A program made the position numbers and the translations under genes. From positions 27,182 through 91,181 of the forward strand of contig CAYHPN010000001.1 in the NCBI GenBank assembly GCA_964358765.1: DNA of 64,000 bases, in the 5' to 3' direction. This stretch comes from Candidatus Woesearchaeota archaeon (lineage in GTDB: Archaea > Nanobdellota > Nanobdellia > Pacearchaeales > GW2011-AR1). This document shows, one piece after another, positions 1 to 64,000 of the stretch (its first letter is position 1; each line of letters begins with the position of its first letter). The notes under the pieces are model-generated. The model searched no databases and was not told where the DNA came from. It saw nothing but the letters and a program-made list of their open reading frames with translations.

Positions 1-1
1 T

Positions 2-397
2 ATCCTATTAAATTTGATAGTTGTAACTCTCCTAATACGTGTTTCTCAAACACATGCAGTTATTGGAGCCTCTTTAGCTTGTTTTATAAGCTGGATGTTT
101 TATTTTATATCTACTTATCGTGTAATAAAGAAAAAATTCAATATTGATTTAGATCTAATTGTTTTAATTAAACCAATATTAGCAAGTATTGTAATGTCTG
201 GCCTGTTATATCTAACTTTAGAATATTTTAAAGATATTAACTTAATTACTGGATTTATTGAAATATTGATTGGAGTTTCAGTTTATTTTATATGTTTAAT
301 AATATTAAAATTCTTTGATAAAAATGAAATAGAAAATATAAAATCTATTTTAATTAAAAATAAGCCAAAAATATCTTTACCCTTACCAAATACCTAA
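2..397 (+). CDS. Polytopic membrane protein, C-terminal fragment (possibly a Wzx/MOP-type polysaccharide flippase). The 5' end lies outside the window.
   Basis: The frame is open from the window edge to the stop at 395-397. The translation is a run of hydrophobic helices (IGASLACFISWMFYFI, ILASIVMSGLLYLTL, ILIGVSVYFICLIIL). The functional guess rests only on its position at the head of the glycan cluster. Confidence 0.35.
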   Translation: MLLNLIVVTLLIRVSQTHAVIGASLACFISWMFYFISTYRVIKKKFNIDLDLIVLIKPILASIVMSGLLYLTLEYFKDINLITGFIEILIGVSVYFICLIILKFFDKNEIENIKSILIKNKPKISLPLPNT

Positions 398-413
398 TTA
401 AGTTATGTGAATA

Positions 414-423
414 TTTATAAATA
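414..423 (+). promoter_or_regulatory. TATA-like box for the 443 gene
   Basis: tttataaata is centred about 25 nt upstream of the ATG at 443. The same spacing recurs at many genes in this window, consistent with archaeal leaderless transcripts. Confidence 0.4.
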
Positions 424-442
424 ATAATAGTCAGACAATAAA

Positions 443-1453
443 ATGTCTATTCGTATAAAAAATAAAAAAACTGTCTTGATAATTATTCTTATTTTAATTT
501 TAGTTTTAATGGAAATTTACCTTAGGTTTAATTTTGATATAACTAGAGTTATAGATAAAGTCTTATTTGTTCCAAATGATCATTTAGGATACACCTTAAA
601 ACCAAATATTGAAATTATAGAAGAAGTAAGAGATGGAAAAGTTACTGTTTCTATTAATAAAAATGGCTTAAGAGGCCCTGATATAGATTATGCAAGAGTT
701 GAAGGCAACAGGAGAATTCTTCTTATGGGCGGTTCTATACCTTTTGGTTCAGGCATCCAATATGAGAATACATTTGCCAGTAAACTAGAAAAAAAACTAA
801 AAAAATATGACAAGAATATAGAAGTAGTAAATGGAGCTGTTCCTGCCTATCAATTTAGTCAACAATATAGATATTATCTTGATGAATTATACAAATATAA
901 TCCAGACATAATACTATTGACCTTGGTTCTAGACGATTTAATTGAATTAAATACTACTATTCTTAAAGAAAATGTAATAAAATATGATAACATCCAGAAA
1001 AATGAAGCTAAATCAGTGGTGTTAATAAAAAAGTCTTGTTATACTTGTGTTTATTTGTACGGCTTATACTTGAATTATCCTGAAAAACATATCCAACAGG
1101 TATTAAAAAGCTGGTCAGATGACAATATATATTCGAAATTTGAGGAAAAGGCAATTGAGTTTAAGAAAAATATAACTGGAAATAATATTTCTCTGATAGT
1201 TTTAATAATTCCCTATAATCAACAATTTTCAAGCAACTTAAACTACTCAAGATATCCGCAAGAAAGACTGGGATCTTTATTTTCAGGAATGAATGTAACA
1301 GTTATAGATATTATTCCTTATTTGGACGATGATAATTATAAAGATTATTATATGATAAATGATAAAATTCATTTGAACTCAAAGGGATTTGATAAAATTG
1401 AACCTATTGTATTTGAAGAATTAAAAAAGAAACTTATTCTTTATAAAAACTAA
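443..1453 (+). CDS. Membrane-anchored SGNH/GDSL-family hydrolase or acyltransferase (subfamily A paralogue 1)
   Basis: It has an N-terminal TM helix (VLIIILILILVLMEIYL), a block-I-like motif RILLMGGSIPFGSG and a block-V-like motif NDKIHLNSKG. It is paralogous to 2830-3873 and 16295-17362, sharing C.xCVxxYxLxxNY and YPQE(R/K) segments. Confidence 0.6.
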   Translation: MSIRIKNKKTVLIIILILILVLMEIYLRFNFDITRVIDKVLFVPNDHLGYTLKPNIEIIEEVRDGKVTVSINKNGLRGPDIDYARVEGNRRILLMGGSIPFGSGIQYENTFASKLEKKLKKYDKNIEVVNGAVPAYQFSQQYRYYLDELYKYNPDIILLTLVLDDLIELNTTILKENVIKYDNIQKNEAKSVVLIKKSCYTCVYLYGLYLNYPEKHIQQVLKSWSDDNIYSKFEEKAIEFKKNITGNNISLIVLIIPYNQQFSSNLNYSRYPQERLGSLFSGMNVTVIDIIPYLDDDNYKDYYMINDKIHLNSKGFDKIEPIVFEELKKKLILYKN

Positions 1454-1472
1454 TATAGCTTTGCTTCGTGGA

Positions 1473-2774
1473 TTACATTTGAAATAGATGAGCATTATAA
1501 AGATCTGCAGAAATATTTTTCTTTGAAGAATTATTTACAGAATAATCTGGGGGAGATAGTGAAGAATTTGATAAATAATTAAATAATTCTTGAGCCGCAA
1601 TTTTATGCCCCAACTCATTTGGATGATAATCATAATCATTTACGGATAAGTCTTTATGGTCAAATTTTGCGAAAGAAGACTGGAGATCTATAAAATAAAA
1701 ATTATAGCCTATAGATATTCTTTTTGCAAAAGAATGTACAAAATAGAATTTATAATCTTTAAAATCAGATACTACTGGGAAAGCTACAAAGACTACTGTA
1801 ATATTTCTTTCCTTTGTAATATTTGATATCTGGCCATAAATTCCTAAAGTATAATTAGTATTTTTCTGAGAACTGTATGTTTTATTTAGTGTGTCCAGCC
1901 ATTTTCTTTTAAGTCCGAAATTTTCAAGAGCTTTATTAAGTCTAGATTCAAAAAAGTAATAGCTGTAAGATATGTCTCTTAACCAAAATCCAACAAAGGG
2001 AATCTCTAGATTGTCAACGCTTTCAAAATTTTTCAACTCTGGATCGTTATTTTCAATATCATTCTCATAATATTCTATTATTATAATGTTAGGATTATAA
2101 TCTAGAACTTTATTTTTTATAATATTTAGCTCGTCCAGAGCATCATAACCTGGAATGCCAAAATTATAGACTTCGTATTTATCAGAATAGTTCAAATTAT
2201 TTAAATATTTTTCCAATAATTTTGGATAAGTATCCCTAAAATCTTTTATTCCTGAACCAAATGAAAGAGAATCCCCGACTACTGCAATTCTTTTAACAGA
2301 GTCATTTTTCTCAATAGAGAAGTTATAATCTCTAAAACCAACATTATTCAATTTCACGTTTTCTTTTACAAACTTTATATAGGCTGGACCAGTTGATGAA
2401 AAAGAAGTCTCGTCATTTAAAATAAACCATGAAAAGAATTCAGTTATTGCAATAATAAATATAAAAACAGCACATAAAAGCAATAAATTTACTATTATTC
2501 TTTTCTTTTTTTCTAAGAATGATATTATATTATTATAAAATAATAAAGATATTAAGAATAAAACAATGGGAAAAAAACTAAAAATCAAAAATATTTTTTT
2601 AATTAAATTTATCTTTTCCAATGTTGATTCTTTCAAAGAATTGTCTATACTGTATTTCATAACGAATGATGGCCCAAAATACATTGAAAACGAGAAAGTT
2701 ATTAATGAGGATAATATTAGCAGAATTGCTAAAAAGGCATATAATTTTATTCCTATTTTCCTATTTTCATTCAT
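1473..2774 (-). CDS. Membrane-anchored SGNH/GDSL-family hydrolase or acyltransferase (three N-terminal TM helices)
   Basis: Three N-terminal hydrophobic helices are followed by RIAVVGDSLSFGSG (GDS block I) and DYDYHPNELGHK (DxxH block V). Confidence 0.65.
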   Translation of the reverse strand: MNENRKIGIKLYAFLAILLILSSLITFSFSMYFGPSFVMKYSIDNSLKESTLEKINLIKKIFLIFSFFPIVLFLISLLFYNNIISFLEKKKRIIVNLLLLCAVFIFIIAITEFFSWFILNDETSFSSTGPAYIKFVKENVKLNNVGFRDYNFSIEKNDSVKRIAVVGDSLSFGSGIKDFRDTYPKLLEKYLNNLNYSDKYEVYNFGIPGYDALDELNIIKNKVLDYNPNIIIIEYYENDIENNDPELKNFESVDNLEIPFVGFWLRDISYSYYFFESRLNKALENFGLKRKWLDTLNKTYSSQKNTNYTLGIYGQISNITKERNITVVFVAFPVVSDFKDYKFYFVHSFAKRISIGYNFYFIDLQSSFAKFDHKDLSVNDYDYHPNELGHKIAAQELFNYLSNSSLSPPDYSVNNSSKKNISADLYNAHLFQM

Positions 2775-2829
2775 ATTAATTTAGTATTATATCAATATTT
2801 AAATTTTCATCTTATTGATTTTAACTACA

Positions 2830-3873
2830 TTAATTAATTTTACTAGTATGATTGTCTATTAATGTTACAATCTTTTTAGAAATTACTTGAGCAACTAGCT
2901 TGTTTCCTTCTTCATTTAAATGAAGATTATCTCCATAAAGATAATATTTTTCATAATCTTCTACATCCAAATAAGGCAATAGATCTATTAGTGTAATGTT
3001 TTCTTCATCTGCAATATCTTTTATTTTTTCTTGAGGATATTTTCCAAGATTATATCCATTAGCAAACTGCTGAGTATATGGAAAAACTATCAATACTAGC
3101 TTTTTGTTCTCTTCAGTTAAATTATTATTTAATTCTATTATTCTAGACTTAAATAAATTGTATGCTTTTTTTTCTGACCATTTAGAATATATTTCTCTGA
3201 AATATATCTGATTGTAATTGTTTATTAAACTGTAAAAAAACACACATGACTGGCAGATATTCTTTATTATTTTAGTGCTAACTTTATCTTGAGGCCTATC
3301 ATGATATCCAAATACTTTCATATTCATTTTGATCAAAGAAATATTAGGTTCATTTATATCATTTAAGACTATTCCTAAAGTTACAATATCTGCGTGATAT
3401 TTGTATCCTTCTTTTTTATAGAAATTATATTCTTGTGAAAGTTCATATCCGCTTACTCCTGCATTAATCGTCTCTGCAGATAATTTCTCCTCTTCCAAGT
3501 ACTTCTGGAGAATATAAAGATAAGTTTCATTATTATTGACTCCTGACCCAAAAGTTACAGAATCTCCAAGACCTAATATTCTTAATTCAACGTTCTTACT
3601 ATAATTTTTTTCTGAATCTCTTAAGCCGAAAGAATTTACAACTATATTTTTATCCTGATAAAGAGACATGGGAAAATTTCCATTGTAATTAGACTTTAAT
3701 TTGTATCCTAGAATTTCATCTATAATATGCAACTCCTTGGGATATCCTTTATCCTGCGGAGGATACCATGATGCTCGGACAATAATTTCCAATATCACAA
3801 AGCAGATTAATGTCGTAATAAGAAACAATATGATCTCTTTCTTTTTTGATCTAATTAAATTTAATAAAGCCAT
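2830..3873 (-). CDS. Membrane-anchored SGNH/GDSL-family hydrolase or acyltransferase (subfamily A paralogue 2)
   Basis: It has an N-terminal TM helix (IILFLITTLICFVILEIIV), LRILGLGDSVTFGSG (block I) and GDNLHLNEEGNK (block V). Confidence 0.65.
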   Translation of the reverse strand: MALLNLIRSKKKEIILFLITTLICFVILEIIVRASWYPPQDKGYPKELHIIDEILGYKLKSNYNGNFPMSLYQDKNIVVNSFGLRDSEKNYSKNVELRILGLGDSVTFGSGVNNNETYLYILQKYLEEEKLSAETINAGVSGYELSQEYNFYKKEGYKYHADIVTLGIVLNDINEPNISLIKMNMKVFGYHDRPQDKVSTKIIKNICQSCVFFYSLINNYNQIYFREIYSKWSEKKAYNLFKSRIIELNNNLTEENKKLVLIVFPYTQQFANGYNLGKYPQEKIKDIADEENITLIDLLPYLDVEDYEKYYLYGDNLHLNEEGNKLVAQVISKKIVTLIDNHTSKIN

Positions 3874-3947
3874 TTATTTTAAATAATTTTTCCAGATTTA
3901 AATCTTTCGACGTATAGCTGTATGCAGAAGAATAAAAACATAGATAT

Positions 3948-3960
3948 CTTTTTAAATAAT
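3948..3960 (+). promoter_or_regulatory. BRE/TATA-like box for the 3978 methyltransferase gene
   Basis: ctttttaaataat lies about 24 nt upstream of the ATG at 3978. The same atctttttaaataa string precedes the GT2 gene at 21076. Confidence 0.4.
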
Positions 3961-3977
3961 ATAATTTAACCTAAAGA

Positions 3978-4625
3978 ATGAAATTATCTCCCTCGAATCA
4001 ACAATACAGATTGTTTATTAGTGAATTGAAAAATTTTGATCCTAAAAAAAAATATAATGTTCTTGAAGTTGGAGCAGGAGAGCAACTCATTAAACCATAC
4101 CTTGGGAAAAACTTTACATATAAAGGGATGGATTTAGGGAAAAATCAAGATTATAATTTCAATTTAGACGGCGGTAAATTCCCTATAAAATCTGAAGTAT
4201 TTGATATTATAATTTGCCTCGAAACAATGGAACATGTTATGTATCCAGAAAGAGTTTTAAAAGAGATTGTTAGAGTCGCAAAAAAAGATGCTTTTTTTTT
4301 CCTATCGATGCCTAATGAGTATAACTTTTTACAGAGATTTTATCATTTATTTGGGATAAAGACATTTATTGATGCACCTTTTAGGCTGGTGGAAGAGCAC
4401 CTACATATTCATAAACCTAGGGTTAAGGATATTCTGAATTTATTTTCTAAACATCTTAAAATTCAAAAGATAGATTATGTTTGGGAATCTAGGCATAGTA
4501 CTGAATATTTAACATATTCATCTTTTTTTAGAGCAATTGACAAATTTATCGATGTTTTAGCCAAATTATGGCCTGAAATGTTTACACGACTTGTTGCTGT
4601 AAAAGCTGTAAAAAGAGATCGTTAA
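3978..4625 (+). CDS. Class I SAM-dependent methyltransferase
   Basis: Motif I is VLEVGAGEQ. An acidic loop (GMDLG) and the post-I/II region FDIIICLETMEHV match the Methyltransf_11/23 pattern. Confidence 0.6.
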   Translation: MKLSPSNQQYRLFISELKNFDPKKKYNVLEVGAGEQLIKPYLGKNFTYKGMDLGKNQDYNFNLDGGKFPIKSEVFDIIICLETMEHVMYPERVLKEIVRVAKKDAFFFLSMPNEYNFLQRFYHLFGIKTFIDAPFRLVEEHLHIHKPRVKDILNLFSKHLKIQKIDYVWESRHSTEYLTYSSFFRAIDKFIDVLAKLWPEMFTRLVAVKAVKRDR

Positions 4626-4641
4626 AAAAAATATTCTCCTT

Positions 4642-6090
4642 CTAAAATTGAGCATAAATAAATTGTATCTTCTTAAACATACCAAAAAGCAATATGCCCA
4701 TTAATAAAAGCCAGTAAAAGACAAATGCTCCCTTGTCTGAACTAATGAAACTTTTATCTTTTGATTCACAATATTCTTGATATATCTCAATTAATATGAA
4801 TATAATTAAAGAAATAACAATTATAATAATCTCATTCCAATCTACTCCTAAATTTATCTTGAAGAAAGCATAACTGAAATCGGTAAATAATTTATTAAAG
4901 ATATTAAAAGAATCTGATATCGAATTTGCTCTGAAAAATATCCAGCCTATATTAATCAAGATAAATGTAGCAATTATCTGCATGTATTTGTTCATTTTAT
5001 CCCAGTAATTACGGATTAAATAGTAAGCAGATATGGCAATTCCATAAAATAATCCAAAGAATACAAATGTCCAATTAGCTCCATGCCATAGCCCAAGCAA
5101 AACTTCACCCATCATTATAGAAATTATAAATGAGATTATGTGCTTTTTATTGGAATTTAATTTTGAAAATCTTTTTAATTTTGAAACTCTTAAATAAAGA
5201 GGCACAAATATATAATCTTGGAACCAACTTGACAAAGAAATGTGCCATCTTCTCCAGAACTCAGATACGGATCTGGATAGAAAAGGCCTCTTAAAATTTT
5301 CTTTTAGGTTATATCCCAACATTTTTGCACTTCCTATTGCAATATCGCTATATCCAGAAAAATCAGCGTATAGTTGAAATCCAAAGAATAAAGTTGCGAT
5401 AATTAAAGTAAGTCCTGAATAAGCGGAAGGATTTGTATATATTAAACTTACAACAATTGATGATCTATCTGCAATTACCACTTTCTTAAACAATCCCATA
5501 ATTATTCTTTTAATACCTTGGATAAGATTATCTAATTCGAATCTGTTTTTTTCATGAAATTGAGGCAATAGACTTTGGGCTCTTTCTATCGGTCCGGAAA
5601 TAAATTTAGGAAAAAACAAAACATAAGCTCCAAAAATAAAGAAGTTCTTCTCAGGATTTACCTTTTTCCTATAGATGTCTATTATATAACCAATATTCTG
5701 AAACGTGTAAAAAGATAGACCTATAGGCAATGCAAAATTAATTAATAAAATATCAGGTTTAAAAGAAAACAAGGTGAGGAAATGCCTAGTAGAATCACTT
5801 AAAAAATTAAAATATTTAAAAGAAATTAAAATTAGTAAATTAAATGAAATAGCTAATATTGCCAATAATTTATTTATTCTAGAAGATCTATTTTTATTAA
5901 TATATAAAGCAACAAAATAATTCAATATTATGGAGAAAAATAATATTATTGAATACTCTGGTTTAAAACTCCAGTAAAAATATAAACTTGCTAATAATAT
6001 AATGATTAACTTGTATCTCTGACTAACCGCATAATATAATAAAAGAACAAGAGGCAGAAAAATCAGAAAATGTATAGAATTAAATAGCAT
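4642..6090 (-). CDS. MBOAT-family membrane-bound O-acyltransferase (DltB/AlgI-like), copy 1
   Basis: It is polytopic, with 10 or more hydrophobic helices. The MBOAT core FWRRWHISLSSWFQDYIFVPL carries the conserved His, and a second motif GLWHGANW is present. At 482 aa the length is typical. Confidence 0.85.
   Translation of the reverse strand: MLFNSIHFLIFLPLVLLLYYAVSQRYKLIIILLASLYFYWSFKPEYSIILFFSIILNYFVALYINKNRSSRINKLLAILAISFNLLILISFKYFNFLSDSTRHFLTLFSFKPDILLINFALPIGLSFYTFQNIGYIIDIYRKKVNPEKNFFIFGAYVLFFPKFISGPIERAQSLLPQFHEKNRFELDNLIQGIKRIIMGLFKKVVIADRSSIVVSLIYTNPSAYSGLTLIIATLFFGFQLYADFSGYSDIAIGSAKMLGYNLKENFKRPFLSRSVSEFWRRWHISLSSWFQDYIFVPLYLRVSKLKRFSKLNSNKKHIISFIISIMMGEVLLGLWHGANWTFVFFGLFYGIAISAYYLIRNYWDKMNKYMQIIATFILINIGWIFFRANSISDSFNIFNKLFTDFSYAFFKINLGVDWNEIIIIVISLIIFILIEIYQEYCESKDKSFISSDKGAFVFYWLLLMGILLFGMFKKIQFIYAQF
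4912..5268. repeat. 357-bp segment identical by eye to 7465-7821, inside MBOAT copy 1
   Basis: A line-by-line comparison of the two stretches found no mismatch. The flanks drop to clearly diverged sequence on both sides. Confidence 0.85.
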
Positions 6091-6173
6091 TTTATTTAGC
6101 GATAGTTTTTAGATCAAGTGAAAATGATGAAGAGATTTATAAATATACCCTTTCTAAGGCTGCTTCTAAGATA

Positions 6174-7193
6174 TTATTTATCCTGATTAAAAACGAATTT
6201 AAGTTCAGAAATACTCTTGTTTTTACCTTCAAGATCCTCTCTAATTTTATTAGTTATTATTTTTGAACCTTCTACATTTAAATGGCCTGGATCCCCAAAA
6301 ATAGAGTTATCTGTGAATACTTCCTGATAATCTAAAATTTGGAATCTAATATTGCTTTTATTACACAAAGTTATTATGTTATTGTAATAATCCGTTAAAT
6401 TAAATCCGCTTTCTTGGATTCTTTTTATATATCCTGGGGAAAGAGGATATTTAATGAAAATTATTTTTATATTGTTCTTCTGAGCTAGTTTTAGTGTCTT
6501 TAATAAATAATCTGAACCTAGTGGATTTAAAGAAGAGTTTGTATTTTTAAAAGTTACTTTATAATACTGATCAATATAACCTTCTTGATCGGCATTTCTA
6601 CTAAAATTTTCATTGTTAGGAGACCATCCATGAAAAGTATTGGAAATCTTTCCTCCATTAAAAAATATAGAGAGATCTTTTGCCCCGTTCATAAAATATA
6701 GATTTGACTGAAGCAAATAATCTGTATAAGAAAGAGAAGTTATATTTTTTATATCAGTGTAGGATAAGAAGTCAGACCAATACCATAAATTCTCTATATA
6801 AAATGGTTCTGGATAAGCACGATCATTTAAAATATGAGGATCTATTTCAATTATCAAAGTATTTACTTTAATATGATCAACCTCCACTATCTTTCTTAAA
6901 GTATAGTAGGCTAAGATAAAAGTTCCCTCTCCTCCTGTGGCCAAGTTAAAAGAACCATTTAAATACATTGGGTTTGCTCCATCTTTTGTATGTGAACTAC
7001 CAAAGAATAAATAAGGGATGTTTTTTTCTTTACTATTTACAAAACTATCAAATTCTATCTCATTACGATAGAGTTGTTTTTTCTGAATAAAAATATGAAA
7101 ATAAATTATATTAAATAATATCATAAATACGATTAGAGTTGCGATAAAAATTGCTGATTCCTTAATAAAATTAATGTTTTCTCTCTTTAACAT
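6174..7193 (-). CDS. Membrane-anchored DltD-like/SGNH-like partner protein (subfamily B paralogue 1)
   Basis: It has a single N-terminal TM helix (IFIATLIVFMILFNIIYFHIFI), FFGSSHTKDGANP near the N-terminus and GDPGHLNVEGS (DxxH) near the C-terminus. Its start codon lies immediately after the stop of MBOAT copy 2. It is paralogous to 12165-13202. Confidence 0.55.
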   Translation of the reverse strand: MLKRENINFIKESAIFIATLIVFMILFNIIYFHIFIQKKQLYRNEIEFDSFVNSKEKNIPYLFFGSSHTKDGANPMYLNGSFNLATGGEGTFILAYYTLRKIVEVDHIKVNTLIIEIDPHILNDRAYPEPFYIENLWYWSDFLSYTDIKNITSLSYTDYLLQSNLYFMNGAKDLSIFFNGGKISNTFHGWSPNNENFSRNADQEGYIDQYYKVTFKNTNSSLNPLGSDYLLKTLKLAQKNNIKIIFIKYPLSPGYIKRIQESGFNLTDYYNNIITLCNKSNIRFQILDYQEVFTDNSIFGDPGHLNVEGSKIITNKIREDLEGKNKSISELKFVFNQDK

Positions 7194-7194
7194 T

Positions 7195-8649
7195 TTAAAA
7201 TTGAAAGTAAATAAATTGACTATATGTATAAACCCCCATTAAGATAATGAAAATTACTAGAATAATATAAATTAGCGCTTTTAATATTTTTGGTGTTTTA
7301 TTTTTAATCTTCTGCATTACATTTGCTTCTTCCAAAAGATCATAAGATATTATAATCAACATCCCAATTATAGCAATTATTAAATCTGGCAAACCTAATC
7401 CTACTGATCTTTTAGTAATTGTAAAGGAAACTGAGTAGAATATGCTCCTTAAAATATATGAGGCATCTGATATCGAATTTGCTCTGAAAAATATCCAGCC
7501 TATATTAATCAAGATAAATGTAGCAATTATCTGCATGTATTTGTTCATTTTATCCCAGTAATTACGGATTAAATAGTAAGCAGATATGGCAATTCCATAA
7601 AATAATCCAAAGAATACAAATGTCCAATTAGCTCCATGCCATAGCCCAAGCAAAACTTCACCCATCATTATAGAAATTATAAATGAGATTATGTGCTTTT
7701 TATTGGAATTTAATTTTGAAAATCTTTTTAATTTTGAAACTCTTAAATAAAGAGGCACAAATATATAATCTTGGAACCAACTTGACAAAGAAATGTGCCA
7801 TCTTCTCCAGAACTCAGATACAGATTTGGACAGATAAGGCCTCTTAAAGTTTTCTGTTAAATTGTATCCTAATATTCTAGCACTGCCTATTGCTATATCA
7901 GTATATGCAGAAAAGTCTGTATATAATTGAAATCCAAAGAATAAAGTTGCGATAATAAGATAAGGTGCGTTGTAGTTTGAGGGATGACTATAAATAGTGT
8001 CTACTAAAATTCCCAAACGATCGGCCACCACTAACTTCTTAAACATACCCCAAATTATCCTTTTAGATCCGTAAATTAAATTTTCAGGATTGAATGCATG
8101 ATTGCTTTTTATTTGAGAAATAAATTTAGATGGCCTTTCTATTGGACCAGCTACTAATTTAGGGAAGAAAAGAGTATTTGCAGCAAAAATTCCTAGATGT
8201 TTTTCAGACTCTTTATTCTTTTGATAGATGTCAATTAAATAACTAATATTCTGAAATGTGTAAAAAGATATACCTATCGGCAGAAGAATCGAAATGTAAG
8301 AAATTGAAAAATTAATGTTGAAGATACCAAATAAATCCCTTAAGCTACTGCTTAGAAAATTTAAATATTTAAAGGTAATTAAATATAACAAGTTAAAAAC
8401 AATGCCTATAATCATTAGAATTTTTGCTTTTCTTTTGTTTATGTTAATTGAACGGTAGATATAAATTCCAATTAAATAATTAAAAATTATTGAAAGGATT
8501 ATTAGAATAATCCATTCTGGTTTGGAACTTATTATAAAATAAAAAGTTCCTAGAAGTAAAGCAATCCATTTAAATTTTGAAGGTGTTAAAAAATATAAAA
8601 CTATAAAGATTAGTAAAAAAACAATAAAACTAAATGATGCAAATAACAT
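7195..8649 (-). CDS. MBOAT-family membrane-bound O-acyltransferase (DltB/AlgI-like), copy 2
   Basis: It shares the architecture of copy 1. The N-terminal two thirds are diverged, while about 119 aa around the catalytic His region are identical to copy 1. Confidence 0.85.
   Translation of the reverse strand: MLFASFSFIVFLLIFIVLYFLTPSKFKWIALLLGTFYFIISSKPEWIILIILSIIFNYLIGIYIYRSININKRKAKILMIIGIVFNLLYLITFKYLNFLSSSLRDLFGIFNINFSISYISILLPIGISFYTFQNISYLIDIYQKNKESEKHLGIFAANTLFFPKLVAGPIERPSKFISQIKSNHAFNPENLIYGSKRIIWGMFKKLVVADRLGILVDTIYSHPSNYNAPYLIIATLFFGFQLYTDFSAYTDIAIGSARILGYNLTENFKRPYLSKSVSEFWRRWHISLSSWFQDYIFVPLYLRVSKLKRFSKLNSNKKHIISFIISIMMGEVLLGLWHGANWTFVFFGLFYGIAISAYYLIRNYWDKMNKYMQIIATFILINIGWIFFRANSISDASYILRSIFYSVSFTITKRSVGLGLPDLIIAIIGMLIIISYDLLEEANVMQKIKNKTPKILKALIYIILVIFIILMGVYTYSQFIYFQF
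7465..7821. repeat. 357-bp segment identical by eye to 4912-5268, inside MBOAT copy 2
   Basis: See the 4912-5268 entry. A further short identical block (ttgaaatccaaagaataaagttgcgataat) follows after a diverged gap. Confidence 0.85.
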
Positions 8650-8650
8650 T

Positions 8651-8896
8651 TTAATTTGATTTTATTTTGTTCTCAATTAGTGAGAATAGGTCTTTAACTC
8701 TTTGTGTATTTTCTATTTCGACAGCAGTAAATTCTATTCTGAATTCATCCTGAAATTTTGAGATAAGCATTAGATTATTAAATGAATCCCATTCAGGAAT
8801 AGAATTGAATTTCTTTTCAGGATCTAAACTAGTAATATCTATACCCATTATAGAATTTACTATTTCTTTTACTTTTGAGAGCTCATTTTTATCCAT
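8651..8896 (-). CDS. Acyl/peptidyl carrier protein (DltC/ACP-like)
   Basis: It is 81 aa and acidic. A candidate phosphopantetheine-attachment Ser sits in PEWDSFNNLMLI (DS motif at the start of helix 2). It overlaps the FkbH-like gene by 8 nt and abuts MBOAT copy 2. Confidence 0.65.
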   Translation of the reverse strand: MDKNELSKVKEIVNSIMGIDITSLDPEKKFNSIPEWDSFNNLMLISKFQDEFRIEFTAVEIENTQRVKDLFSLIENKIKSN

Positions 8897-10637
8897 TTTT
8901 AACAGTTATCCAGTCAATATTTGTTAGAAATAAGTCTTTTAATAGTTTGCTATACTTCTTTGTCTTTCCATCTTCCTCTATAAGGTTAAAACCAAGAAGA
9001 TCGTAAAAATCTTTAACCTGCTCATTTTTATCTGATTGTATGTATTCCGCATGGACTAATTTGTCATTTCTTAAACTTTTAATTGACTCCAAAAAGAACT
9101 GATTCTCAATTTTTCTAGATAATATTCTGCAGCTTAGAAGAAAAGTATCTAGGAAATAGTCTTTACCTTCATCTTTTATGATTATCACTCCAGTTAGACC
9201 TAGTTCCCCAAATTTATCTTTTACACTTAAAGAATAAACTGAATATTCTCTACTTTCCATCATACTTTTTACTTGTTCAAGAGTGTACCTTTTTGTTCTA
9301 AGATTGAATTGATTTGTTTTATTTATTAATTGAACTATTCTTTCAATATTTTCAAAATCATCTATTTTTACAGTTATTGAGGTCTCCAGCTTCTTAAGGT
9401 ATTCTTCAATAGAATAACTTTCCTTTAATTCATTTCTTTTTAATTCCAGGCTATACATTTCATGTCTTTTTTTGTCCTCTTCTGTTAAAGACAGAGATTT
9501 AAAGTAAGGCATTTCTTTTAATATTGCAGGAAGCAAAGCTACATCCTTTGGAAAATCAATAACTTCAATCATTGGAAGAGCTGTTTTAACTTCTAAACGT
9601 TCTGCAGGATTGTCATCAAGAAAAACAAAACTGTCTAAACCTAAATTAAGCTCTTTTGCAATTGACTGAATATTCAAAGATTTTGGCTGCCAATTTATCT
9701 TTTTTATTATAAAATCTTCGCTTTTAAGAATCATGTTTCTATTATTAGAAAAAACCTCAGAGACATCAGTTTCATTATTTTTTGATGAAATAGCTATTAC
9801 GACCCCCATTTTCTTATAATTTAGTATTACTTTCTGCACCTCTTTATATATCTCTCCAACTGGCCCTTCTCCTATTCCAATACCCAGCGCACCTTCTTCT
9901 CCCACTACTCCACGCCATAAGGTATTATCTAAATCGACCACCAAGACTTTTTTATTTTTACCATAAGCTGCTTTAATAAATAATGTAAATTCTTCAGAAA
10001 TTTTTTCTGCTCCAAGAGAAGAAAGCAATATTTTTCCTAGAAAAAACATTTTCTCATCGAAGATATTTTTTTTTCCATAAAAAGAACAAATTTTCTCAAA
10101 ATCAAGTAATTCTAGAGACTTACTTTCTTTTTTTATCTCTATAAGGCCATTATTAAATAATTCTATTGCAGAATGAATGCCCTCATCTCTACTAATATCC
10201 ATTAAACCATAAGGAGAGTACATAAAATGGTCTAAATTTGTAAGAATAATTTTAGATTTTAACCTAGTACTCAAGATTGCTGTTTTAATAAAACTAACTT
10301 TCTCATTTATAAGCTCATTAATTTCTTTTTTATTCTTATCTAGAATTGTAAATTCTAAGTCCTCTAAATAACTCCTCGAGTTTAGTGCAATCAAAATCAC
10401 GTCTGGCTTAAACTCATAAAGAAATGAAGATTCGTCCATCAATTCCTGAATAAACTGATTGTAGCCTCCAAACTTAATTATTGGTTTATACCCGCTAATT
10501 AAAAGATTATATTTTAATGGGTAAAGAATATTTTTTAAAGTGTATGTGCTCAACACGGCTATTTTTAATTCTTTAAAGTCCTTATCTTTTTTATCACTTT
10601 CAAATTCCTTTACTAATTTCTCATATTCTTTAATCAT
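8889..10637 (-). CDS. FkbH-like HAD-IIIC phosphatase/loader with a C-terminal acyltransferase-like half
   Basis: The HAD motif I is VLVVDLDNTLWRGVVGEEG (DxDxT), characteristic of the FkbH/HAD-IIIC subfamily. IAISSKNN and FLDDNP match HAD motifs II/III. The C-terminal roughly 180 aa (ELGLTGVIII...FLLSCRILSRKIE) looks GNAT-like. Confidence 0.7.
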   Translation of the reverse strand: MIKEYEKLVKEFESDKKDKDFKELKIAVLSTYTLKNILYPLKYNLLISGYKPIIKFGGYNQFIQELMDESSFLYEFKPDVILIALNSRSYLEDLEFTILDKNKKEINELINEKVSFIKTAILSTRLKSKIILTNLDHFMYSPYGLMDISRDEGIHSAIELFNNGLIEIKKESKSLELLDFEKICSFYGKKNIFDEKMFFLGKILLSSLGAEKISEEFTLFIKAAYGKNKKVLVVDLDNTLWRGVVGEEGALGIGIGEGPVGEIYKEVQKVILNYKKMGVVIAISSKNNETDVSEVFSNNRNMILKSEDFIIKKINWQPKSLNIQSIAKELNLGLDSFVFLDDNPAERLEVKTALPMIEVIDFPKDVALLPAILKEMPYFKSLSLTEEDKKRHEMYSLELKRNELKESYSIEEYLKKLETSITVKIDDFENIERIVQLINKTNQFNLRTKRYTLEQVKSMMESREYSVYSLSVKDKFGELGLTGVIIIKDEGKDYFLDTFLLSCRILSRKIENQFFLESIKSLRNDKLVHAEYIQSDKNEQVKDFYDLLGFNLIEEDGKTKKYSKLLKDLFLTNIDWITVKNG

Positions 10638-10977
10638 TCTTAGTCCTCAGTGCTACAGCAAAAGCATATTCCCCACTGTGAGAAATGCTTACTGAAAAAT
10701 TACTTTTTTGGGAAAAATCTTTTTTTATTATTTTTACAATAGGTTTTCCAGAATCTTCCCTATTTATTTCAATTTCATTTAATAGTATATCTTGTTTAGA
10801 GAGAGTTTTAATAATTGCTTCTTTTGCACAGAATAAACCGCATAATGTTATGTGCGGAGAATCTTTTGAAAAAGCATGGACAATCTCATTTGGAGTAAAG
10901 TTATTCTTTACAAAAGAACTATTTTTATCCAATTTGAATCTTTCTATATTTTCTAAATCTGTTCCTATTTCTATCAT
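10630..10977 (-). CDS. acpS: Holo-ACP synthase (4'-phosphopantetheinyl transferase, AcpS type)
   Basis: It is 115 aa. IGTDLENIERF matches the G(I/T)D(I/L)xxIxRF motif, and FCAKEAIIKT and SISHSGEYAFAVA match the AcpS core motifs. Confidence 0.7.
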   Translation of the reverse strand: MIEIGTDLENIERFKLDKNSSFVKNNFTPNEIVHAFSKDSPHITLCGLFCAKEAIIKTLSKQDILLNEIEINREDSGKPIVKIIKKDFSQKSNFSVSISHSGEYAFAVALRTKND

Positions 10978-11678
10978 TTTATTATAAAATTTTTTCCCCT
11001 TATTGAACCATTGTTCACTATTTCCATAATTTTGGCAGCCACCCTATCTGGAGAGAGAAAATTACGGGTTTTTAACTGTATCTCTTTGATTGCAGAAGGC
11101 ACGGAAACAGTTTTATTATTTAAATTCATTTTCCATAGAAAATCAGTGTTCATTTTGCTTGGTGAGACTGAATTAACCCGAATCTTGAGATGTTCAAGAT
11201 CTTTAGTCAAAGATTTCATTAACCCAAATAATGCAAATTTTGAAGTTATGTAAGGAGAAAAATTCTTTTGAGGCTTTGCTATCATTTCACTAAGTATGAA
11301 GATAATATTTGAATCCTCCTTCATTTTTGGAATTATTTTCTTTAAAAAGTAAATATAGTTGAAGAAATTTATTGCAAACTCTTTTTTGAAAGTGTCTAGA
11401 TCTATCTTTTCAAATTTTTCAAATGTTAGAGTATTTGCGATAGTGCTTGTAAAAAAATCTATGTTATCAATTTCTGCAACTTCTTTAAAAAATGAGTCAA
11501 TTGAATCTATGCTACCCATGTCCAAATTATGAAGTTTTACCTTATCTTGAGCAAAATTATTTTCCCCAAGATTGTTCTTAAAAGACGAGCCTATAATGTA
11601 AAATCCCTCTTTTACTAATGCCTCTACTATTGCTTTCCCCAATGTTCCTGTCGCACCTAAAACTACTGCCTTTTTCAT
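10974..11678 (-). CDS. Short-chain dehydrogenase/reductase (FabG-like ketoreductase)
   Basis: The cofactor motif is VVLGATGTLGKAI (TGxxxGxG) and the catalytic motif is YITSKFAL (YxxxK). It overlaps both neighbouring genes by 4 nt. Confidence 0.7.
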   Translation of the reverse strand: MKKAVVLGATGTLGKAIVEALVKEGFYIIGSSFKNNLGENNFAQDKVKLHNLDMGSIDSIDSFFKEVAEIDNIDFFTSTIANTLTFEKFEKIDLDTFKKEFAINFFNYIYFLKKIIPKMKEDSNIIFILSEMIAKPQKNFSPYITSKFALFGLMKSLTKDLEHLKIRVNSVSPSKMNTDFLWKMNLNNKTVSVPSAIKEIQLKTRNFLSPDRVAAKIMEIVNNGSIRGKNFIIK

Positions 11679-12091
11679 CTTAAAACCTTTACATGTATCG
11701 TCCCTTCTTGTAGGATGGTATTTTTAACATTTGTTATTCTCGTTTCTAGTACAATAATTTTTAAAGGATCGACTTTTTTTATTATTTTTCCCTCTATTTT
11801 AACAGTATCTCCTATAAAGAAAGGTTTTTTCATGTTAATATCTACTTTTAATATTAATGAGTATTTTCCAGGAAGAAAAACCCCGCATAAAGTTGATAAA
11901 AAAGAAGTTAAAAGCAAACCATGACCTACTCTTTTACCAAAGATAGTATTTTCTGAATAATTTTCATCCATATGAAGAGGATTAATATCTCCAGTTAATT
12001 TTGAAAAAGAGTCTAGATCTTTCTTTTCTATTTTTCTAGAAAAAAAATGACTCATCCCTATATTAAGATCATCGTAAGTATACTCGTTCAT
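11675..12091 (-). CDS. MaoC-like hot-dog-fold dehydratase/hydratase
   Basis: GDINPLHMDENYSENTIFGKRVGHGLL matches the MaoC dehydratase signature (D-x-N-P-x-H...G-x-x-x-x-H-G). It is 138 aa. Confidence 0.7.
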   Translation of the reverse strand: MNEYTYDDLNIGMSHFFSRKIEKKDLDSFSKLTGDINPLHMDENYSENTIFGKRVGHGLLLTSFLSTLCGVFLPGKYSLILKVDINMKKPFFIGDTVKIEGKIIKKVDPLKIIVLETRITNVKNTILQEGTIHVKVLR

Positions 12092-12164
12092 TTTTTAAAT
12101 AACGTATATTCTTTTATAAATTTTATGGAATTATTAATTTTGAAGGGGAAAATCTACCAAGTAA

Positions 12165-13202
12165 CTAGTCTTTGAACTCTTTCTTACAAGGACTTTTAAA
12201 CGAACTCATATTAGCCATATCTTCTTTAATTTTCTGTGAAAACTCTGTTGCACCTTGATAATTTAAATGAGTATCATCGCCAAAATATTCTGATTTATTG
12301 AAGTAAATATCGTAATAATTAATATAGTAATAATTACAGCCAATGCTTTTTTCTATTTCTTTAAATAGATAACTATAATAATTATCTAGAGATATATTCT
12401 TATCCTTTATCATTAAGCTGTATTCTTTAGAATGAGGATAAGTTAACAAAATAACTGTGATATTATTAACTTTGGCATATTTTATCATCTTAAAAAAATA
12501 TTCTAGAGAAATATTACTACGCATATTTTGGCCCTTATAAAACAAATTAAAACTTCTATCTACAAAATATGATTTATTTTTTTCTGAAAAAGATTCGTTA
12601 TTTATGATCCAGCCTGATTTTATATTAGTCCATTCTGGAGATTTTATAAAGATCCCGAATTCTTCACCTCTCCCAATCACAGGCAAATAAGACTCGATAA
12701 ATATTTTAACGAAAGAGTCTTTTTGGAGTATCTCTTTTATTTCCTTCTGTGAAACAAACCTTGAATATAATGGAAGTTCATTGAATAAAAAATCATCTTT
12801 AGTATAATAAGTTGAAAAAGTGTGAGGATCAAGCTGCAATATAATTTTATCAATAGATAGGTTATCTTTTTCAATGATCTTCCTTAATTTATAATAAGAT
12901 TTTATATAGTTTTCACTTCCACTGCCGTAATTATAAGATTTATTAAAGAAAACGGGGTTAATATCATGAAAAGGATGCGAATCTCCAAAGAAGATAATAT
13001 TTAATTTTTTATCTGGGATGTTATTTACGAATGTATAATAGTCTAACTCTTTTCTATAAAAAGTTTTCTTAGTTAGAACAGAAGTAACATAAATATTATT
13101 AAGAAGCAATATTATAAAAATTGCAGAGATTATAAAAATTATGAAAAACTTAATAATTTTTTTATCTAGATTATTTTTTTTCATATTAAATTTAAAAAGC
13201 AT
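12165..13202 (-). CDS. Membrane-anchored DltD-like/SGNH-like partner protein (subfamily B paralogue 2)
   Basis: It has an N-terminal TM helix (IIKFFIIFIISAIFIILLL), FFGDSHPFHDINP (GDSH) and a C-terminal GDDTHLNYQGA (DxxH). It is collinear with 6174-7193. Confidence 0.55.
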   Translation of the reverse strand: MLFKFNMKKNNLDKKIIKFFIIFIISAIFIILLLNNIYVTSVLTKKTFYRKELDYYTFVNNIPDKKLNIIFFGDSHPFHDINPVFFNKSYNYGSGSENYIKSYYKLRKIIEKDNLSIDKIILQLDPHTFSTYYTKDDFLFNELPLYSRFVSQKEIKEILQKDSFVKIFIESYLPVIGRGEEFGIFIKSPEWTNIKSGWIINNESFSEKNKSYFVDRSFNLFYKGQNMRSNISLEYFFKMIKYAKVNNITVILLTYPHSKEYSLMIKDKNISLDNYYSYLFKEIEKSIGCNYYYINYYDIYFNKSEYFGDDTHLNYQGATEFSQKIKEDMANMSSFKSPCKKEFKD

Positions 13203-13334
13203 TTAATTTTATACTAAAATCTATTTTTGATACCATTAACTTGTAAAATATATTAACAATATAAACTTTGCCTTGTATTACTTAAGTATTAATCAAGCAA
13301 TATATTAAAAAACCTTAATTTCCTACGATACAAG

Positions 13335-14420
13335 ATGAAAATAGCCATAGTTGAACCTTATATTGGGGGATTGGGAGGAGCACAGAAAGTTATATCTGAG
13401 TACACCTCATTTCTTAAAACAAAGGGGCATGAGGTTGAGATATTCACTTGCAGAAAGGAAAAATCTCCATATAGCAAGTTTAATAAAATAAAAATAAATG
13501 TGTTTGGATACCGATCAAAATATCTTTCCGCAGTAAATTTTTTATTTAAAAAGATAAAAGGTTTTGATATAATAATTGCAAATGATTTTCCTTCTTATTT
13601 AATAAGCATCTTCAATAAAAATGTTGTCTGGGTATGCTACTCTCCAAAAAGGGATTTTTATGATTTAAAAGATTTTGCATTTAAAAATGCAAATTTTAAA
13701 GGTAAACTAATTCACCTAATAAAAAGGTTGTTTTTAAAAAAGATAGATCTAATTTCGGCAAGAAGAATGAAAGTCATATTTGCGATAAGTAAAAATGTTG
13801 AAAGTAGAATATTAAAATATTACAATACCCAATCCAGAATATTCTATCCAGGAATATATAATTCTGTATATTTTAACAAAGATTATAACAATAATTTTCT
13901 TTCGGTTGCTAGATTTGTTCCGCCTAAAAGGGTAGAAAACATAGTTAGAGCTATGGAGCATGTCAAAGATAAAAGAGCAAAGTTATTGGTAATAGGCGAA
14001 GGAGGAGATAAAGAAAAAATAGTTAATTTGTGCAAAAATAAGGATAATATTAAATTTATAGGAAAAGTGAGCGAGAAAAAATTAAAAGACTTGTATGCTC
14101 GGTGCAGAGCTGTTATTTACGTACCAGTAGATGAAGATTGGGGGCTTGTTCCACTAGAAGCAGCAGCATCAGGAAAAACCACAATAGGAGTGAATGAGGG
14201 AGGCTTAAAAGAATACATTATCAATAATAAAAATGGTTTTCTGCTGGAAAACCCTAGTCCAGTTAATATTGCCAAGAAGATTGATTTATTGATGGGAGAT
14301 AAACAACTTGCTAAAAAAATGGGCGGGGAAGCTAAAAAAGGTGCTGAAAAATTTAATTGGATAAATCTATTACCAAAATTTGAAAAAGAGATAAGCCAGA
14401 TAAAGAGAGATCTAGTTTAA
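13335..14420 (+). CDS. GT-B glycosyltransferase, family 4-like
   Basis: The EX7E region reads EDWGLVPLEAAASGKTTIGVNEGGLKEYI. The N-terminus (KIAIVEPYIGGLGGAQKV) is typical of GT4. Confidence 0.75.
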   Translation: MKIAIVEPYIGGLGGAQKVISEYTSFLKTKGHEVEIFTCRKEKSPYSKFNKIKINVFGYRSKYLSAVNFLFKKIKGFDIIIANDFPSYLISIFNKNVVWVCYSPKRDFYDLKDFAFKNANFKGKLIHLIKRLFLKKIDLISARRMKVIFAISKNVESRILKYYNTQSRIFYPGIYNSVYFNKDYNNNFLSVARFVPPKRVENIVRAMEHVKDKRAKLLVIGEGGDKEKIVNLCKNKDNIKFIGKVSEKKLKDLYARCRAVIYVPVDEDWGLVPLEAAASGKTTIGVNEGGLKEYIINNKNGFLLENPSPVNIAKKIDLLMGDKQLAKKMGGEAKKGAEKFNWINLLPKFEKEISQIKRDLV

Positions 14421-14429
14421 TACATTCTT

Positions 14430-15542
14430 TTAAATCAATTCATTTATTGCTTTTTTTACTTCTTCTAGCGTTATATTCAGTATACAGCTTTGGTCTTCAT
14501 CTCCACAGGGATCGCCTTTAGAATTTTTTGGGTGAAATAAAACACGGAAGTTTTTCTTTTCCTGCCAAGGACCCCATTCAGTCGGGGTGCTCCTGCTCAT
14601 TAAATCGATAGTTTTAATATTTAGTGCTGAAGCGATATGAATAATACTCGTGTCAGGCGCAAGTAATAATTTTGCTTTGGATAAAAGACAAATTAATTCT
14701 TTTAAATCTAGTTCTCCAGCTAAAACTATAGTATTTCTTTTATTTTTTACAAGATATTTGATATTGTTTGCTAATTGGGCTTCATCCTTGATTCCCGTTA
14801 TAATAACTTTAAGATTTTCCTTTTCTATTAAATAGTCTGCAATTTTAGCAAATCTTTCCTCCGGCCATTTTCTGGAGAGATGCTTCCCTTCGCCGTATTT
14901 GCCAAAACCTGGATGAATTATTACAAAATCTTTTATTCCGTTTTTCTTTAACACTAAGTTGACTCTTTTCATTTTAATTTTATCTATAAATACCTCCATC
15001 TTTGGATCTTTATTATTAAGGCCTATTAAATTGAGAAACATTGCATTTGATTCTACAGCATGCTTATTTTTGAATTTAAGAGGAAATATTCTTCTAGTGA
15101 AGAAAAAAGCTGGACCTTCTTTTATCATTTTGAAGCAGCCCACCCTATAAGGAATGCCGGCCTTTAGACATAAAGTTGAAATTTTCAGAGATCCAGGCCA
15201 GAGAATAATTGCAAGATCATATTTATTTTTTATATTTTCTAGATTTTTTTTAAAATTTTCTTCGTAATTGATTATTTTTCTTATATTTGGATTATCTCTT
15301 AAAATTATTGAAGGCCCTTGCATTGCAAGAAAATCAACATTGCAGTTGATATTTTCTTTTAAAGTCTTTAAAACTGGAGTGCATGCTAGTAATTCCCCTA
15401 TAGCCCCCAAATGAATGACTAAGGCATTTTTTATTTTATCTTTCTTAATTAATTTAAATTTAGATAGATCAAAAACCATCCAAAATACATAATCTAAAAA
15501 TAATAATATATCTTTGACTTTTTTTTTAATATGATCTCTCAT
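14430..15542 (-). CDS. Glycosyltransferase family 9 (heptosyltransferase-like)
   Basis: LLLAPDTSIIHIASALNIKTIDL matches the GT9 xDSGxxHxAxAL motif region. IIHPGFG...RKWPEERFAKIADYL matches the central K(R/K)WP motif. Confidence 0.7.
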   Translation of the reverse strand: MRDHIKKKVKDILLFLDYVFWMVFDLSKFKLIKKDKIKNALVIHLGAIGELLACTPVLKTLKENINCNVDFLAMQGPSIILRDNPNIRKIINYEENFKKNLENIKNKYDLAIILWPGSLKISTLCLKAGIPYRVGCFKMIKEGPAFFFTRRIFPLKFKNKHAVESNAMFLNLIGLNNKDPKMEVFIDKIKMKRVNLVLKKNGIKDFVIIHPGFGKYGEGKHLSRKWPEERFAKIADYLIEKENLKVIITGIKDEAQLANNIKYLVKNKRNTIVLAGELDLKELICLLSKAKLLLAPDTSIIHIASALNIKTIDLMSRSTPTEWGPWQEKKNFRVLFHPKNSKGDPCGDEDQSCILNITLEEVKKAINELI

Positions 15543-15545
15543 TTT

Positions 15546-16283
15546 TTAATTTTTTTCGTTTTTAGCTATTACCATATACTCCCAAGGACTTATTTTTCCT
15601 ATTAATTTCTCTATAGAATATCTAAACCTTGGGAAGAAGAGAAAGAGTGCACTGAGATATTTATTTAAGTACGCTCCTTTAATTATCTTTATATCATAAA
15701 AATCATTATCTGCTAATATCCTATAGAGAGCTTCTGGAGGAAAAGGTCTCTTGTGGGTATAATCTTTATAAAAGTCTTTAAATTTAAAATTTGGCACTGC
15801 AATCAAAATAATGCCTCTGTTTACTAAAACTCTTTTTATATTTTTAATAGCTTCTTCTGGCTCGCCTAAATGCTCCAAAATATGAAACATGGTTACTCCA
15901 TCAAAAAATGAATCTTTATAAGGTAAATCCTTTGTGACATCGCAAAACTTTACTTTATAGCCTTGTTTTTTTAAATCAATCACTTCTTTTTCTACTACGT
16001 CAATTCCATACATATCGATGCTTGGAGGCGCTGTTTTCATAAACTGGCCTCTCCCAAACCCTATATCTAGAACTCTTCGGCAATTATTTAAAAATCTCCA
16101 TTTATCCTTTAACATTAATGAATAATGATAATCTGAATTCTTTTTTATAAAAAAGCCATTTTTACTAAAATTATTTCTTAATTTATATAATCCCTTCTTG
16201 GAATTAAACTCTACATTGCTGTCAAAATATTTATTTGAATAGTTTTTCATTGTGAAGCCTTTGGAGGGTTTCTCTCTGCTCAA
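15546..16283 (-). CDS. Class I SAM-dependent methyltransferase
   Basis: VLDIGFGRGQF is motif I. FDGVTMFHILEHL and GIILIAVPN follow the Methyltransf_11 pattern. The true start may be the internal ATG at 16250 (MKNYSNKYF). Confidence 0.65.
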   Translation of the reverse strand: MSREKPSKGFTMKNYSNKYFDSNVEFNSKKGLYKLRNNFSKNGFFIKKNSDYHYSLMLKDKWRFLNNCRRVLDIGFGRGQFMKTAPPSIDMYGIDVVEKEVIDLKKQGYKVKFCDVTKDLPYKDSFFDGVTMFHILEHLGEPEEAIKNIKRVLVNRGIILIAVPNFKFKDFYKDYTHKRPFPPEALYRILADNDFYDIKIIKGAYLNKYLSALFLFFPRFRYSIEKLIGKISPWEYMVIAKNEKN

Positions 16284-16294
16284 TTAAAATGTTT

Positions 16295-17362
16295 CTATAT
16301 CTTTAATTGATAATCTACTACAGAGGCTCTTTTTATAACCTTTGCTTCTATGTAATTTAGTATGGTTTCTGCTATTATTTTGTGGCCTTTCCAATTAGCC
16401 ACTCTGCCTTCTGGAGTAAAATAATCTTTATACTCTTTATTGTTAACCCAGGGATAAACATCAATAAAATCAATTCCTTGCTCAACACACAAATCTTTAA
16501 CCTTTTTTTGTGGCAGTAGGCCATAATTTTCATCATCTTTCATTTGTACTATATATGGGTACATTACCACTAAAAGACTTTTATTTTCAGATTTTAGACC
16601 ATTACTAAAATTAACCAGCTCATTTGAATAATTACTCCAGACTGTAGAATTATCCCATTGAAAATAAACATACTTCAAATAACCCTTATTCACGAATCCA
16701 TAATCTCTATTGTTATATAGATAATATAAAAGAACACAGCTTTGACACATATTTTTAACATAGCTTTCGATCTTGCTATCTGGAACATATACGTCGCCAT
16801 ATTTATCCATTAAAAAATTAATTTTTTCTAAATCTGGATCTAATATATCATTCATTGCTACAACGACTATCACTAAATCGGGATTATATTTTTTGCCCTC
16901 TTCATAATACCTAATATATTCCTGGGCGGGCTGATAACCTGGGACTGCAAAATTGATAACCTCCATATTGTATCCTTTTTCCTTTAAGTTTTTCTGCAGA
17001 ACCGAACTAATTAACTCATTTTTTTCAACCCTTATTCCAAAAGCAAGCGTATCTCCTAAAATTAATATTCTAAAAAGTCCTTTTTCTTTAGTGTAATTGT
17101 GAAAATCATCCCTTAACCCTTCGTCATTTATTTTTACAGGAATTTTTAATTCTTCGCCATTCCTTCCCAATATCATGCCTTGAAAATCAGGCCTTAATTT
17201 ATATCCTGAAAGATTATCTTTAATCAATAAACCCTCTTGGTAGGTTCTATGAGGAGGCTCCCAATATATTCTTACAACAACTTCTATAAAAATGAGAATA
17301 ATTAATAAAAACAGAAACAATTTTATCATGTTTTTTAATTTAATCTTTTGCATATTTCTCAC
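16295..17362 (-). CDS. Membrane-anchored SGNH-like protein with degenerate catalytic motifs (subfamily A paralogue 3)
   Basis: It is collinear with 2830-3873. Block I reads LILGDTLAFGIR (Thr in place of the nucleophile Ser, and no GSG). No DxxH block V is present (TPEGRVANWKGHKI). The ORF overlaps the carbamoyltransferase 3' end, so the real start is probably an internal Met. Confidence 0.55.
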   Translation of the reverse strand: MRNMQKIKLKNMIKLFLFLLIILIFIEVVVRIYWEPPHRTYQEGLLIKDNLSGYKLRPDFQGMILGRNGEELKIPVKINDEGLRDDFHNYTKEKGLFRILILGDTLAFGIRVEKNELISSVLQKNLKEKGYNMEVINFAVPGYQPAQEYIRYYEEGKKYNPDLVIVVVAMNDILDPDLEKINFLMDKYGDVYVPDSKIESYVKNMCQSCVLLYYLYNNRDYGFVNKGYLKYVYFQWDNSTVWSNYSNELVNFSNGLKSENKSLLVVMYPYIVQMKDDENYGLLPQKKVKDLCVEQGIDFIDVYPWVNNKEYKDYFTPEGRVANWKGHKIIAETILNYIEAKVIKRASVVDYQLKI

Positions 17363-19100
17363 TATCCCAAAAATCCTGCGAATTATCTGCTCTTTTTATT
17401 ATGTATCTTCCCATTACTAAATAGTCAATACCTGTGCCCATCATGCATTTGTATGCATCAAAAGGGGTGCAAACTATAGGCTCTCCTCTAATGTTGAAGG
17501 AAGTATTTATCAAAATTGGAATTTTAGAAAGTTTACCAAATTCTTTTATAAGATCATAATATAATTGATTTTGGTTTCTTCTTATTGTTTGCAATCTACC
17601 TGAACCATCGACATGTGTTACAGCGGGAATTAATTTATGATATTTTTCTTTTATAGGATAAACCATAAGCATAAAATCAGTTGGTTCTGGTATAGAGCTA
17701 TCGCATTCAAAATATTTGTTTGCATCCTCTACACAGATAACAGGAGCGAAAGGTCTGAATTTTTCTCGATGCTTAACTTTCAAATTAAGTATTTCCTGCA
17801 TTTTAGGATTACATGGATTAGACAATATGCTTCTTGCCCCAAGCGCCCTTGGACCCCATTCCATTCCTTTTTGAAACAAGCCAATTACATTATTATCATA
17901 AATTAACTTTGCAGATTTTTGGACTATCTTTTTATCAGAATTAAACTCTTCATACTTTATTTTGTTTTCATCAAGAAAATTTTTAATCTGAGAATCTGTA
18001 TATTCCGGACCTAAATAGGCATTGTCAAGAACAAAATTTCTCTGATTATTTAAAATAACATTATAAATATACATTGCAGCCCCTATACACGTTCCACCAT
18101 CCCCAGGATCAGGTTGGATCCATATTTTTTTAAAACCTGTATTTTTAAGTATCTTGCCATTGTAAACACTATTTAAGGCAACTCCTCCGGCTAAAACAAG
18201 ATTATCGCATTTGGTTACCTTATGAACGTGTTTAAGCATCTTTGTCATTATTTCTTCGGTAACTAACTGGACTGCAGCAGCAATGTCTTGGTGCCTTTGA
18301 GTAATCTCTGATTCCTTCCTTCTAATATCTCCGTTTAGTAAAGCACATAATTTTTTTGAAGGCATTCTATTCTTATAATGATATGTAAAATAACTCATAT
18401 CAAATCTATAGCTGCCATCATCTTTAAGATCTATAATGCTCATTAGTTTTTTATAGTATTCATTTTTATTCTTATCCATGTTTCCATAAGGAGAAAGCCC
18501 CATTACTTTGTACTCTGAATTATTTACACTAAATCCAAGATAAGCAGTAATGGCTGAATATAATAAGCCAATTGAGGAAGGAAATTTTATTTCTTTGAAA
18601 AGTTTAATAGAATTATTTTCACCTATTCCATATGCCGTAGTAGTCCATTCCCCTACACCATCAACTGATAAAATGGCTGCTTTTTTAAATGGACTTGGCA
18701 GAAAAGAACTTGCAGAATGAGCCATATGATGCTCGATAAATCTGACATTTCCTTTATACTTTAATTTCTTTTTAATTATTTTAATTATTCTTAATTTCTC
18801 ATTAAACCATGAAGGCATATTGCTAATAAAAACCTTGTAACTTTTAGGGAATGTTTCTATATGCTGATGTAAAATTCTCTCAAATTTTAAAAAAGGTTTC
18901 TCATAAAAACCAACATGATCCAAGTCGTTAGAAGTAATTCCTTCCTTTTGCAAACAATAATTTATGGCATTAATTGGGAAAGAAGTATCATGCTTCTTTC
19001 TAGTAAATCTTTCCTCTTGAGCAGCTGAAACCAACACACCATCTTTGATAAGAGCAGCGGCAGAATCATGATAAAAACAGCTTATTCCTAAAATGTACAT
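17340..19100 (-). CDS. Carbamoyltransferase (NodU/CmcH family)
   Basis: MYILGISCFYHDSAAALIKDG is the hallmark N-terminus. It is 586 aa with a C-terminal carbamoyltransferase region (NTSFNIRGEPIVCTP). Confidence 0.85.
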   Translation of the reverse strand: MYILGISCFYHDSAAALIKDGVLVSAAQEERFTRKKHDTSFPINAINYCLQKEGITSNDLDHVGFYEKPFLKFERILHQHIETFPKSYKVFISNMPSWFNEKLRIIKIIKKKLKYKGNVRFIEHHMAHSASSFLPSPFKKAAILSVDGVGEWTTTAYGIGENNSIKLFKEIKFPSSIGLLYSAITAYLGFSVNNSEYKVMGLSPYGNMDKNKNEYYKKLMSIIDLKDDGSYRFDMSYFTYHYKNRMPSKKLCALLNGDIRRKESEITQRHQDIAAAVQLVTEEIMTKMLKHVHKVTKCDNLVLAGGVALNSVYNGKILKNTGFKKIWIQPDPGDGGTCIGAAMYIYNVILNNQRNFVLDNAYLGPEYTDSQIKNFLDENKIKYEEFNSDKKIVQKSAKLIYDNNVIGLFQKGMEWGPRALGARSILSNPCNPKMQEILNLKVKHREKFRPFAPVICVEDANKYFECDSSIPEPTDFMLMVYPIKEKYHKLIPAVTHVDGSGRLQTIRRNQNQLYYDLIKEFGKLSKIPILINTSFNIRGEPIVCTPFDAYKCMMGTGIDYLVMGRYIIKRADNSQDFWDSEKYAKD

Positions 19101-19101
19101 C

Positions 19102-19350
19102 TTAAAATTGCTTAAAGTAATACTTTTCCTCCTTTTTATCTAAATTCAAATCTTCCCAATAAGTACTTGCCTCTTTTTGTGGCATCAAATCCAGAAATTT
19201 CTTTTTTGAGATTTTAGCAAATATAGAAGTTAAAAAAACCCCTGTAAAGTATACTATAGTTAAAAGTAAAAAATTTATTATTATGGAAATTTTATTTGAG
19301 AATAATTCTTTTCCCTCAGAGAAACCTTCTTTAAAATATTTCCATTTCAT
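19102..19350 (-). CDS. Small membrane protein (possibly SxtJ-like) coupled to the carbamoyltransferase
   Basis: It is 82 aa with one or two TM helices (IIINFLLLTIVYFTGVFLTSIF). Its stop lies 1 nt from the carbamoyltransferase start. The SxtJ resemblance is from memory only. Confidence 0.35.
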   Translation of the reverse strand: MKWKYFKEGFSEGKELFSNKISIIINFLLLTIVYFTGVFLTSIFAKISKKKFLDLMPQKEASTYWEDLNLDKKEEKYYFKQF

Positions 19351-19544
19351 TTTAATATTTCTCCAAGTATAGAACCCAACAGCATTATTGACAAAGTAAT
19401 TGCTAAAGAAGTAAGATATATTAGATCAGGCAATCTCGTAATTCTTGATACGATAGTCAACGTTACACTAAAAATAATCACAAAAACAGTGAATCCAAAA
19501 ACTTTTCCAATAGTATGGTACTTTCTTTTCTCTTCAAAATTCAT
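19347..19544 (-). CDS. Small two-TM membrane protein
   Basis: It is 65 aa with two hydrophobic helices. It overlaps the next gene by 4 nt, which suggests translational coupling. Confidence 0.35.
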   Translation of the reverse strand: MNFEEKRKYHTIGKVFGFTVFVIIFSVTLTIVSRITRLPDLIYLTSLAITLSIMLLGSILGEILK

Positions 19545-19710
19545 GATCTAGTAAAAAGGCATCAATTTATAAATCTTTATCTAGTACAATTAGAAAAAGT
19601 CATAAAATAAAAAACTTGATAAGTTTACAAAGCAGAGGCGTTAAGAGAGATAAAATTATAACTAAGTAGTGATTATATAAATTTATAAAATGAATATTTC
19701 ATTTCTTTTT

Positions 19711-19872
19711 ATGAGTGAAAATAAAGGATTAATTGGAGAAACTTGGGACTTTCTTAAAATTAGAAAAAAATGGTGGCTGCTTCCTATAATTATTATGCTT
19801 GTACTAATGGGAATATTGATAATATTTGGACAGAGTAGTTCTCTTTCTCCATTTATATATGCGTTAGGTTAG
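19711..19872 (+). CDS. DUF5989-like tiny membrane protein
   Basis: LIGETWDFLKIRKKWWLLPIIIMLVLMGILIIFGQSSSLSPFIYALG matches my memory of the DUF5989 pattern (xLWxFLRxRKKWWLLPIxxxLLLLGxLxxxxxxSxxxPFIYxLF). That family is usually found next to carbamoyltransferases. I chose the ATG at 19711 because a tataaatttataaa box sits about 25 nt upstream. Confidence 0.6.
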   Translation: MSENKGLIGETWDFLKIRKKWWLLPIIIMLVLMGILIIFGQSSSLSPFIYALG

Positions 19873-20762
19873 TTTATGTATCCAGATTTCTTAATGTAAT
19901 AATGTATTGTTGGAACAGATTTTTCATGTTTCTCTATTATATTCAAACCCTTCCCCCCTAATGAAGTTGGCCTCTCTACCACATTTACGCGAGGACGATA
20001 ATGGTTTATCATATCTATATTTGCAGTGGTTATATTTGAAACTTTATTACCTAAATTTCTGGCCATTGATAAAGACTTTAGAAATACTTCTGGAAGAATA
20101 ACTGCGGAACCTAGATTGATAACTACTCCTTGCTCCAAATTTTTTACTGTTTGAGTAAATCTTAAAAAATCAGTATAAGAAGATTTTCCAAGTGCAGCGC
20201 CGTCACATTCTGGATGCTGGTAAATTATTTCTGTGCCTATAGCTGTAAAGACAGAGACAGGCACATTATTTATTAGAGCTTGATAAAGAATACTATTATC
20301 TTTATAATCTAAATTTAAATCTTTTATTATTCTTGCTATTGATTCCCCATAACCTCTTCCGTCTATTGCTCCAAGCTTAGCCGCTTTGTTTAAATAATGG
20401 CCTGTCTCGTTTGCCATTCCAAAGCTTCCATCTTTAATATTTTGGGCTACATCCTCCGAAGTTTCTCCAATAAAAGCTATTTCAAAATCGTGAATAGCTC
20501 CAGCGCCATTCATAGCAATAGATGTTAACACTCCTTTTTTTATAAAGTCTATAATAAAATCAGACAACCCTGTTTTTATAACATGAGCTCCCATGAGAAG
20601 AATAACTTCTTTCCCAGCCCTTCTAGATTTAACCATTTCATCAGCTAACTCCTCTAAATGAGGATTATCTGAGAGTATCTTCGAATCGGTTAGAGGAATT
20701 CTATTATGTATGTTATATAGGTTTTTCCTTTCCCTTAAAGGTATTGTTTTAAGTTTATCCAT
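19869..20762 (-). CDS. Deoxyhypusine-synthase-like (DS-fold) protein, non-canonical
   Basis: LLMGAHVIKTGLSDFIIDFIKKGVLTSIAMNGAGAIHDFE resembles the DHS segment SSGxRxxIxxLxxxxxVDxxVTTAGGxEED. The later VPVSVFTAIGTE and VVINLGSAVILPE line up with DHS blocks, but the GGGxxKH lysine is not visible. Confidence 0.35.
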   Translation of the reverse strand: MDKLKTIPLRERKNLYNIHNRIPLTDSKILSDNPHLEELADEMVKSRRAGKEVILLMGAHVIKTGLSDFIIDFIKKGVLTSIAMNGAGAIHDFEIAFIGETSEDVAQNIKDGSFGMANETGHYLNKAAKLGAIDGRGYGESIARIIKDLNLDYKDNSILYQALINNVPVSVFTAIGTEIIYQHPECDGAALGKSSYTDFLRFTQTVKNLEQGVVINLGSAVILPEVFLKSLSMARNLGNKVSNITTANIDMINHYRPRVNVVERPTSLGGKGLNIIEKHEKSVPTIHYYIKKSGYIN

Positions 20763-21045
20763 GTTAAAACAACCATATTTAGCCTATAAAAAGGTTTTTA
20801 AGATCTTTTATTTTAAAATAACTATGAGTGAGAGAGAAAATTTACGCGAGAAATTGGAGTATATTGTAGGCTTTGTTATTTTTAATGGTCTAAAATTGAA
20901 AGAAGAAGTAAAGGCAAGATATTATTCCATAAGAAAAATTCCTTATTCATGGGGAGACGGAGTAATATTTCCTGACTACGTTTTAAGGGGCGATAAGGAT
21001 AAATAATATTATTTAAAAAAAATTTTAAAATTCTAAAACCTACAT

Positions 21046-21056
21046 CTTTTTAAATA
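21046..21056 (+). promoter_or_regulatory. BRE/TATA-like box for the GT2 operon
   Basis: ctttttaaata lies about 25 nt upstream of the GTG start at 21076. The string is identical to the box at 3948. Confidence 0.4.
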
Positions 21057-21075
21057 ACGTTTTTAATTTAATAGG

Positions 21076-21792
21076 GTGAAAACATTATCTATAATAATAC
21101 CTGCTTATAATGAAGAAAAAACAATTTTAGAAGTTTTGGATAAAGTAAAAAAAGTAAAATTTAAAGGCCTTAATATTAAAAAAGAGATCATTGTTATTAG
21201 CGATGGTTCTAGGGATAATACTGTAAAATTAGCAAAAAGTGTTAAGGGAATAATAGTAATAGATAAACAACCAAATCAAGGCAAGGGCGCTGCTGTGAGA
21301 AAAGGGATCCAAGAAGCAAAGGGAGAAATAATAATAATTCAGGATGCAGATCTTGAATACAATCCTGAAGAATTGGGAAAAGTTATTGAACCAATATTGA
21401 AAAAAGATGAAAAAGTGGTTTATGGATCAAGATATCTGGAACTATTTAAAAAAAATAAATATTCATTTAGACATGCTGGTGCATATTTATCTACTTCTTT
21501 AGGTGTAAGGTTTATAACTTTATTGACTAACCTTCTTTATGGGACAAATCTAACAGACGAAGCAACCTGTTATAAGTGTTTTAGATCAGACGTAATTAAA
21601 AATATAGAGATAGTAAATGATAAGTTTAACTGGGAGCCAGAAGTAACTGCAAAAATAGCAAAGAAACGTATAAATATTTATGAAGTCCCAATTTCTTACA
21701 AGCCGAGATCTTATGAAGATGGTAAAAAAATTAATTGGAAGGATGGTATGGATGCAATATGGACGTTAATAAAATACAGAGTAATAAATTAA
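21076..21792 (+). CDS. GT-A glycosyltransferase family 2 (polyprenyl-phosphate sugar synthase-like, DPM1/GtrB/ArnC type)
   Basis: The motifs are [23 protein letters not shown] and [10 protein letters not shown] (DxD). It is 238 aa and soluble, and it uses a GTG start. Confidence 0.75.
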
Positions 21793-22703
21793 ACAGCCGT
21801 TATTTTGATAGCGTTAAGTGTGATCTTTGCGGGTTTGATAAGTATAAAATAATATATTCTTCGAGGTATAGTGGAAAGACAATTGAAGAGTTAAAGAAAA
21901 TGTATCGAGCTTCTGGGGATGATTTATTGATAGATCAATTGGTTAAATGCAAAAAATGCGGATTAATTTATGTCAACCCAAGAATTAAATCAGAAATGAT
22001 TATTAAAGGATACAGCGAAGGAAGTGATGAAACTTTTGTTTCTCAGGCAAAATCTAGAGAAGATACTTTCAGAAAATCTTTAAGTTTGATAGAGAAATTT
22101 TATCCGAAAAAGGGCTACTTGCTAGATGTTGGAACTGCTGGCGGATCTTTCCTTGCAGCCGCTAAGAAAAAAGGATGGAAAATCTACGGATGCGAGCCAA
22201 ACAATTGGCTGGCAGAATGGGGAAGTAAAAATTATAATATAAAAATAGATAAGGGGACTATCTTTGATCAAAATTATACTAGCAATCATTTCGATGTTGT
22301 TACATTGTGGGATGTTATAGAACATACCCCAAGCCCATCTGAAGTTTTAAAAGAATGCAATAGAGTTATGAAAAAAAATGGAGTATTGGTAGTAAATTAT
22401 CCTGATATTGGGAGCTATATATCAAAATTGATGAAGATGAAATGGTTATTTTTGACTTCCGTTCACCTATATTATTTTACAAGAAGAACCATTAAGTTAA
22501 TGCTGGAAAAAGAAGGATTTGAGATAGTTCTAATAAAACCCCATTTTCAAACACTTGAAGCAGGATATGTTTTTTTTAGGGCTGGAAAATACAATAAGTT
22601 AATCTCCAGAATTGGTTTGTCTATTGTTAATACCCTCGGGTTGGGAAAAAAAGGGCTTCCCTATTGGTTAGGCCAGACTTTTGTATTAGCTATTAAAAAA
22701 TAA
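21759..22703 (+). CDS. Class I SAM-dependent methyltransferase with an N-terminal CxxC...CxxC zinc ribbon
   Basis: The zinc ribbon is CDLCGF...[17 protein letters not shown] is motif I, and [13 protein letters not shown] follows. I chose the ATG at 21759; the track ORF begins at an upstream TTG at 21735. Confidence 0.65.
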
Positions 22704-22704
22704 A

Positions 22705-24102
22705 ATGAAGAAAAAAGCAGTTATTTTGGGTGGAGGAATTACTGGACTAAGAATAGCATCATATTTACAGGAAAATAATTTTGAAGTTACAATATTAGAG
22801 AAAACTCCAAAAATAGGTGGAATGACTTCAAGCTTTATTTATAAAGATTTTATTCTTGATTACGGCCCTCATAAATTTTATACTCAACTTCCAGGAGTTT
22901 ATGATGATTTTAAAAAAATCATTGGAGAAGTCAATTATTTAACTGTAAAAAAAGAAAACAGCATTAGATTATTGGGAAATTATTTTGATTTCCCGGTAAA
23001 ATTATCCCAGCTTTTTACAATGATAAATCCTATTCTAACCATAAAAATAGGGCTGGATTTAATTAAAGAAAAAATGAACAGAAAAGAGGCGAAAAATTAT
23101 GAAGAATATTTTATAAAAGGATTTGGAAAAACAGGTTATAAAATAGTATTTGAAGGATTTGCAAGCAAAGTCTGGGGAAATCCAAAAAATCTTTCTGTGG
23201 AACTTGCTAGAAGAAGATCACCTGCAAAAAACATATTTGAAGTTCTAAAAACAGCTTTAATAAAAGGAAATGATGTAAGCGCAGATTACTTTCTATATCC
23301 AAAACTTGGATATGGTGTGATTTGTGAAAATTTATCTAAAGAGATGACAAAAAATGGCGGAAAAATAATACTAAATGCCAAAGCCCTTAACTTAAACTTA
23401 AAAGAGAAAAAAGTATCTTCTGTAGATTTGTTAATTAATAATAGAACCAAAAAACAATTGCCATGCGATGTTTTAATCTCAACAATGGCAATTAATGAAC
23501 TTATTTTATTGATAAAAGAAAAGAAACTTTCACAAGAAATAAAAGATGCACTGGAAAATATTAAATTTAGATCGTTAATAATCGCATATATTTTTCTTAA
23601 AAAAAATAAAGCACTAAAAGATAATTGGATATTTTTCCCTGAAAAAGAATTTTGCTTTAATAGAGTTGCCGAACAAAAAAGTTTTAGCAAATATACTTGC
23701 CCTAAAGACAAAACTGTTTTAACTGCGGAAATAACCTGCAACTTTAACGACGAGACTTACCTTGCACCTGAAAATGAAATAAAAGATAAAGTGATAAATG
23801 ATTTGGTGAAAGCTAAGTTAATTAAAAGAGAAGAAGTTTATGATTTTATCATCAGAAAAGCAGGCAGAGTCTACCCGGTTTATGATCTGGATTATAAAAA
23901 GAATTTAAACATTTTACTTAACTTCTTAGACGAAATACCTAATATTTATACTGTTGGGAGACTTGGATTATTTAATTACAACAACGCAGATCATTGTTTG
24001 GATATGGCTAAAGTAACAACACAAATAATAATTAATAATAAAAACAGAGAAGAGTGGAAAAAGGCCAGAAACTATTTTGATAGTTATAGGATTGTTGACT
24101 AA
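22705..24102 (+). CDS. FAD/NAD(P)-binding oxidoreductase (amine-oxidase / UDP-galactopyranose-mutase-like fold)
   Basis: The N-terminal Rossmann motif is AVILGGGITGLRIASYL...VTILEKTPKIGGM. It is 465 aa. Confidence 0.6.
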   Translation: MKKKAVILGGGITGLRIASYLQENNFEVTILEKTPKIGGMTSSFIYKDFILDYGPHKFYTQLPGVYDDFKKIIGEVNYLTVKKENSIRLLGNYFDFPVKLSQLFTMINPILTIKIGLDLIKEKMNRKEAKNYEEYFIKGFGKTGYKIVFEGFASKVWGNPKNLSVELARRRSPAKNIFEVLKTALIKGNDVSADYFLYPKLGYGVICENLSKEMTKNGGKIILNAKALNLNLKEKKVSSVDLLINNRTKKQLPCDVLISTMAINELILLIKEKKLSQEIKDALENIKFRSLIIAYIFLKKNKALKDNWIFFPEKEFCFNRVAEQKSFSKYTCPKDKTVLTAEITCNFNDETYLAPENEIKDKVINDLVKAKLIKREEVYDFIIRKAGRVYPVYDLDYKKNLNILLNFLDEIPNIYTVGRLGLFNYNNADHCLDMAKVTTQIIINNKNREEWKKARNYFDSYRIVD

Positions 24103-24320
24103 AATACTAAATACGAATAAAACACTCGTAGATTGAACAAGATAATTCCCTACCGGGCAATTACATGCTAAAGCATTTTTGTAATTTAGTCAAAAGTAAA
24201 TCTTGCCTAAATTCTGTTTTTGTTGCTAAATTGACTTTAAACAAAATAACTATTATTCATAAAGTGTTTATACTTTATATACAATAAATTATAGAAGCAA
24301 AACTTAATAGGATGTTAATT

Positions 24321-26225
24321 CTATATTCTAATAAAACACTCGTAGATAAGATAAATTATAGATGCAAAGCTTAATATGATGTTTAAATAGAAAACAAGCC
24401 AGGTTATTTTATTTATTGCAATATCCTTCAATCCAATAGGTGCGTAAATAAAATTCTTAAAATTCTTGCTTTCCTTATTTAAGAATTCGGTAGGATAAAG
24501 AAAGTACTCGTATTGCAATTTAACCTGCTTGGCTATGCTTAGATCTATAGGTAGCTGCGTCTTATATATTTTATAATGCTCCCCCATATTGATTTTTTTA
24601 GAAATAAAAGGATTGTAATAATTAGTATCTTTAAGAGTTATTTTAGATTCAATATTCATAACTACTGGAATTGATTGATTATTTAAAGAATCAAAAAACA
24701 TTTCCATTGAATTGTTTAGCTGAGGATTTTTAGATATAGTGCCCCAACCACAGTCATCAATAACACATTCTACTACATAAACTGGAATATTTTCCACACT
24801 CTTCGATTTTTCATTGTATTCTAAGAACTCATTTAAGAAGCTCACTGGAATATAATGCCTGTTAATAAACAGCCAACCTGCCTGAGAGTTATATATTCTA
24901 TCGTCATAGATGATCAACGATTTTTCCGGAATATTGGAATTTTTAAACTTAATTAGATTATCTTCTGGATTTCTAGAATAGAACGATCCAAAATCGTTAC
25001 TAACTATGGAAGTTAATATAAAAAATACATACAATAATAAAATAAAATATAGAATTAAAAAGTTATAGTTTTTATTAAGTATTTTGTGGAGTGCTGAGTA
25101 CTTTTTAATTAATGATAAATAAAAATTATCAATTAAGAAAGCCATCATAGGAATAGAAAATGCTAAAAAATGAACATAATGTTTAGTTAATGTATTTCCC
25201 TTAACTATGAAGATAAAGGGGATTATTAAATAAAGTAGGAAAAAAATCAAATAATCTTTTGCGAATGAATCTTTCTTTCTTTTTAAAAATAGATATATTA
25301 AACAAATAAGAGCAAACATGGTCAAAATCTTTCCATTGCCATAAATTGAAGTTGTTAAACCAATATAAAGAAGCGACCTATCATCACTATCGTTTAATGG
25401 AGAAGCATCTGATAAAAGAGTCTTGAAAAAACCCTCTTTTCTATTTATCTCTCCGCCGGCAGTCCACCCATAGAGAGACTGCATCTTATCATTTTTTAAG
25501 GAAGGAAATTGTGTAACAAATAAGAAATCAGTTACTCCATTATATTTGTAATTAAGATAATTATATGTTAATGTCGGAGTAATTAGTAAAAACATTATTA
25601 TTAACATATAAATCAATGTTTTACGGTTAACTTTGTAATCAAATCTTTTAGATCTATGATGATAATAAATAAGACCAAAGTAAGGAATAAGTAGAACAGG
25701 AACATATGCTTTCCACATACATGAAACTCCAAAAAAAACAGCTGAAATAATCAGGTAATTTTTTGATTTTTTATTTAATCCTAACAATAATGAATAAAAT
25801 GATAACATTATAAAGAATAATGTTGAGATATCGTGTTCATCGGATGTATGCCAAATAAATCCAGGAGCAAATGCGTATATTATTGCAGATATAATTGCCA
25901 TCCTCTTATTTCCAGAAAATTCTAAAACAAATAAATAAATTAAAGGAATCGTTAAAGTGGCAAATAGTAAAGAAGAAAAACGACATGTAAATTGACTAAT
26001 ACCAAACAAGTTATAAAATATATTTGTAACTGCATACCACAAATAACCTGACTGATCCCAGATTACTAATAGGCCTGAATTTAAGAAGTTTTGAGCCTCT
26101 AAACAAAAATGAGGAGGATCTCCCAGCAATATACGCGTATGAACATTAATCAGTCGAAAGACAAAACCAAAGATAATTGTTAAGAACAATAAAACAGATA
26201 TCTTATTCTCTTTTACGTATTTCAT
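24321..26225 (-). CDS. GT-C fold glycosyltransferase (PMT_2/ArnT-like, polyprenyl-phosphate-sugar dependent)
   Basis: It is 634 aa with about 11 or more TM helices in the N-terminal two thirds and a C-terminal soluble domain. It is paired with a GT2 polyprenyl-P-sugar synthase-like gene on the opposite strand. Confidence 0.6.
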   Translation of the reverse strand: MKYVKENKISVLLFLTIIFGFVFRLINVHTRILLGDPPHFCLEAQNFLNSGLLVIWDQSGYLWYAVTNIFYNLFGISQFTCRFSSLLFATLTIPLIYLFVLEFSGNKRMAIISAIIYAFAPGFIWHTSDEHDISTLFFIMLSFYSLLLGLNKKSKNYLIISAVFFGVSCMWKAYVPVLLIPYFGLIYYHHRSKRFDYKVNRKTLIYMLIIMFLLITPTLTYNYLNYKYNGVTDFLFVTQFPSLKNDKMQSLYGWTAGGEINRKEGFFKTLLSDASPLNDSDDRSLLYIGLTTSIYGNGKILTMFALICLIYLFLKRKKDSFAKDYLIFFLLYLIIPFIFIVKGNTLTKHYVHFLAFSIPMMAFLIDNFYLSLIKKYSALHKILNKNYNFLILYFILLLYVFFILTSIVSNDFGSFYSRNPEDNLIKFKNSNIPEKSLIIYDDRIYNSQAGWLFINRHYIPVSFLNEFLEYNEKSKSVENIPVYVVECVIDDCGWGTISKNPQLNNSMEMFFDSLNNQSIPVVMNIESKITLKDTNYYNPFISKKINMGEHYKIYKTQLPIDLSIAKQVKLQYEYFLYPTEFLNKESKNFKNFIYAPIGLKDIAINKITWLVFYLNIILSFASIIYLIYECFIRI

Positions 26226-26272
26226 ATACTTTACTTTAAATTATATTATTTTTATACTTTTCCAAAATTTTC

Positions 26273-27784
26273 TTATGAATTTTCTTTCATTCTTTTGATT
26301 ATATCTGCAAATGCTGGCCTTGTAATTAAGATGCCTACGCTTATACCTATTATAGTGGTAAACGCAAATCCCCTCAGCATACCGGCTCCTGCCCAGAATA
26401 AAGGCACCATAGCGGCTACAATGGTGAAAAATGCACCCATAATGATAAATAATGCTCTCTTTACTTTTTCTTTTACACTTGATGAACCCTCTGACTCTGA
26501 CTCATCAATTATAACGATTTGGTCGTTTACCCCTGTACCCATTCCAGCAATAATTCCAGCTATTGAAGGAGCGTCTAGATTCCATTTTAACAATGCTGCA
26601 ATTCCAATTGTGATAAATGCCTCTGAGAACATAGTCAAAATTACTGCTAAAGTGATTTTAATTTTTCTATATTTTACAAATAAAACAAGAGAAACTATTA
26701 AGAAAACTACAAGAGCTAAAATCATTATACTTCTTCTGAATTCTTTTCCTAAAGAAGGTGAAATTGTATCTAATTTTACAATCTCTACTTCGTAAGGAAG
26801 AGAACCTGTAAGTAGAATTGTCTGTAATTTGTTCATATTAGCTTTTGTATCTTTTAGAGCTTCTGCTTGCGTTATTCCGGAACCGGAACCTTGTATGGAA
26901 ATTTCTGTTGTTTCCTGTCCTCTTAAACCGCTGCTAATCAATAAAGAATCCATTTCTTGATCATCTACATAGAGATATAATTTTTCAGAGAGATATTTTC
27001 CTGTTTGGTCAAGAGTCAGTTCTCTTGTAATATCTGCGTGTCTCTTTGCTGCGACATCTCTTAAATATACAGCAAAATCAAAATTACAGGAATATCCTCC
27101 TTCTGAAGGAAAGCAACTTCTTATTCCAGAGCAACGAGCACTTCTACAAATATCGCTGATATCTTTTTCCTGCCCCCCTACAAAAACTGTCTTATTTCCT
27201 ATCTTTGCTTCAAATTTTCCTTGCTTTCCAACTATTTCCTTTAAATCGGATGGTGAAGCACCAGCAATTTCTATTAACATAAAATTATTCCCGCTTAAAT
27301 CCTTAACAGTACGTACATTAATATCGGTTAATCCGAATGCATTAAGCCTTTGAGAAGTGATTGCAACTAAATCTGCTGCTTCAACATCAGTTAGAGTTTT
27401 ATTTGTTGGTTTTACTAATGCTCTTGCTCCTCCACTGAGATCTAAACCAGTTTTAACTTTTGTTTTAGGAATATCTGAGACAGTTATGGAAGAGAGGTTC
27501 TGATCTAAATAAACAAAAGTTCCTTTATTAGTTACTATGCTTATTCTAGAATCGTTTTTTTTATTAAAGTTAGATGCTACGATAGAAAATTCTTCAAGTG
27601 AGCTTATTTTTTGGGAATTTATTTCTTGTAGTTTCATTCCTGGTCTTAAACCGGTAAGAAAAGCAGAAGAATTTTTTTCCACACTTGTTACAATAATTCC
27701 TTTCTGAAATGTTGGAGAGATCATTAATAAAGCTAGTAATAAAGAAGCTATTAAAATCCAGACTCTAAAAGTTATTTTTATCAT
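26273..27784 (-). CDS. secD: Protein-export membrane protein SecD
   Basis: It has an N-terminal anchor, a GLDLSGGARALV motif, a large extracytoplasmic domain and a C-terminal 5-6 TM bundle. It lies immediately downstream of secF, which is the archaeal order. Confidence 0.8.
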   Translation of the reverse strand: MIKITFRVWILIASLLLALLMISPTFQKGIIVTSVEKNSSAFLTGLRPGMKLQEINSQKISSLEEFSIVASNFNKKNDSRISIVTNKGTFVYLDQNLSSITVSDIPKTKVKTGLDLSGGARALVKPTNKTLTDVEAADLVAITSQRLNAFGLTDINVRTVKDLSGNNFMLIEIAGASPSDLKEIVGKQGKFEAKIGNKTVFVGGQEKDISDICRSARCSGIRSCFPSEGGYSCNFDFAVYLRDVAAKRHADITRELTLDQTGKYLSEKLYLYVDDQEMDSLLISSGLRGQETTEISIQGSGSGITQAEALKDTKANMNKLQTILLTGSLPYEVEIVKLDTISPSLGKEFRRSIMILALVVFLIVSLVLFVKYRKIKITLAVILTMFSEAFITIGIAALLKWNLDAPSIAGIIAGMGTGVNDQIVIIDESESEGSSSVKEKVKRALFIIMGAFFTIVAAMVPLFWAGAGMLRGFAFTTIIGISVGILITRPAFADIIKRMKENS

Positions 27785-27785
27785 T

Positions 27786-28679
27786 TTATTTTATCCTCTT
27801 TACATCGGCATACCATTTAATTAGAGAAGCGTTAGTTAGCCAAGTATTTATCATATCTGCAAATAAACCTATCGATAAAATAAGAAATATCTGTCTAAAT
27901 GAATCTGGTAGACCTGTGACAATAAAGAAAGCTGGAAGAACAGCAGCTAAGCCTGTAAAAGTCATAAAAATTCCTGTCTTAAAAGAGCCGTATATTCTTT
28001 GGTTGACTGAACCTTCCTTCTTTTTTAATACTCTTGTGGTAAGTAAAATGTCTGTGTCTACTGAATAACCTATAAGCATTAAGAACGCTGCTATTCCAGC
28101 TGAAGAGAGTTTAATACCTAAGAAATCTACTACTGCTATCGAAACTACGATATCTGCAAATGCTGCAAATATTACTGCTACACTTGGAACAAATGTTCTA
28201 AACAAAGCAAAAATTACTATAGACATTAAAATGAAAGAAATTATGATTGCAGTAATCAATTGTTTATAAAAATTCTCGCCTAAGGAAGAACCGCTGAATT
28301 CTATATTTGAGTTATCTTGAGTTAATTTTTTGCCAGTAATACTTTCAATTTCTTTCTTTAAATCTTCAGGTTGTGCAGATGAATCAATAATTAAAGCAAT
28401 ATGCTTTCCAGAAGAAATATCTGTTATTGTGCGTATTGAAACATCTCCAAATTTCTGTTTTAATGCTGTTTCTAAATTTTGGACATTAGTATCAAAATTC
28501 AAAGTTATAGTTGTTCCTCCCGATAAACTTGAATCTTTAAAAATAAAATCTCCGTTTTTGGAATAAAAAGAAGCAAGATAAATAAATGATAAAATTAATA
28601 GAATTACTGGAGGCAGAAGCATGATTTTATAATACTTGTCATACCATTGTTTTTTGTGGTGTTCTGTAGTGCTTTCCAT
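27786..28679 (-). CDS. secF: Protein-export membrane protein SecF
   Basis: SLSGGTTITLNF matches the SecF GGT motif, and LMLIGYSVDTDILLTTRV matches the GYSxxDxIVxxxR motif. It has six TM helices. Confidence 0.8.
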   Translation of the reverse strand: MESTTEHHKKQWYDKYYKIMLLPPVILLILSFIYLASFYSKNGDFIFKDSSLSGGTTITLNFDTNVQNLETALKQKFGDVSIRTITDISSGKHIALIIDSSAQPEDLKKEIESITGKKLTQDNSNIEFSGSSLGENFYKQLITAIIISFILMSIVIFALFRTFVPSVAVIFAAFADIVVSIAVVDFLGIKLSSAGIAAFLMLIGYSVDTDILLTTRVLKKKEGSVNQRIYGSFKTGIFMTFTGLAAVLPAFFIVTGLPDSFRQIFLILSIGLFADMINTWLTNASLIKWYADVKRIK

Positions 28680-28786
28680 GTTGAAATATACAATTTTTAG
28701 GGTTTTTAAAACCTAGGTTTTAAAGGATTATTGCAGTTTTATTGATTTTATTACTACTGCATTATATATAAAGAAACTAAAATTTC

Positions 28787-29314
28787 TTAATTGTCTTTCC
28801 TTTTATAAATTGGGAGGTTAAGTATCTTCGCAATTTTATTTGAAAGAGCATCTCCCTCATTAGAATATCCCCAATAAAATAGAGGAGGCCTATATTTTAG
28901 ATTAAAGTTGTTTTTGATTGATTTTATGAAGGATTTAAGAGCAAGACCTTTCCCTCTAAACTCCGGCTTGATTAAAGCAGAGCAGAGATAGATAGCTTCT
29001 GGTTTTCTATTAGATGGAGATTTTTTGAGTTTATCAAGAAGATCCGCTTCCGTAATTTTTTTAGAGATGAAATCATTCATTAACTCTTTTCTGCATGGAA
29101 AGATAAGAGTAAGGCCCACGATTTTATTTTCCTGACGGATTATATTGAGACAAGAAGAGATAACTTTACGCATTCATATGGCGTTTTCCATGGTGATAGA
29201 TGCCTGGTCTGGATCAGAAGAGGATTTAAAATATTCCTCAGCCATTTTCATTGACTCTTCCATTTCCTTAGAGTCTAATCGTGAACTCTTAATGGAGAAA
29301 TTTATCTTTTTCAT
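28787..29314 (-). pseudogene. GNAT-family N-acetyltransferase interrupted by one in-frame TGA (pseudogene or read-through)
   Basis: The ORFs 29174-29314(+) and 28787-29173 are in the same frame, separated only by the TGA at 29174-29176. The downstream part carries the GNAT motif A, IKPEFRGKGLA. Confidence 0.4.
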
Positions 29315-29356
29315 ATTAAGAGCAGGGAGAATTGGTATTAAAACATTTTTCTTTGA

Positions 29357-29361
29357 TAAAA
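29357..29361 (-). terminator. T5 tract immediately 3' of tRNA-Gly
   Basis: Five T residues on the minus strand start right after the discriminator base. This is an archaeal-style oligo-T terminator. Confidence 0.4.
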
Positions 29362-29432
29362 ATGCGCCGTACGAGAATCGAACTCGTGCTCGCTGGTTGG
29401 AAACCAGAAGTTCTACCATTAAACTAACAGCG
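29362..29432 (-). tRNA. tRNA-Gly (anticodon UCC)
   Basis: The minus-strand read is GCGCTGT TA GTTT AATGGTA GAAC T TCTGG TTTCCAA CCAGC GAGC ACGAG TTCGATT CTCGT ACGGCGC A. The cloverleaf folds with a 7-bp acceptor stem (one G-U pair). The anticodon loop is TT-TCC-AA, the discriminator is A73, and no CCA is encoded. Confidence 0.8.
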
Positions 29433-29586
29433 CTATGTAATGCCCTCGGGCAGAGTGTTTACGCACATAGAGTAATTTATTCGAAAGTTAATTTCTCATA
29501 AATTCTTATATTGGACGAATTCTTTTCGTACAAAATAACTCTCATCCCAATGGAAATTATTCTCATGATAATTTACATTATATAGA
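29433..29586 (-). repeat. Repeat unit A, about 155 nt, directly upstream of tRNA-Gly and homologous to unit B at 30748-30962 in inverted orientation
   Basis: Read on the minus strand it aligns by eye with unit B. The shared segments are atataRtgtaaattat-N7-ataatttccattgg, agttattttgt, aataagaattta, ataaattact and a GC hairpin (tgcccgagggca versus tgccctgaaagggca) followed by tta. Confidence 0.6.
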
Positions 29587-29638
29587 AACTAGTAATTCTA
29601 TTGGGTTTTAAACTTTATCATTCACATAGCTCATAATG

Positions 29639-29643
29639 AAAAA
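29639..29643 (-). terminator. T5 tract immediately 3' of tRNA-Arg
   Basis: Five T residues on the minus strand directly follow the discriminator base. Confidence 0.4.
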
Positions 29644-29720
29644 CGCCTATGGTAGGATTTGAACCTACGACTCCCACCTTAGGAGGGTGGTACTCTTAAT
29701 CCGGGCTGAGTTACACAGGC
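29644..29720 (-). tRNA. tRNA-Arg (anticodon CCU)
   Basis: The minus-strand read is GCCTGTG TA ACTC AGCCCGGATTAA GAGT A CCACC CTCCTAA GGTGG GAGTC GTAGG TTCAAAT CCTAC CATAGGC G. It is 77 nt with a full cloverleaf and no encoded CCA. Confidence 0.8.
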
Positions 29721-29816
29721 ATGTTTAAATTTAAATGATTAAATTGTTTTAAAGCTTATTGGAAGTTAAACTGTACAAAATATTTTATTGAAAAGATAAA
29801 ATCTAAATTTAATAGG

Positions 29817-29830
29817 AAATTTTTATAAAG
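29817..29830 (+). promoter_or_regulatory. TATA-like box for the CorA-like gene
   Basis: aaatttttataaag lies about 25 nt upstream of the GTG start at 29850. Confidence 0.35.
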
Positions 29831-29849
29831 AGTTAAACTAAATAATAAC

Positions 29850-30695
29850 GTGATAAAAATTACAGAAAATATAGGAGAATTAAAAAAAGAGATAGACAAA
29901 CTAAATAGGGATATTGCAATTGACGAGATACTGATTATAGATCTTCCTTTTATAGATGGCCAAAAAGATTTTACTGTAATAAATATCCCCTCCTATAATG
30001 CGGAAACTAACAATAACTTAATTTTTGTTTGCGGAGAAAAAGTTTTAGTTTTTACGCCTGTAAGAACCAGAAAACTTGAAGAAAAATTTGAAAAATTGTT
30101 AAATAAAAAGAATGGAGAGAGTACTGTTTCTATATTTATGCTACTTAAATCAATTTTGAAAAATTATTCTGTTGAATTTCTTAGGATCAGAGAAATTATG
30201 AATAACCTTGAATTGGATCCTGTTCTTGATTCTATTGAAGATGCAGCCAGGCATTTAAGAAAATTAACTGATAGAATGGAAGCACTTATCCAAATCATTA
30301 TAGAGCTAAAAGAAGAAGACATAAGATGTTTTGATGTCTCGCTTGTAAATTTTGAATATGATCTTTTAAGTACAGAATCCAGATACTGGCTGGAGAGATG
30401 CCGCAGCCATACTTATAGAATCGCTTCTTTAAGGACAAAATCGGAAATGCGATCTAATAGGGAACTAAATGATACTATGAAGAAACTTACTGTAATCATG
30501 ACATTTCTTACAATTGCAAGCATTGTTGTAAATGTTCCAGGTACAGTTGGAGCTATATTTGGAATTCCGGCGCTGTCAAATGCTTATTTTGAGTCTCATA
30601 CAACTTTATTAATCATCACTTTGATTGTAACTACGTGTCTATCAATATTATTGGGCTATATTTATTGGAAATCGCTTAATTTGAAACAGAGATAG
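29850..30695 (+). CDS. CorA-like divalent-cation transporter (divergent, no canonical GMN)
   Basis: A soluble N-terminal domain is followed by two C-terminal TM helices. The inter-helix motif reads VGAIFGIPAL where CorA has YGMNF, and the preceding LTVIMTFLTIASIVV resembles CorA TM1. Confidence 0.4.
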   Translation: MIKITENIGELKKEIDKLNRDIAIDEILIIDLPFIDGQKDFTVINIPSYNAETNNNLIFVCGEKVLVFTPVRTRKLEEKFEKLLNKKNGESTVSIFMLLKSILKNYSVEFLRIREIMNNLELDPVLDSIEDAARHLRKLTDRMEALIQIIIELKEEDIRCFDVSLVNFEYDLLSTESRYWLERCRSHTYRIASLRTKSEMRSNRELNDTMKKLTVIMTFLTIASIVVNVPGTVGAIFGIPALSNAYFESHTTLLIITLIVTTCLSILLGYIYWKSLNLKQR

Positions 30696-30747
30696 ATTTA
30701 ATGCCTGCGGACATTTCCATGCTCACGCATGTGGTGTAGTTTATTTC

Positions 30748-30962
30748 AATATAGTGTAAATTATAACTAAAATAATTTCCATTGGAAATATAGTTATTTT
30801 GTTCAAAGTAAATTTGCCCAAAATAAGAATTTAGGCAACTACTAGCTTTTGACTATCGACAATTCTGTTTTAAATTTGTCAGAATTGACGTATTAGAGAA
30901 TTTAACAGAATTCTCTATAAATTACTAAATCTCCTCTGCACCCTGCCCTGAAAGGGCATTAT
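30748..30962 (+). repeat. Repeat unit B, about 215 nt, an inverted partner of unit A with a roughly 75-nt internal insertion
   Basis: See unit A. It also carries a 10-nt inverted pair, agttattttg (30792-30801) and caaaataact (30969-30978). Confidence 0.6.
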
Positions 30963-31005
30963 TTTAAGCAAAATAACTCTCTTACATAAACTTGTTAAAT
31001 TGAAT

Positions 31006-31524
31006 TTAACAAGCCAACCTAAGCTCCAATCCTTTTTTTGCCCTATGCATTCTGGACTTAATGTCTGAATGAGATAAATTACAATCCTTTGAAATTACTT
31101 TATAATTTTGTCCGAGAAAATAATATCTTATAACTATTTCGCTTTGTTTTTTTGGCAACTCTGCTATAAAACGAATTAAATCCGAATAATCTGGTTTTTC
31201 ATCTATCTCGGTTTCTGATGATGGATATTTTATTAAAACTTGAGAATGTGGGTTATTATTTGATTCAACTAAATGAGAGAAAGAAATTTCATTCCTTCTT
31301 TTTATCTTTCTTTTATCGCTTAGAAAGTGATTTTTTGCGATTGTATACAGCCATGTTCTAAGTGATGCTCTCTTTTGATCAAAGCTTTCCTGCGAGTTTA
31401 AGGCCTTTATTATAGTTTCTTGAGCAATGTCCTGAGCATCAGAATATTGTGTAAATCGTCTTACAAAATTAAATAATCCTTCATAATGAGAAAGCAGTGT
31501 TTTTTCAAAAGATTCTGCAACCAT
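31006..31524 (-). CDS. ECF-type sigma-70 family RNA polymerase sigma factor (bacterial type)
   Basis: Region 2 reads DAQDIAQETIIKALNSQESFDQKRASLRTWLYTIAKNHFLSDKRK. Region 4.2 reads LPKKQSEIVIRYYFLGQNYKVISKDCNLSHSDIKSRMHRAKKGLELRL. Both fit the ECF consensus closely. Confidence 0.75.
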   Translation of the reverse strand: MVAESFEKTLLSHYEGLFNFVRRFTQYSDAQDIAQETIIKALNSQESFDQKRASLRTWLYTIAKNHFLSDKRKIKRRNEISFSHLVESNNNPHSQVLIKYPSSETEIDEKPDYSDLIRFIAELPKKQSEIVIRYYFLGQNYKVISKDCNLSHSDIKSRMHRAKKGLELRLAC

Positions 31525-31724
31525 GTCCAGAAAAATTAAATGGCCTTTATATCTTTTTGTATAACACGTATCAACTCAGCTTTGTGAAGCTTCGTTGGCA
31601 AAATTGCTATAAATTTTAAGTAAATTAAAATTTATAGAAGATAAATGTAAAATCTGCTTCATAAAGGTAAGCAATTACTATAACACAAAACCCTGCATTA
31701 AAATTTTAAAGTAGATTAATAATA

Positions 31725-31806
31725 TGCAGAGGAGAGGATTCGAACCTCTGAACCACTAAGGACTGGATCTTGAGTCCAGCGCGTTTGACCGCTTCGCTAC
31801 CTCTGC
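31725..31806 (-). tRNA. tRNA-Leu (anticodon CAA)
   Basis: The minus-strand read is GCAGAGG TA GCGAAGCGGTCAAACGC G CTGGA CTCAAGA TCCAG TCCTTAGTGGTTC AGAGG TTCGAAT CCTCT CCTCTGC A. It is a class II tRNA with a long variable arm, A73 and no CCA. Confidence 0.8.
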
Positions 31807-31827
31807 ACACTTTATAAAGAAAGAGTG

Positions 31828-31839
31828 ATATTTTTAAAG
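31828..31839. promoter_or_regulatory. Shared AT-rich TATA-like box between divergent tRNA-Leu and the metallophosphoesterase gene
   Basis: atatttttaaag is centred about 28 nt from the tRNA-Leu 5' end (31806) and about 26 nt from the GTG start at 31860. Confidence 0.35.
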
Positions 31840-31859
31840 TATTCTGTTTATCTAAGAAT

Positions 31860-32420
31860 GTGAAAAAGGAATTTATTATTTATTCTGATCTGCATATAGG
31901 CGGACCAAAAGAAATTAGAATGCCTTTTCTATTTTCAAAAAATACTGTTTTTCTAGGAGATAACTTTGAAATAAAGAATTCGTTAAGAAGCAATCTTGTT
32001 AATATTAAAAGACTTAGAAAAGAAACAAGAAAGAAATGCTTGAAAAATGGAGGCATTTATGTTTCTGGAAACCATTCTCTTCAGAATAAAGATCTTCAAT
32101 TCAAGAGAGGAAAAATTCTTTTTTTACATGGAGATTTAATACATTATGGGAAAGAGGGAGCAGAGAAATGGAGAAAGAAAAAACAAGGCAAATCAAAGAC
32201 ATATTGGTATTTGCTAAAATATTATAAAAAAATTGTATCAGATGATAGAGTTAATCCCTTAGAAATAAGATATCTTGAGGGAGCTTACTCTACTGCCATA
32301 AAAAATAATTGCAATGTTGTTTTAATGGGTCATTTCCACAAGAAAAAATTAATTGATATTAAATACAAAGGAATAAGAATAATTATTGTACCGCGTGGGA
32401 AAACAATAATAAGGATTTAA
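31860..32420 (+). CDS. Metallophosphoesterase (calcineurin-like)
   Basis: The motifs are SDLHIGG (DxH), FLGDNFE (GDxx), SGNHS (GNHx), FLHGD and MGHFH. It uses a GTG start. Confidence 0.6.
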   Translation: MKKEFIIYSDLHIGGPKEIRMPFLFSKNTVFLGDNFEIKNSLRSNLVNIKRLRKETRKKCLKNGGIYVSGNHSLQNKDLQFKRGKILFLHGDLIHYGKEGAEKWRKKKQGKSKTYWYLLKYYKKIVSDDRVNPLEIRYLEGAYSTAIKNNCNVVLMGHFHKKKLIDIKYKGIRIIIVPRGKTIIRI

Positions 32421-32439
32421 ATATTATATAAATAATATT

Positions 32440-33084
32440 TTATTGATTTGTGTTGGAAATATTTTTTAATTTCTTTAAAATTATATTTAGAATTTCTTCA
32501 GAAGAGATTTTCGTTGTATCTATGACAAGGTCTGCTATTTTTTCCTGATCTAACAAATTAAAATTATAAATTTTATTTAACTCCAACTTTTCAATTTCCT
32601 CTCTTTTACTTAAAAATTCTTTTGCTTTTTCTAAAGAAATATCATCTCTTTGTTTAGTTCTTATTGCCCTAATATCAAAATCGGCTTTGAACCATATTTT
32701 TAGTGTTGCATTTTTTACAATAAATATTGCAATCTTTCCGTCTATTACTATATTGCCTTTTTTACCTAAATCTTCTTGCAACTTGTCAATTATATTATTT
32801 AATTTCTTACTTTTTCCAAATTCTGTGTTCCATAAATTGTATGCGGCTGTAGAATCATCTTTTGCTTTTAATTGAGGAATTAATAAATTTCTTTGGAGAC
32901 ATAATTTATTAAACTCCTTGAAATAATATTGTTCTTTGTATGTTCCTTTAGATATATCTTTAAACAATCTTCCCGCACCAAAATAATCCAAATTTAATTT
33001 ATGAGCTAGAAGTTTTGATATTGTTGAGCTCCCTGAACCAGGTAAACCTGAAATTACGATCGTTAGTTTTTCCATTATTTGCAA
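32440..33084 (-). CDS. P-loop nucleotide kinase, archaeal-type (d)CMP kinase-like
   Basis: The P-loop and flank read ISGLPGSGSSTISKLLAHKLNLDYFGAGRLFK, resembling archaeal Cmk (GxPGSGxTT...SxGxxFR). The start is probably MEKLTIV at 33075. Confidence 0.5.
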   Translation of the reverse strand: MQIMEKLTIVISGLPGSGSSTISKLLAHKLNLDYFGAGRLFKDISKGTYKEQYYFKEFNKLCLQRNLLIPQLKAKDDSTAAYNLWNTEFGKSKKLNNIIDKLQEDLGKKGNIVIDGKIAIFIVKNATLKIWFKADFDIRAIRTKQRDDISLEKAKEFLSKREEIEKLELNKIYNFNLLDQEKIADLVIDTTKISSEEILNIILKKLKNISNTNQ

Positions 33085-33171
33085 ATATTATAGAATATTT
33101 AAAAATTGCTAAAAAAATAAAGATTTACATTCCCTAATTAATTTTAAATATAATGGATATGTAAAAAGTGA

Positions 33172-33588
33172 ATGGGGTTTAGAGAATGGAGAAAAAGTAC
33201 AAAGGGAATTTTGTTGTTTATCATACTTTGGTTCTTATTTTTATTAATTGTTAGCTTTTATTCGTACTTCTCCAATGGAGGAACTTGCAGTGTTCAATTT
33301 TATCCAACTGCCCCAGTTAATAATAGCGCAAAGGAGTGCTTTCTTCCTTTGATTTTGGGTATGACTTTGGGAATTCCGATTATAGCTGTAGGTTCGACAA
33401 TTTTTGGATTAATTGGACATTTTATTGAAAAAAGACAAAACAAAAATAGCAATAAAATAACTATAGAGAATAAAAAAGTTAATGGAATGAGTAAGTTATT
33501 AGTTATTGTAATAATAATAGCTATTATCATTGTGATTAAGATATTATTTACATTTATTAGAATGTCTTTGTTTCTTGGGACAAGATAA
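33172..33588 (+). CDS. Hypothetical membrane protein (3 TM helices)
   Basis: There are three hydrophobic helices, and a TATA-like attttaaatataa lies about 25-30 nt upstream. I recognised no family. Confidence 0.4.
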   Translation: MGFREWRKSTKGILLFIILWFLFLLIVSFYSYFSNGGTCSVQFYPTAPVNNSAKECFLPLILGMTLGIPIIAVGSTIFGLIGHFIEKRQNKNSNKITIENKKVNGMSKLLVIVIIIAIIIVIKILFTFIRMSLFLGTR

Positions 33589-33619
33589 AAATATAGGAAA
33601 ATAAAGAGATTGAAAATAA

Positions 33620-33736
33620 TGAAGACAGCATCTGTGTTTCGCCTCGTGACGGAGACTAACGCACAAGACGTGGCCTGCTTGACTTCTGTGTTCGGAAAGG
33701 GAACAGGTATTGCCAGACTACTATGGCCGTCTTCAC
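33620..33736 (-). rRNA. 5S rRNA, not linked to 16S/23S in this window
   Basis: The minus-strand read is GUGAAGACGGCCAUAGUAGUCUGGCAAUACCUGUUCCCUUUCCGAACACAGAAGUCAAGCAGGCC...GCUGUCUUCA. Terminal helix I pairs GAAGACGGC with GCUGUCUUC, and the CCGAACACAGAAGUCAAGC motif is the 5S hallmark. Confidence 0.8.
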
Positions 33737-33765
33737 TTTAATAGGAAAAACAGGGTTTTTAAGGT

Positions 33766-34320
33766 TTACTGAACTGTCAGTAGATAGGAAAGTTGAAAAG
33801 TGGGCAAAGAATCATGTAAACCGACGCTATAAGGCGTATAAAGCTTGTTTTCGTAATATTGTAGTGTGAGAGACTTTTGCTGTTGTCTCCAGTAGTTGAT
33901 TCTGGTTATAAGCCTTGTAGCCTCGATATTTGCGTACCTACGGGCTTTTCGCTTTTCATTCTGCTCTTTTTTCTGTTGCCCACTTAGGTTCTTTCTATAT
34001 TCTCTCTTCTGTTGAATAATTTTATCTTTATTCTCCTCATAGTATTGTTCCTTGGTTTTAGGAGGTTGAGGATTATTCAACTCTTCAATTAATTTGGGAA
34101 TGATGCCCTTAGCCCGAAAATTTTGATGTGTTTCTTTTTTATGCTGCTTCCTGCTTCTTTCCCTTTCTTTTTTGTTATTTTCAATGAATTCCTTTAACTC
34201 TATTTTCTTCTGAGAAAATAGTTTTCCGCATCTGGCACATTTGTACCTTTGTCTCTTCTCTAATAGAACGAGTTCATAAGAGCAATCTGGATTTGGACAT
34301 TTTGACATTATGAAATCCAC
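33766..34320 (-). CDS. Zinc-ribbon protein with a long basic Lys/Arg/Gln/Glu-rich region (ORFan)
   Basis: The zinc ribbon is CPNPDC...CARCG, followed by a roughly 120-aa highly charged segment. The start is probably MSKCP at 34308, which would overlap the upstream stop as TAATG. Confidence 0.45.
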   Translation of the reverse strand: MDFIMSKCPNPDCSYELVLLEKRQRYKCARCGKLFSQKKIELKEFIENNKKERERSRKQHKKETHQNFRAKGIIPKLIEELNNPQPPKTKEQYYEENKDKIIQQKREYRKNLSGQQKKEQNEKRKARRYANIEATRLITRINYWRQQQKSLTLQYYENKLYTPYSVGLHDSLPTFQLSYLLTVQ

Positions 34321-35309
34321 AAAGATTTAAATAAATCATGGAAACTCTTCCCTTTATCATTATACCATATATAATTGTATTCTCTTATCTTTTCTTTTGA
34401 AAAACTTCTCTGTACTTTTCTATCTATTCTCAAATCTAAATAATCTTTATCTAAGTCTAATTTAATTATTTCATCAGTTATTTGTTTTGCAAAATCTGAA
34501 GCTTTTCCTAAACTATGAATTGCTATGTAAGAATCTTTTCCATTTAAAGAATCAGTTATTTGATTAGTTATTTCCTTTATTTTATCCTTTGCCATTAGAC
34601 TAGAAGTAAAAAATAAGGGCATTTTTGCTAATTGCCACAACTTTTCTTCGATTTTCTTTTCATCCATACCTTGAATTGATTTTAAATAAGTTGTAACATA
34701 TCCTATGGAATAACAATTACAAAATCTAAGCCCTTCTTCTCCATATCTCTCTTTTATACTCCATTTGATTCGATTTGCCTGATCTCTTTTGCCATTCCAC
34801 ATTAAAAAAGTCACGTGAGAACTTAACCCTAGTAAAGATTGAAATTCATGACTAAACTTTGTAATTTCTAAATTAGACAAGATCTCAGGTATCTTTTTTG
34901 GTTCTTTCTCATAATTGCTATATGCTTCGCCTTCAGTAAAATTAACAATATCTATGGATTGGTTAGCTTCTTTCTCTTTGTAAGATTTTAATATAGGTAT
35001 AATTTCCTCATTAATAAAGTTCTTAGGAGCGATTCTATAGATATCATCATTTCCTAAAAGTATATCATATTTGTTAAGAAATTCTCTAACAATTGGATGC
35101 TGTTGATCTTTAGGCTTACTGGATTCTTTCCCAAGTTGGGGAAGTATTTTTTTCAGATTTTCTTGGTCTTCTGGTTTTATTATTTTATCTTTATTTTTTT
35201 CAAAGACTCCCTTCCACCATTTTTTAATATAGGGTATTAAGTTGAGTAGATTTTTTGTAGTTTCAATACTTTTATCTATATCGCTAGGTATCAGAAAAGA
35301 ATGATCCAT
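34308..35309 (-). CDS. Hypothetical protein (ORFan, 333 aa)
   Basis: It is a long ORF with balanced composition, tightly packed between neighbours. I recognised no motif. Confidence 0.45.
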   Translation of the reverse strand: MDHSFLIPSDIDKSIETTKNLLNLIPYIKKWWKGVFEKNKDKIIKPEDQENLKKILPQLGKESSKPKDQQHPIVREFLNKYDILLGNDDIYRIAPKNFINEEIIPILKSYKEKEANQSIDIVNFTEGEAYSNYEKEPKKIPEILSNLEITKFSHEFQSLLGLSSHVTFLMWNGKRDQANRIKWSIKERYGEEGLRFCNCYSIGYVTTYLKSIQGMDEKKIEEKLWQLAKMPLFFTSSLMAKDKIKEITNQITDSLNGKDSYIAIHSLGKASDFAKQITDEIIKLDLDKDYLDLRIDRKVQRSFSKEKIREYNYIWYNDKGKSFHDLFKSLWIS

Positions 35310-35313
35310 CTTT

Positions 35314-35631
35314 TCAATCTTTCGATAATGAATTTTTTTCAGATATAAACTTTAAATCTCCATTTTTCACTAATAGGTCAGAATATTCTGCTATATTTCT
35401 AACAAAATTATGTGAACCTAGTATAAGTGCTAGATTGGGAGATTCTTCTAGATTAATTCCTTTGTTATCTGCACCCACTAATTCTTTACCACTATCTTTG
35501 TCTATTATTTTGCCAGATTCAAGAATATGATATCCTATTTCATTGAATATTTCTTTTTTTCTTGTTTTAGACACTAATATCTTAAAACTCTTAGATTTTG
35601 TTTCTTCCCAAGATTCAAACGCAAAGCTCAT
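35314..35631 (-). CDS. Hypothetical protein (ORFan, 105 aa)
   Basis: The ORF lies 4 nt upstream of the 333-aa gene. I recognised no motif. Confidence 0.4.
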   Translation of the reverse strand: MSFAFESWEETKSKSFKILVSKTRKKEIFNEIGYHILESGKIIDKDSGKELVGADNKGINLEESPNLALILGSHNFVRNIAEYSDLLVKNGDLKFISEKNSLSKD

Positions 35632-35839
35632 TATAAACCTCCCATAAGAACAGAGCTAATAATTAGTTTATTAATATTATTGTTATAAAATATTATGTTC
35701 ATGTATAACTCTCTCCTTTTTCACTTATAATTCTTCTACTTCTATATTTAAATACTTTACTTTTGTCTATAATCTATATTTTTTTATATGTTTACTAAAT
35801 TATCTATTGTTTTAACCATTATATTGATTTTTTGAATTG

Positions 35840-36121
35840 TTAAAGTTGTTTAAGATAACTTTGACATCTCTTTTTTTGAGAATCATTAAGATATTCCCAT
35901 AATATTATTTCCTTAAAAGTCGACCACCAAGCAGATTTCCATTTGGGATTCTGACTAGGGTTTAAATTAGGATTTTGCGAAATATTTATATCTGGATTCT
36001 GAGAGATGTTTATATCTGGATTTTGACTTGGATTAAGTTCTGGATTCTGAGAAGGATTATTTTCTGGTTCATAATTTTCTTGCATCATCAGTGCAACAGC
36101 ATAATTAATTAATTCTTTCAT
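35840..36121 (-). CDS. Small protein with a tandem SQNPxxNx octapeptide repeat
   Basis: It is 93 aa. Residues 24-59 read SQNPELNP SQNPDINI SQNPDINI SQNPNLNP SQNP, followed by a Trp-rich tail (KWKSAWWSTF). Confidence 0.4.
   Translation of the reverse strand: MKELINYAVALMMQENYEPENNPSQNPELNPSQNPDINISQNPDINISQNPNLNPSQNPKWKSAWWSTFKEIILWEYLNDSQKKRCQSYLKQL
35945..36052 (-). repeat. 24-nt tandem repeat, about 4.5 units, coding
   Basis: The DNA units ctggattctgagagatgtttatat and ctggattttgacttggattaagtt recur head to tail and encode the SQNPxxNx repeat. Confidence 0.7.
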
Positions 36122-36470
36122 AAAGAAATATAAATACCCTTATTTTTAATTTTATCTATTGCTAAATATTTTAAGAATTTTAAAAATTAAGTATGTTTTA
36201 ATTTTAGCTAATATTAATAACTTAGAAATTGTCTGTTTAAATCAATAGGTCCAAATATTCTTGAACTATCTCTTTCATCAACTAAAGTATTAATAACATA
36301 GTAATAACCTGGTTTCTTTTCAACTTTTGATTTAACTAATTCCTCAATATGTGCGTTAATCCCTTGATTTTCTCTCATATAAAAAGCATGTTAAATCATT
36401 ATTTTAAATATTTCCATACTTAACTTACAGGAGCCAAAAGCTACTTAATGATCAGAAATTTAATATTATA

Positions 36471-36725
36471 ATGAAAATGAAGTTAACCAAAAAAGAAACG
36501 CAAGACAAAATTGAGATGTTCTTCAAAAAAGAGGAATTTACTCCGCAAGAAATGAAGAAAATAAAAAAATTGGCAATGAAATTTAATATAAAACTTGGAG
36601 CATATAAGAAAAATTATTGTAAAAAATGCCATAATAAATTAGAAGGGAAGATAAAGGTAAATAAAACATTTAAGACCGTTTCTTGTTCTTCCTGTGGATT
36701 TCTCAATAAAATAAAATTAAGATGA
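36471..36725 (+). CDS. RNase P protein component 4 (Rpp21/Rpr2-like zinc ribbon), short form
   Basis: YCKKCHNKLEGKIKVNKTFKTVSCSSCGF matches the Rpp21 pattern (R)YCKKCxxxLxxG...V...C..CG. It is 84 aa. Confidence 0.55.
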   Translation: MKMKLTKKETQDKIEMFFKKEEFTPQEMKKIKKLAMKFNIKLGAYKKNYCKKCHNKLEGKIKVNKTFKTVSCSSCGFLNKIKLR

Positions 36726-37748
36726 AAATAGACTCGTTAGTGTTTTATCCTTATAGGCATTTAACAAAGTTATAAAGTACCCTAATATGAGAGGCCCCAA
36801 TATCAATCCTAAAAGGCCAAAAACAAATATTCCTCCTATCATTCCAATTATTACTATTGCCTGAGACATTTTTGTTTTCTTGGAAATAAGATGAGCTCTA
36901 AGGAAGTTATCTATGGTTGAGACAAACAATAAGTTATAGGCAAGGAATAGAACTACTGTCAAAGGAGAAGCATTGCCCACTATTAAAAATACTGCAACCG
37001 GAAGATAAATTATCCCTACTCCTATCATAGGTATTGTTCCAAATACCATTGAAATGACTGTTAAGATAATTGCATTTGGAACTCCAACAATAAAGTAACT
37101 TATTCCTGCTAAAAGGCCTTGAAGTAAACCAATGGTAATCTGCCCATAAATTATAGAACCGGTTATATTTTTGAATTGAACGACTACTTTCTTTTCCTGA
37201 TCTTTATTTAATGGCGATAAACCTGAACAGAATTCTTTGAGTTTATCTAAATCTCTGAGAGTGAAGAAGAATACAAACCCAACAAGAAGAAGATGAAGAG
37301 CTATAGTTCCAAAATTTACTAATAAACCAAGTAAACTGTTTAAAATTGAAGTTCCGAATTTGCTTATCGAATTATTTAATGTTGTGCTTAATTGATTAAC
37401 CAGTTGATCAGAAGCATAAGGCAAGATAATTCTAATCATACTTCCTATATCTATCTTATCTGAAAGCTTGAATATTTCAAAGAATTGTTTAGACAAGATA
37501 GGTATGAGCAACCAAAATGATAAAACTATAATTATTATAATTAAAATGGTTATTATCCCTGCGGCCAGACTTTTGGATTTTACATATTTAAGAATGAATA
37601 AGTATATTGGTAGAAATATAAATGCTAGAATTAAACCTCCGAATATAGATAACATTATTGGCCTTAAAACTGAAAAGACCAGGATTAATAAAATAATTAA
37701 AATTCCAAAAACTAATATTTTTTTTGCATCCTTGTCCGTTAATTCCAT
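36717..37748 (-). CDS. AI-2E family transporter (PerM/UPF0118)
   Basis: It is 343 aa with about 8 TM helices and a central soluble loop. The N-terminal LRPIMLSIFGGLILAFIFLPIY and the overall layout fit AI-2E. Confidence 0.6.
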   Translation of the reverse strand: MELTDKDAKKILVFGILIILLILVFSVLRPIMLSIFGGLILAFIFLPIYLFILKYVKSKSLAAGIITILIIIIIVLSFWLLIPILSKQFFEIFKLSDKIDIGSMIRIILPYASDQLVNQLSTTLNNSISKFGTSILNSLLGLLVNFGTIALHLLLVGFVFFFTLRDLDKLKEFCSGLSPLNKDQEKKVVVQFKNITGSIIYGQITIGLLQGLLAGISYFIVGVPNAIILTVISMVFGTIPMIGVGIIYLPVAVFLIVGNASPLTVVLFLAYNLLFVSTIDNFLRAHLISKKTKMSQAIVIIGMIGGIFVFGLLGLILGPLILGYFITLLNAYKDKTLTSLFSS

Positions 37749-37776
37749 TTAAATGGAGAGAATATTAGATATTTAA

Positions 37777-37813
37777 ATATAATGTAAATTATAACAAAAA
37801 TAATTTCCATTGG
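37777..37813. promoter_or_regulatory. 37-nt imperfect palindrome (copy C), a candidate operator between divergent genes
   Basis: The sequence is atataatgtaaattat-aacaaaa-ataatttccattgg. The arms tgtaaattat and ataatttcca are 9/10 reverse-complementary with a 7-nt spacer. Near-identical cores lie at 30749-30785 and, inverted, at 29547-29583. Confidence 0.45.
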
Positions 37814-37871
37814 GGAAATAAAATTTAAAAATATTTATAAACACTGGATTATAAAAGTAATCTAAAATACA

Positions 37872-38576
37872 ATGAAAAACACTATCCATAAGATATTTAC
37901 TGACTGCGTTGATGAAGAAGTGCATACTGAATTCAATAAGTTCTCAAGAGGAGTATTTGAGAACAGATATTTACTTGAAGGCAAAAGACAGCCCGAGAAA
38001 TGGAGTATAAAAGCAAGTGCTGAATTTGCTAATTATTTTGTAAGAAGGGGGCTTGAGGGAGCAAGCGGAAAGATAAAAATGACAGGAGCCATTATCTCGA
38101 CTTTAGATTTGTCTAAAGATATTGATTTTGAGATCAGCGATACTAAAGGATATATGGGAATAAAGCAAAACCTGATAAATTCTGAAATTGATGCCAAGAA
38201 GATTATTACTTTGATGAATAAATATCCCAAAGTGTTTTTCGCTTTATCTTTTTCTTCTCCGGGTTTTGAGCTCAAGATTAAAGCTAAAGCTCCAAAAAGC
38301 GGAAAACCTGGAAGCAAGGGAGAAGAGGAGCCTAAAGCAGATTTTTGCTCACTAAAAACAACCAACAAAGCTATTGTTGAGGATTTATTTTTTGATATTA
38401 AAGAATTTAAAGAACTTATGATAAAACATACTTTAGAGATAAAAGAAATAGAACTGCCAAAAGGAGAGAAAGATCCTGTGAAGATGAGAGAGAATGCAAA
38501 GAGAAAAGGAATTATAAAAAGACTTATTATTCTTGAAGGCAATAAACAAATGAAAGAGAAGGCGTTTGTTATTTAG
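37872..38576 (+). CDS. Hypothetical protein (234 aa)
   Basis: The ORF has balanced composition. A TATA-like atatttataaac lies about 30 nt upstream. I recognised no family. Confidence 0.45.
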   Translation: MKNTIHKIFTDCVDEEVHTEFNKFSRGVFENRYLLEGKRQPEKWSIKASAEFANYFVRRGLEGASGKIKMTGAIISTLDLSKDIDFEISDTKGYMGIKQNLINSEIDAKKIITLMNKYPKVFFALSFSSPGFELKIKAKAPKSGKPGSKGEEEPKADFCSLKTTNKAIVEDLFFDIKEFKELMIKHTLEIKEIELPKGEKDPVKMRENAKRKGIIKRLIILEGNKQMKEKAFVI

Positions 38577-38673
38577 AAATATTATATAAATTATTTATTT
38601 TGAATTGATTTATCCCAGGAAAAATAACTACTATCTTATAAAGATATGCAGACAATCTGTAACATTTAGTAGT

Positions 38674-39429
38674 TTAAGTGACTTTATTCCAAAGAGCATA
38701 AAAGAACTTTCTATATTCTTCTGCGTTCCCTTTTGACTTAATAGCAAAAAGCATTGGAGTTTCTCCCCAACTAAAAGTGGCCACCGTGTCCTTGAATATA
38801 GAAATACCAGAAGGGAAGGGAAAATTTGTAGCTCTAAACTCGTATAATTTATGGAGTGATTTTGATAATTTTATTTTATTTAAACCATCATTTTTAGATA
38901 ATAATATTTTACTTTTACCACCTGTTTGGGCTCTTCTTTTATGATACCTATCAAAAAGATGAATAACGAACTTATTCTGTATAGCTTGTTCTGGAAAAGC
39001 AAAACCTAAGTATTCATCTTGGTTGGTTAAATTATCAGCCATCATTTCGTAAAAGCTTTTGATACCTTCATAACCAACATACGCCCTTACTTCGTGTTGT
39101 TCTGATTTAGATTTTTGCTTTTGCAATAATTGTGGCAAAATTTTTGTGAATTCTTCTTGTTCTAGCTTTAACTCTCTTTCCTTAGTTTTAATATAGTCCA
39201 AAATTCTTTTAGGAGAATTAGCCTGGAAGTATTTTATCTTGTCATTATAAGTTTCACTGACAAGTCCTTTAGCTTTCAATTTCTCCAATATTTCATAGAC
39301 TTTTGAACCTGCAATTCCTGATTTTTTTATTATTGGCCCGGAACTTGTATTTCCTAGTTCTAACAAAGAAAAGTAAACTTTTATCTCACCCCTAGTAAAT
39401 CCTATCTTTTCTAATGTTTTTGTATCCAT
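38674..39429 (-). CDS. TrmB-family transcriptional regulator
   Basis: The N-terminal winged helix LEKIGFTRGEIKVYFSLLELGNTSSGPIIKKSGIAGSKVYEILEKLKAKGLVS is the classic TrmB HTH. It is 251 aa. Confidence 0.7.
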   Translation of the reverse strand: MDTKTLEKIGFTRGEIKVYFSLLELGNTSSGPIIKKSGIAGSKVYEILEKLKAKGLVSETYNDKIKYFQANSPKRILDYIKTKERELKLEQEEFTKILPQLLQKQKSKSEQHEVRAYVGYEGIKSFYEMMADNLTNQDEYLGFAFPEQAIQNKFVIHLFDRYHKRRAQTGGKSKILLSKNDGLNKIKLSKSLHKLYEFRATNFPFPSGISIFKDTVATFSWGETPMLFAIKSKGNAEEYRKFFYALWNKVT

Positions 39430-39523
39430 TTTAAATCCAATAAAGTTAATTATATAAGTTTTTCCAATTATTCCCCCCCCGTGTGTGAATAATAATTAAA
39501 TAAGATTAAAATTGAAGTGAAAT

Positions 39524-40261
39524 ATGGTTGAAAAGATTTTGAATTTTAGGAGTGTTTCTTTAGAGCAAATAGCTGGAGAACTGTATAATTTCTCAAAGAT
39601 TGGAGGATTTTCTATAAGTAATTGTATGAAAAGAAGTTTTAGAGAAGAATTGCTGAAAAGAATTAAAGAATTTAATCATTCTAATGGTAGTAAATTTCGA
39701 GAGGCGAGAAGAACACAGGGTGAAATAACTCAAGAAATGGAACTGTTTTATCTTGAAGATATAGGCGAGTCTGCTTTTCCTAACAATCTTAGAGGTTTAA
39801 TGGGGCAGTTGAGACTGGAATATGCTGATTTTTATAAAGAGTTAGGTAAAGTGGCAAGTTTTCAGAGACAAGGATTGGAATCGATAGGTTTTCATCATTA
39901 CAAAAAAGGTTCTATTGGTATAACTCCGCATCAAGATTATACTACTGATATAAATTTAATTGGTTCTTTTGTAATCACAGGAAAAGCTCCTTTCTTCATT
40001 TGTAAAGATAGGCAAAAATCTGGAGCGATAGAGCTTGCTTCATATCCGGGATCTCTCATCCTCATGAGGGCAGCACGAAAAGAAACTGAACAACCCAAGC
40101 GTCCATTTCATTATGTGGATAAGGTGAAAGAAGACAGATATTCTCTTCTATTTCGTTGGAGAACTGAAACAGGACTAACTACGCGATCTAAAATAGCGAA
40201 AGAGTATATTCAGGAGTACAACGATGAGGAGGATCCTTGGGCTGGACACATAGTACATTAA
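39524..40261 (+). CDS. 2-oxoglutarate/Fe(II)-dependent oxygenase-like protein
   Basis: There is an HxD in GITPHQDY, a distal His in RPFHYVD and an RxS nine residues later (RYSLLF). This is the facial triad plus the 2OG-binding Arg in the canonical order. Confidence 0.5.
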   Translation: MVEKILNFRSVSLEQIAGELYNFSKIGGFSISNCMKRSFREELLKRIKEFNHSNGSKFREARRTQGEITQEMELFYLEDIGESAFPNNLRGLMGQLRLEYADFYKELGKVASFQRQGLESIGFHHYKKGSIGITPHQDYTTDINLIGSFVITGKAPFFICKDRQKSGAIELASYPGSLILMRAARKETEQPKRPFHYVDKVKEDRYSLLFRWRTETGLTTRSKIAKEYIQEYNDEEDPWAGHIVH

Positions 40262-40690
40262 ATGGAAAGAACAATTGAATCAAGTTTCACATTTGATGCA
40301 GGACATAGAATAGTTGGTATAGAGCCAATAGAAGAGCAAGCAATACATGGACATACCTTCAATTTTAAAGTCATAATTAAATCTAAGTTGCTAAATAAAA
40401 ACGGAATTATATTTGATCGTAATGAACTATTAAAAATTATACAACCTTTTATTAAAGAGTTGGACCATTCGTGTTTATTATTTGATAAATATCCCTTAGT
40501 TAATGATTTAAAAGAACTGGCAAAAAAATATAAGTTTGAACATAAAATTATATCTTTAGATGTAAATCCTACAATTGAAGGTTTAATAGATTATTTATTC
40601 AGAAGAATAAAGAAATTATTGCCTATTGAAAATAAAATTGAAATTAGGCTAAAAACTTCTGAGTCTTTGGAATCTTCATATTTAGAATAA
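40262..40690 (+). CDS. 6-pyruvoyl-tetrahydropterin synthase / QueD family (COG0720) protein, without the Cx3HGH cysteine
   Basis: FTFDAGHRIVG...EEQAIHGHTFNFKV follows the pattern (S/D)AAHRL...HGH(N/S)(Y/F). The position four residues before HGH is Glu rather than Cys. It starts 1 nt after the oxygenase stop. Confidence 0.6.
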   Translation: MERTIESSFTFDAGHRIVGIEPIEEQAIHGHTFNFKVIIKSKLLNKNGIIFDRNELLKIIQPFIKELDHSCLLFDKYPLVNDLKELAKKYKFEHKIISLDVNPTIEGLIDYLFRRIKKLLPIENKIEIRLKTSESLESSYLE

Positions 40691-40760
40691 TAAACTAGAA
40701 TTTACTAACTCTTAAACTTATATTAAATTTTAAAATTAGATAGATGAGTAAAATGAAAAA

Positions 40761-41279
40761 TTAATTTTTAAATTTCTTTACTTTATTACTATCTATAGAA
40801 CTTTCGTCCTCTGAATCTTCCTCGTCTTCTTCATCATCGTTACCTTCCTCATCATCTAGATCTTCATCTTCGTCTATATCTTCGTCATCACCTAACTCTA
40901 GATCTTCATCAACATCAATTTCTAGTTCGCTTAAAATTTTTATAATCTTGTCTAGTTTTGCATTTATCTGATTGAATTGATCAGATGAACCAGCGGATGA
41001 ACCGCCTCTGAAGGCAGAAGAATCTCCTTCTTTTTTGAAGCAATCATTACAATAAACAGGTTTAGATGTTGTTGGTTTGAATGGAACCTGGCAATCTTTT
41101 CCGCATTTACTGCAAATAACATCATGCATTTCTCCACGTCTAGAATCTCTATCTCTTCCACCACCATATCCCCCTCTGTTTCCGCCGAAACCTCCACCTC
41201 CGAAGCCTCTTCCGCCACCGCGGCTATCTCTACCTCTGCCTCCGAAACCTCCACCACGGTCTGATCTAAAATTTCCCAT
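40761..41279 (-). CDS. RGG-box / CxxC-x17-CxxC zinc-ribbon / acidic-tail protein
   Basis: The N-terminus is GGGFGGRGRDSRGGGRGFGGGGFGGNRGGYGGGRD. The zinc ribbon CSKCGKDCQVPFKPTTSKPVYCNDC has exactly 17 residues between the CxxC pairs. The C-terminus is a D/E-rich tail. Confidence 0.6.
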   Translation of the reverse strand: MGNFRSDRGGGFGGRGRDSRGGGRGFGGGGFGGNRGGYGGGRDRDSRRGEMHDVICSKCGKDCQVPFKPTTSKPVYCNDCFKKEGDSSAFRGGSSAGSSDQFNQINAKLDKIIKILSELEIDVDEDLELGDDEDIDEDEDLDDEEGNDDEEDEEDSEDESSIDSNKVKKFKN

Positions 41280-41356
41280 AATAAGTTAATAAAATTACGG
41301 TATTTAAAGGTTCTTACAGTGAAATTTTATTCCTTTCTGTTTAAACTTAATAGAGT

Positions 41357-41378
41357 ATCTAAACTTTTTTATAATTCA
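41357..41378 (+). promoter_or_regulatory. 22-nt promoter-like element upstream of apbE, identical to 43965-43986
   Basis: The element is atctaaacttttttataattca, containing a ttttttataa TATA box. Confidence 0.45.
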
Positions 41379-41449
41379 ATAATACCAGAGGAATATGAAA
41401 AATGATTTGCAATGCATAAATCTTTTAAATTGATTAACTTGCTTATTTT

Positions 41450-42292
41450 ATGGATCAAATTGAAATACGAAGGAAAATGTTTGGAGAGGAAGTAGTTTTT
41501 CTTATTAATAATGTCAGTAAAGATATGGTTGAGATTGTAGTTGATGAAGTATATTTGGAAGGCTTGAGATTACAAAGAATTTTTAATTTCTTTGATAAAA
41601 AAAGTGATTTATCCATATTGAATAAAAATAGAAAAATAAAAGCTAATAAAGATTTATTATTTGTAATAGGAGAGGCGCTAAAAATATGCAAAATAACTGA
41701 AGGATTATATGATATATCCTTGGGGAAGCAATTTCACGAAAGAAAAATAGGAATAGAGATTACTAAAGTAAAATGCTCATATAAAGACATTGCAATGAAA
41801 AATGGTGAAATTGAATTATTGCATCCTGATGTTATGATTGATCTAGGGAGTATAGCTAAGGGGTATATTGCAGATAAACTTGCAGAAATGCTTAGAGAAA
41901 AAGGAATTTTATCTGGTTTGATTGATGCTAGAGGAGATATTATTTTATTCGGTGAAGAAGAACAAATAATCGAGATACAGCATCCAAGAGATAAGGAGAA
42001 AAATTTTAGAGAAATTAAAGTAAGAAATTGCGGGATTGCAACTTCCGGAGATTATAATCAATATAGCAAAAATTTTGAAAACTCCCATATAATAAACAAA
42101 AATGAATTGATTTCTGTCACGACATTAGCTCCAACTCTAATGGAAGCCGATTTATATGCAACCGCAATTATTGTAACACCGAAAGAAAAAATAGAAAATT
42201 TGTTAAATAGGAATAAAAAAATTAAGGCTCTATGCATAGATAAAAACTTAAGTACAATCGAGTTTAATAATTTTGAAGAGGTTGTTGGGTAA
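41450..42292 (+). CDS. apbE: FAD:protein FMN transferase (ApbE family)
   Basis: The motifs are DLGSIAKGYIADK and IATSGDYNQY, with a C-terminal ADLYATA. These are typical ApbE motifs. No signal peptide is obvious. Confidence 0.7.
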   Translation: MDQIEIRRKMFGEEVVFLINNVSKDMVEIVVDEVYLEGLRLQRIFNFFDKKSDLSILNKNRKIKANKDLLFVIGEALKICKITEGLYDISLGKQFHERKIGIEITKVKCSYKDIAMKNGEIELLHPDVMIDLGSIAKGYIADKLAEMLREKGILSGLIDARGDIILFGEEEQIIEIQHPRDKEKNFREIKVRNCGIATSGDYNQYSKNFENSHIINKNELISVTTLAPTLMEADLYATAIIVTPKEKIENLLNRNKKIKALCIDKNLSTIEFNNFEEVVG

Positions 42293-42293
42293 A

Positions 42294-43604
42294 ATGAAAG
42301 GAAAAACAATTTTTGGATGGACTTTAATTATTTGCTTATGTTTTACTCCCTCATTTTTATGGTATTATCTTGGGGAAGGTGCTAGCGAACTTAGTGATTA
42401 TGGTTCAATAACCCATAGTCTAGGGGAAGTGGCTGGATTGATAGCCATGACAATGTTTGCATTGACATTTGTTTTATCTATGAGGCTAAAATTTATTGAA
42501 AATATGTTCAATGGGCTTGATAAAGTTTATATTGCACATGGGATTTTGGGAGGCAGCGCTTTAGTTTTAATTTTGTTTCATCCCATATTTCTAGTTTTGA
42601 AATTTATTCCAAATGATATGAGGCAGGCAGCATTGTATCTATTGCCCAGCTCATATTGGTCTGTAAATTTCGGAATTATCGCATTAGTGGGAATGATATT
42701 TTTAATTTATTTGACACTTTTTGTAAAAATTAAGTATCATAAATGGAAGTTTACACATGAATTTCTTGGACTTGTGTTTATTTTTGCGATTCTGCATATA
42801 TTTTTAGTTAGAGGAGAAGCATCTGGAGACAATATATTTAAGGGGTACTATATTTATGCAACAATAGTTTCTTTAATGGGCCTAGGTGCATTTTCGTATA
42901 GTTTGTTTTTGAAAAATAGATTGTTTAAAGCAGCAGTGTATCGAGTTCTTTCGGTGAGTAAAAAAAACATTAATACATATGAAATAATCTTGTACCCTGA
43001 GCATAAACCTATAAGTTACCAATCTGGACAGTTTATTTTTTTAAGGTTTTATAATGAAAATCTAAGCAAGGAACCACATCCTTTTTCAATTGCTTCCAGG
43101 TCAAATAATCCTGAAATCAAAATTATAATAAAGGAACTGGGAGATTTTACTAAGAAACTTATACATCTTAAGCCTGGAGATAAAGCTTCCATAGAAGGAC
43201 CTTATGGGAGATTTAATTATAAAAGAAGCGAGAAAGATCAAATATGGCTAGCTGGAGGTATTGGAATAACTCCATTTATTGGAATGGCTGAAGATATGCC
43301 TTATTTAAAATTGAATAATAAAGTTGATTTATATTATTCGGCAAGTACAAATGAAGATTTCATTGGGTTAGAAGAATTAAACGGATTTGCATCTAGGCAT
43401 AGAAACTTTAGATTAATTCCTTGGGTAACAAAAAATCAAGGATATCTGAAATTGGAGGACATAAACCGTATAAGTGGCAATATTGTAAACAAGGAATTTT
43501 ATTTATGCGGTCCAAATGCTTTTAAAAAAGGAATTATAAGAGACTTATTAAAGATTGGAATTTCTAAAAGAAATATTCACACGGAGGAGTTTGAATTTAG
43601 ATGA
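42294..43604 (+). CDS. NOX/FRE-like ferric-reductase-domain protein fused to an FNR-type FAD/NAD(P)H module
   Basis: It has six TM helices with paired His residues (HSLGEVAG, IAHGILGG, FTHEFLG, ILHIFLV). HPFSIAS is the FAD motif, GGIGITPF the NAD(P)H motif, and LCGP is C-terminal. I chose the ATG at 42294, just after the apbE stop. Confidence 0.7.
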   Translation: MKGKTIFGWTLIICLCFTPSFLWYYLGEGASELSDYGSITHSLGEVAGLIAMTMFALTFVLSMRLKFIENMFNGLDKVYIAHGILGGSALVLILFHPIFLVLKFIPNDMRQAALYLLPSSYWSVNFGIIALVGMIFLIYLTLFVKIKYHKWKFTHEFLGLVFIFAILHIFLVRGEASGDNIFKGYYIYATIVSLMGLGAFSYSLFLKNRLFKAAVYRVLSVSKKNINTYEIILYPEHKPISYQSGQFIFLRFYNENLSKEPHPFSIASRSNNPEIKIIIKELGDFTKKLIHLKPGDKASIEGPYGRFNYKRSEKDQIWLAGGIGITPFIGMAEDMPYLKLNNKVDLYYSASTNEDFIGLEELNGFASRHRNFRLIPWVTKNQGYLKLEDINRISGNIVNKEFYLCGPNAFKKGIIRDLLKIGISKRNIHTEEFEFR

Positions 43605-43933
43605 AAATTAAATATGTTGTGGCCACCGCATTATTAGTCTTTATTTTGGTAATTGGAAATATATTAGCAATTGGACTTTTAACTCCTGAAAAAAATGAGG
43701 TTGAAATTAACAAAACTCCAATTAAAAATATATCTGATTTTAATACTAATATTGTTATTGTTAAGAAAAATGAGACTAACACGACAACTGAAATAATACA
43801 ACAAGAAATAAGGAATCCTGTTGAGCAGAAACCTATTTCGAAGGCATCTTCAAACTCAGCAAACACAAATACCCAGAATAGTGCTCCTGTTGTTCAATCT
43901 AAACCTAAGAAAGTTAAAACTAGAGCTTCTTAA
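43601..43933 (+). CDS. Small N-terminally anchored, low-complexity extracytoplasmic protein
   Basis: It overlaps the NOX-like gene as ATGA. It has one TM helix (VVATALLVFILVIGNILAIGLL) followed by an N/T/S/Q-rich tail ending ...KVKTRAS. Confidence 0.4.
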   Translation: MKIKYVVATALLVFILVIGNILAIGLLTPEKNEVEINKTPIKNISDFNTNIVIVKKNETNTTTEIIQQEIRNPVEQKPISKASSNSANTNTQNSAPVVQSKPKKVKTRAS

Positions 43934-43964
43934 AATTTTTCAAAAAAAATTACTTTAGAGGAGC

Positions 43965-43986
43965 ATCTAAACTTTTTTATAATTCA
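43965..43986 (+). promoter_or_regulatory. 22-nt promoter-like element, identical to 41357-41378
   Basis: The element is atctaaacttttttataattca. Its TATA box lies about 25 nt upstream of the ATG at 44004, the leaderless geometry. Confidence 0.45.
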
Positions 43987-44003
43987 GAAATCTTAGAGAA
44001 ACC

Positions 44004-44774
44004 ATGGAAAATCAATACTTGGAGAATATAAAAAAAGGAATGAAAGTCAACATACTGACAAATCAAAAGAGAAACATAATTGGAATAATTGAAGATATTG
44101 CTCTAAGAAAAACATTTGAAGAAGAAGGAATTATGGTGAGACTTTCTAATGGAGAGGTAGGAAGAGTAAAGAAAATAATACATAGCGAACCAGAACTCAA
44201 TGATAAAATTGCGAATGAAATAAGAAAACATATTGAGAAAGGGGAAAACTTTAATATGGAATTCAAAAGCGAGGCATTTTGGAGCATGACATATAATCCT
44301 GAACAACTAAAAGAAAATAAATCATTTGAAATTAGAGAGTATGGAACTCGTGCATCTAAAATTATAATTGCTAGAGCAATTGCATCTTTTTTAAATTCTG
44401 AGGGCGGAAATTTAATAATTGGTGTAAAAGAAAATAAAGAGAAAGGAAATTTTGATATAATTGGAATTGAAGAGGATATGAAAAAATTAAAAGAAGGAGG
44501 AATTGATAATTATAAAAGAACTCTCATTGATGAGATTGTTAGGGCTTTTTTTCCTCCTAAAATATTTAATCATATGAATGATTACTTGACTTTTGAGAGC
44601 TGTACGATTGAAGGAAAAACTATTTTATGGATAAAAATAAAGAGGAGCGACAGCAGAGTATTTTTAAAAATAAATAATAAAGATTTATTTATGATAAGAG
44701 TTGACAGCGAAAATAGGATGCTTGAAGGGGAAAGGCTTGTTGATTATTGTATAAAGAAGTGGGGCGGGCGATAA
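44004..44774 (+). CDS. YwbE-like (DUF2196) N-domain fused to an AlbA_2/Schlafen-type putative DNA-binding domain
   Basis: KGMKVNILTNQKRNIIGIIEDI...GIMVRLSNGEVGRVKKI resembles the YwbE family. ENFNMEFKSEAFW...ASFLNSEGGNLIIGV matches the AlbA_2 pattern (E..EFK...A.AN..GG.l.iGv). Confidence 0.5.
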   Translation: MENQYLENIKKGMKVNILTNQKRNIIGIIEDIALRKTFEEEGIMVRLSNGEVGRVKKIIHSEPELNDKIANEIRKHIEKGENFNMEFKSEAFWSMTYNPEQLKENKSFEIREYGTRASKIIIARAIASFLNSEGGNLIIGVKENKEKGNFDIIGIEEDMKKLKEGGIDNYKRTLIDEIVRAFFPPKIFNHMNDYLTFESCTIEGKTILWIKIKRSDSRVFLKINNKDLFMIRVDSENRMLEGERLVDYCIKKWGGR

Positions 44775-44784
44775 AACTTAGAAA

Positions 44785-45522
44785 TTAATATTTCTTACTT
44801 AGATTAATATCTTTTGAAACAAACTCTACGAGTTTGTTTGGCAGCTCCCTTGCAGAGCAAGGAAGAACTTGCTTGTCCTTTGTTATGAGGTAGATTTTAC
44901 GGTCTGCAAAACTGCCTTCGATTAGAGTGTTTGCGACTACGAGGTCAGAATTATTTTTAATTAAATTATCATGGGCTGTTTCGATTAATTCTTCTGGATT
45001 TACACGTGAAAGAAGTTTAAATCCGACTTGGTAGATTTTAGGACTGTATTGTTTTACTTCTGAAATTATTTTAGGAAGCTTAATGAGTTTGAGATCAAGA
45101 TTATTTTCATTTGAACTAATTTTTCCTTGAGTTTCTTTTACTCCATAATCTGAGACGGCTGCAGCAAGAACAATTACGTCTATTTTCTTTGTTGTGATGA
45201 GATCTTTAACTTTTGTACGATAATCATCAAAAGTAAGAAATGGATATTCGTGCAAATTACCTAAAAGTTCTCTTGCCTGATGATAGAGTTTCCTCATTTT
45301 CTCCACTTCCATATAAAAATCATTCCTTGGATTGAAGATAAATTGCTCGTGAAAAGGCCTTTTGCCGTTTTTTGAATATAGATAGTGGACGTTGTTTCCG
45401 TGTTTTAGAAATTCCTCTGCTACTAGCGCGCCTGTGCTACCGCTACTGAAATTTCCAATGTGCCTTACATCATCTATCTTGCAGATAGTTCCTCCGCTTG
45501 TAATTAATACTTCAAGAGCCAT
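44785..45522 (-). CDS. coaB: Phosphopantothenate--cysteine ligase (stand-alone CoaB)
   Basis: VLITSGGTICKIDDVRHIGNFSSGSTGALVAEEF matches the CoaB motif TxGGTxExIDxVRxIxNxSSGxxG, and LAAAVSDY is also present. I chose the ATG at 45522; the track ORF starts at 45540. Confidence 0.75.
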   Translation of the reverse strand: MALEVLITSGGTICKIDDVRHIGNFSSGSTGALVAEEFLKHGNNVHYLYSKNGKRPFHEQFIFNPRNDFYMEVEKMRKLYHQARELLGNLHEYPFLTFDDYRTKVKDLITTKKIDVIVLAAAVSDYGVKETQGKISSNENNLDLKLIKLPKIISEVKQYSPKIYQVGFKLLSRVNPEELIETAHDNLIKNNSDLVVANTLIEGSFADRKIYLITKDKQVLPCSARELPNKLVEFVSKDINLSKKY

Positions 45523-46072
45523 TTTTTTCCCCCATATCATTGATAATGCATTTTACTATGTAATCTATACGAGGCAACTTTGCTTTTCCTTCACTCAGGC
45601 GAGGAGGGATAATTTTTAGCCCATATTTTTCTGCTTTTTGCAGATTCTCCTTCAAAAAAGGATTTTCATACAATGAAGAATGCATAGTTGGGCAGAGATA
45701 TACTGGCTTTTTCATTCCTAAAGCGCTTGCAACTAAGGTTGTTAAGGCATTATCTGCAATCCCTGTAAAAATTTTATTAATTGTATTAAGAGTTGCAGGC
45801 GCTACCACTACAATATCTTCAAGACAGATATGTTCTGCATTTCCGCTAAGTTTGTCTATTACTTCTTTGCCTGATCCCCACTGTAATGATGCTTTACCAA
45901 CAAATTCATAAGTATTTGGGCTCACATAGATTCCTACAACTGCTCCATACCTTCTGAAATGCCTCGCAAGTTTAGGAGCTTCTATAGCTGCAATTCCTCC
46001 AGAAACACAGAGAGCAATACTCTTTTCTTGTAGTTGATTGCCTAGTGTTTCTACTCTAAGATCTTCATTCAT
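45512..46072 (-). CDS. coaC: Phosphopantothenoylcysteine decarboxylase (stand-alone CoaC flavoprotein)
   Basis: IALCVSGGIAAIEAPKLARHFRRYGA, VAPATLNTINKIFTGIADNALT and PTMHSSLYENP follow the HFCD flavoprotein pattern. I chose the ATG at 46072, preceded by ggaggt and overlapping the upstream TGA by 8 nt. Confidence 0.7.
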   Translation of the reverse strand: MNEDLRVETLGNQLQEKSIALCVSGGIAAIEAPKLARHFRRYGAVVGIYVSPNTYEFVGKASLQWGSGKEVIDKLSGNAEHICLEDIVVVAPATLNTINKIFTGIADNALTTLVASALGMKKPVYLCPTMHSSLYENPFLKENLQKAEKYGLKIIPPRLSEGKAKLPRIDYIVKCIINDMGEKNGS

Positions 46073-47138
46073 ATTTACCTCCGTAAATTGTGTTATATTC
46101 TGGGACTGGTCTGCAAATATATTCCACAGAACGCAAAGAAGCAATATTATCTGCTAAAGTTAATGAGCCGTGGCCTTTAAGATTTACTGAGAAATTCACT
46201 GAACTTCTATTTGGGAAAAGAGAAATAATTTCTTCACTTTCTTCTATTGCTCCGCATGGAACAATTCTGTTTGTGAATGGAGCATTTTTTATATAAGCGT
46301 GGCCATGAAGAAGATATTTTGCCCACGGATAATTATTGTATAATTTAATTTGTATTGGTGTGTCAACTGAAGGTTTTGCATTCCCAAAATATTCTACAGG
46401 CAAACTTGGTTTTACTGCTACAAAATCATTTTGTGTTATAGAAATTTTATTTACATTTCTTCTTGAAACAAAAATTAAATTATCTTCTTTAAAGGAAGGA
46501 AAGCCACGTTCACATCTAAATGAAGCATTTCCCATGAATCTTTCTTCTCTAGCAACACTCTCTACCATTTGAGAAAATAATTCTCCTTTTTCTCTTACCA
46601 GAGTGTAAAATTTTTCCAGATGTGGTGCCGGAATTTGCTCTCCTTCTTTAGTACTCCCTATTCTAGTGTATTTCAAGAGTTCAAATGCACGGTTCTTTAC
46701 AACACTAGCGATATTTTTCATATTTTGAGTGTGAGCATAAACATTTCCCAAAGGATCAAGAACTCTTGCCTGATATCTTTCATTTATTTTTGAAAACTCT
46801 ACTAGCAAATTATGATTGGAAACTAATGCATGGTTAACAACTTGAAGAAAAGGAACATTATCCATGTTGCGTAGAGATCCCACAAGAGTAAGAGCAGGAT
46901 TAGTATTTTTTGCGATTCTTGCAGGACTAGCCATTCCTTTAGGAATTTGAGCAAACCAGAAAGCAAGAGAATACTCTTTTGCTCTTTGTGCAATATTCTC
47001 TAGCTCTGAAAGATGTCCCCCATTGTGACATTCTGCATCTTTAAGACCCATGGAATTATACAGGATATCTGAAATAGTTGACTTTCTACCACCTTCATTG
47101 TTAAATTCTCCTCCTAAAAATATTATTTTCTCATCCAT
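46065..47138 (-). CDS. Two-domain protein with a C-terminal class II aldolase/adducin-like domain and an unknown N-domain
   Basis: The C-terminal half reads GNASFRC...LIFVSRRNV...FVAV...KPSVDTPIQIKLY...AKYLLHGHAY. It follows the class II aldolase layout GNxSxR...SG...KPSxExxxHxxxY...AvxHxH. I did not recognise the N-terminal roughly 170 aa. Confidence 0.4.
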   Translation of the reverse strand: MDEKIIFLGGEFNNEGGRKSTISDILYNSMGLKDAECHNGGHLSELENIAQRAKEYSLAFWFAQIPKGMASPARIAKNTNPALTLVGSLRNMDNVPFLQVVNHALVSNHNLLVEFSKINERYQARVLDPLGNVYAHTQNMKNIASVVKNRAFELLKYTRIGSTKEGEQIPAPHLEKFYTLVREKGELFSQMVESVAREERFMGNASFRCERGFPSFKEDNLIFVSRRNVNKISITQNDFVAVKPSLPVEYFGNAKPSVDTPIQIKLYNNYPWAKYLLHGHAYIKNAPFTNRIVPCGAIEESEEIISLFPNRSSVNFSVNLKGHGSLTLADNIASLRSVEYICRPVPEYNTIYGGKYE

Positions 47139-47952
47139 GTAAAATCCTCCAAGAATTATTATAGTAAACATCTTCTTTGTCTACTAGAGAAAATTTTTTC
47201 ATACTCTCTTCTATAAAATGCACTGAATCTTGATGAGTTTGGATAGGAAAATCGGTTCCAAATAATAATTTCCTTGGTCCGCATTCATACAAGAATTTCT
47301 TTATTTCTTCAATACATTCAGGAATATCTTTACGATCGTATTTTGAGTCTATAAGGCCGCTCATATCAGTGTAGATATTATCATTTCTTTTAACAGTAGA
47401 AATCAAATCATCAGTATAGGGTTTAGACATATGGCAAACTATAACTGGAAGATGAGGAACAAGATTTGCTATGTGCTCTAAATCACTTGCTTGTACCATT
47501 GAAGCGATAGAAGGTTTAGATGAAGTTCGCATTGCTTGATAAGAATATCCACAGTGAAACATTAAAGGCAGTTGAAATTTTGAGGAAAGAGAAATTACTT
47601 CTCCAAATTTTTCAGATTTAAGATCAATATCTTGGTAGCAGGTATAGATTTTAATTCCCTTTATTTTCTTTTCTTCTGCAAGTTCTTTTACCTCATTTAA
47701 TCCCTGAAAAAAATAATGCTGAAAGTCAAAACTGCCAAACATTGCAAATTCTTCCCTATTTTCTATCCAGTGTGAAAGTCTGAAATTTGTAATTCCACTC
47801 CCCCTATGTGAAAAGTAAGTTGCTAATAACACTGTTTTTTCTATATCATATTTCTGCATTAATTTAGTGATGTGCTGAACGGAAGCATCTTCTACTGCAG
47901 CTTCTTTAAGTGCTCTTCTTGTCGTATGGCAATGTATATCTATTTTTTTCAT
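47131..47952 (-). CDS. Amidohydrolase-2 family metal-dependent TIM-barrel hydrolase/decarboxylase
   Basis: KIDIHCHT is the HxH motif, followed by MFHCGYS, IVCHMSKP and LLFGTDFP (the terminal Asp). I chose the ATG at 47952. Confidence 0.6.
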   Translation of the reverse strand: MKKIDIHCHTTRRALKEAAVEDASVQHITKLMQKYDIEKTVLLATYFSHRGSGITNFRLSHWIENREEFAMFGSFDFQHYFFQGLNEVKELAEEKKIKGIKIYTCYQDIDLKSEKFGEVISLSSKFQLPLMFHCGYSYQAMRTSSKPSIASMVQASDLEHIANLVPHLPVIVCHMSKPYTDDLISTVKRNDNIYTDMSGLIDSKYDRKDIPECIEEIKKFLYECGPRKLLFGTDFPIQTHQDSVHFIEESMKKFSLVDKEDVYYNNSWRILHG

Positions 47953-47953
47953 T

Positions 47954-48196
47954 TTAGAGAAACTCCTTTCTCTTAGATAGAATAATCTCATATCTCAAAT
48001 CACATTCAGTGCAAGCATAGTCAGTTCCATCCACATTATGTGTACGCAAAATCTTTACCTCAGAAGATTCACATCTGGGACAGGTAGTAGAAGGATTATT
48101 TTTTAAGACATCGTCTAGGAAATAAATTCTGTTTTCTTTCTCCCATTTCCTGCCTTCTTTACCATACCCTAAATGCTGTGCAATTGTCTTTGTCAT
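47954..48196 (-). CDS. Small zinc-ribbon protein
   Basis: It is 80 aa with CPRCES...CTECDL. Its stop lies 1 nt before the amidohydrolase start. Confidence 0.4.
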   Translation of the reverse strand: MTKTIAQHLGYGKEGRKWEKENRIYFLDDVLKNNPSTTCPRCESSEVKILRTHNVDGTDYACTECDLRYEIILSKRKEFL

Positions 48197-48290
48197 ATTA
48201 TATCATAAAAAACAATTAATATAAACTATTTCTATAAATCTTTAAAGATCTTTAAATTTTAGGAAAATTTAAATAATAAGACATTTTGGT

Positions 48291-49190
48291 ATGGTTATGA
48301 AAATTATTGAGAGAAGTGTACAGGAAATAGGGGAGTCTTTACTTGTCAGCTTACCAAAAGGATGGACTAAAACCATGCAAATTAAGAAAGGTTCTATGCT
48401 TAAGATGCTGGTTGCAGAAAACGGCCGGCTTTTAATTGCTCCTGAATTTACACAACCAGAGAAAAAGAGCGAAACTACTATTGCGTATGATGAACATTTT
48501 GAGAGAAAATTTTTTAGAGAGTATTTTGGACAATATGAAAAAATTCATATCACATTTACGCAGGGACTTTCGGATAAAGAACGTAGAGAACTAGGGTTGT
48601 TTTTACAGAGATTTATGAATGTACAAATTATTGAAGAAAGTCGTGGTAGCATCGTTGTAAAGGCGTTTGCTATCCAAGAGCTTTCTATTGAAGAATGTAT
48701 GAAGAGAATGCATTTTTTATCTCTTAATATGTTTGAAGAAAAAAAGCAGGGAAGTAAAACTGCAAAACTTCAAGAAATGAGAGATACTATGACTAGGTTT
48801 TATTATATGCTAATTATGCAAGTAAGAAGATTTCTTACTGAAGGAAAATATACTGAAGAAAACCAGATTCCGCTCATAAAAGCCATGGACATACGTATGG
48901 TAGCTGAAAAAATGCAGAGAATTGCAGAACATATTATAAATATGAAATCCTCTAAAACTATACTCTTTGAAGAAATAGAAGATTATTATGCAGATTCATT
49001 TCGTTATTATTCTACAGAAAATTTTGATAAAGCAAGTTTATTATGGAAAAAAGGCAACTTATTATGGAAGAAATATGAAGAAAAAAAGCAGAAAGCAAAA
49101 CAAAAAAAAGATTTTGAGAAATATGAAACCGTCAGCTCATTACAACAGATTACACGTTTGGCAAAAGAAATTTCAATGCTTGTAAGATAA
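48291..49190 (+). CDS. AbrB/SpoVT-domain plus PhoU-like regulator (archaeal PhoU-homologue architecture)
   Basis: The N-terminal ERSVQEIGESLLVSLPKGWTKTMQIKKGSMLKM is a swapped-hairpin AbrB motif. The C-terminal helical repeats are PhoU-like (RMHFLSLNMFEE..., MVAEKMQRIAEHI). Confidence 0.5.
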   Translation: MVMKIIERSVQEIGESLLVSLPKGWTKTMQIKKGSMLKMLVAENGRLLIAPEFTQPEKKSETTIAYDEHFERKFFREYFGQYEKIHITFTQGLSDKERRELGLFLQRFMNVQIIEESRGSIVVKAFAIQELSIEECMKRMHFLSLNMFEEKKQGSKTAKLQEMRDTMTRFYYMLIMQVRRFLTEGKYTEENQIPLIKAMDIRMVAEKMQRIAEHIINMKSSKTILFEEIEDYYADSFRYYSTENFDKASLLWKKGNLLWKKYEEKKQKAKQKKDFEKYETVSSLQQITRLAKEISMLVR

Positions 49191-49265
49191 AACTCTTTAG
49201 TTTTTATTATTGTGGTGATAAATATCACCTTATATTTTTAATTAGGTTCCTTTCTGCAATCTTTT

Positions 49266-50345
49266 ATGAAAAACAAAATGATTATAGGAGAAGCAATCGA
49301 ACCTATGCTTGTTTATGAATCAGCTGGAAAAGACAAATATGCTGATATTATCAAAAGGCATGGTGGAAGTACTTTAGCAGAGATCAAATATGACGGCTAT
49401 CGAGTACAAGTACATAAAGGTAAAGAGCTTTCATTATTCACACGAAATCTTAATACTCTTAACGCAAGAGTATTTCCAGACGTTACAAAAAATCTGGAAA
49501 ACTTACCTGCGGGCATTTATGATGGTGAATTAGTAGGACATGGCACTTCGATAGAAGGTTTTAATGCAGTCAAGAAAAGAGTTAGAAGTGAATTAGATAA
49601 TTCTTTAGTTGAACACTTTCCATTAGAAATACGATTATTTGATATTCTTTGCTTGGGGAATAGAGATGTAACTCAATTACCGCTTCATGAGAGAAGAGAA
49701 ATCTTAGAAACATACCATTTGAACGTACCTGTGCAATACGAGATGGGAAGTGCTCTTGCATTACAACAAAAGTTTGAGGAAGTTACTTCTGCAAAACTTG
49801 AAGGACTTGTATGTAAAAATGCAGATTCTGTTTATAGTATAGGAAAAAGAACCAGAGACTGGATCAAATTAAAGAAATCATTAACACTTGATTTAACAGT
49901 ATTAGGAGTTTATCAAGGTGAAGGAAAAGCTAGTGAACTACCATTTGCAGCATTACTTTTAGGAACAAAAAATGGTAATAAATATGAAACTCTTACTAAA
50001 GTCGGAATTTCTAATAGAGGAATTATTGCTGAAATTGAGAAAAAAATAGAGAATGCTTATAGTCAGAGTGTACCTCAAAAAGTAGATATCTCTTCTGAAA
50101 TAAGTAAGAAAACTTATGAAAGAAAAGTGCCTTTTAGGTATGTTCAGCCTGAAAATTCAGTTGTATTGGAAGTTTCTGCTTTAGATATTACGAGAAGTAA
50201 CAACTGGCATTCGTGCGGTCTAGACAGCGATGGAAAAGCATTCTCATTACGAATACCTGTTGTTGAAAGTTACCGCGATGATAAAACTGTACAAGAATGT
50301 GCTAGTACTGAGCAAGTCAAAGAACTGTATGCTTCAAACAAATAA
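49266..50345 (+). CDS. ATP-dependent DNA ligase, minimal form (adenylation plus OB domains, no N-terminal DNA-binding domain)
   Basis: The motifs are I AEIKYDGYR (KxDG), III LFDIL, IV EGLVCK and V DWIKLKK. It is only 359 aa. Confidence 0.8.
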   Translation: MKNKMIIGEAIEPMLVYESAGKDKYADIIKRHGGSTLAEIKYDGYRVQVHKGKELSLFTRNLNTLNARVFPDVTKNLENLPAGIYDGELVGHGTSIEGFNAVKKRVRSELDNSLVEHFPLEIRLFDILCLGNRDVTQLPLHERREILETYHLNVPVQYEMGSALALQQKFEEVTSAKLEGLVCKNADSVYSIGKRTRDWIKLKKSLTLDLTVLGVYQGEGKASELPFAALLLGTKNGNKYETLTKVGISNRGIIAEIEKKIENAYSQSVPQKVDISSEISKKTYERKVPFRYVQPENSVVLEVSALDITRSNNWHSCGLDSDGKAFSLRIPVVESYRDDKTVQECASTEQVKELYASNK

Positions 50346-50437
50346 AATTTACATAAATGCATGCGCAACCATAGAACAAATTAAAGAGCTGTATGGATTA
50401 AACAAATAATGTTTATATATGAGCATATCGTTTCTTC

Positions 50438-50686
50438 TTGATGTATGTTATAAGAGATGTATTTATTGCAAAACCTGGAAGCGCTGGCAAATTAGCAAAA
50501 ATGATGAATGAAGCAGCAAAACATATGCCTGAAAAGCCAAGAGTCATGCTTGATTTTGTAACTGATTTTAATAAGATCGTTGTTGAACATGAAGTCAAAA
50601 GCCTTGCTGAGTTTGAGAAAGGAATGGAAGATTATAAGAAAAATTCTAGTCCGGAAATGATGGAAATAATGAAAGGGTTATACTGA
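50438..50686 (+). CDS. Hypothetical small protein (82 aa)
   Basis: The ORF has balanced composition. I recognised no family. Confidence 0.35.
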   Translation: MMYVIRDVFIAKPGSAGKLAKMMNEAAKHMPEKPRVMLDFVTDFNKIVVEHEVKSLAEFEKGMEDYKKNSSPEMMEIMKGLY

Positions 50687-50734
50687 ATTATATCAAACGG
50701 GGTATAGAGAGATTTTGAAGGTCGTTGAGTGATT

Positions 50735-51319
50735 TTAATATTCAATTCCCTTTCTGGCTAATATGCCAACATCGTAAGGATGTTTTATTTTCTTTATTTC
50801 GGTAACAAGATCTGCATGCTCAAAGAGAGCTGGAAACGGAATATGTGAACCTGTAAGAATGAGTTCTTTGGTTTTGGGTTTAGATTTTATGAATTCAATT
50901 ACTTGTGATTCTTCTAAGAGATTCATTTGGACTGCATAAAGAATTTCGTCTGCTATAATTATATCATAATCTTGGTTTAGACAGGACTTTAAGTAGTTGA
51001 ATGCCTCTTCTACATTTGCCTTATGGTTTTCATGATTCTTATTTTTTACATACCAATCTCCAAGACCAAATCGCTTAAACGAAAAACTATTGAATTTTGA
51101 TAAAGATTTGATTTCTCCTGGAATTTGATCTTCTAAAGTAGAAGCTCCATTTTTCATGAACTGGACCAAATGTACACGATAGTTATTTCCGCATGCCCTT
51201 AGGGCTGTGCCTAAGGCAGAAGTTGTTTTTCCTTTTCCTGTGCCATAGAATATTTGTACAAGGCCGGGACCCACTGGTCCTTTGGTTGGTGGAAAGCTGA
51301 ATTTATGTTCTTGAGACAT
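50735..51319 (-). CDS. cobO: Cob(I)yrinic acid a,c-diamide (corrinoid) adenosyltransferase, CobA/CobO/BtuR type
   Basis: FYGTGKGKTTSALGTALRACGNNYRVHLVQFMK matches the pattern GxGKGKTTAAxGxxxRAxGxGxxVxxxQFxK, and DIIIADEILYA is also present. Confidence 0.75.
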   Translation of the reverse strand: MSQEHKFSFPPTKGPVGPGLVQIFYGTGKGKTTSALGTALRACGNNYRVHLVQFMKNGASTLEDQIPGEIKSLSKFNSFSFKRFGLGDWYVKNKNHENHKANVEEAFNYLKSCLNQDYDIIIADEILYAVQMNLLEESQVIEFIKSKPKTKELILTGSHIPFPALFEHADLVTEIKKIKHPYDVGILARKGIEY

Positions 51320-51451
51320 TCATATTTGAAATATAATATAATTATAGACTTTTCTATAGTAAAAGCATTTAAATATAATTGATTATTTAAAGTAATACAA
51401 AATAATATTAATTAAGATTAAATATTATTAAGTAACATAAAGTAATACAAA

Positions 51452-51601
51452 ATGAAAATAAGAATTTCCGCTACCATAGAAGAGGAAACTGATAAAATTC
51501 TAGATTCGTTGTTAAAAGATGGAGACTATAGAAACAAATCACATATCATTGAAAAAGCAATACAATTTTTAAAAGAGGCTAAAAATGTTAAAAAAAAATA
51601 A
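51452..51601 (+). CDS. Ribbon-helix-helix (CopG-like) small protein, 49 aa, below the ORF-track cutoff
   Basis: The translation is MKIRISATIEEETDKILDSLLKDGDYRNKSHIIEKAIQFLKEAKNVKKK, with a beta-strand then helix-helix pattern. It overlaps the next gene's ATG at 51585. Confidence 0.4.
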   Translation: MKIRISATIEEETDKILDSLLKDGDYRNKSHIIEKAIQFLKEAKNVKKK

Positions 51602-52367
51602 AAGAGGACAATTAGCAATTTGGGTAATACTTGGCGTAGTTGTAATCGCCTTTGTAATATTGATACTCTTACTCAATAAAGAGGGAAACCCCATAATTCC
51701 TGGAAGAAGCGAGGGAAGATACAATGTGGAATCTTACTTAAAGAGCTGCTTGTATAGAGATATTGAAGATGTTACTAGTAAAATGATTCCCCAGGGGGGG
51801 CTTTTGAATTTAAGAAGCATGGTCTTTTTCAATAACACAAACATTGAGTATATGTGTTATTATCAAGGATATTGGGATCCTTGCATAAATCAACACCCTG
51901 CACTTATACAAGAGATAAAAAAAGATATATTGAGTTATGCAACTCCAAAATTAAAATTGTGCATGGAAAGAATGAAAGAGGATTATAAGAGTCAAAATAT
52001 TAAAGTTGATCTTGATAATAATGAACCTGTGGTTAAAATAGATTTTTCTGATGATATAATAAAGATAGAATTAAATAAAAAAATGACTATTAAAAATAAT
52101 GGAGAAACTAAAACTTATGAAAATTTTGATTTCACTTTTAACTCTCCAATATATAATTTAGCAAATATTGCAATTGAAATTGCGGATCAGGAAGCAAAAT
52201 ATTGTTATTTTGAATATGTTGGATACAGTATAATTTATCCCCGTTATCAAATTTCTTTATTCACAATGTCTGATTCTAGCAGAATTTACACAATTAGAGA
52301 TTCAAAGAGCAAGAAAGAAATGAATATTGCAATAAGAGGTTGTGCATTGCCTCAGGGACTAGGATAA
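51585..52367 (+). CDS. Secreted or pilin-like protein with an archaeal class III (prepilin-type) signal peptide
   Basis: The N-terminus MLKKNKRGQ/LAIWVILGVVVIAFVILILLL has basic residues, then G-Q, then a hydrophobic stretch. Several Cys residues follow. Its stop lies 1 nt before the giant gene. Confidence 0.5.
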   Translation: MLKKNKRGQLAIWVILGVVVIAFVILILLLNKEGNPIIPGRSEGRYNVESYLKSCLYRDIEDVTSKMIPQGGLLNLRSMVFFNNTNIEYMCYYQGYWDPCINQHPALIQEIKKDILSYATPKLKLCMERMKEDYKSQNIKVDLDNNEPVVKIDFSDDIIKIELNKKMTIKNNGETKTYENFDFTFNSPIYNLANIAIEIADQEAKYCYFEYVGYSIIYPRYQISLFTMSDSSRIYTIRDSKSKKEMNIAIRGCALPQGLG

Positions 52368-52368
52368 A

Positions 52369-55300
52369 ATGAAAAGGGAAAAAAATATATTAAAAATAGA
52401 AGCAATCATACAGATTGTTTTATTAATAACTGCAATGTTTGCATTTTCTTATTTTATTGAAAGAATTTTTGATTTAAGTTCTGGAATTGGAATTGTGAGT
52501 GCGCAAGGAACAAGCGGAACACAAACAGCTGGGCTTACAAATGAAGAATTGACAACGTTAAGGCAAGGACTTGCAAATTATCCTGGGACAAATCAGGAAC
52601 TTAACAATACTTTAATTGATTTAGAAAGAAATGGATATTTATCAAGAAGCGATTTTACGAATGCCGAAATTGTTTCAAGAGCAATTAATGATTCATACAA
52701 CGATTATAATTCTGATATAGATTCTGGAAATACTGCAAATACTTGGCACAATCCATTTTCAACTTTAATACAAAGTTTTATTGGAAATGCGGAGATTAGC
52801 GGAGGAGACATACAACTAGGTTTATATGATTCAACTGGAGGGCTCAAAATGTGCGCTCAAACAAAAAACGGAAGATTATGCCAACCTTTTGCATCAAACA
52901 TATGCAATGATAATTGCAAAGAAAATTGCATTGATGTCGAACTGACAACTGATGTTCTTCCAGATGATAATGAATGTAAATTAGGATTATGTTATGATAG
53001 TGATGAAGGAAGTTGTGAGAGCAGGTCCCCTAAAACTGCCTGTGTTGAAAATAATGGGGACTGGTATAAAACAGGAGATGCTACAGGAGAAGGTCTTTGC
53101 AGACGAGGATGCTGTATAATAAATGATCAGGCATTATTTTTAACTAACAAACAATGTGAAAAAAGAAGTGCAAGTTTAGGTTTTGAACTAGGAGGAGATA
53201 ATGCAATATTTAATTCTGATATTAATGAGGAACCTGCTTGTATTGCCGAGGCGTATAACAGAAGAAACGCAAATTTAGACGGAGCATGCACTTTCCCACA
53301 CGAAGATGGAGGAAAACTAGATTGCAAATTCGTAAAGGGAGATGAGTGCTCAGACATTGGAGGGATATTTAATGCAGGAAAATTATGCTCAAATTCTGAA
53401 TTAAATACTAGATGTACAAAATCAAATTCAACAAATTGTGTAGAGGGACTAGATGAGATATACTGGATTGATTCATGTGGAAATAGAGAAAATATTTATG
53501 AGGGAAGCGATCAAGATAAAAAAGATTTAAGTTGGTTTAACGGACTAGTAAAAGCGAAAAATGAAAGCTGTATTCTTTCTTCTGGAGGAAATAATATTGC
53601 AAATCAAGGAACATGCGGAAACTGTGATAGATTTAGAGGAAGTATATGTAGTAATAAAACCATGGAGCCGATTGTGCAAAAATTAAATGATGATGATCAA
53701 AATTTTGTTTGTTTAGACATGGGATGTTATGATGATAATGGAAAAAGAATAAGAGAACATGGAGAGAGCTGGTGTGCGTATCAGAGTAAAATTGGAATAA
53801 ATGGATTGCTTGGTGAACAAAATAATAATATGGTTGTTACCAGTTTAATGAATATAGCAATCCCACAAATAGGGGGAGGAATACTTGGAGGAGACAGAGC
53901 AGTTGACACTCCTGGGAGCAGCCATTTTAGAGCAACATGTCTAAATGGAAAAATCCAAACTAGTGCTTGCGAAACTGGAAGGAGAGAAATTTGTGTTGAA
54001 TCAAGATCTGAAATATCGGGAAGTGATAAAGAATTTTCTCAGGCTGTTTGCAGAAAAAATAGAGCAATGGAATGCTTCCAATATAATCCAGGAAAGACAG
54101 AGAGTCAAGCAATAGGTTTAGCAGGACCACAGAAAGCATGGAAAATATTAAGGACGAAATTGCAATTAACTTGTGGTTTAGATCCAGATTGTTTTGTACT
54201 TGACGTAAATTTAGCTTCTGGCAAAGATGATACTTTTAAATTTTCTTATTGTGCGCCTAGATATAAATTAGGATTTGATTTAGAAAATTCAGAAAGTGGA
54301 AAGCAATTCTGTTCGCAGGCATCTCAAAAATGCACTGCAGTATTTGTAAAGGGCATAGGAGGATGGGAATGCAAGGCAAATTGTGATTGTGTAGAAGGAA
54401 GCGATCCATCAAGCGCTAAACCTTCACAAAAATTCGTAAAAGAAATGGGGAGATTCTGCTCAAGTTTAGGAGATTGCGGTTCTCAGGTCAGTTACACTGG
54501 AAAATTTCCTGGAGGAAAAGGATATTCTGTAACCATGGGCAAAGATCCACTTAAGCAATTACTACAATTTGGAAGTTCATTTAGTTTTTCAGATATGCTT
54601 GGAATGAATTCAATGTTGACAATTGGCGATGACATTCCTCGAAGAGGAGAATATATTCCTGCAAATGATACAAAACCTGGAGGGATGCTAGAGGGAGGAT
54701 TTAATAATTTCTTAAAAGATCAGGGAATACTTGGAATTTTTTCAATGATAGATTCACAATTAAATAATTTAATGAGTCAAGGAGGTGGGGGAAATTATGG
54801 CGTGCCTGATATTTCTGGAGTTGGTTCCCAGCAGTCGTCTTTGATTGCTCCTGGATTAGTTGCAGGAGGTGCAGGTGGAGCAATGCTGGGATATGGTTAT
54901 TTGACAAGTGGATTAACAGCTGAAACAACAACAATTGTAACGGGAACAATTGTAGAATCTGGTGTGGCTGGAGAAACTGCAGCTACTGTAGCCGTTACTG
55001 AAACTACTGCGACTTCTCTTGCAGGCTTTGGAGGAGCATTATTTGGCGCGGGAATTGGGGCAGCGACTGTTGGATTTTTAATAAAAATGCTTGGAATTGG
55101 CCCTGGACTGAGTCCAGGAGTTGCTTATGCAATGATGGGAACAGGAGCAATAGGCGGAGCAGTTGTGGGATATCAAGCATTTACTGGGGGTAGCGCAGCA
55201 ATTGCAGCAAATCCTATTGGAGTTATTTTATTTGTTGCAGTAATTGCGATATTAATAATATTCAAATTTATGGGAGTTGGAGAAGTGGAAGAAGTGGAAG

Positions 55301-56856
55301 TAAACTTTGAATGCAAACAATGGGAACCTCCTAGGAATGTGGATGCTAGTGATTGCAGATCGTGCGGAAATGATGATTTAAGTGATGGACAAAATAGTTT
55401 CCCATGTAATAAATATTCCTGCCAGGCTCTTGGGCAAGATTGCCAGTTTATAGAAGGAAGTGAGATACCTGGGAAGGGAGGAATATGCGAATATGCTCCG
55501 CAAAGTGATACTCAAGCGCCATTAATAACTGGACTTAGAGAAGAAATATTATCTGAGAATTTTGAATATGATAATGTTGACTTAAATGGCGAGAGAATAT
55601 TTGAAGTAAGAAAAACTGGCGAAGAGTGCTTGGATCAATTTGAAAGCGTTACTTTTGGATTTAATACAAATGAATATGCAACTAAATGCGCAATAAGTGG
55701 AAGTCCTAGAGAAAACACAGATATGATGGTTGCACTAAGTTCTGGACTAAATCATAGCTATACATTTAATTCAAGAAATTTAGATGCTTTAGGAGTTGTT
55801 GGACTAAAAGAAGAAGAAAGAAATGACTTTCAACTCTATTTAGTATGCCAGGATATAAGAGGAAATAATAATATTGCAAATGAATATATTGTAAAGATGT
55901 GCGTCATACCTAGAGATTTGACTCCAACTTTAGTTTTGAATGGTGATGAGTTAAATGATTTATTAATTGCAAATAATGCCAGAAATAAAACTGTGTCAAT
56001 TAATTTGAATGAACCTAGTGAGTGCAGATGGGATTATGCAGAGAAAACTTTTGACGAAATGGAAAATAATATGCAGTGCAATAGTAATATATTGCAATGC
56101 AGTACACTAATTCCTTTTGAAGAAGATGAAAAACAAATATGCATAAAATGCAGAGATCATCCAGAGTGGCAGGGAACTGAAAGAGAAAACGAAAGAAATG
56201 AAAATACTCAGTGTGTTGATGCATCCTTAATAAGAACAAATGCGTTAGAAATTACATCAATAACTCCAAATAATGAAACAATAAAGAAAGGAGCTAGCGA
56301 TTCTTCAATTGAGATTGTTGTAAACACTGCAGGAGGAGCCAATTATGGAGAAGCAGATTGCTATTATGATTTGGATAACTCTGGAAGGATATTATTTATG
56401 GAAACAGGAAATAGAGAAGAGCATAAACAAAATATTGGAGCAGGAACTTCAAGACTAGATGAAGGAAACCATAATTTGAAAGTATCATGCCAAGATAACG
56501 TAGGTAATAAAGCAGAAATTGAAACTACATTTAAATTAGATATTGATATGGTTGCTCCAAAAGTAGCAAGAATTTATGCCCAAGGCAATAGCTTAAATTT
56601 GATTGTAGACGAATCTGCTAATTGCGCATTTGTAAATAGTAAGCCAACGAATTCTAGTATATGCGAGTTTGATGTTAAAAAATGCTCTGAGATTAATGGA
56701 TGTGGAGAAATGAGTATTGATTTTACAAATGAAAATTATACAAAGTTTAGCGCCCCTTTTGATATTGGCAAAACATATTATATAAGATGCGTTGATGAGT
56801 ATGGAAACCAGCCTAGCCAATGCAATGCTAAAGTTATCAAAGGAATTTTTGTTTAA
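52369..56856 (+). CDS. Giant (1495 aa) Cys-rich surface/membrane protein. It has an N-terminal anchor, a Cys-rich ectodomain, an internal Gly/Ala/Thr-rich 4-TM bundle and a C-terminal region with three CxDxxGN beta-sandwich-like repeats.
   Basis: The N-terminal anchor is IEAIIQIVLLITAMFAFSYFI. The ectodomain carries dozens of Cys residues (aa ~165-700). The hydrophobic Gly-rich block at aa ~800-965 (nt ~54780-55270) has four helix-length segments. The C-terminal repeats end in YLVCQDIRGNNN, LKVSCQDNVGNKA and YIRCVDEYGNQP, which is HYR/Ig-like. Confidence 0.7.
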   Translation: MKREKNILKIEAIIQIVLLITAMFAFSYFIERIFDLSSGIGIVSAQGTSGTQTAGLTNEELTTLRQGLANYPGTNQELNNTLIDLERNGYLSRSDFTNAEIVSRAINDSYNDYNSDIDSGNTANTWHNPFSTLIQSFIGNAEISGGDIQLGLYDSTGGLKMCAQTKNGRLCQPFASNICNDNCKENCIDVELTTDVLPDDNECKLGLCYDSDEGSCESRSPKTACVENNGDWYKTGDATGEGLCRRGCCIINDQALFLTNKQCEKRSASLGFELGGDNAIFNSDINEEPACIAEAYNRRNANLDGACTFPHEDGGKLDCKFVKGDECSDIGGIFNAGKLCSNSELNTRCTKSNSTNCVEGLDEIYWIDSCGNRENIYEGSDQDKKDLSWFNGLVKAKNESCILSSGGNNIANQGTCGNCDRFRGSICSNKTMEPIVQKLNDDDQNFVCLDMGCYDDNGKRIREHGESWCAYQSKIGINGLLGEQNNNMVVTSLMNIAIPQIGGGILGGDRAVDTPGSSHFRATCLNGKIQTSACETGRREICVESRSEISGSDKEFSQAVCRKNRAMECFQYNPGKTESQAIGLAGPQKAWKILRTKLQLTCGLDPDCFVLDVNLASGKDDTFKFSYCAPRYKLGFDLENSESGKQFCSQASQKCTAVFVKGIGGWECKANCDCVEGSDPSSAKPSQKFVKEMGRFCSSLGDCGSQVSYTGKFPGGKGYSVTMGKDPLKQLLQFGSSFSFSDMLGMNSMLTIGDDIPRRGEYIPANDTKPGGMLEGGFNNFLKDQGILGIFSMIDSQLNNLMSQGGGGNYGVPDISGVGSQQSSLIAPGLVAGGAGGAMLGYGYLTSGLTAETTTIVTGTIVESGVAGETAATVAVTETTATSLAGFGGALFGAGIGAATVGFLIKMLGIGPGLSPGVAYAMMGTGAIGGAVVGYQAFTGGSAAIAANPIGVILFVAVIAILIIFKFMGVGEVEEVEVNFECKQWEPPRNVDASDCRSCGNDDLSDGQNSFPCNKYSCQALGQDCQFIEGSEIPGKGGICEYAPQSDTQAPLITGLREEILSENFEYDNVDLNGERIFEVRKTGEECLDQFESVTFGFNTNEYATKCAISGSPRENTDMMVALSSGLNHSYTFNSRNLDALGVVGLKEEERNDFQLYLVCQDIRGNNNIANEYIVKMCVIPRDLTPTLVLNGDELNDLLIANNARNKTVSINLNEPSECRWDYAEKTFDEMENNMQCNSNILQCSTLIPFEEDEKQICIKCRDHPEWQGTERENERNENTQCVDASLIRTNALEITSITPNNETIKKGASDSSIEIVVNTAGGANYGEADCYYDLDNSGRILFMETGNREEHKQNIGAGTSRLDEGNHNLKVSCQDNVGNKAEIETTFKLDIDMVAPKVARIYAQGNSLNLIVDESANCAFVNSKPTNSSICEFDVKKCSEINGCGEMSIDFTNENYTKFSAPFDIGKTYYIRCVDEYGNQPSQCNAKVIKGIFV

Positions 56857-57611
56857 AGTTTGAATTTAATATAATGTTTTAATAAAATAAAAATGGTGAT
56901 AAATAATAAAATTAAACTAAGCCACTGCCCAGCTGAAAGATATAAATAAGAAACATCGTCTCTTAAAAAATCAAGAAGGAATCTGCCTAGGGAAATGAAA
57001 AATAAGAATAGATAAAAAATAAAACCTTCTTTATATTTATTTGATTTTATTTTTAAGAGGAAAAATAATAACGCAAATCTCCCAATTGCTGAATAAAGTT
57101 GAATTGGGTATCTGCAACCTTGGATATCTGGAAAATTAATGCATATTGATGAAGTTGTGGTTTTTCCTAGGATTTCTGCATTTATTAAATTAGCAATTCT
57201 TCCTAATACTAAAAATAATGCAGCAGGCAAGATTATTACATCTGCTAAGCGCAAGAAATTAATTTTATTTTTTTTACAATAAAATAAAGAGAAAACTATT
57301 GCTCCAGCTAGACCTCCATGAAAACTTAATCCTCCGTTCCAAATGGATAATAATTCGTTTAAATGAACGGAAAAATAATCCAGATCCCAAAATACAAAGT
57401 GAAATATTCTTGCCCCGATTAAAATGGATATAAACAATAAAATAACGTAATTATAGACTTGTTCTTTTGATAGAGGAATTTCTTTATCCTTAGACGCTTT
57501 TAGAAGCACAAATAAAAGAGTGAGGAAACCTAAGATATAAACGAGAGAATAATAAGTGAGCTGTATAACTCCTATATGGAAGATAATTGGATTAATGTTT
57601 AATGTGAACAT
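56853..57611 (-). CDS. lgt: Prolipoprotein diacylglyceryl transferase (Lgt), bacterial type
   Basis: IWNGGLSFHGGLAGAIVF matches the Lgt signature GGLxxHGG. LVLGRIANLINAEILGKTT matches GRxxNFxNxExxG. It has seven TM helices and is 252 aa. Confidence 0.8.
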   Translation of the reverse strand: MFTLNINPIIFHIGVIQLTYYSLVYILGFLTLLFVLLKASKDKEIPLSKEQVYNYVILLFISILIGARIFHFVFWDLDYFSVHLNELLSIWNGGLSFHGGLAGAIVFSLFYCKKNKINFLRLADVIILPAALFLVLGRIANLINAEILGKTTTSSICINFPDIQGCRYPIQLYSAIGRFALLFFLLKIKSNKYKEGFIFYLFLFFISLGRFLLDFLRDDVSYLYLSAGQWLSLILLFITIFILLKHYIKFKL

Positions 57612-57694
57612 TCAACTAAGAGAAAATTGAATATTATAAAGATATATTAAAATCGGATACAAAGATTTATAAATATGTAAGTACATGTAAGTAC

Positions 57695-57892
57695 ATGAGT
57701 GATAGAAAGCGAATGAAGAAACTAAGAAAGAAAAGAATAGCGTCTGTTGAGAAACAGGTTGAGAAGCACGAAGATAAAATCAAGAATGAAAAGGGTAGAA
57801 AAGACACCACTAAAGACTATTGGAGAAAAGAAATTGATGAGAAATTCTTAAAACAAATTGATGAAGATGAAGAATATCTGGAGGATAAATAA
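57695..57892 (+). CDS. Small highly charged coiled-coil protein
   Basis: It is 65 aa and K/E/R/D-rich. A TATA-like gatttataaatat lies about 25-30 nt upstream. Its stop abuts the next gene. Confidence 0.35.
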   Translation: MSDRKRMKKLRKKRIASVEKQVEKHEDKIKNEKGRKDTTKDYWRKEIDEKFLKQIDEDEEYLEDK

Positions 57893-58672
57893 ATGGAAAT
57901 CCAAATAAAAAGAGCTGTAAAGGCGGGAAACTCTTCTGCAGTAATATTGCCACGATCTTGGCTTGATAAAGAGGTAAGAGTAGAACTAGTAAAAAAAACT
58001 CAAGAAATTATTTTATTTGATGTACTAAAGATTATAAAAAAATATATTGAAATTGACGGCATTATAGGAATCTATCTTGCTGGAAGCTATGCAAGGGGAG
58101 AAGAAGACGAAAATAGCGATATAGATATTTTAGTTATAACAAAAGAAAGAGATAGAGAGATAATTATAGAAGAAAATTATAATATATTAGTTATTTCAGA
58201 AGAATTATTAAAACAGAAACTGCAATTGGATTTATTTCCAATAGGGTCAATGATTAAAGAAGCTAGGCCTTTATTGAATGCCTATTACTTGAATAATTTG
58301 GAAGTAAAAATCACAAAGAAAAACGTTGATTGGTATATTAAGACTACAGAAGAAAAATTGAAATTAATTGAAAAAATCTTAATTAGATTTAAAAGCAAAA
58401 AATTAAGTGATAGGATTGCTTATACTCTTGTTTTAAGACTTAGAACTCTTTACATAATTGAAAAATTAATGAAAAATAAAGATTATCATAAAAAAGATTT
58501 TCTAGAAATAATAAGGAAAGCTTCTGGAGGAGAAAATGCTTATCAAAGTTATATTAGGGTAAAGAATAATGAAAAAGATAAACAGACTACAAATATTAAT
58601 GAAATTAGAGGATTGTATTTATCTCTTAAAGATAGGCTTGAGAAGATAAAAAAGGAATTGAAAGAATATTAG
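57893..58672 (+). CDS. AbrB/SpoVT-domain plus nucleotidyltransferase (MNT-like) fusion protein
   Basis: The AbrB motif is IQIKRAVKAGNSSAVILPRSWLDKEVRVELV. The Pol-beta-type NTase motif GS...DxD appears in IYLAGSYARGEEDENSDIDILVI. Confidence 0.6.
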   Translation: MEIQIKRAVKAGNSSAVILPRSWLDKEVRVELVKKTQEIILFDVLKIIKKYIEIDGIIGIYLAGSYARGEEDENSDIDILVITKERDREIIIEENYNILVISEELLKQKLQLDLFPIGSMIKEARPLLNAYYLNNLEVKITKKNVDWYIKTTEEKLKLIEKILIRFKSKKLSDRIAYTLVLRLRTLYIIEKLMKNKDYHKKDFLEIIRKASGGENAYQSYIRVKNNEKDKQTTNINEIRGLYLSLKDRLEKIKKELKEY

Positions 58673-58728
58673 ACTAATATTGTTAATATTAAATTAAAAA
58701 AATGTTCGATGATATCGATATTAATAAA

Positions 58729-59844
58729 TTATGCTGCCCTCAATTTCTTTGAATCGTGATACTTAATAATTTCTCTTTGTAAACCTTGTAAACCTCCAAT
58801 TCCCCTAAAAATCCATTGTCTAGGAGTACATGCTACTCTTACTCCATTTGTTTGGTAATCATTTCCTTCTATAACTACTCTTCCTACATTATATCCTTTA
58901 TCGTGTAAGTAATCCCGCAGTTGTTCAGTTTCTTGCCTTGATTCTGTTTTTATTGGAACTATAATTGTTGCAGGATTTCTTATTAAAGGAATATTATGTT
59001 CTGTTAAACGTTCTGTAAATCGAGAAGCTTGTTGGACACATTCGTCCGCAAGCTCACTCATCCCATTTTTAAGTCCAATATCTTGTACAGACTTGTACCA
59101 AACTGCAATTGGACTTGCATCTAGAGTAGAGTATCGTGTAAATTTTGAATGACTATAATAGGGTATGTCTTTAGAATTTAATTTTTGTTGTGGAGCAAGG
59201 AGAAGCGCTGAACCTGAAGCTCCTAAAAATTTATAGGGATCTATAGTAACTGAGTCAGATTCCATAATTGGAGATTTTCTTAAATAAGAAACTTGAGTTA
59301 ATACTCCTCCAAATGCTGCATCAATATGCAACCATGTTCCTTTTTCTCTTAATTCTTTAACGATTCTAAATTTTTCAATATTTTCCACATTTCCTAATTG
59401 AGTTGTTCCATGAGTTGAAACGATTGCTGCAATATCTCCTTCTTTACCGCTTATTGCTTGCAATAATTCTTTTTCTTCCACTTGATAATTATTAAAAGGA
59501 TCTGCATCTACAACTATTGTATCTAGACCAAGTTTATCACAAGCTTCTTTTATTGAAATATGAGTTAAATTGCTACAAACTACCTTGGATCTTTGCGTTG
59601 AATCTCTTGCTAATTGCAAAGCCCTTTCGTTTGCTAGCCAGGCAGAAGGTTCAATAATTCCTGAGAAATTCGGTGCACCAATAAGGTTTGTATGAAAATT
59701 GATAAAATATTCTGCGAGCTGTTGAGCCTGAGTATCTCTTGCATTTGCTATATTAACATTTCTCCATCCATTAGCAAAATCTAATGCACTTTGAGTGGTA
59801 GTTCCGATAAGTGTTTCAAAATCTACTGTTTTTTGTTTAGCCAT
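58729..59844 (-). CDS. PLP-dependent group II decarboxylase (MfnA / aspartate-tyrosine decarboxylase-like)
   Basis: WLHIDAAFGG and SVTIDPYKFLGASG (PLP lysine) match the group II pattern HVDAAxGG and SxxxxxHK. The residue before the Lys is Tyr here rather than His. It is 371 aa. Confidence 0.6.
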   Translation of the reverse strand: MAKQKTVDFETLIGTTTQSALDFANGWRNVNIANARDTQAQQLAEYFINFHTNLIGAPNFSGIIEPSAWLANERALQLARDSTQRSKVVCSNLTHISIKEACDKLGLDTIVVDADPFNNYQVEEKELLQAISGKEGDIAAIVSTHGTTQLGNVENIEKFRIVKELREKGTWLHIDAAFGGVLTQVSYLRKSPIMESDSVTIDPYKFLGASGSALLLAPQQKLNSKDIPYYSHSKFTRYSTLDASPIAVWYKSVQDIGLKNGMSELADECVQQASRFTERLTEHNIPLIRNPATIIVPIKTESRQETEQLRDYLHDKGYNVGRVVIEGNDYQTNGVRVACTPRQWIFRGIGGLQGLQREIIKYHDSKKLRAA

Positions 59845-59867
59845 AGTTTCATATAAATAAAGATAAT

Positions 59868-60161
59868 TTATCTGTTGCCAATTCTTTGAGATAAATATTT
59901 TACAGTTTGTGCAATATTTCCATCTATTAAATTCTCTGCATCTTCATCCGAAATATGTAAATCGTAAGCATCTTCAATTTTTATTATTGCACTAATAGCA
60001 TAAATACCTCTACAACCGCCTTCATATTTATCACAAAATGCTCCTATTGTAGGTGAATTTAATACTTCTTGCACATCTATTTCTTTTCTTAAAAAGCCGC
60101 CTACTGAATTAGTTACCAATCGGGCAATACCGTCCTTAGTTATTTCTCTTGTTTGTGTCAT
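59868..60161 (-). CDS. Hypothetical protein (97 aa) upstream of the decarboxylase
   Basis: The ORF lies 23 nt upstream of the decarboxylase start on the same strand. I recognised no family. Confidence 0.35.
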   Translation of the reverse strand: MTQTREITKDGIARLVTNSVGGFLRKEIDVQEVLNSPTIGAFCDKYEGGCRGIYAISAIIKIEDAYDLHISDEDAENLIDGNIAQTVKYLSQRIGNR

Positions 60162-60316
60162 TTTACGTCTCCTCCTTTCACTGCTCTTTCTTGATATTGA
60201 TTTGTGTTTTTCATATATTTGACAGAAAGTAGAAGTATTTAAATCTTTCCATCTGTCACTACTAGTACATTACTACAAAACGAAAGATTTATATAGTAGT
60301 TCTGACTATATAATAT

Positions 60317-64000: not shown

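What the first reader, a model, noticed from the sequence alone, without database searches (positions are those of the whole stretch)
4642..13202. Dlt-like, carrier-protein-dependent surface O-acylation operon that uses an FkbH-type loader instead of an adenylating enzyme
Nine minus-strand genes are packed with 1-8 nt overlaps or tiny gaps. Their order is:
1. DltD-like/SGNH (12165-13202)
2. MaoC hot-dog dehydratase
3. SDR ketoreductase
4. AcpS
5. FkbH-like HAD-IIIC protein (DLDNT motif plus a GNAT-like C-terminal half)
6. an 81-aa carrier protein (EWDSF)
7. MBOAT copy 2
8. a second DltD-like/SGNH protein
9. MBOAT copy 1

The MBOAT + small carrier protein + membrane-anchored DltD-like triad has the logic of DltB/DltC/DltD (teichoic acid D-alanylation). 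It also recalls AlgI/AlgJ/AlgX-type polysaccharide acetylation.

This operon differs from those systems in three ways:
- There is no DltA-type adenylase and no ketosynthase.
- The only candidate for charging the carrier is the FkbH-like enzyme. FkbH enzymes are known to load a glycolysis-derived glyceryl unit onto an ACP.
- A reductase and a dehydratase are present that could tailor the ACP-bound unit, and the operon carries its own phosphopantetheinyl transferase.

I therefore infer an export-coupled transfer of an unusual short hydroxy/enoyl-acyl group, rather than acetyl or D-Ala, onto an extracellular glycan, with two parallel MBOAT/DltD-like exits. To my knowledge this cassette is uncharacterised. 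It is doubly odd in a genome whose backbone looks archaeal, since archaea generally lack ACP-based metabolism.
Basis: partly seen in the sequence, partly recalled or inferred. Interest (0 to 1): 0.8.

Follow-up and report, generated by a model that had tools for sequence, protein, structure and literature searches.

The report
Carrier-protein-fed MBOAT surface acylation cassette
A tiny groundwater archaeon carries a nine-gene cassette that most likely builds a three-carbon acyl group from a glycolysis intermediate on its own carrier protein and passes it through a membrane relay onto a surface polymer, which would be a second, so far undescribed carrier-protein-fed relative of bacterial teichoic-acid D-alanylation.

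Summary
Nine co-directional genes (4642-13202, minus strand) encode two MBOATs, two DUF1574/DltD-like SGNH proteins, an ACP, an FkbH loader (TIGR01686, 313 bits against a cutoff of 147), AcpS, an SDR and a MaoC dehydratase. No adenylase or ketosynthase is present.

The same gene set recurs in three other DPANN genomes, in permuted order and in different surroundings. FkbH-ACP-MBOAT also occurs in 11 of 80 FkbH-like loci from many bacterial phyla.

New points:
- Both window MBOATs end in the FXYXXF acyl-shuttle motif of PatA/AlgI-type MBOATs.
- In related loci where the MBOAT lacks that motif, a DltX-like micro-ORF carrying it lies alongside.
- MaoC and SDR are often fused into one protein.
- A dedicated AcpS is enriched in archaeal and CPR loci.

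Best model: FkbH makes glyceryl-ACP; MaoC and SDR convert it, most likely to lactyl-ACP; the MBOAT passes the acyl group to its C-terminal Tyr, then to the SGNH Ser, then to a surface glycan.

Main caveat: the ACP-to-MBOAT step rests on synteny only, and MBOATs 42-47% identical occur without any ACP.

Verdict: a new variant of the MBOAT-SGNH kind. No description was found in the searched literature.

The parts
12165..13202 (-). DUF1574-type, DltD-like SGNH protein (345 aa). It is the first gene of the cassette, has an N-terminal membrane anchor and carries candidate catalytic residues GDSH(73) and DDTH(309).
   Evidence: It has no Pfam or NCBIfam hit of its own. It is a paralogue of 6174-7193 (31% identity, E 8e-48). 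Ser, Asp and His are invariant in the four-paralogue alignment A3. There is one hydrophobic segment, at residues 12-45.
11675..12091 (-). MaoC-type hot-dog (R)-hydratase/dehydratase (138 aa).
   Evidence: PF01575 at 47.9 bits. The hydratase-2 motif FSKLTGDINPLHMDENYS is intact at residue 29. It is fused to an SDR in six bacterial FkbH-ACP loci.
10974..11678 (-). Short-chain dehydrogenase/reductase (234 aa), the candidate ketoreductase.
   Evidence: adh_short at 96.9 bits. GATGTLG is at residue 8 and YITSK at residue 143. The gene overlaps its neighbours by 4 nt.
10630..10977 (-). AcpS-type 4'-phosphopantetheinyl transferase (115 aa), dedicated to this cassette.
   Evidence: PF01648 at 55.2 bits and TIGR00556 at 67.4 bits, above the cutoff. 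A dedicated AcpS is enriched in archaeal and CPR FkbH loci: 7 of 11 against 3 of 71, p = 9e-6.
8889..10637 (-). FkbH-like loader (582 aa): FkbH_N domain, HAD-IIIC phosphatase domain and C-terminal transfer domain.
   Evidence: TIGR01686 at 313 bits (cutoff 146.65) over residues 229-552; TIGR01681 at 77.5 bits. D235-x-D237-x-T239, S285, K319, D341-D342 and S502-C503-R504 are invariant in 17 diverse homologues. PDB 3slr matches residues 20-388.
8651..8896 (-). Stand-alone acyl carrier protein (81 aa). The phosphopantetheine attachment site is Ser38, in the motif EWDSF.
   Evidence: NF002148 at E 2.8e-8 over the full length. WDS is at least 95% conserved in 65 FkbH-adjacent ACPs. It overlaps FkbH by 8 nt and lies 1 nt from MBOAT2.
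7195..8649 (-). MBOAT copy 2 (484 aa), with catalytic His285 in WRRWH and the C-terminal acyl-shuttle motif FIYFQF.
   Evidence: PF03062. The AlphaFold2 model has pLDDT 87.6; its best PDB match is DltB (8jem, 6bug) at E 1e-12. H285, F479, Y481 and F484 are invariant in 30 homologues.
7198..7215 (-). Codons for FIYFQF, the FXYXXF acyl-shuttle hexapeptide at the C-terminus of MBOAT2 (Tyr481).
   Evidence: The motif is defined in PMC12148441.
6174..7193 (-). DUF1574-type, DltD-like SGNH protein (339 aa), membrane-anchored, with GSSH(65) and DPGH(301).
   Evidence: PF07611 at 44.6 bits, above the gathering score, plus weak DltD hits. The AlphaFold2 model has pLDDT 68.8 and an N-terminal helix at residues 4-39. 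The top Foldseek PDB hits are DltD 6pfx, 3bma, 6o93 and 7dxm, at E 2.5e-5 and TM about 0.38.
4642..6090 (-). MBOAT copy 1 (482 aa), ending in FIYAQF (codons 4645-4662).
   Evidence: PF03062 at 73.3 bits; C-terminus.
4912..5268 (-). 357-nt tract that is 100% identical to 7465-7821. It covers the catalytic core of both MBOATs (120 codons, including WRRWH).
   Evidence: Outside the tract the two proteins are 53% (N-terminal part) and 24% (C-terminal part) identical.
13335..19100 (.). Adjacent glycan-decoration genes, which are context and probably make the acceptor: GT4 (13335-14420, +), GT9 (14430-15542, -), methyltransferase (15546-16283, -), GDSL/SGNH (16295-17362, -) and carbamoyltransferase (17340-19100, -).
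443..4625 (.). More decoration genes on the other side: GDSL/SGNH-like genes at 443-1453 (+, weak), 1473-2774 (-) and 2830-3873 (-, with weak ALGX and AT3-SGNH hits), and a methyltransferase at 3978-4625 (+).

Best explanation
The cassette is a self-contained, carrier-protein-fed MBOAT-SGNH acyl relay that decorates a surface polymer of a DPANN archaeon with a three-carbon acyl group derived from glycerate.

Proposed steps:
1. AcpS converts the 81-aa apo-ACP to holo-ACP at Ser38, using CoA.
2. The FkbH-like enzyme takes the glycolytic acyl phosphate 1,3-bisphosphoglycerate. Its HAD domain removes the 3-phosphate, it holds the glyceryl group on Cys503, and it loads glyceryl-S-ACP. No ATP-consuming adenylation is needed.
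3. The MaoC dehydratase removes water to give enol-pyruvoyl/pyruvoyl-S-ACP, and the SDR reduces the 2-keto group to give lactyl-S-ACP. Lactyl is the hydroxy analogue of alanyl.
4. Acyl-ACP docks on the cytoplasmic face of the MBOAT. His285 catalyses transfer of the acyl group to Tyr481 of the MBOAT's own C-terminal FXYXXF shuttle on the outer face.
5. The shuttle hands the acyl group to the catalytic Ser of a membrane-anchored DUF1574/DltD-like SGNH protein.
6. The SGNH protein esterifies a hydroxyl of an extracellular glycan made by the neighbouring glycosyltransferases.

Shown here: the domain identities, catalytic motifs, folds, synteny and co-occurrence. Inferred: the substrate (1,3-BPG), the identity of the acyl group, the ACP-to-MBOAT hand-over and the acceptor.
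For: Components and motifs.

Conservation of the gene set in independent DPANN genomes, with different flanks and permuted order:
- L004: MaoC-SDR-ACPS-FkbH-ACP-MBOAT-DUF1574-DUF1574.
- L089: MaoC-ACPS-FkbH-ACP-MTase-MBOAT-DUF1574 type.
- L090: MBOAT-MaoC-SDR-ACPS-FkbH-ACP-DUF1574 type.
In L090 and in the window, the MBOAT and an SGNH partner lie on opposite sides of the ACP-loading genes. That argues for one unit.

Survey of 82 FkbH-like loci:
- An ACP lies nearby in 70.
- An MBOAT lies within 10 kb in 12. It often directly abuts the ACP (L078 4-nt overlap, L085 0 nt, L079 3 nt, L004 11 nt, window 1 nt).
- P(at least 12 of 82) is 8e-4 even at a 5% background rate.

Outlets: loci without an MBOAT carry cytoplasmic N-acyltransferase-type genes instead. 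The window has no outlet other than MBOAT/SGNH.

Relay motif: FXYXXF sits at the exact C-terminus of both window MBOATs and of L004, L036, L053, L066, L078, L079, L089 and L090. The five motif-less MBOATs each have an adjacent DltX-like micro-ORF ending in xxYxxF. These are 5 of only 8 such ORFs in 1.42 Mb. The mechanism of this motif is published for Dlt and PatAB (PMC12148441).

Folds: MBOAT2 matches DltB best (E 1e-12, TM 0.70-0.72) and has two extra C-terminal helices. The SGNH partner matches DltD best.

Chemistry:
- FkbH makes glyceryl-ACP from 1,3-BPG (PMC7489565).
- An FkbH loading module is listed as giving D-lactate-ACP (PMC7901079).
- MaoC-SDR fusion proteins lie next to FkbH-ACP in 6 of 7 cases tested.

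AcpS is enriched in lineages that lack fatty-acid synthesis. CoaB is present in the window.
Against: - The ACP-to-MBOAT step is supported only by gene context.
- The window's MBOATs belong to the large AlgI-like class. Members 42-47% identical (L086 C. botulinum, L087 Caminicella, L088) have the same FIYFQF end but no ACP or FkbH within 7 kb, so they presumably use acetyl-CoA.
- 70 of 82 FkbH-like loci have no MBOAT, so FkbH-ACP does not need one.
- The SGNH model is only moderate (pLDDT 68.8, TM about 0.38 to DltD).
- The post-MBOAT partners in bacteria could not be shown to belong to the same family.
- The lactyl assignment rests on analogy with PKS loading modules recalled from memory. L089 has MaoC but no SDR and adds a methyltransferase, so the final acyl group varies between genomes.
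- No acceptor is identified.
Confidence: 0.6

Rival explanations
1. There are two independent systems side by side. The MBOAT/SGNH pairs are ordinary acetyl-CoA-dependent O-acetyltransferases of the AlgI/PatA type. The FkbH-ACP-MaoC-SDR-AcpS module makes an acyl-ACP that a cytoplasmic acyltransferase encoded elsewhere uses to N- or O-acylate a sugar precursor.
For: - MBOATs 42-47% identical, with the same C-terminal motif, occur with no ACP or FkbH nearby.
- The literature states that fused-motif MBOATs use acyl-CoA (PMC12148441).
- In most FkbH-ACP loci the likely outlet is a cytoplasmic NAT/GNAT-type enzyme.
- The whole neighbourhood is a glycan-decoration island where unrelated modifying genes accumulate.
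Against: - No GNAT, NAT or FabH-like transferase is present in or beside the cassette.
- ACP and MBOAT are translationally coupled or abutting in five phyla.
- The gene set is kept together through order permutations, with the SGNH partner and the MBOAT flanking the ACP genes.
- Short DltB-like MBOATs with DltX-like micro-ORFs, which is the architecture known to use a carrier protein, also sit directly after FkbH-ACP.
- MBOAT enrichment beside FkbH is significant under plausible background rates.
Confidence: 0.22
2. The relay works as in the best explanation, but the transferred group is not lactyl. It could be unmodified glyceryl, pyruvoyl/enol-pyruvoyl or hydroxypyruvoyl. In that case the SDR acts as an oxidase, or the MaoC protein acts as a hydratase or an editing thioesterase.
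For: - FkbH product chemistry is known up to glyceryl-ACP only.
- Several loci have MaoC without an SDR (L009, L022, L023, L034, L089).
- Known methoxymalonyl pathways oxidise glyceryl-ACP rather than dehydrate it.
Against: - MaoC-SDR fusions and the intact hydratase-2 motif fit a dehydration-then-reduction pair.
- The dehydrogenases of the methoxymalonyl route belong to other families, and no O-methyltransferase lies inside the window cassette.
- An FkbH loading module is listed as giving lactate-ACP.
Confidence: 0.3
3. The acceptor is not a glycan. It could be a membrane glycolipid or lipid head group, or a surface (S-layer) protein.
For: DPANN archaea have no teichoic acid or peptidoglycan. 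The Dlt precedent acylates a lipid-anchored polymer. Nothing here identifies the acceptor.
Against: The cassette is embedded among glycosyltransferases (GT4, GT9, GT2), sugar methyltransferases and a carbamoyltransferase. L089 and L090 are likewise flanked by sugar-nucleotide and GT genes and a flippase.
Confidence: 0.15
4. The cassette is bacterial DNA mis-binned or mis-assembled into an archaeal contig.
For: The gene families are typically bacterial. The data come from metagenome assembly, and the two MBOATs share a repeat that breaks other assemblies.
Against: - Four independent DPANN assemblies carry it next to archaeal-type genes: SecD/F in the window and L090, and EF1-beta and Peptidase_A24 in L004.
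- GC is uniform at 27-28% across cassette and flanks.
- The exact proteins lie on a 155,522-bp contig and on three independent ENA contigs.
Confidence: 0.03

Closest known systems
Dlt pathway (DltA, DltB, DltC, DltD, DltX): D-alanylation of teichoic acids in Firmicutes
   Same: - A small carrier protein is encoded next to an MBOAT and a membrane-anchored SGNH protein.
- The MBOAT core is the best sequence and fold match to DltB, and the SGNH partner's best fold match is DltD.
- There is an invariant His and an FXYXXF Tyr shuttle.
- The likely acyl group (lactyl) is isosteric with alanyl.
   Different: - There is no DltA adenylase. The loader is FkbH, which uses an acyl phosphate from glycolysis and not ATP plus a free acid.
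- The carrier is AcpP-like, not DltC.
- The shuttle motif is fused to the MBOAT on two extra helices rather than carried on a DltX microprotein. DltX-like micro-ORFs do occur in some bacterial versions.
- Tailoring enzymes (MaoC, SDR) act on the carrier-bound group.
- The cassette has its own AcpS.
- The host is an archaeon without teichoic acid.
- Scores are far below the DltB and DltD equivalog cutoffs.
Acetyl-CoA-dependent MBOAT-SGNH pairs: PatA/PatB (peptidoglycan), AlgI/AlgJ/AlgX (alginate), WssH/WssI (cellulose)
   Same: - Long MBOAT of about 480 aa with two extra C-terminal helices that end in FXYXXF.
- A partner SGNH protein with a Ser/Asp/His triad.
- Two SGNH paralogues per MBOAT in L004 recall AlgJ plus AlgX.
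- 42-47% identity to clostridial members of this class.
   Different: Those systems have no carrier protein and use acetyl-CoA (PMC12148441). Here an ACP, its loader, its PPTase and tailoring enzymes are interleaved with the MBOAT/SGNH genes.
FkbH/OzmB-type glyceryl-ACP loaders of polyketide pathways (methoxymalonyl-ACP, tetronates)
   Same: - The FkbH domain scores above the curated cutoff.
- HAD motifs are present and a Cys is conserved.
- A stand-alone ACP is encoded immediately downstream.
   Different: - No PKS, FabH-like tetronate synthase, FkbI/K-type dehydrogenases or FkbG O-methyltransferase is present.
- There is an extra N-terminal FkbH_N domain, as in Bacteroides BF1531 (3slr).
- The outlet is a membrane acyltransferase relay rather than an assembly line.
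DH-KR-FkbH-ACP loading modules that make a lactyl starter unit (bryostatin BryA, FR901464 Fr9A). These are recalled from memory; the only support found in the library is the BiGMeC domain table (PMC7901079).
   Same: The same four activities occur together: FkbH, a dehydratase, a ketoreductase and an ACP. In many bacterial loci the dehydratase and reductase are fused.
   Different: The dehydratase is a MaoC hot-dog protein and the reductase a stand-alone SDR, not PKS DH and KR domains. All are discrete proteins. The product is proposed to be transferred to a surface polymer and not extended.
FkbH-domain genes in glycan loci, such as cj1302 in the Campylobacter jejuni flagellar glycosylation locus and BF1531 in Bacteroides fragilis
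   Same: The same roughly 600-aa FkbH-like family sits in surface-glycan loci. The Clostridium locus L009 pairs it with CMP-sugar, Maf-like and GNAT genes.
   Different: Those loci lack an MBOAT/SGNH outlet, and their function is also uncharacterised.

Membership tests
Dlt D-alanylation system | DltA-type adenylating D-alanine-carrier protein ligase | tested here: not met
   No AMP-binding family was found in the nine genes or their flanks. No A-domain core motif occurs in any long ORF of the window.
Dlt D-alanylation system | DltB equivalog: an MBOAT without a fused shuttle, working with a separate DltX microprotein | tested here: not met
   TIGR04091 scores 171 and 159 bits against a 375-bit cutoff. 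The FXYXXF motif is fused at the C-terminus. There is no separate micro-ORF carrying the motif in window 1-21000.
Dlt D-alanylation system | DltD equivalog | tested here: not met
   TIGR04092 scores 18.9 bits against a 150-bit cutoff. The fold is nonetheless most similar to DltD, so this is a relative and not a member.
Dlt D-alanylation system | Carrier protein encoded beside the MBOAT and donating the acyl group to it | tested here: inconclusive
   The ACP is encoded 1 nt from MBOAT2, and the adjacency recurs across phyla. The donation itself cannot be tested in silico here.
MBOAT-SGNH acyl relay (PatAB/AlgIJX type) | MBOAT fold with an invariant catalytic His | tested here: met
   PF03062. 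WRRWH His285 is invariant in 30 sequences. The model has pLDDT 87.6, and DltB, HHAT and PORCN are the top fold hits.
MBOAT-SGNH acyl relay (PatAB/AlgIJX type) | C-terminal FXYXXF acyl-shuttle hexapeptide on two extra TM helices | tested here: met
   FIYAQF and FIYFQF sit at the exact C-termini. F479, Y481 and F484 are invariant. Extra helices lie at 420-441 and 454-471. The motif definition comes from PMC12148441.
MBOAT-SGNH acyl relay (PatAB/AlgIJX type) | Extracytoplasmic SGNH partner with a Ser/Asp/His triad | tested here: met
   G-x-S-H and D-x-x-H are invariant in the paralogues. There is a single N-terminal TM segment. Fold hits are to DltD, GDSL esterases and PatB. Model quality is only moderate.
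MBOAT-SGNH acyl relay (PatAB/AlgIJX type) | Acyl-CoA as donor, with no carrier protein | not testable with these tools
   A carrier protein and its loader are encoded inside the cassette, which departs from the published description. The donor preference needs biochemistry.
FkbH glyceryl-ACP loader | FkbH domain (HAD-IIIC plus C-terminal transfer domain) above the curated threshold | tested here: met
   TIGR01686 scores 313.1 bits against 146.65, covering profile positions 3-321 of 323. TIGR01681 scores 77.5 bits against 35.75.
FkbH glyceryl-ACP loader | HAD catalytic motifs (DxDxT, S/T, K, DD) and a conserved Cys for the acyl-enzyme intermediate | tested here: met
   D235/D237/T239, S285, K319, D341/D342 and C503 are invariant in 17 homologues. 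That C503 corresponds to the OzmB catalytic Cys is my inference and was not tested.
FkbH glyceryl-ACP loader | Dedicated stand-alone ACP partner | tested here: met
   An ACP was detected in 70 of 82 loci. It lies within 700 nt of FkbH in 64 of them. The Ser is conserved.
FkbH glyceryl-ACP loader | Uses 1,3-bisphosphoglycerate to form glyceryl-S-ACP | not testable with these tools
   This is known for characterised family members (PMC7489565). It is untested for this roughly 600-aa subfamily.
Acyl carrier protein | Conserved Ser for phosphopantetheine attachment, plus a cognate PPTase | tested here: met
   Ser38 lies in WDS, which is at least 95% conserved. AcpS is encoded two genes away.
Acyl carrier protein | Four-helix bundle fold, or a PP-binding profile hit above threshold | tested here: inconclusive
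   Pfam PP-binding scores 18.3 bits against a gathering score of 20.8. NCBIfam ACP profiles match over the full length at E 2.8e-8 but below their cutoffs. The fold was not modelled.

The most novel reading that the evidence does not exclude
This would be a phylum-spanning, undescribed class of surface-polymer acylation systems, present in DPANN archaea and in several bacterial phyla. In it, a glycolysis-derived C3 acyl group (lactyl, glyceryl or pyruvoyl) is built on a dedicated ACP by an ATP-independent FkbH loader and exported through an MBOAT Tyr shuttle and an SGNH transferase. This amounts to 'O-lactylation' as the hydroxy analogue of D-alanylation. It would show that fused-motif (PatA/AlgI-type) MBOATs can take carrier-protein donors, and that archaea lacking fatty-acid synthesis keep an ACP/AcpS pair solely for decorating their surface.
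Probability: 0.4. Interest if true: 0.8.

Novelty: new variant of a known kind. Interest (0 to 1): 0.7.

Why it matters
Current literature treats Dlt as the only MBOAT-SGNH pathway fed by a carrier protein, and says the others use acyl-CoA (PMC12148441). If the model holds, several things follow.
- A second, widespread carrier-fed class with a different loader would broaden the donor range of bacterial and archaeal MBOATs.
- It would predict a new kind of ester (lactyl or glyceryl) on microbial surface glycans.
- It would give the large, uncharacterised roughly 600-aa FkbH-like family found in glycan loci (including cj1302 of C. jejuni and BF1531 of B. fragilis) a concrete biochemical role as a modular acyl-donor unit.
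- It would explain why ACP and AcpS genes persist in archaea and CPR bacteria that lack fatty-acid synthesis.
- Loading the carrier directly from 1,3-bisphosphoglycerate would tie surface decoration to glycolytic flux in organisms with minimal metabolism.

Every step gives a simple mass-spectrometric prediction, so the model can be tested directly.

Tried and rejected
- Second cassette: I suspected 14430-19350 (586 aa and 82 aa ORFs) was a second FkbH+ACP set. It is a carbamoyltransferase plus an unannotated small membrane protein.
- SGNH partner homologues: the word-indexed search with the DUF1574 protein gave only 5 hits. The bacterial post-MBOAT proteins did not align with one another. hhalign against the DUF1574 alignment was inconclusive (E 3.7e-4 at probability 36%, 0.011, and none). 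I therefore cannot claim the same SGNH family in the bacterial loci.
- GNAT label: Pfam on the isolated C-terminal half of the FkbH-like protein gave nothing even at E 10, so 'GNAT-like' stays unverified.
- Contaminated profile: my iterated MaoC profile picked up overlapping SDR ORFs, so its MaoC and SDR counts are unreliable. I rely on the phmmer results and on Pfam.
- Literature: two searches were too loose and gave nothing useful. The DH-KR-FkbH lactyl precedent (BryA, Fr9A) could not be retrieved and is cited from memory.
- Separate DltX in the window: none was found, because the motif is fused to the MBOATs.
- Mis-assembly or bacterial contamination: rejected on the basis of four independent DPANN contexts and uniform GC.
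- Complex modelling: modelling the ACP-MBOAT complex was not possible with the tools.

Full report
OBSERVATION. Six junctions are overlaps of 4-8 nt or 1-nt gaps, and two are gaps of 73 and 83 nt.

Profile searches confirm eight of the nine labels:
- Two MBOATs. Their best NCBIfam model is DltB, at 171 and 159 bits, well below the 375-bit equivalog cutoff.
- One DUF1574 protein, above the Pfam gathering score, with weak DltD hits.
- An ACP-like protein (NF002148, E 2.8e-8 over its whole length; Pfam PP-binding just under threshold).
- A clear FkbH protein (TIGR01686, 313 bits against 146.65; HAD-IIIC, 77.5 bits; FkbH_N).
- AcpS, an SDR and a MaoC hot-dog protein.

The ninth gene (12165-13202) has no profile hit. 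It is a paralogue of the DUF1574 protein (31% identity, E 8e-48). No adenylating enzyme, ketosynthase or acyltransferase is present in the cassette, its flanks or, by motif, anywhere in the window.

ORGANISM AND SETTING. The window has about 28% GC throughout. It carries archaeal-type SecD/SecF, an ATP-dependent DNA ligase and an Agl23-like protein. The exact proteins occur on a 155,522-bp NCBI contig and on three Hainich groundwater ENA contigs. The nearest homologues of FkbH and MBOAT are named Nanoarchaeota, Woesearchaeota or 'archaeon D22'. This is a DPANN-type archaeon.

The cassette sits in a glycan-decoration island that holds GT4, GT9, GT2, three methyltransferases, a carbamoyltransferase and four GDSL/SGNH-like genes.

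CATALYTIC EQUIPMENT.
- FkbH-like protein: D235-x-D237-x-T239, S285, K319, D341-D342 and S502-C503-R504 are invariant in 17 homologues down to 34% identity.
- ACP: Ser38 lies in a WDS motif that is at least 95% conserved in 65 FkbH-adjacent ACPs.
- MaoC: a complete hydratase-2 motif. SDR: GxxGxxG and YxxxK.
- Both DUF1574-type proteins: one N-terminal membrane segment, with invariant G-x-S-H and D-x-x-H.
- Both MBOATs: WRRWH, with His285 invariant in 30 homologues.

Both MBOATs end exactly in FIYAQF and FIYFQF. This is the FXYXXF 'acyl-shuttle' hexapeptide. In the Dlt pathway its invariant Tyr, carried on the microprotein DltX, takes D-Ala from DltC via DltB and passes it to DltD. In PatA, AlgI and similar MBOATs the same motif is fused to the MBOAT on two extra helices and is auto-acetylated from acetyl-CoA (PMC12148441). 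[quoted passage not shown]

The confident AlphaFold2 model of MBOAT2 (pLDDT 87.6, pTM 0.86) has the two extra C-terminal helices (420-441 and 454-471). Its core is most similar to DltB (8jem, 6bug; E 1e-12; TM 0.70-0.72 on DltB length). By sequence, DltB is the only PDB hit. The moderate model of the DUF1574 protein (pLDDT 68.8) is most similar to DltD, then to GDSL esterases and PatB.

The window therefore combines a PatA/AlgI-type MBOAT architecture with a Dlt-type carrier protein.

COMPARATIVE GENOMICS, CLOSE RELATIVES. Three other DPANN genomes carry the same gene set in different surroundings and in permuted order:
- L004: MaoC-SDR-AcpS-FkbH-ACP-MBOAT-DUF1574-DUF1574.
- L089: MaoC-AcpS-FkbH-ACP-methyltransferase-MBOAT-DUF1574 type.
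- L090: MBOAT-MaoC-SDR-AcpS-FkbH-ACP-DUF1574 type.

The partners in L089 and L090 match a DUF1574-paralogue profile at E 6e-54 and 2e-71. In L090 and in the window, an SGNH partner and the MBOAT lie on opposite sides of the ACP-loading genes. That is hard to reconcile with two unrelated systems. Six of the top MBOAT hits share contig lengths with top FkbH hits. A Micrarchaeota contig (L043) reads MBOAT-AcpS-FkbH-ACP-MaoC. One relative (L005) has only SDR-FkbH.

COMPARATIVE GENOMICS, WIDE SURVEY. The roughly 600-aa FkbH-like family is very large: more than 7,400 clusters at E 1e-10 or better. I examined 82 loci: 80 species-representative genomes from many bacterial and archaeal phyla, plus L004 and L005.
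- An ACP was detected in 70 loci. It lies within 700 nt of FkbH in 64.
- An MBOAT lies within 10 kb in 12 loci. These come from a cyanobacterium, Acidobacteriota, two Burkholderiales, Planctomycetota, a Magnetobacteriaceae bacterium, Omnitrophota, Myxococcota, Rhodospirillales, Hydrogenedentes, Micrarchaeota and the DPANN relative L004. The MBOAT often directly abuts the ACP.
- At least 12 of 82 has probability 4e-11 at a 1% background rate and 8e-4 at a 5% rate.

Loci without an MBOAT carry other outlets or acceptor-preparing genes:
- an aminoglycoside-N-acetyltransferase-like protein;
- a GNAT beside CMP-sugar and Maf-like genes in a Clostridium;
- de-N-acetylases.

FkbH-ACP therefore behaves as a modular acyl-donor unit with alternative outlets. 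In the window, the only outlet is the MBOAT/SGNH machinery.

BOTH MBOAT ARCHITECTURES OCCUR WITH FkbH-ACP. Six of the 12 MBOATs in the survey are long and end in FXYXXF, as do those of L089 and L090. Five of the other six lack the motif, and each has a 39-54-aa micro-ORF beside it on the same strand. Each micro-ORF has a hydrophobic helix and ends in ...FIYFAF...FFYGAF...IVYKAF...IVYQNF or ...IAYQQF.

In a control scan of all 1.42 Mb of fetched loci, only eight such ORFs exist, and these five are among them. About 0.04 would be expected by chance in the relevant 18 kb. These are DltX-like microproteins. Finding them directly after FkbH-ACP-MBOAT is independent support that these cassettes are carrier-fed relays.

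CAVEAT FROM THE RECIPROCAL SURVEY. The window's MBOATs belong to the huge AlgI-like class. Members 42-47% identical in Clostridium botulinum, Caminicella and a JGI contig have the same FIYFQF end and a partner gene, but no ACP or FkbH within 7 kb. ACP linkage is therefore not a property of this MBOAT clade at that depth, and the motif is generic. The ACP-to-MBOAT hand-over remains an inference from gene context.

ACYL CHEMISTRY. Characterised FkbH proteins form glyceryl-S-ACP from 1,3-bisphosphoglycerate (PMC7489565). With no ketosynthase present, the group stays at three carbons.

MaoC and SDR accompany FkbH-ACP in many loci. In six of seven large proteins tested they are fused as an N-terminal MaoC and a C-terminal SDR/KR, including in the MBOAT-bearing loci L036 and L053. 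That fusion indicates consecutive action on one substrate.

The simplest route has two steps. Dehydration of glyceryl-ACP gives enol-pyruvoyl/pyruvoyl-ACP, and reduction of that gives lactyl-ACP. From memory, this is the route established for the DH-KR-FkbH-ACP loading modules of FR901464 and proposed for bryostatin. The only support I could retrieve is a domain table listing the FkbH loading module as giving D-lactate-ACP (PMC7901079). I give lactyl about even odds given the relay. Loci with MaoC alone, or with an added methyltransferase (L089), probably transfer other C3 variants.

ACP IN AN ARCHAEON. A dedicated AcpS accompanies FkbH-ACP in 7 of 11 archaeal or CPR loci, against 3 of 71 other bacterial loci (Fisher p = 9e-6). 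This fits hosts that have no housekeeping AcpS because they lack fatty-acid synthase. The window also encodes a phosphopantothenate-cysteine ligase, so CoA, the phosphopantetheine donor, is plausibly available. FkbH-ACP modules also occur in Asgard and thaumarchaeal genomes. The oddity is real but not unique to this genome.

DUPLICATION. The two MBOAT genes share a 357-nt tract of 100% identity (4912-5268 = 7465-7821; 120 codons including the catalytic His). The rest of the proteins is 53% (N-terminal) and 24% (C-terminal) identical. Two independent assemblies end 20 and 53 nt into this tract, as expected for a true repeat. Recent gene conversion between old paralogues is the likely cause. Relatives have one MBOAT with one or two SGNH partners, so 'two parallel exits' is specific to this lineage.

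MODEL AND STATUS OF EACH STEP.
- Shown: the identities, motifs, folds, conservation and co-occurrence.
- Established for relatives: glyceryl-ACP formation by FkbH; the His-to-Tyr-to-Ser relay in MBOAT/SGNH systems; use of a carrier protein by the MBOAT DltB.
- Inferred: that this FkbH uses 1,3-BPG; that MaoC and SDR give lactyl; that acyl-ACP is the MBOAT's donor; and that the acceptor is a glycan made by the neighbouring glycosyltransferases.

COMPARISON AND NOVELTY. The cassette works like Dlt but is not a member of it. It has no DltA, its scores are far below the DltB and DltD cutoffs, its carrier is AcpP-like, and its shuttle is fused. It meets the structural definition of a PatA/AlgI-type MBOAT-SGNH relay but departs from it by encoding a carrier protein, a loader, a PPTase and tailoring enzymes.

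No paper in the searched library contains both FkbH and DltB. The only paper with FkbH, MBOAT and ACP together is an unrelated aeruginosin review. The papers with MBOAT, SGNH and carrier protein together are Dlt or PatAB studies, general reviews and one unrelated preprint. An FkbH-domain gene is noted, without a function, in the C. jejuni flagellar glycosylation locus (PMC7099621).

I rate this a new variant of a known kind, with confidence 0.6 in the overall mechanism and interest 0.7.

Noticed in passing
window 4912-5268 and 7465-7821: A 357-nt tract is 100% identical between the two MBOAT paralogues and covers the catalytic core. The rest of the two proteins is only 24-53% identical. Independent ENA contigs break 20 and 53 nt into it. 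Recent gene conversion is the likely cause.
   Followed up: yes
L057:14339-14476, L074:13993-14136, L083:9166-9327, L085:13119-13265, L069:11714-11830: DltX-like micro-ORFs (39-54 aa, one TM helix, ending in xxYxxF) lie beside motif-less MBOATs in bacterial FkbH-ACP loci outside Firmicutes. They are 5 of only 8 such ORFs in 1.42 Mb.
   Followed up: yes
L058:10250-11485, L048:8554-9852, L036:7012-8550, L031:7568-8938, L027:1625-2926, L053:4263-5687: MaoC-SDR fusion proteins (an N-terminal hot-dog dehydratase and a C-terminal SDR/KR) lie next to FkbH-ACP in several bacterial phyla.
   Followed up: partly
window 443-1453 (+), 1473-2774 (-), 2830-3873 (-), 16295-17362 (-): Four more GDSL/SGNH-like genes flank the cassette. 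One has weak ALGX and AT3-linked SGNH hits. This number is unusually high and suggests further acyl-transfer or esterase steps on the same glycan.
   Followed up: partly
window 19102-19350 (-): An 82-aa predicted membrane protein with no family hit lies next to the carbamoyltransferase and ends in ...KYYFKQF. This is a near miss of the FXYXXF shuttle motif: Phe stands where the Tyr should be.
   Followed up: no
window 44785-45540 (-): This is a phosphopantothenate-cysteine ligase (CoaB). A CoA biosynthesis gene in a DPANN genome is relevant because AcpS needs CoA.
   Followed up: no
window 52369-56856 (+): A 1495-aa ORF with no NCBIfam hit lies in the stretch with the strongest positive GC skew and the highest GC of the window (about 0.33-0.38).
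   Followed up: no
window 49266-50345 (+): This ATP-dependent DNA ligase is only 359 aa. It matches profile positions 166-526 of TIGR00574, so it appears to lack the N-terminal DNA-binding domain.
   Followed up: no
L013:11243-11485: The FkbH-adjacent ACP of a Promethearchaeota genome reads WDA instead of WDS at the attachment site, although an AcpS is encoded upstream.
   Followed up: no
window 57893-58672 (+): There is a weak hit (E 1.4e-9, far below the cutoff) to the Hailong anti-phage nucleotidyltransferase HalB.
   Followed up: no

Follow-up and report, generated by a model that had tools for sequence, protein, structure and literature searches.

Sigma factors are a hallmark of transcription initiation in bacteria; archaea use TBP, TFB, and TFE. 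Reportedly, ECF-type sigma genes were noted by Rinke et al. in 2013 in DPANN single-cell genomes. Sigma-70 genes have been described for DPANN archaea, with their highest prevalence in the Woesearchaeota; they were verified by means of co-encoded markers, and no anti-sigma factors were found with them (Castelle et al. 2021, Front Microbiol, PMC8204110). The phenomenon, that is, is already published, and the locus considered here, which lies in a 64,000-nucleotide stretch of DNA (the window), is a well-characterised example of it rather than a discovery. Like the sigma-70 genes of Castelle's fam00359 (PMC8204110), the gene resides in a DPANN-type archaeal genome, TBP and TFB are co-encoded, and an anti-sigma gene was not found. 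The DPANN character of the host is judged from the smallness of its genome and from its relatives. What goes beyond the 2021 description, for one lineage, is the position of the gene in a tRNA-Leu/Arg/Gly cluster, which in one congener has an unoccupied site, a correspondence of two clades to two slots in that cluster, estimates of rate and of selection, and a splitting of prevalence into ECF-like genes (13%) and Sigma70_r2 genes of any type (42%).

The other close points of comparison are bacterial ECF sigma factors of solved structure, i.e., M. tuberculosis SigL (6dv9) and SigH (5zx2), B. subtilis SigW (5wuq), and E. coli sigmaE (1or7, 6jbq). The archaeal protein is like these in size and in its sigma2-linker-sigma4 architecture, and it shares with bacterial ECF sigmas the region 2.2 D-x-x-Q-E motif, a Trp that is equivalent to SigL W68, and a T-V/I-K-S-R recognition helix. 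It differs from them in that its identity to the named bacterial proteins that were found does not exceed 37%, and in that it is without an anti-sigma partner, and is encoded by a genome without a bacterial core RNAP. There is in addition a functional analogy to be considered. The clamp coiled-coil of RNAP is bound by archaeal TFE-alpha, by its eukaryotic counterpart TFIIE-alpha, and by Spt5/NusG, and, if the mechanism proposed below holds, then the sigma protein would make use of the same docking site and would likewise help in DNA opening. This would be an analogy of function only; these factors have no sequence or fold relationship with the sigma protein.

The gene and its product

The open reading frame begins with an ATG, encodes 172 aa, and contains all of the motifs upon which the original prediction based its description of a bona fide ECF-type sigma gene. 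Pfam, TIGR02937, and fold all agree with that description. In particular, both of the domain profiles that had been proposed as a check score above cut-off: Sigma70_r2 (PF04542) over aa 12-76, with 55.5 bits versus a cut-off of 24 (E 5e-15), and Sigma70_r4_2 (PF08281), with 42.3 bits versus 25.7 (E 6e-11). The NCBIfam TIGR02937 sigma70-ECF superfamily model is passed as well, with 82.0 bits versus 42.9. Domain and family scores of this size are far beyond chance. As Pfam matches to r1 or r3 were not seen, the architecture is that of an ECF sigma, i.e., sigma2 plus sigma4 plus a short linker only. Placement in a named ECF subfamily (SigM, SigW, SigZ, Bacteroides-type, etc.) is not reached, with the 172-aa protein below every NCBIfam subfamily or equivalog cut-off, the top such match being SigM_subfam at 81.6 bits versus 147.95.

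By sequence, the closest solved relative is SigL (E 2.5e-11), with SigH, SigW, and sigmaE also near. An AlphaFold2 model based on 44 sequences has a mean pLDDT of 87.5 and consists of a helical sigma2, a disordered linker of 25 residues, and a helical sigma4, and the top 30 Foldseek matches in the PDB are all ECF sigma factors. It is near certain, then, that this is an intact group-4 (ECF) sigma-70 family gene, and one that is native to the chromosome of a small DPANN-type groundwater archaeon. The gene, its domains, and its neighbours are located in Table 1.

Table 1. Location of the sigma gene, of its parts, and of neighbouring features (window coordinates)
Feature	Positions	Strand	Basis
ECF-type sigma-70 family gene	31006..31524	-	Pfam r2 and r4_2, TIGR02937, PDB ECF sigmas
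sigma2 domain, aa 6-88	31261..31509	-	AF2 helices, pLDDT >88; alignment to 6dv9_F
sigma2/sigma4 linker, aa 89-113, predicted disordered	31186..31260	-	pLDDT 49-63, secondary structure absent
sigma4 domain, aa 114-171, with HTH recognition helix D-I-K156-S157-R158-M-H-R161	31012..31185	-	Pfam Sigma70_r4_2 aa 116-164; confident AF2 helices
Candidate archaeal promoter: purine-rich stretch and ATATAAA, centred ~25 nt upstream of ATG	31544..31560	-	Read from sequence
Upstream element TTTATA-NN-AATTTTGCCAA, common to upstream region of G010 orthologue	31595..31613	-	Upstream sequence comparison
tRNA-Leu(CAA), co-oriented, 199 nt upstream of sigma ATG; one border of slot	31724..31807	-	ARAGORN, Rfam, synteny
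3' spacer, dispersed MITE-like repeat family; core 30742-30792	30696..31005	.	Repeat search
CorA-like membrane protein, 281 aa, two C-terminal TM helices, convergent with sigma	29850..30695	+	ORF; weak full-length CorA match, E 0.03
tRNA-Arg(CCT), other border of sigma slot	29643..29721	-	ARAGORN, synteny
tRNA-Gly(TCC), third member of conserved tRNA cluster	29363..29433	-	ARAGORN, synteny
Archaeal-type (d)CMP kinase (cmk), backbone gene flanking tRNA cluster	32440..33084	-	TIGR02173 cyt_kin_arch, 102.8 versus cut-off 102.1
SecD and SecF, backbone genes on far side of tRNA cluster	26273..28679	-	NCBIfam, synteny

The host and its transcription machinery

The assembly is of 1.75 Mb in 69 contigs, with ~31% GC, 87% completeness, and 1.6% contamination. 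TBP and TFB are both encoded. The second-largest RNAP subunit is represented by a single Rpb2_6 match, an archaeal RpoB, which at 381-3641 of contig C43 is followed by RpoA'/A'' at 3903-7334 and these, in turn, by an archaeal NusA-like gene and a family-B DNA polymerase. Using both RNAP subunits as tblastn queries, no second RpoB-like or RpoA'-like gene was found in this 87% complete genome, nor did profile and tblastn searches of the same sequence find a cognate bacterial core RNAP (beta, beta-prime). There is exactly one Sigma70_r2 gene in the 1.75 Mb, and the genome therefore is without RpoD. The 155-kb contig that bears the sigma gene encodes also L19e, L32e, S4e, and PCNA, none of which is known to exist in bacteria.

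The host organism is confirmed as archaeal. The original prediction had placed the gene in an apparently archaeal chromosome, as TBP, TFB, the archaeal RNAP, and the L19e, L32e, S4e, and PCNA genes of the contig bear out, and the genome-wide look at RNAP which it had recommended turns up archaeal RpoA'/A'' and RpoB rather than a bacterial-type core. Its alternative suggestion, that the organism might not be an archaeon after all, is refuted by TBP, TFB, and a single archaeal RpoB with RpoA'/A'', along with the lack of RpoD or of a second RNAP.

The sigma gene resembles the rest of this genome in its composition. It has a GC of 0.308 and a GC3 of 0.214, and when compared with the long ORFs of the genome its GC, GC3, and synonymous-codon score all lie at the 39th to 49th percentile. 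Across the sigma region GC stays level, continuity there being a further point that the prediction had wanted looked at. An identical protein is on record from four other assemblies, each made separately and each with a short contig that encodes it, all of them from a single groundwater well (0.1 and 0.2 µm fractions). The gene is neither a contaminant nor a recent arrival.

Neighbourhood of the gene

The tRNAs and secF-secD that had been listed as archaeal-type neighbours are present, the former as seen by ARAGORN and the latter by NCBIfam. The best NCBIfam models for SecD and SecF are the preprotein-translocase models PRK08343 and PRK08578, with both scores under the equivalog cut-offs, and these models are read here as presumably archaeal-type. 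A third listed neighbour, Rpp21, fares less well: There is a 98-aa Zn-ribbon ORF (36429-36722), but its Rpr2 match, at E 0.075, is below cut-off.

Upstream of the sigma gene, the ATATAAA box would, at ~25 nt before the ATG, give rise to a leaderless mRNA. Further upstream, the TTTATA-NN-AATTTTGCCAA element is shared by this gene and that of G010, both of what is described below as clade A, which supports their orthology. As a regulon signal AATTTTGCCAA is not enriched, with 4 copies genome-wide versus ~2.6 expected.

Downstream, the 3' spacer forms an inverted repeat with 29499-29588. Copies of the spacer repeat are found on many contigs of the genome, including the TBP/TFB contig, and a 32-nt piece of it is found at many contig ends. 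No anti-sigma gene is adjacent, in agreement with what had been claimed; that is, no co-directional ORF of at least 20 aa follows sigma in the 310-bp spacer, which is instead dispersed repeat, and a domain search of the neighbouring genes found no anti-sigma domains. The CorA-like gene beyond the spacer is found also beside the sigma orthologue of the congener G010 (80-81% identical), and as such is a candidate, if a weak one, for a partner or regulator of sigma. As a conserved partner it does poorly, being present in only 3 of 41 relatives, one of which (G004) is without sigma. Another such candidate, CsrA, was rejected: It adjoins sigma in G008 and G002, but G000 is without CsrA.

Two slots in a tRNA cluster

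Within the genus (genomes of which are indicated here by 'G' numbers) there is a common backbone, consisting of cmk, tRNA-Leu(CAA), tRNA-Arg(CCT), tRNA-Gly(TCC), secF, and secD, in that order. As a synteny anchor, tRNA-Arg DNA proved too unspecific. In G004, where cmk is syntenic and sigma is missing, the Leu-Arg spacer is an empty 305 bp, and a LAGLIDADG-like ORF lies between Arg and Gly. In the present genome the slot between Leu and Arg is taken up by sigma, the repeat, and the 281-aa CorA-like membrane-protein gene. That same slot in G010 contains an S9 peptidase, the CorA-like gene, a sigma gene whose product is 35% identical, and a LAGLIDADG-like ORF.

Most of the congeners, unlike this genome, have sigma just downstream of tRNA-Arg(CCT). 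Thus in G008, G002, G005, and G020 the gene is in the Arg-Gly slot and is co-oriented with tRNA-Arg, and in G008 and G002 its ATG comes 6 nt past the 3' end of tRNA-Arg, a spacing that implies that the two are co-transcribed. G012 has two tandem sigma copies immediately before tRNA-Gly. Altogether, sigma is located at the tRNA cluster in 7 of the 8 congeners that possess it. The two slots, moreover, match two clades of the sigma tree: clade A (support 99), with this gene, G010, and three metagenomic proteins, and clade B (support 93), with G008, G002, G012, G020, and G015.

Relatives, spread, and ancestry

A word-indexed homologue search recovered only the 172-aa protein itself. An exhaustive HMMER search of 1.8 billion representative proteins found four close relatives, at 35-46% identity, and beneath these a flat plateau of generic ECF matches at 25-37%. 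A single-protein scan of named genomes, which left out the window's own genome, found bacteria only, from many phyla and at no more than 37% identity. The peptide patterns employed in that scan (e.g., DAQDIAQE) bias the bacterial sample, such that bacterial frequencies at those columns carry no information. A protein search of the same genus found a homologue in 8 of 20 genomes, at 25-35% identity, and a profile search added a ninth carrier (G009), with the gene absent from the other 11.

Across the phylum, Sigma70_r2 genes of any type are found in 167 of 401 genomes (42%) and in 144 of 280 genera. An archaeal ECF-like profile matches 54 of the 401 genomes (~13%), from 50 genera, and does so in 60 places, in frames of 157-255 aa that are all without internal stops. 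Many of the Sigma70_r2 genes of the phylum encode long proteins; those that were sampled are full RpoD-like sigmas, possessing regions 1.1, 1.2, 2, 3, and 4, and they are not matched by the archaeal ECF-like profile.

A tree was built from 29 archaeal and 66 bacterial ECF-type proteins. In it, 25 of the 29 archaeal rows group together (SH-aLRT 94). When the tree was constrained to keep all 29 in a single clade, its likelihood rose above that of the unconstrained search, and the AU test did not reject it (p-AU 0.92). The archaeal branches are long, and both long-branch attraction and AT-driven composition could cluster them artificially. Most likely, the archaeal ECF-like clade descends from a single old bacterial transfer. 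The acquisition, in any case, is old and common to an archaeal clade rather than a private event. A phylogeny had been proposed as a means of finding the donor; the archaeal clade is what was found, and no donor lineage can be named, the bacterial matches being flat at 25-37% identity across many phyla.

Rate, selection, and retained residues

The sigma proteins have diverged much more than has SecD. This genome and G010 are 72% identical in SecD versus 35% in sigma, and versus other congeners the values are 54-65% for SecD and 25-32% for sigma. For the same pair of genomes, this one and G010, sigma dN is 0.66 versus a dN of 0.117 for the CorA-like gene (omega 0.07), i.e., 5.6 times as great. 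The only unsaturated sigma pair, that of G008 and G002, gives an omega of 0.40 at a dS of 0.44. By these estimates the gene is under purifying but relaxed or shifting selection, and is evolving several times faster than its neighbours.

The key ECF residues that serve in core binding (region 2.2), in capture of the -10 base, and in recognition of the -35 element are all present in the 172-aa protein, i.e., D32, Q35, E36, W58, K156, S157, R158, and R161. Counts were made across 29 archaeal homologues that had been gathered without reference to those residues. From sigma2, D32 is kept in 27 of these, Q35 in 25, W58 in 27 (with an aromatic residue in all 29), and R72 in 28. From the sigma4 recognition helix, K156 and S157 are each kept in 23 and R158 in 22, and in a 14-row archaeal alignment K156 and R158 are invariant. 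The first of the aligned groups, D32/Q35/E36, corresponds to the region-2.2 motif, and in sigma-70 it is chiefly upon the residues of this motif, D403, Q406, and E407, that attachment to the beta-prime clamp helices depends. In sigmaE, sigma2 binds those helices through a conserved polar surface (PMC6648896). W58 aligns with Trp68 of SigL (alignment to 6dv9_F), which is the residue that stacks on the flipped '-11 master nucleotide' (PMC6372665), and the 12-residue L3 loop that precedes W58 is of the same length as in SigL (PMC6372665).

How the protein may act

The reading preferred here is that of a promoter-selective transcription factor which functions inside of the archaeon, most likely via the clamp coiled-coil of the archaeal RpoA', and I would give this an even chance of being right. 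The gene would be expressed from an archaeal promoter or instead by read-through from a tRNA gene. The sigma4 helix-turn-helix of its product would bind a duplex DNA site, and sigma2 retains both the polar face of region 2.2, by which bacterial sigmas dock on the beta-prime clamp helices, and the aromatic residue for capture of a flipped base of the non-template strand. Likeliest as partner would be the homologous clamp coiled-coil of RpoA', upon which sigma, whether beside or competing with TFE and Spt5, would bias initiation at a small set of promoters. Control presumably would be by expression level or by some other partner, as an anti-sigma gene is absent. The archaeal polymerase is favoured as the target because it is the RNAP-docking surface and the base-capturing residue that have been kept, and not only the sigma4 helix-turn-helix.

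Several points tell against this reading. In bacteria sigma4 needs the beta flap-tip helix, of which the archaeal RpoB may have no equivalent. (Residues L116, I120, F136, L166, and L170 are hydrophobic and occupy what I take to be the flap-tip contact positions of sigmaE4, though this is a lead only.) The retained residues perhaps are conserved for folding alone. An omega of 0.4 is high and, with a dN 5.6-fold that of the gene beside it, also fits with relaxed constraint. The gene is dispensable, as 11 of the 20 genomes sampled from the genus do without it, and no enriched candidate target motif was found genome-wide. Lastly, the long archaeal branches could be clustering artificially in the tree.

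A stronger form of interaction with the polymerase, hybrid initiation, may be pictured as well. Here region 2.2 would sit on the archaeal RNAP clamp coiled-coil, W58 and the L3 loop would capture the flipped non-template base, and private promoters would be opened together with TBP/TFB and in competition with TFE/Spt5. That much is rather unlikely to be correct. Were it to be true, however, then a bacterial sigma would have been grafted functionally onto an archaeal polymerase and then kept and diversified across an archaeal phylum. More generally, that a sigma family has been kept, diversified, and selected in a large archaeal phylum raises the question of whether a sigma can function on a non-bacterial polymerase, by way of the universally conserved clamp coiled-coil, or whether the sigma fold has been re-employed. 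The locus offers test material in this regard, consisting of a short, stand-alone protein, a defined set of native polymerase genes in the same genome, an empty-site congener, and fast-evolving orthologues for covariation.

Re-employment of the fold would be seen if the protein were reduced to a helix-turn-helix repressor or activator, with sigma4 on operators and the polymerase never touched. Bacterial-type helix-turn-helix regulators dominate gene regulation in archaea, the sigma4 recognition helix is conserved, the genome is without a bacterial core RNAP, and fast evolution fits with a shifting operator specificity, all of which makes such a regulator a possibility to be taken seriously, if on the unlikely side. 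What a pure sigma4 binder would have no need of, however, are the exposed D32 and Q35 and the base-stacking W58, and these are kept even within a deep, fast clade. Both domains along with the length class of the linker are kept, too, in all of the homologues.

In general terms the original prediction had included, among its options, that of a horizontally acquired gene repurposed as a DNA-binding or regulatory protein. This is the option that fits best, with the addition that the acquisition was an old one that is common to an archaeal clade.

Rather than being repurposed, the transferred gene might be drifting without current function, a relic. Its relatively high omega, with a dN 5.6 times that of its neighbour, would be in keeping with this, as would its absence from many congeners and the genome's lack of a cognate RNAP. 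Yet frames are intact in all of the homologues seen (60 places, 54 genomes), omega is well under 1, hallmark residues are retained over very long divergence, and codon usage is native, making a relic improbable.

Alternatively, the gene may be cargo of a mobile element or virus, riding within an integrative islet that uses the tRNA genes as a hot spot, and serving the element and not the host. The slot between tRNA genes is, after all, a variable one, beside MITE-like repeats, with LAGLIDADG-like ORFs in the same cluster of G004 and G010 and with a presence that is patchy within the genus. Sigma-like genes have, furthermore, been reported in DPANN viruses and prophages (PMC12647753). An integrase is absent, however, PHROG matches are nil for all of the neighbours, and a repeat search did not find a duplicated tRNA end flanking sigma. 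Composition is fully native, and the position at the cluster is constant across congeners whose SecD proteins are only 54-72% identical. Cargo is accordingly judged to be quite improbable.

The original prediction had also raised the possibility of a factor that acts on the RNAP of a bacterial partner; after export, the target might equally be the RNAP of prey or of a neighbour. DPANN archaea do live attached to other cells, and all of the bacterial-type interaction surfaces of the protein look to be intact. But the 172-aa protein is lacking in both signal peptide and hydrophobic segment, and secretion or injection genes were not seen beside the sigma gene, leaving the suggestion without support. 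In addition, the known DPANN hosts are archaea (PMC8204110). Export is, on these grounds, highly improbable.

Assembly integrity

Independent short contigs (indicated here by 'L' numbers) break or diverge within the 310-bp 3' spacer, and the downstream join, which crosses this dispersed repeat, is not reproduced in them. The archaeal residence of the sigma gene is independent of that join. On the upstream side, the longest independent contig, L016, agrees with the window at 100% identity over a stretch that opens with the final 57 codons of cmk and runs, by way of a 186-aa gene, tRNA-Leu, and sigma, to past the sigma stop. A chimeric join is unlikely. Indeed, a fusion of bacterial sequence with an archaeal contig during assembly or binning is hardly credible: Short-read contigs do end in the repeat just 3' of sigma, and L019 diverges at that repeat, but an independent assembly links the gene, at 100% identity, to the archaeal cmk and tRNA-Leu, its composition is native, the same tRNA cluster harbours homologues in congeners, and the CorA-like gene that adjoins sigma downstream adjoins as well the sigma orthologue of G010.

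Two kinds of sigma homologue

Full-length sigma-70 proteins of the RpoD-like kind, 297-877 aa in length and with regions 1.1, 1.2, 2, 3 and 4 all present, are encoded at loci L131-L138 of other genomes of the phylum (G337, G149, G235, G052, G201 and G191), which are of the same class. The ECF-like profile, i.e., that built from archaeal homologues, did not match these RpoD-like proteins, and the phylum thus possesses two distinct kinds of sigma homologue. Tandem arrangements are seen with both: three RpoD-like genes follow one another in G235 (L133), and ECF-like genes occur as tandem pairs in G012, of the same genus as the window's genome, and in G035, of another family of the order.

Sigma neighbourhood in two congeners

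With congeners G008 and G002, only 6 nt separate the 3' end of a tRNA-Arg from the sigma start codon, and there therefore is no room for a promoter belonging to the sigma gene itself. As read from sequence, this spacing implies that tRNA-Arg and sigma would be expressed together, that is, as a tRNA-mRNA co-transcript. Adjoining the sigma gene in both congeners, and convergently oriented, is a gene for a bacterial-type CsrA (87-89 bits against a Pfam cut-off of 27); no CsrA was found by tblastn in the window's genome.

A dispersed repeat beside the sigma gene

The window's sigma gene is flanked by a member of a MITE-like dispersed repeat family, of which more than 15 partial copies are spread across many contigs of the same genome. 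The core of the repeat is a 37-nt palindrome, and a 32-nt piece of the repeat is found at many contig ends. Contig L019, from an independent assembly (ERZ1292640, 0.2 µm sample), carries an identical sigma gene, but mismatches to the window then build up within the repeat (about 30700-30870), beyond which the sequence is different. Either the strains differ here by a rearrangement, or the assembly has switched to a different copy of the repeat.

Other genes

The RNAP largest subunit of the window's genome appears to be a single ORF of 1143 aa (contig C43), the first part of which matches RpoA' and residues 805-1124 of which match RpoA''. In most archaea rpoA1 and rpoA2 are separate genes.

The Rpp21 of the original prediction corresponds to a 98-aa Zn-ribbon ORF, the Rpr2 match of which reaches only E 0.075. 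This ORF is kept beside an AI-2E transporter gene in congener G004 (48% identity). For two further ORFs of the window, 1495 and 532 aa in length, Pfam gave no match at E 1e-5.

In congeners G004 and G010, LAGLIDADG-like, i.e., homing-endonuclease-type, ORFs sit in slots of the tRNA cluster in which the window's sigma gene lies. In the window's genome, contigs C20 and C29 carry weak homologues of these ORFs.

Locations of features (window positions unless a locus is named)
Feature	Location	Strand
Tandem ECF-like gene pairs	L009:125-1257; L013:897-1989	
CsrA genes (Pfam CsrA)	L008:1976-2209; L010:1151-1450	-; +
tRNA-Arg/sigma gap	L008:1410-1417; L010	
MITE-like repeat sites	30696-31005; 29434-29642; 37770-37820	
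32-nt repeat piece	about 30966-30996	
RNAP largest subunit	L005:3903-7334	
Zn-ribbon ORF	36429-36722	+
1495-aa ORF	52369-56856	+
532-aa ORF	60603-62201	-
LAGLIDADG-like ORFs	L026:6774-7622; L027:3627-4637

Follow-up and report, generated by a model that had tools for sequence, protein, structure and literature searches.

Does a giant Cys-rich membrane protein of a DPANN archaeon, encoded directly behind a small regulator and an exported partner, bind another cell, organize the archaeon's own envelope, or open a passage between cells? In the window, the whole stretch of 64,000 nucleotides that was analyzed, three intact and tightly packed ORFs were found on the forward strand, at the coordinates given in the first-pass annotation. 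They encode a ribbon-helix-helix (RHH, CopG-type) protein of 49 amino acids (51452..51601), a 260-residue extracytoplasmic partner protein, p260 (51585..52367), and a surface membrane protein of 1495 residues, the giant (52369..56856). The RHH and p260 genes overlap by 17 nt and the p260 stop codon is separated from the giant start codon by 1 nt, so the genes described as contiguous form an operon-like trio (gaps of −17 and +1 nt). The same annotation had made its reading depend on an unbroken giant frame; the ORF is unbroken, and an independent assembly carries the identical one.

The RHH protein scored 27 bits (cutoff, 20.5; E=4e-6) with the Pfam RHH_1/CopG profile (PF01402), and its residues 4-42 aligned to profile positions 1-38 of 39, which covers the whole domain. 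An orthologue with 51-84% identity occupies the same position in relatives, and a wHTH protein replaces or accompanies the RHH protein at other loci. It is presumably the transcriptional regulator of the operon, whose expression it would control. The divergent promoter region contains a 16-nt direct repeat, TAAAGTAATACAAAAT, in two perfect copies 50 nt apart (51388..51460, unstranded), the second of which overlaps the RHH start codon; judged by its sequence and position, this pair is a candidate operator or promoter element.

Next, we analyzed the family to which the giant belongs. Homologues were restricted to DPANN archaeal MAGs, namely those of Pacearchaeota/Woesearchaeota/Nanoarchaeota, with at least 503 loci; the N module is present in 974 clusters at 50% identity. 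Two modules, which also exist as separate genes named N′ and C′, are fused in the giant; N′-only paralogues match giant aa ~148-725 and C′-only paralogues match aa ~896-1490. Over 87 loci, 93 fused, 68 N-only, and 46 C-only genes were counted. As the first-pass annotation had supposed, no characterized homologue was found: no curated family, solved structure, phage family, or defence family accounts for p260, the N module, or the membrane block of the giant. The giant has 68 Cys residues, 43 in aa 46-800, none in 800-975, and 25 in 975-1495. Because 39 Cys residues in the N module and 21 in the C module are conserved at 88% or more over 120 homologues, and because the identical ORF occurs in an independent assembly, the sequence pattern of the giant lies far beyond chance.

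The giant starts with the N-terminal signal anchor that had been annotated for it (aa 2-30, 52372..52458, forward strand), which was recovered in a logo of 86 giants and 34 C′ proteins and as a helix in the model of a homologue. The anchor has a basic N-terminus and an FAFSY motif, its hydrophobic stretch has a conserved polar E/Q at position 5, and its Hessa dG is about 0. No prepilin cleavage site was seen in this logo, where the −1 equivalent is mostly K/R and not G/A/S. A V-S-A motif follows at aa 43-45 (52495..52503), with S and A conserved at 90% or more. Since the Sec signal peptides of N′-only paralogues end in VSA, ISA, or VYA, this motif is a possible signal-peptidase-I-type site or the remnant of such a site. 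The ectodomain behind the anchor is Cys-rich as reported, but its beginning (aa 47-158, 52507..52842) is a Cys-free insert specific to the lineage, only sparsely occupied in the family alignment (0.10-0.45), and homologue matches begin at about aa 148-162. The N module proper (aa 159-748, 52843..54612), a disulfide-rich ectodomain delimited by conservation and the homologue model, is the best conserved part of the giant and bears the signature motifs YWxDSCGNxENIY, CGNC, NGESWC, and SLGDCG. Its equivalent in the homologue P0072 was modelled with pLDDT about 85-90, and neither a Pfam match nor a PDB sequence match was obtained. The module also occurs alone as the secreted protein N′. In the alignment and the homologue model, a variable low-confidence linker (aa 749-824, 54613..54840) leads to the membrane block.

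This block (aa 825-967, 54841..55269, forward strand) is Gly/Ala/Thr-rich and uncharged, and column statistics and the homologue model resolve it into four helices: helix 0 (aa 825-844; G829/G833/G836; median Hessa dG +4.5), helix A (aa 886-907; G889-G893-G897, then KxLGIG; +2.3), helix B (aa 913-937; G926-G930-G934; +3.2), and helix C (aa 944-967, then KxMGVG; −2.9). Helix C is strongly hydrophobic, and the hydrophobicity of helices 0, A, and B is marginal. The four GxxxG-rich, helix-length segments noticed at first sight were borne out by the conservation profile and by the AlphaFold model of P0072, in which they are helices at moderate confidence (pLDDT 62-75). G889/G893/G897 and G926/G930/G934 show conserved GxxxGxxxG spacing, with Gly in 57-82% and small residues in a higher share of sequences. 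Only one of 38 members matched a curated Gly-zipper Pfam family, at E=0.083. The residues following helix C are often basic, which would conflict with the positive-inside rule should this end point out of the cell. The acidic EVEEVEV hinge is present after the block in the window giant, but it is not a general trait of the family, which mostly has K-T-K there.

The C module begins with the juxtamembrane strand EVEEVEVNFEC and a small domain with seven invariant Cys residues (aa 973-1084, 55285..55620), and continues with four tandem Ig-like beta-sandwich domains (aa 1093-1180, 1189-1263, 1283-1391, and 1399-1490; 55645..56838), identified by Foldseek, the Big_13 profile, and model mapping. CxDxxGN occurs at aa 1160, 1374, and 1474; Ig-like domains 1, 3, and 4 finish in this motif and domain 2 finishes in CxDxP. 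The Foldseek matches listed for the C module were all extracellular Ig-like arrays, including ectodomains with tandem Ig/FN3 domains, adhesins, an S-layer protein, and phage host-recognition proteins (E as low as 6e-12 in PDB and 9e-13 in the viral library), and such Ig-like matches dominated the search, which was made with the full-length protein. Big_13 (PF19077) matched 25 of 38 family members (best E=7e-7), with 33.4 bits for a C′ paralogue and 15.5 bits, below the cutoff of 27, for the window giant. No HYR match was obtained at E≤0.1 in the window giant or in any of the 38 members. Thus, the adhesion-type Ig-like folds deduced from three CxDxxGN repeats were upheld, but in most family members the domains score as Big_13 rather than HYR, and the window giant has four Ig-like domains plus the small Cys domain. 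The module shares its four consecutive beta-sandwiches with tandem Big_13/FN3 adhesins, S-layer proteins, and phage host-recognition proteins. It differs from tandem Ig adhesins in that its array stands after, not before, the membrane segments and is apparently disulfide-linked to a separate Cys-rich module, and in that the window protein falls below the Big_13 threshold.

Cys parity was then used to relate the two modules. The Cys count is odd in 89% of N′ and 95% of C′ proteins, even in 91% of fused giants, and even in 88-100% of partner proteins. The odd counts of N′ and C′ and the even count of the fusions therefore suggest that one inter-module disulfide joins the N and C modules, with both outside the cell. 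Relatives such as P0113 have no hydrophobic block and keep both modules behind a Sec signal. These block-less relatives, the Sec signals of N′, the Cys parity, and the Ig-like folds are four lines of evidence that agree, and we infer that both Cys-rich modules are extracellular, as first proposed. Both modules being on the same side, the block should cross the membrane an even number of times. The anchor would be oriented N-in, and the four-helix block would bring the chain back across the membrane. The glycine-zipper block could then act as a membrane anchor and as a helix-packing or oligomerization unit.

The partner protein p260 was described as pilin-like, with a class-III/prepilin-type signal, and these two statements fared differently. 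Its N-terminus reads MLKKNKRGQ and continues into a hydrophobic helix; a strict [KR]-[GAS]|Q motif heads the p260 family, and the logo (n=146) has R/K in 93% at −2, G/A/S in 99% at −1, and Q in 100% at +1. With a basic −2, G/A/S at −1, and a hydrophobic helix of ~20 residues, the signal (KKNKRG|Q, aa 1-9) is of class III type. The AlphaFold model (pLDDT 90.5) comprises a transmembrane helix (aa 6-32, nt 51600-51680), a flexible tether (aa 33-47, disordered at 34-43) whose length varies in the family alignment, and an alpha/beta globular domain (aa 48-260, nt 51726-52364), all on the forward strand. Six invariant Cys residues would suffice for 2-3 disulfides. Foldseek against PDB gave no match at E≤1e-3 and no pilin among the best 50 listed, and neither a PDB sequence match nor a Pfam family was found. 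Assignment of p260 as a type IV pilin by fold was rejected, as the tether parts the helix from the head and no pilin structure matched. Signal and model establish p260 as a predicted exported protein, tethered by an N-terminal helix with a prepilin-peptidase-type motif. The proposed co-occurrence with the giant was also examined: a p260-type gene stands upstream of 82 of 87 giants (94%) and 60 of 66 N′ genes (91%), at a median gap of 1 nt and −4 nt, respectively. This gene order shows one-to-one genetic coupling of p260 with the N module, of which p260 could be a stoichiometric co-subunit or assembly factor.

The canonical cluster runs p260 - NC giant - p260′ - N′ - lipoprotein - C′ - c4 - c7 - c11 - c15, where the last four are prepilin-like genes for proteins of 166/311/174/167 aa. 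Six proteins per full cluster have [KR]-[GAS]-[Q/F] followed by a hydrophobic helix. The second cassette of this organism begins about 220 nt past the end of the window, and the window trio is the first cassette only, about half of the full system.

These results lead us to consider, with moderate confidence, that the trio forms the first cassette of a cell-envelope cluster that is conserved in, and specific to, DPANN of the Pacearchaeota/Woesearchaeota type, and that it encodes a surface binding and anchoring complex. Adhesion or a role in the envelope is the most likely function. The giant would display the Ig-like stalk and the N module to bind the surface of a partner, which could be a host cell or the S-layer/envelope of the cell itself, and the split second copy (p260′, N′, lipoprotein, and C′) and the four small prepilin-like proteins would join the assembly. 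The second copy and the prepilin-like proteins suggest kinship of the full system with type IV filament-associated adhesin modules. Pacearchaeota have been reported to be strongly host-attached (bioRxiv 10.1101/2020.05.14.094862). Since the cluster is a DPANN-restricted surface system with an Ig-displaying Cys-rich giant, it is a good, although unproven, candidate means of attaching to partner cells. The confinement of the family to DPANN, the N′/C′ modularity, the disulfide suggested by Cys parity, the pairing with p260, and the order of the full cluster are new findings.

The strongest alternative, which we regard as rather unlikely, is a housekeeping envelope scaffold that, like a SlaB stalk, anchors or organizes the S-layer or pseudo-periplasmic space of the cell itself, without binding a host. 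In many loci, the canonical cluster is followed by a regulator and an S-layer gene; this neighbor of ~800 aa in related loci matches Pfam S_layer_C (E=8.5e-12) and is set off by the divergent regulator. However, the adjacency is limited to a subset of loci and is absent from the window and its nearest relatives, and the giant family itself did not match S_layer_C. The structural matches include the HPI S-layer protein of D. radiodurans, archaeal filament loci also encode S-layer-like Ig proteins, and the family is very widespread in its lineage. The N module is the most conserved part, and its strong conservation is easier to reconcile with a conserved ligand or with the archaeon's own envelope than with a host receptor that varies. 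Nevertheless, overall divergence is high for a purely structural protein; the surface genes diverge ~2 times as fast as the adjacent CobA-like gene.

It is less probable still that the helices of several giants, or of a giant and C′, pack into an oligomeric pore while the ectodomains dock on a host, resulting in a junction-like conduit, or that the hydrophobic block inserts into the host membrane. Channel-forming helices are enriched in glycine zippers. The conserved GxxxGxxxG of helices A and B, the G-x3-G-x2-G of helix 0, and ~90 nearly charge-free residues would suit such a pore, and these archaea, by their lifestyle, depend on exchange with a host; yet the zipper motif by itself does not distinguish channels from ordinary helix packing. 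The block resembles glycine-zipper channels and the AopB/YopB translocators in having GxxxGxxxG in two helices and a Gly/Ala-rich hairpin-like hydrophobic region, but differs in having no significant sequence or fold match to them. The only PDB sequence match of the family profile, the T3SS translocator AopB over the block, is non-significant (E=0.43) and compositional (bias score 5.9), and no pore-former or fusogen was among the best 50 Foldseek matches in PDB or the viral library. Helix C (dG about −3) is hydrophobic enough for capture in the producer's own membrane during Sec export. Moreover, some members without the block retain both modules, so the core function does not depend on the block. 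Fusogens (class I/II and fusexins) and T3SS translocators were rejected as candidates, being absent from the best 50 matches; in the giant, the membrane helices precede the beta-rich region. A bolder version, an intercellular contact machine of a new kind that forms a gated conduit or junction from the DPANN cell to its host through an oligomerizing zipper bundle, seems improbable to us. If true, two disulfide-linked ectodomains would sit on the bundle and assemble with prepilin-like subunits, and the folds of p260 and the N module would have no solved relatives.

Comparably improbable is a true type IV filament (a pilus or pseudopilus) whose assembly machinery is encoded elsewhere, with p260, p260′, and c4/c7/c11/c15 as its minor pilins and the giants as its PilY1-like base or tip adhesins. 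The six proteins with prepilin-type motifs are in its favor, and the sizes of c4/c7/c11/c15 recall sets of four minor pilins. Epd-type (System 1) pilins carry Gln at +1, as p260 does. Bacterial minor-pilin and PilY1 tip adhesin modules, and modular pilins, likewise place about four small pilin-like genes beside a presumed adhesin of >1000 aa, and the giant anchor carries a polar residue where pilins have 'E5'. This likeness is organizational only. The giant differs from PilY1 in having no beta-propeller or vWA, an anchor without G at −1, internal membrane helices, and an archaeal lineage. Archaeal TFF loci (System 1/Epd and subsystems 4A/4B/4G) share with the cluster several small [KR]-[GAS] proteins with a hydrophobic helix, a large Ig-fold-rich surface protein, and occasional S-layer gene adjacency, and Ig-rich adhesin-like and S-layer-like accessory proteins recur in archaeal type IV filament loci (bioRxiv 10.64898/2026.04.22.720090). 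The cluster differs from TFF loci in that no ATPase, platform protein, or peptidase is encoded there. The prepilin peptidase sought in the first-pass annotation was found neither in the scanned window ORFs nor, by motif, in ~1.7 Mb of related loci (87 loci), and the same holds for a filament ATPase and a platform protein. Neither Pfam nor arCOG pilin or adhesin families matched in the cluster. Unlike TFF pilins, p260 carries a globular domain of unmatched fold on a disordered, length-variable tether, and unlike TFF accessory proteins the giant is polytopic and its 39-Cys N module is unique. Extrusion into a filament is not feasible for a protein that has five membrane helices. The literature is divided: one paper states that DPANN lack type IV pilus components, and another source describes filament systems, including Epd-type System 1, in some DPANN. 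For non-filament class III proteins, the Sulfolobus bindosome is the closest comparison.

Archaeal viruses and plasmids commonly carry RHH/CopG regulators. A relic of a virus or mobile element (e.g., an attachment or fusion protein with a CopG-like regulator) or a defence system is nonetheless largely refuted and highly improbable: the phage tail and host-specificity proteins that matched the Ig-like array in structure are generic Ig/FN3 arrays, a search of 2.9 million viral contigs found no relatives, neither PHROG nor PADLOC gave a match, no integrase or tRNA context was seen, and the cluster lies in a chromosomal setting whose synteny with housekeeping genes (PCNA, or CobA-like and AI-2E) is stable across dozens of species.

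The ORF listing matched exactly the three contiguous genes described in the first-pass annotation, all on the + strand: an RHH_1/CopG protein of 49 aa (51452-51601; 27 bits against a cutoff of 20.5), the 260-aa protein p260 (51585-52367), whose gene overlaps the RHH gene by 17 nt, and a giant protein of 1495 aa (52369-56856) starting 1 nt past the p260 stop. A perfect 16-nt direct repeat, TAAAGTAATACAAAAT, was present in two copies (51388-51403 and 51438-51453; spacing 50 nt) upstream of and overlapping the RHH start codon, and is a possible RHH operator. The giant ORF is intact and is not an assembly artefact, since the identical 1495-aa protein was encoded on an independently assembled Hainich groundwater contig and full-length orthologues were present in many genomes. 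As had been noticed earlier, the giant is Cys-rich and carries three CxDxxGN motifs; we counted 68 Cys (43 at aa 46-800, none at aa 800-975 and 25 at aa 975-1495), and the motifs were located at aa 1160, 1374 and 1474.

The anatomy of the giant was analyzed with an alignment of 120 homologues, further family alignments (A1, A4 and A5) and a structural model. The model was computed for P0072, a homologue that is full-length at 1189 aa, using the family alignment as input, and its elements were then mapped to the residues of the window protein. Mean pLDDT was 79.4, with ~85-90 in the N module, ~90 in the C module (the Cys-rich parts before and after the glycine-zipper block) and 62-75 in the block helices. 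The proposed N-terminal signal anchor (aa 2-30) was evident in a logo of 86 giants and 34 C' proteins, the separate-gene paralogues of the C module, as a cluster of basic residues, then five hydrophobic positions, an invariant E/Q and I-x-L-L-I...F-A-F-S-Y. Because the would-be prepilin -1 residue in these proteins was mostly K/R, the segment does not qualify as a canonical class III signal and is instead a signal anchor whose polar residue is pilin-like. A conserved VSA (aa 43-45) matched the end of the Sec signal peptides of N'-only proteins, which are separate-gene paralogues of the N module, and the 120-homologue alignment placed a lineage-specific insert at aa 47-158. The N module (aa 159-748) was the best conserved part, with 39 Cys at 88% conservation or more and motifs including YWxDSCGNxENIY and NGESWC; it had no match in Pfam or PDB sequences. 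On the other side of the block, a small domain with seven invariant Cys (aa 973-1084) was followed by four Ig-like beta-sandwiches (aa 1093-1490), in agreement with the Ig-like folds suggested previously for this region, as indicated by Foldseek and by Big_13 in 25 of 38 members. When the full-length giant model was searched against PDB and viral libraries, the Ig array alone was matched, over 400-600 aligned columns, by tandem Ig/FN3 arrays of receptor phosphatase ectodomains, cadherins, titin, a D. radiodurans S-layer protein, the GhpA grappling hook, large adhesins and phage J or tail proteins. BLAST detected no internal repeats in the N or C module. The acidic EVEEVEV hinge was present in the window protein but was not a family-wide feature, since relatives usually have K-T-K there.

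ORFs were called and clustered in 87 loci, and the genes 3' of the giant in related loci proved to be paralogues of its parts. N' proteins (500-640 aa) match giant aa ~148-725 and begin with an ordinary Sec signal peptide, C' proteins (700-930 aa) match aa ~896-1490 and have the same IxxxE anchor as the giant, and a second p260 gene (p260') also occurs there. The giant is a fusion of N and C modules that also exist as separate genes. The canonical order was wHTH and/or RHH – p260 – giant – p260' – N' – lipobox protein – C' – c4 – c7 – c11 – c15, with PCNA or AI-2E / c5 / CobA-like on the 5' flank. The ORF clusters c4, c7, c11 and c15 (~166, 311, 174 and 167 aa) all start with [KR]-[GA]-[Q/F] and a hydrophobic helix and had no Pfam match. 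On the 3' side, many relatives carry a divergent HVO_A0114-type wHTH regulator and then an ~800-aa S-layer gene (S_layer_C E=8.5e-12; for example, L052 22014-24452 and L063 23505-26048), which would suit an S-layer or envelope scaffold; since this adjacency is limited to a subset of loci, we consider a scaffold unlikely. No homologue of this S-layer gene was found in the window.

The window cluster consists of RHH – p260 – giant only, followed by a convergent gene for a bacterial-type Lgt (prolipoprotein diacylglyceryl transferase; 56853-57611, - strand; Pfam E=3e-53), tail-to-tail with the giant. The nearest relative (57% identity) keeps this arrangement (Lgt at L088 13446-14285) and has a second cassette ~4.5 kb further on. 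A Hainich contig, 100% identical to window 57118-64000, extends beyond the window end, and a second cassette there (L090 1-1763, equal to window ~64001-65763) contains a p260', a membrane protein of 93 aa and the beginning of an N' with a Sec signal. This p260' (255 aa; MGKRGQ followed by VTIY...) starts ~221 nt past position 64000. Both cassettes are therefore present in this organism, with an insertion of ~7.4 kb between them. A 94-aa lipobox protein is encoded in the window (60317-60601, + strand); the lipobox protein of the canonical cluster sits between N' and C'. Bacterial-style lipoprotein maturation in this DPANN archaeon may be linked to the surface system. A 532-aa protein (60603-62201, - strand) had no Pfam match; a 52% identical copy, with a signal peptide and Cys-rich, occupies the same position in the nearest relative, and the protein may be a further surface component.

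The placement of both Cys-rich modules outside the cell, as first proposed, agreed with four lines of evidence. N' proteins carry cleavable Sec signal peptides; some relatives (P0112, P0113, P0116 and P0117) join the N and C modules by a ~100-aa linker without a hydrophobic block, and P0113 at least begins with a Sec signal; the Ig-like array formed by the C module is of a kind found in extracellular proteins; and Cys parity, taken from raw counts per protein, was consistent. The count was odd in 89% of N'-only proteins (39, 41, 43, 45, 47) and in 95% of C'-only proteins (mostly 21), and was even in 91% of fused giants (62, 64, 66) and in 88-100% for p260, c4, c7, c11 and c15. Thus, Cys residues are gained or lost pairwise, as disulfides would predict; the related sequences are non-independent, yet parity persists across differing totals. 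We infer that the N and C modules each keep one unpaired Cys, and the simplest reading of the counts would be a single N-C disulfide, formed within the giant and between N' and C'. With both modules outside, the number of membrane crossings made by the block would therefore be even; with four, both KxLGIG motifs would lie at the outer face, and two are also possible.

The four Gly-rich, helix-length segments recognized earlier were recovered in the conservation profile of the family as helices 0, A, B and C of the block (aa 825-967), which has hardly any charged residue over ~90 positions. The conserved Gly spacing of helix 0 was G829/G833 (100%)/G836, that of helix A G889-G893-G897 and that of helix B G926-G930-G934; helix C stands out by its strong hydrophobicity, and K-x-L-G-[IV]-G follows helices A and C. 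Median Hessa-scale dG, a simple estimate, was -2.9 kcal/mol for helix C, ~0 for the anchor, +2.3 for A, +3.2 for B and +4.5 for 0, suggesting that helix C and the anchor would be autonomous membrane helices and A, B and 0 marginal. The glycine-zipper motif is what suggests a channel or junction; no structural match supports one, and we regard it as distinctly unlikely. Two other interpretations of the block were rejected. A class I fusion peptide found no fusogen matches and no coiled coil in the model, and the position of the membrane helices N-terminal to a beta-rich module counts against it. An internal duplication of two hairpins, each ending in KxLGIG, gave hhalign probabilities below 1%, and the KxLGIG repetition is therefore given as motif recurrence only.

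The N-terminus of p260 was highly conserved in 146 sequences (K at -3, 78%; R/K at -2, 93%; G/A/S at -1, 99%; Q at +1, 100%) and is followed by a hydrophobic helix, a motif that we take to be the one to which archaeal prepilin peptidases respond. Epd/DUF361-type pilins typically have Gln at +1. The AlphaFold model (pLDDT 90.5) comprised a helix (6-32), a disordered tether of variable length (34-43) and an alpha/beta domain in which six Cys are invariant. This domain had no fold match by Foldseek against the PDB (best E=0.012, TM <0.2), no PDB sequence match and no recurrent Pfam signal. The earlier description of p260 as pilin-like therefore holds for its signal only, not for its fold. A p260-type gene was located at most two genes upstream on the same strand for 82 of 87 giants, answering the suggested co-occurrence check, and for 60 of 66 N' genes; it usually overlaps its partner or lies within 20 nt, and was never directly upstream of a C' gene. 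The 6-Cys subtype accompanies giants and the 4-Cys subtype N'. Hence, p260 is genetically paired with the N module. One homologue (P0063, 1135 aa) appears to be an in-frame fusion in which p260 residues 5-207 precede the N module of a giant together with its N-terminal anchor. It may be natural, a Rosetta-stone case favouring p260-giant interaction, or an assembly or frameshift artefact; as the last ~50 residues of p260 are missing, it was set aside as evidence. The prepilin-type signal invites comparison with a true pilus, which is highly unlikely: neither Pfam scans of the ORFs in the window nor a signature-motif search of the 87 loci detected prepilin-peptidase or pilus machinery, the p260 fold is not that of a pilin, and a five-helix giant cannot be extruded.

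Searches with the giant returned 133-160 clusters at 90% identity, all of them, wherever the source was named, 'hypothetical protein' of Pacearchaeota or Nanoarchaeota MAGs; p260 returned 148 clusters of the same kind, and a profile-based homologue search added nearly nothing to the single-sequence one. A scan of one genome per GTDB species gave at least 503 matching stretches, the best 80 of which were all from Pacearchaeota, Woesearchaeota, Nanoarchaeota or 'archaeon' MAGs. Exhaustive phmmer of the N module against 1.84 billion representative proteins yielded 974 clusters at E<=1e-3, of which 374 reached E<=1e-30; the 150 matches listed were all giant-like or N'-like in length, or shorter and likely fragments. 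The cluster is thus lineage-specific and very widespread, occurring in hundreds of species representatives, and this distribution differs from that of a family common in free-living organisms with a known function. The first-pass annotation knew of no characterised homologue of the giant, and Pfam and NCBIfam likewise returned no family for p260, for the N module or for the block; the N module and block have no relatives outside the giant family, and PDB sequence-profile searches gave AopB and baculovirus ODV-E27 (both E=0.43), neither significant. A viral, mobile-element or defence origin is essentially excluded, as no relatives were found on viral contigs and PHROGs and PADLOC had no match for p260, the N module or the block.

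The cluster is chromosomal and multi-gene, and, apart from the small regulators, its products (the structural ones) appear to be extracytoplasmic. The giant comprises two disulfide-rich ectodomains on a membrane-helix block, and p260 is a dedicated partner tethered by a prepilin-type helix. Taken together, the most likely overall function is a surface-displayed binding and anchoring complex, in which the glycine-zipper block would act as membrane anchor and as helix-packing or oligomerisation unit, and p260 as a co-subunit of the N module or a factor in its assembly. This surface complex fits the much greater divergence of the surface genes (30-49% identity) than of the adjacent CobA-like gene (63-78%). 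It also fits the reportedly unusually strong association of Pacearchaeota with larger cells (bioRxiv 10.1101/2020.05.14.094862) and the recurrence of Ig-rich adhesin-like and S-layer-like accessory proteins in archaeal type IV filament loci (bioRxiv 10.64898/2026.04.22.720090). Adhesin modules associated with archaeal type IV filaments are the closest described theme. The defining machinery of such systems is absent from the locus, and p260 fails the structural pilin test. No published description of the cluster was found in the literature searched, of which coverage was incomplete. We rate the cluster as a prepilin-associated surface adhesin or envelope complex; a categorically new contact or channel machine seems improbable.

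Abundant and uncultivated, the archaea of the Pacearchaeota and Woesearchaeota have minimal genomes and are presumed to live attached to other cells, and we know of no attachment apparatus in them. The cluster is a strong candidate for one, being lineage-specific, very widespread, extracytoplasmic in its products and more diverged than a neighbouring housekeeping gene, and there are no characterised relatives of the fold of p260, of the N module with its 39 Cys or of the glycine-zipper block. These features make its parts well-defined targets for metaproteomic, structural and cryo-ET studies. The rules of Cys parity and gene pairing predict a testable organisation, in which p260 would partner the N module and a disulfide would join the latter to the C module.

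The window neighbours of the trio are housekeeping genes, namely an ATP-dependent DNA ligase, the CobA-like P-loop protein, CoA biosynthesis genes and ApbE. The CobA/BtuR-like protein (ATP:corrinoid adenosyltransferase family; 50735-51319, - strand; E=1e-52) is conserved in one clade, at 63-78% identity, in a divergent position upstream of the cluster, which is odd given the minimal metabolism of these organisms. An AI-2E transporter and c5 directly flank the CobA-like gene in relatives; in the window, this pair (36717-38576) is ~12 kb from it (50735), indicating an insertion of ~12 kb (38.6-50.7 kb), whose contents include ApbE, a ferric-reductase-like gene, CoA-biosynthesis genes and DNA ligase. 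A 172-aa ECF-type sigma factor (31006-31524, - strand; sigma-70 region 2 E=5e-15, region 4_2 E=6e-11) is a surprising find in the genome of an archaeon and was probably acquired horizontally. Window ~1-28700 is occupied by a large envelope/glycan gene block with three to four GDSL-like acylhydrolases, two MBOAT acyltransferases, GT1/GT2/GT9 glycosyltransferases, a PMT_2 mannosyltransferase, a carbamoyltransferase, FkbH-like and SDR proteins, and SecD/SecF, of which the SecD-like protein has a PDZ domain.
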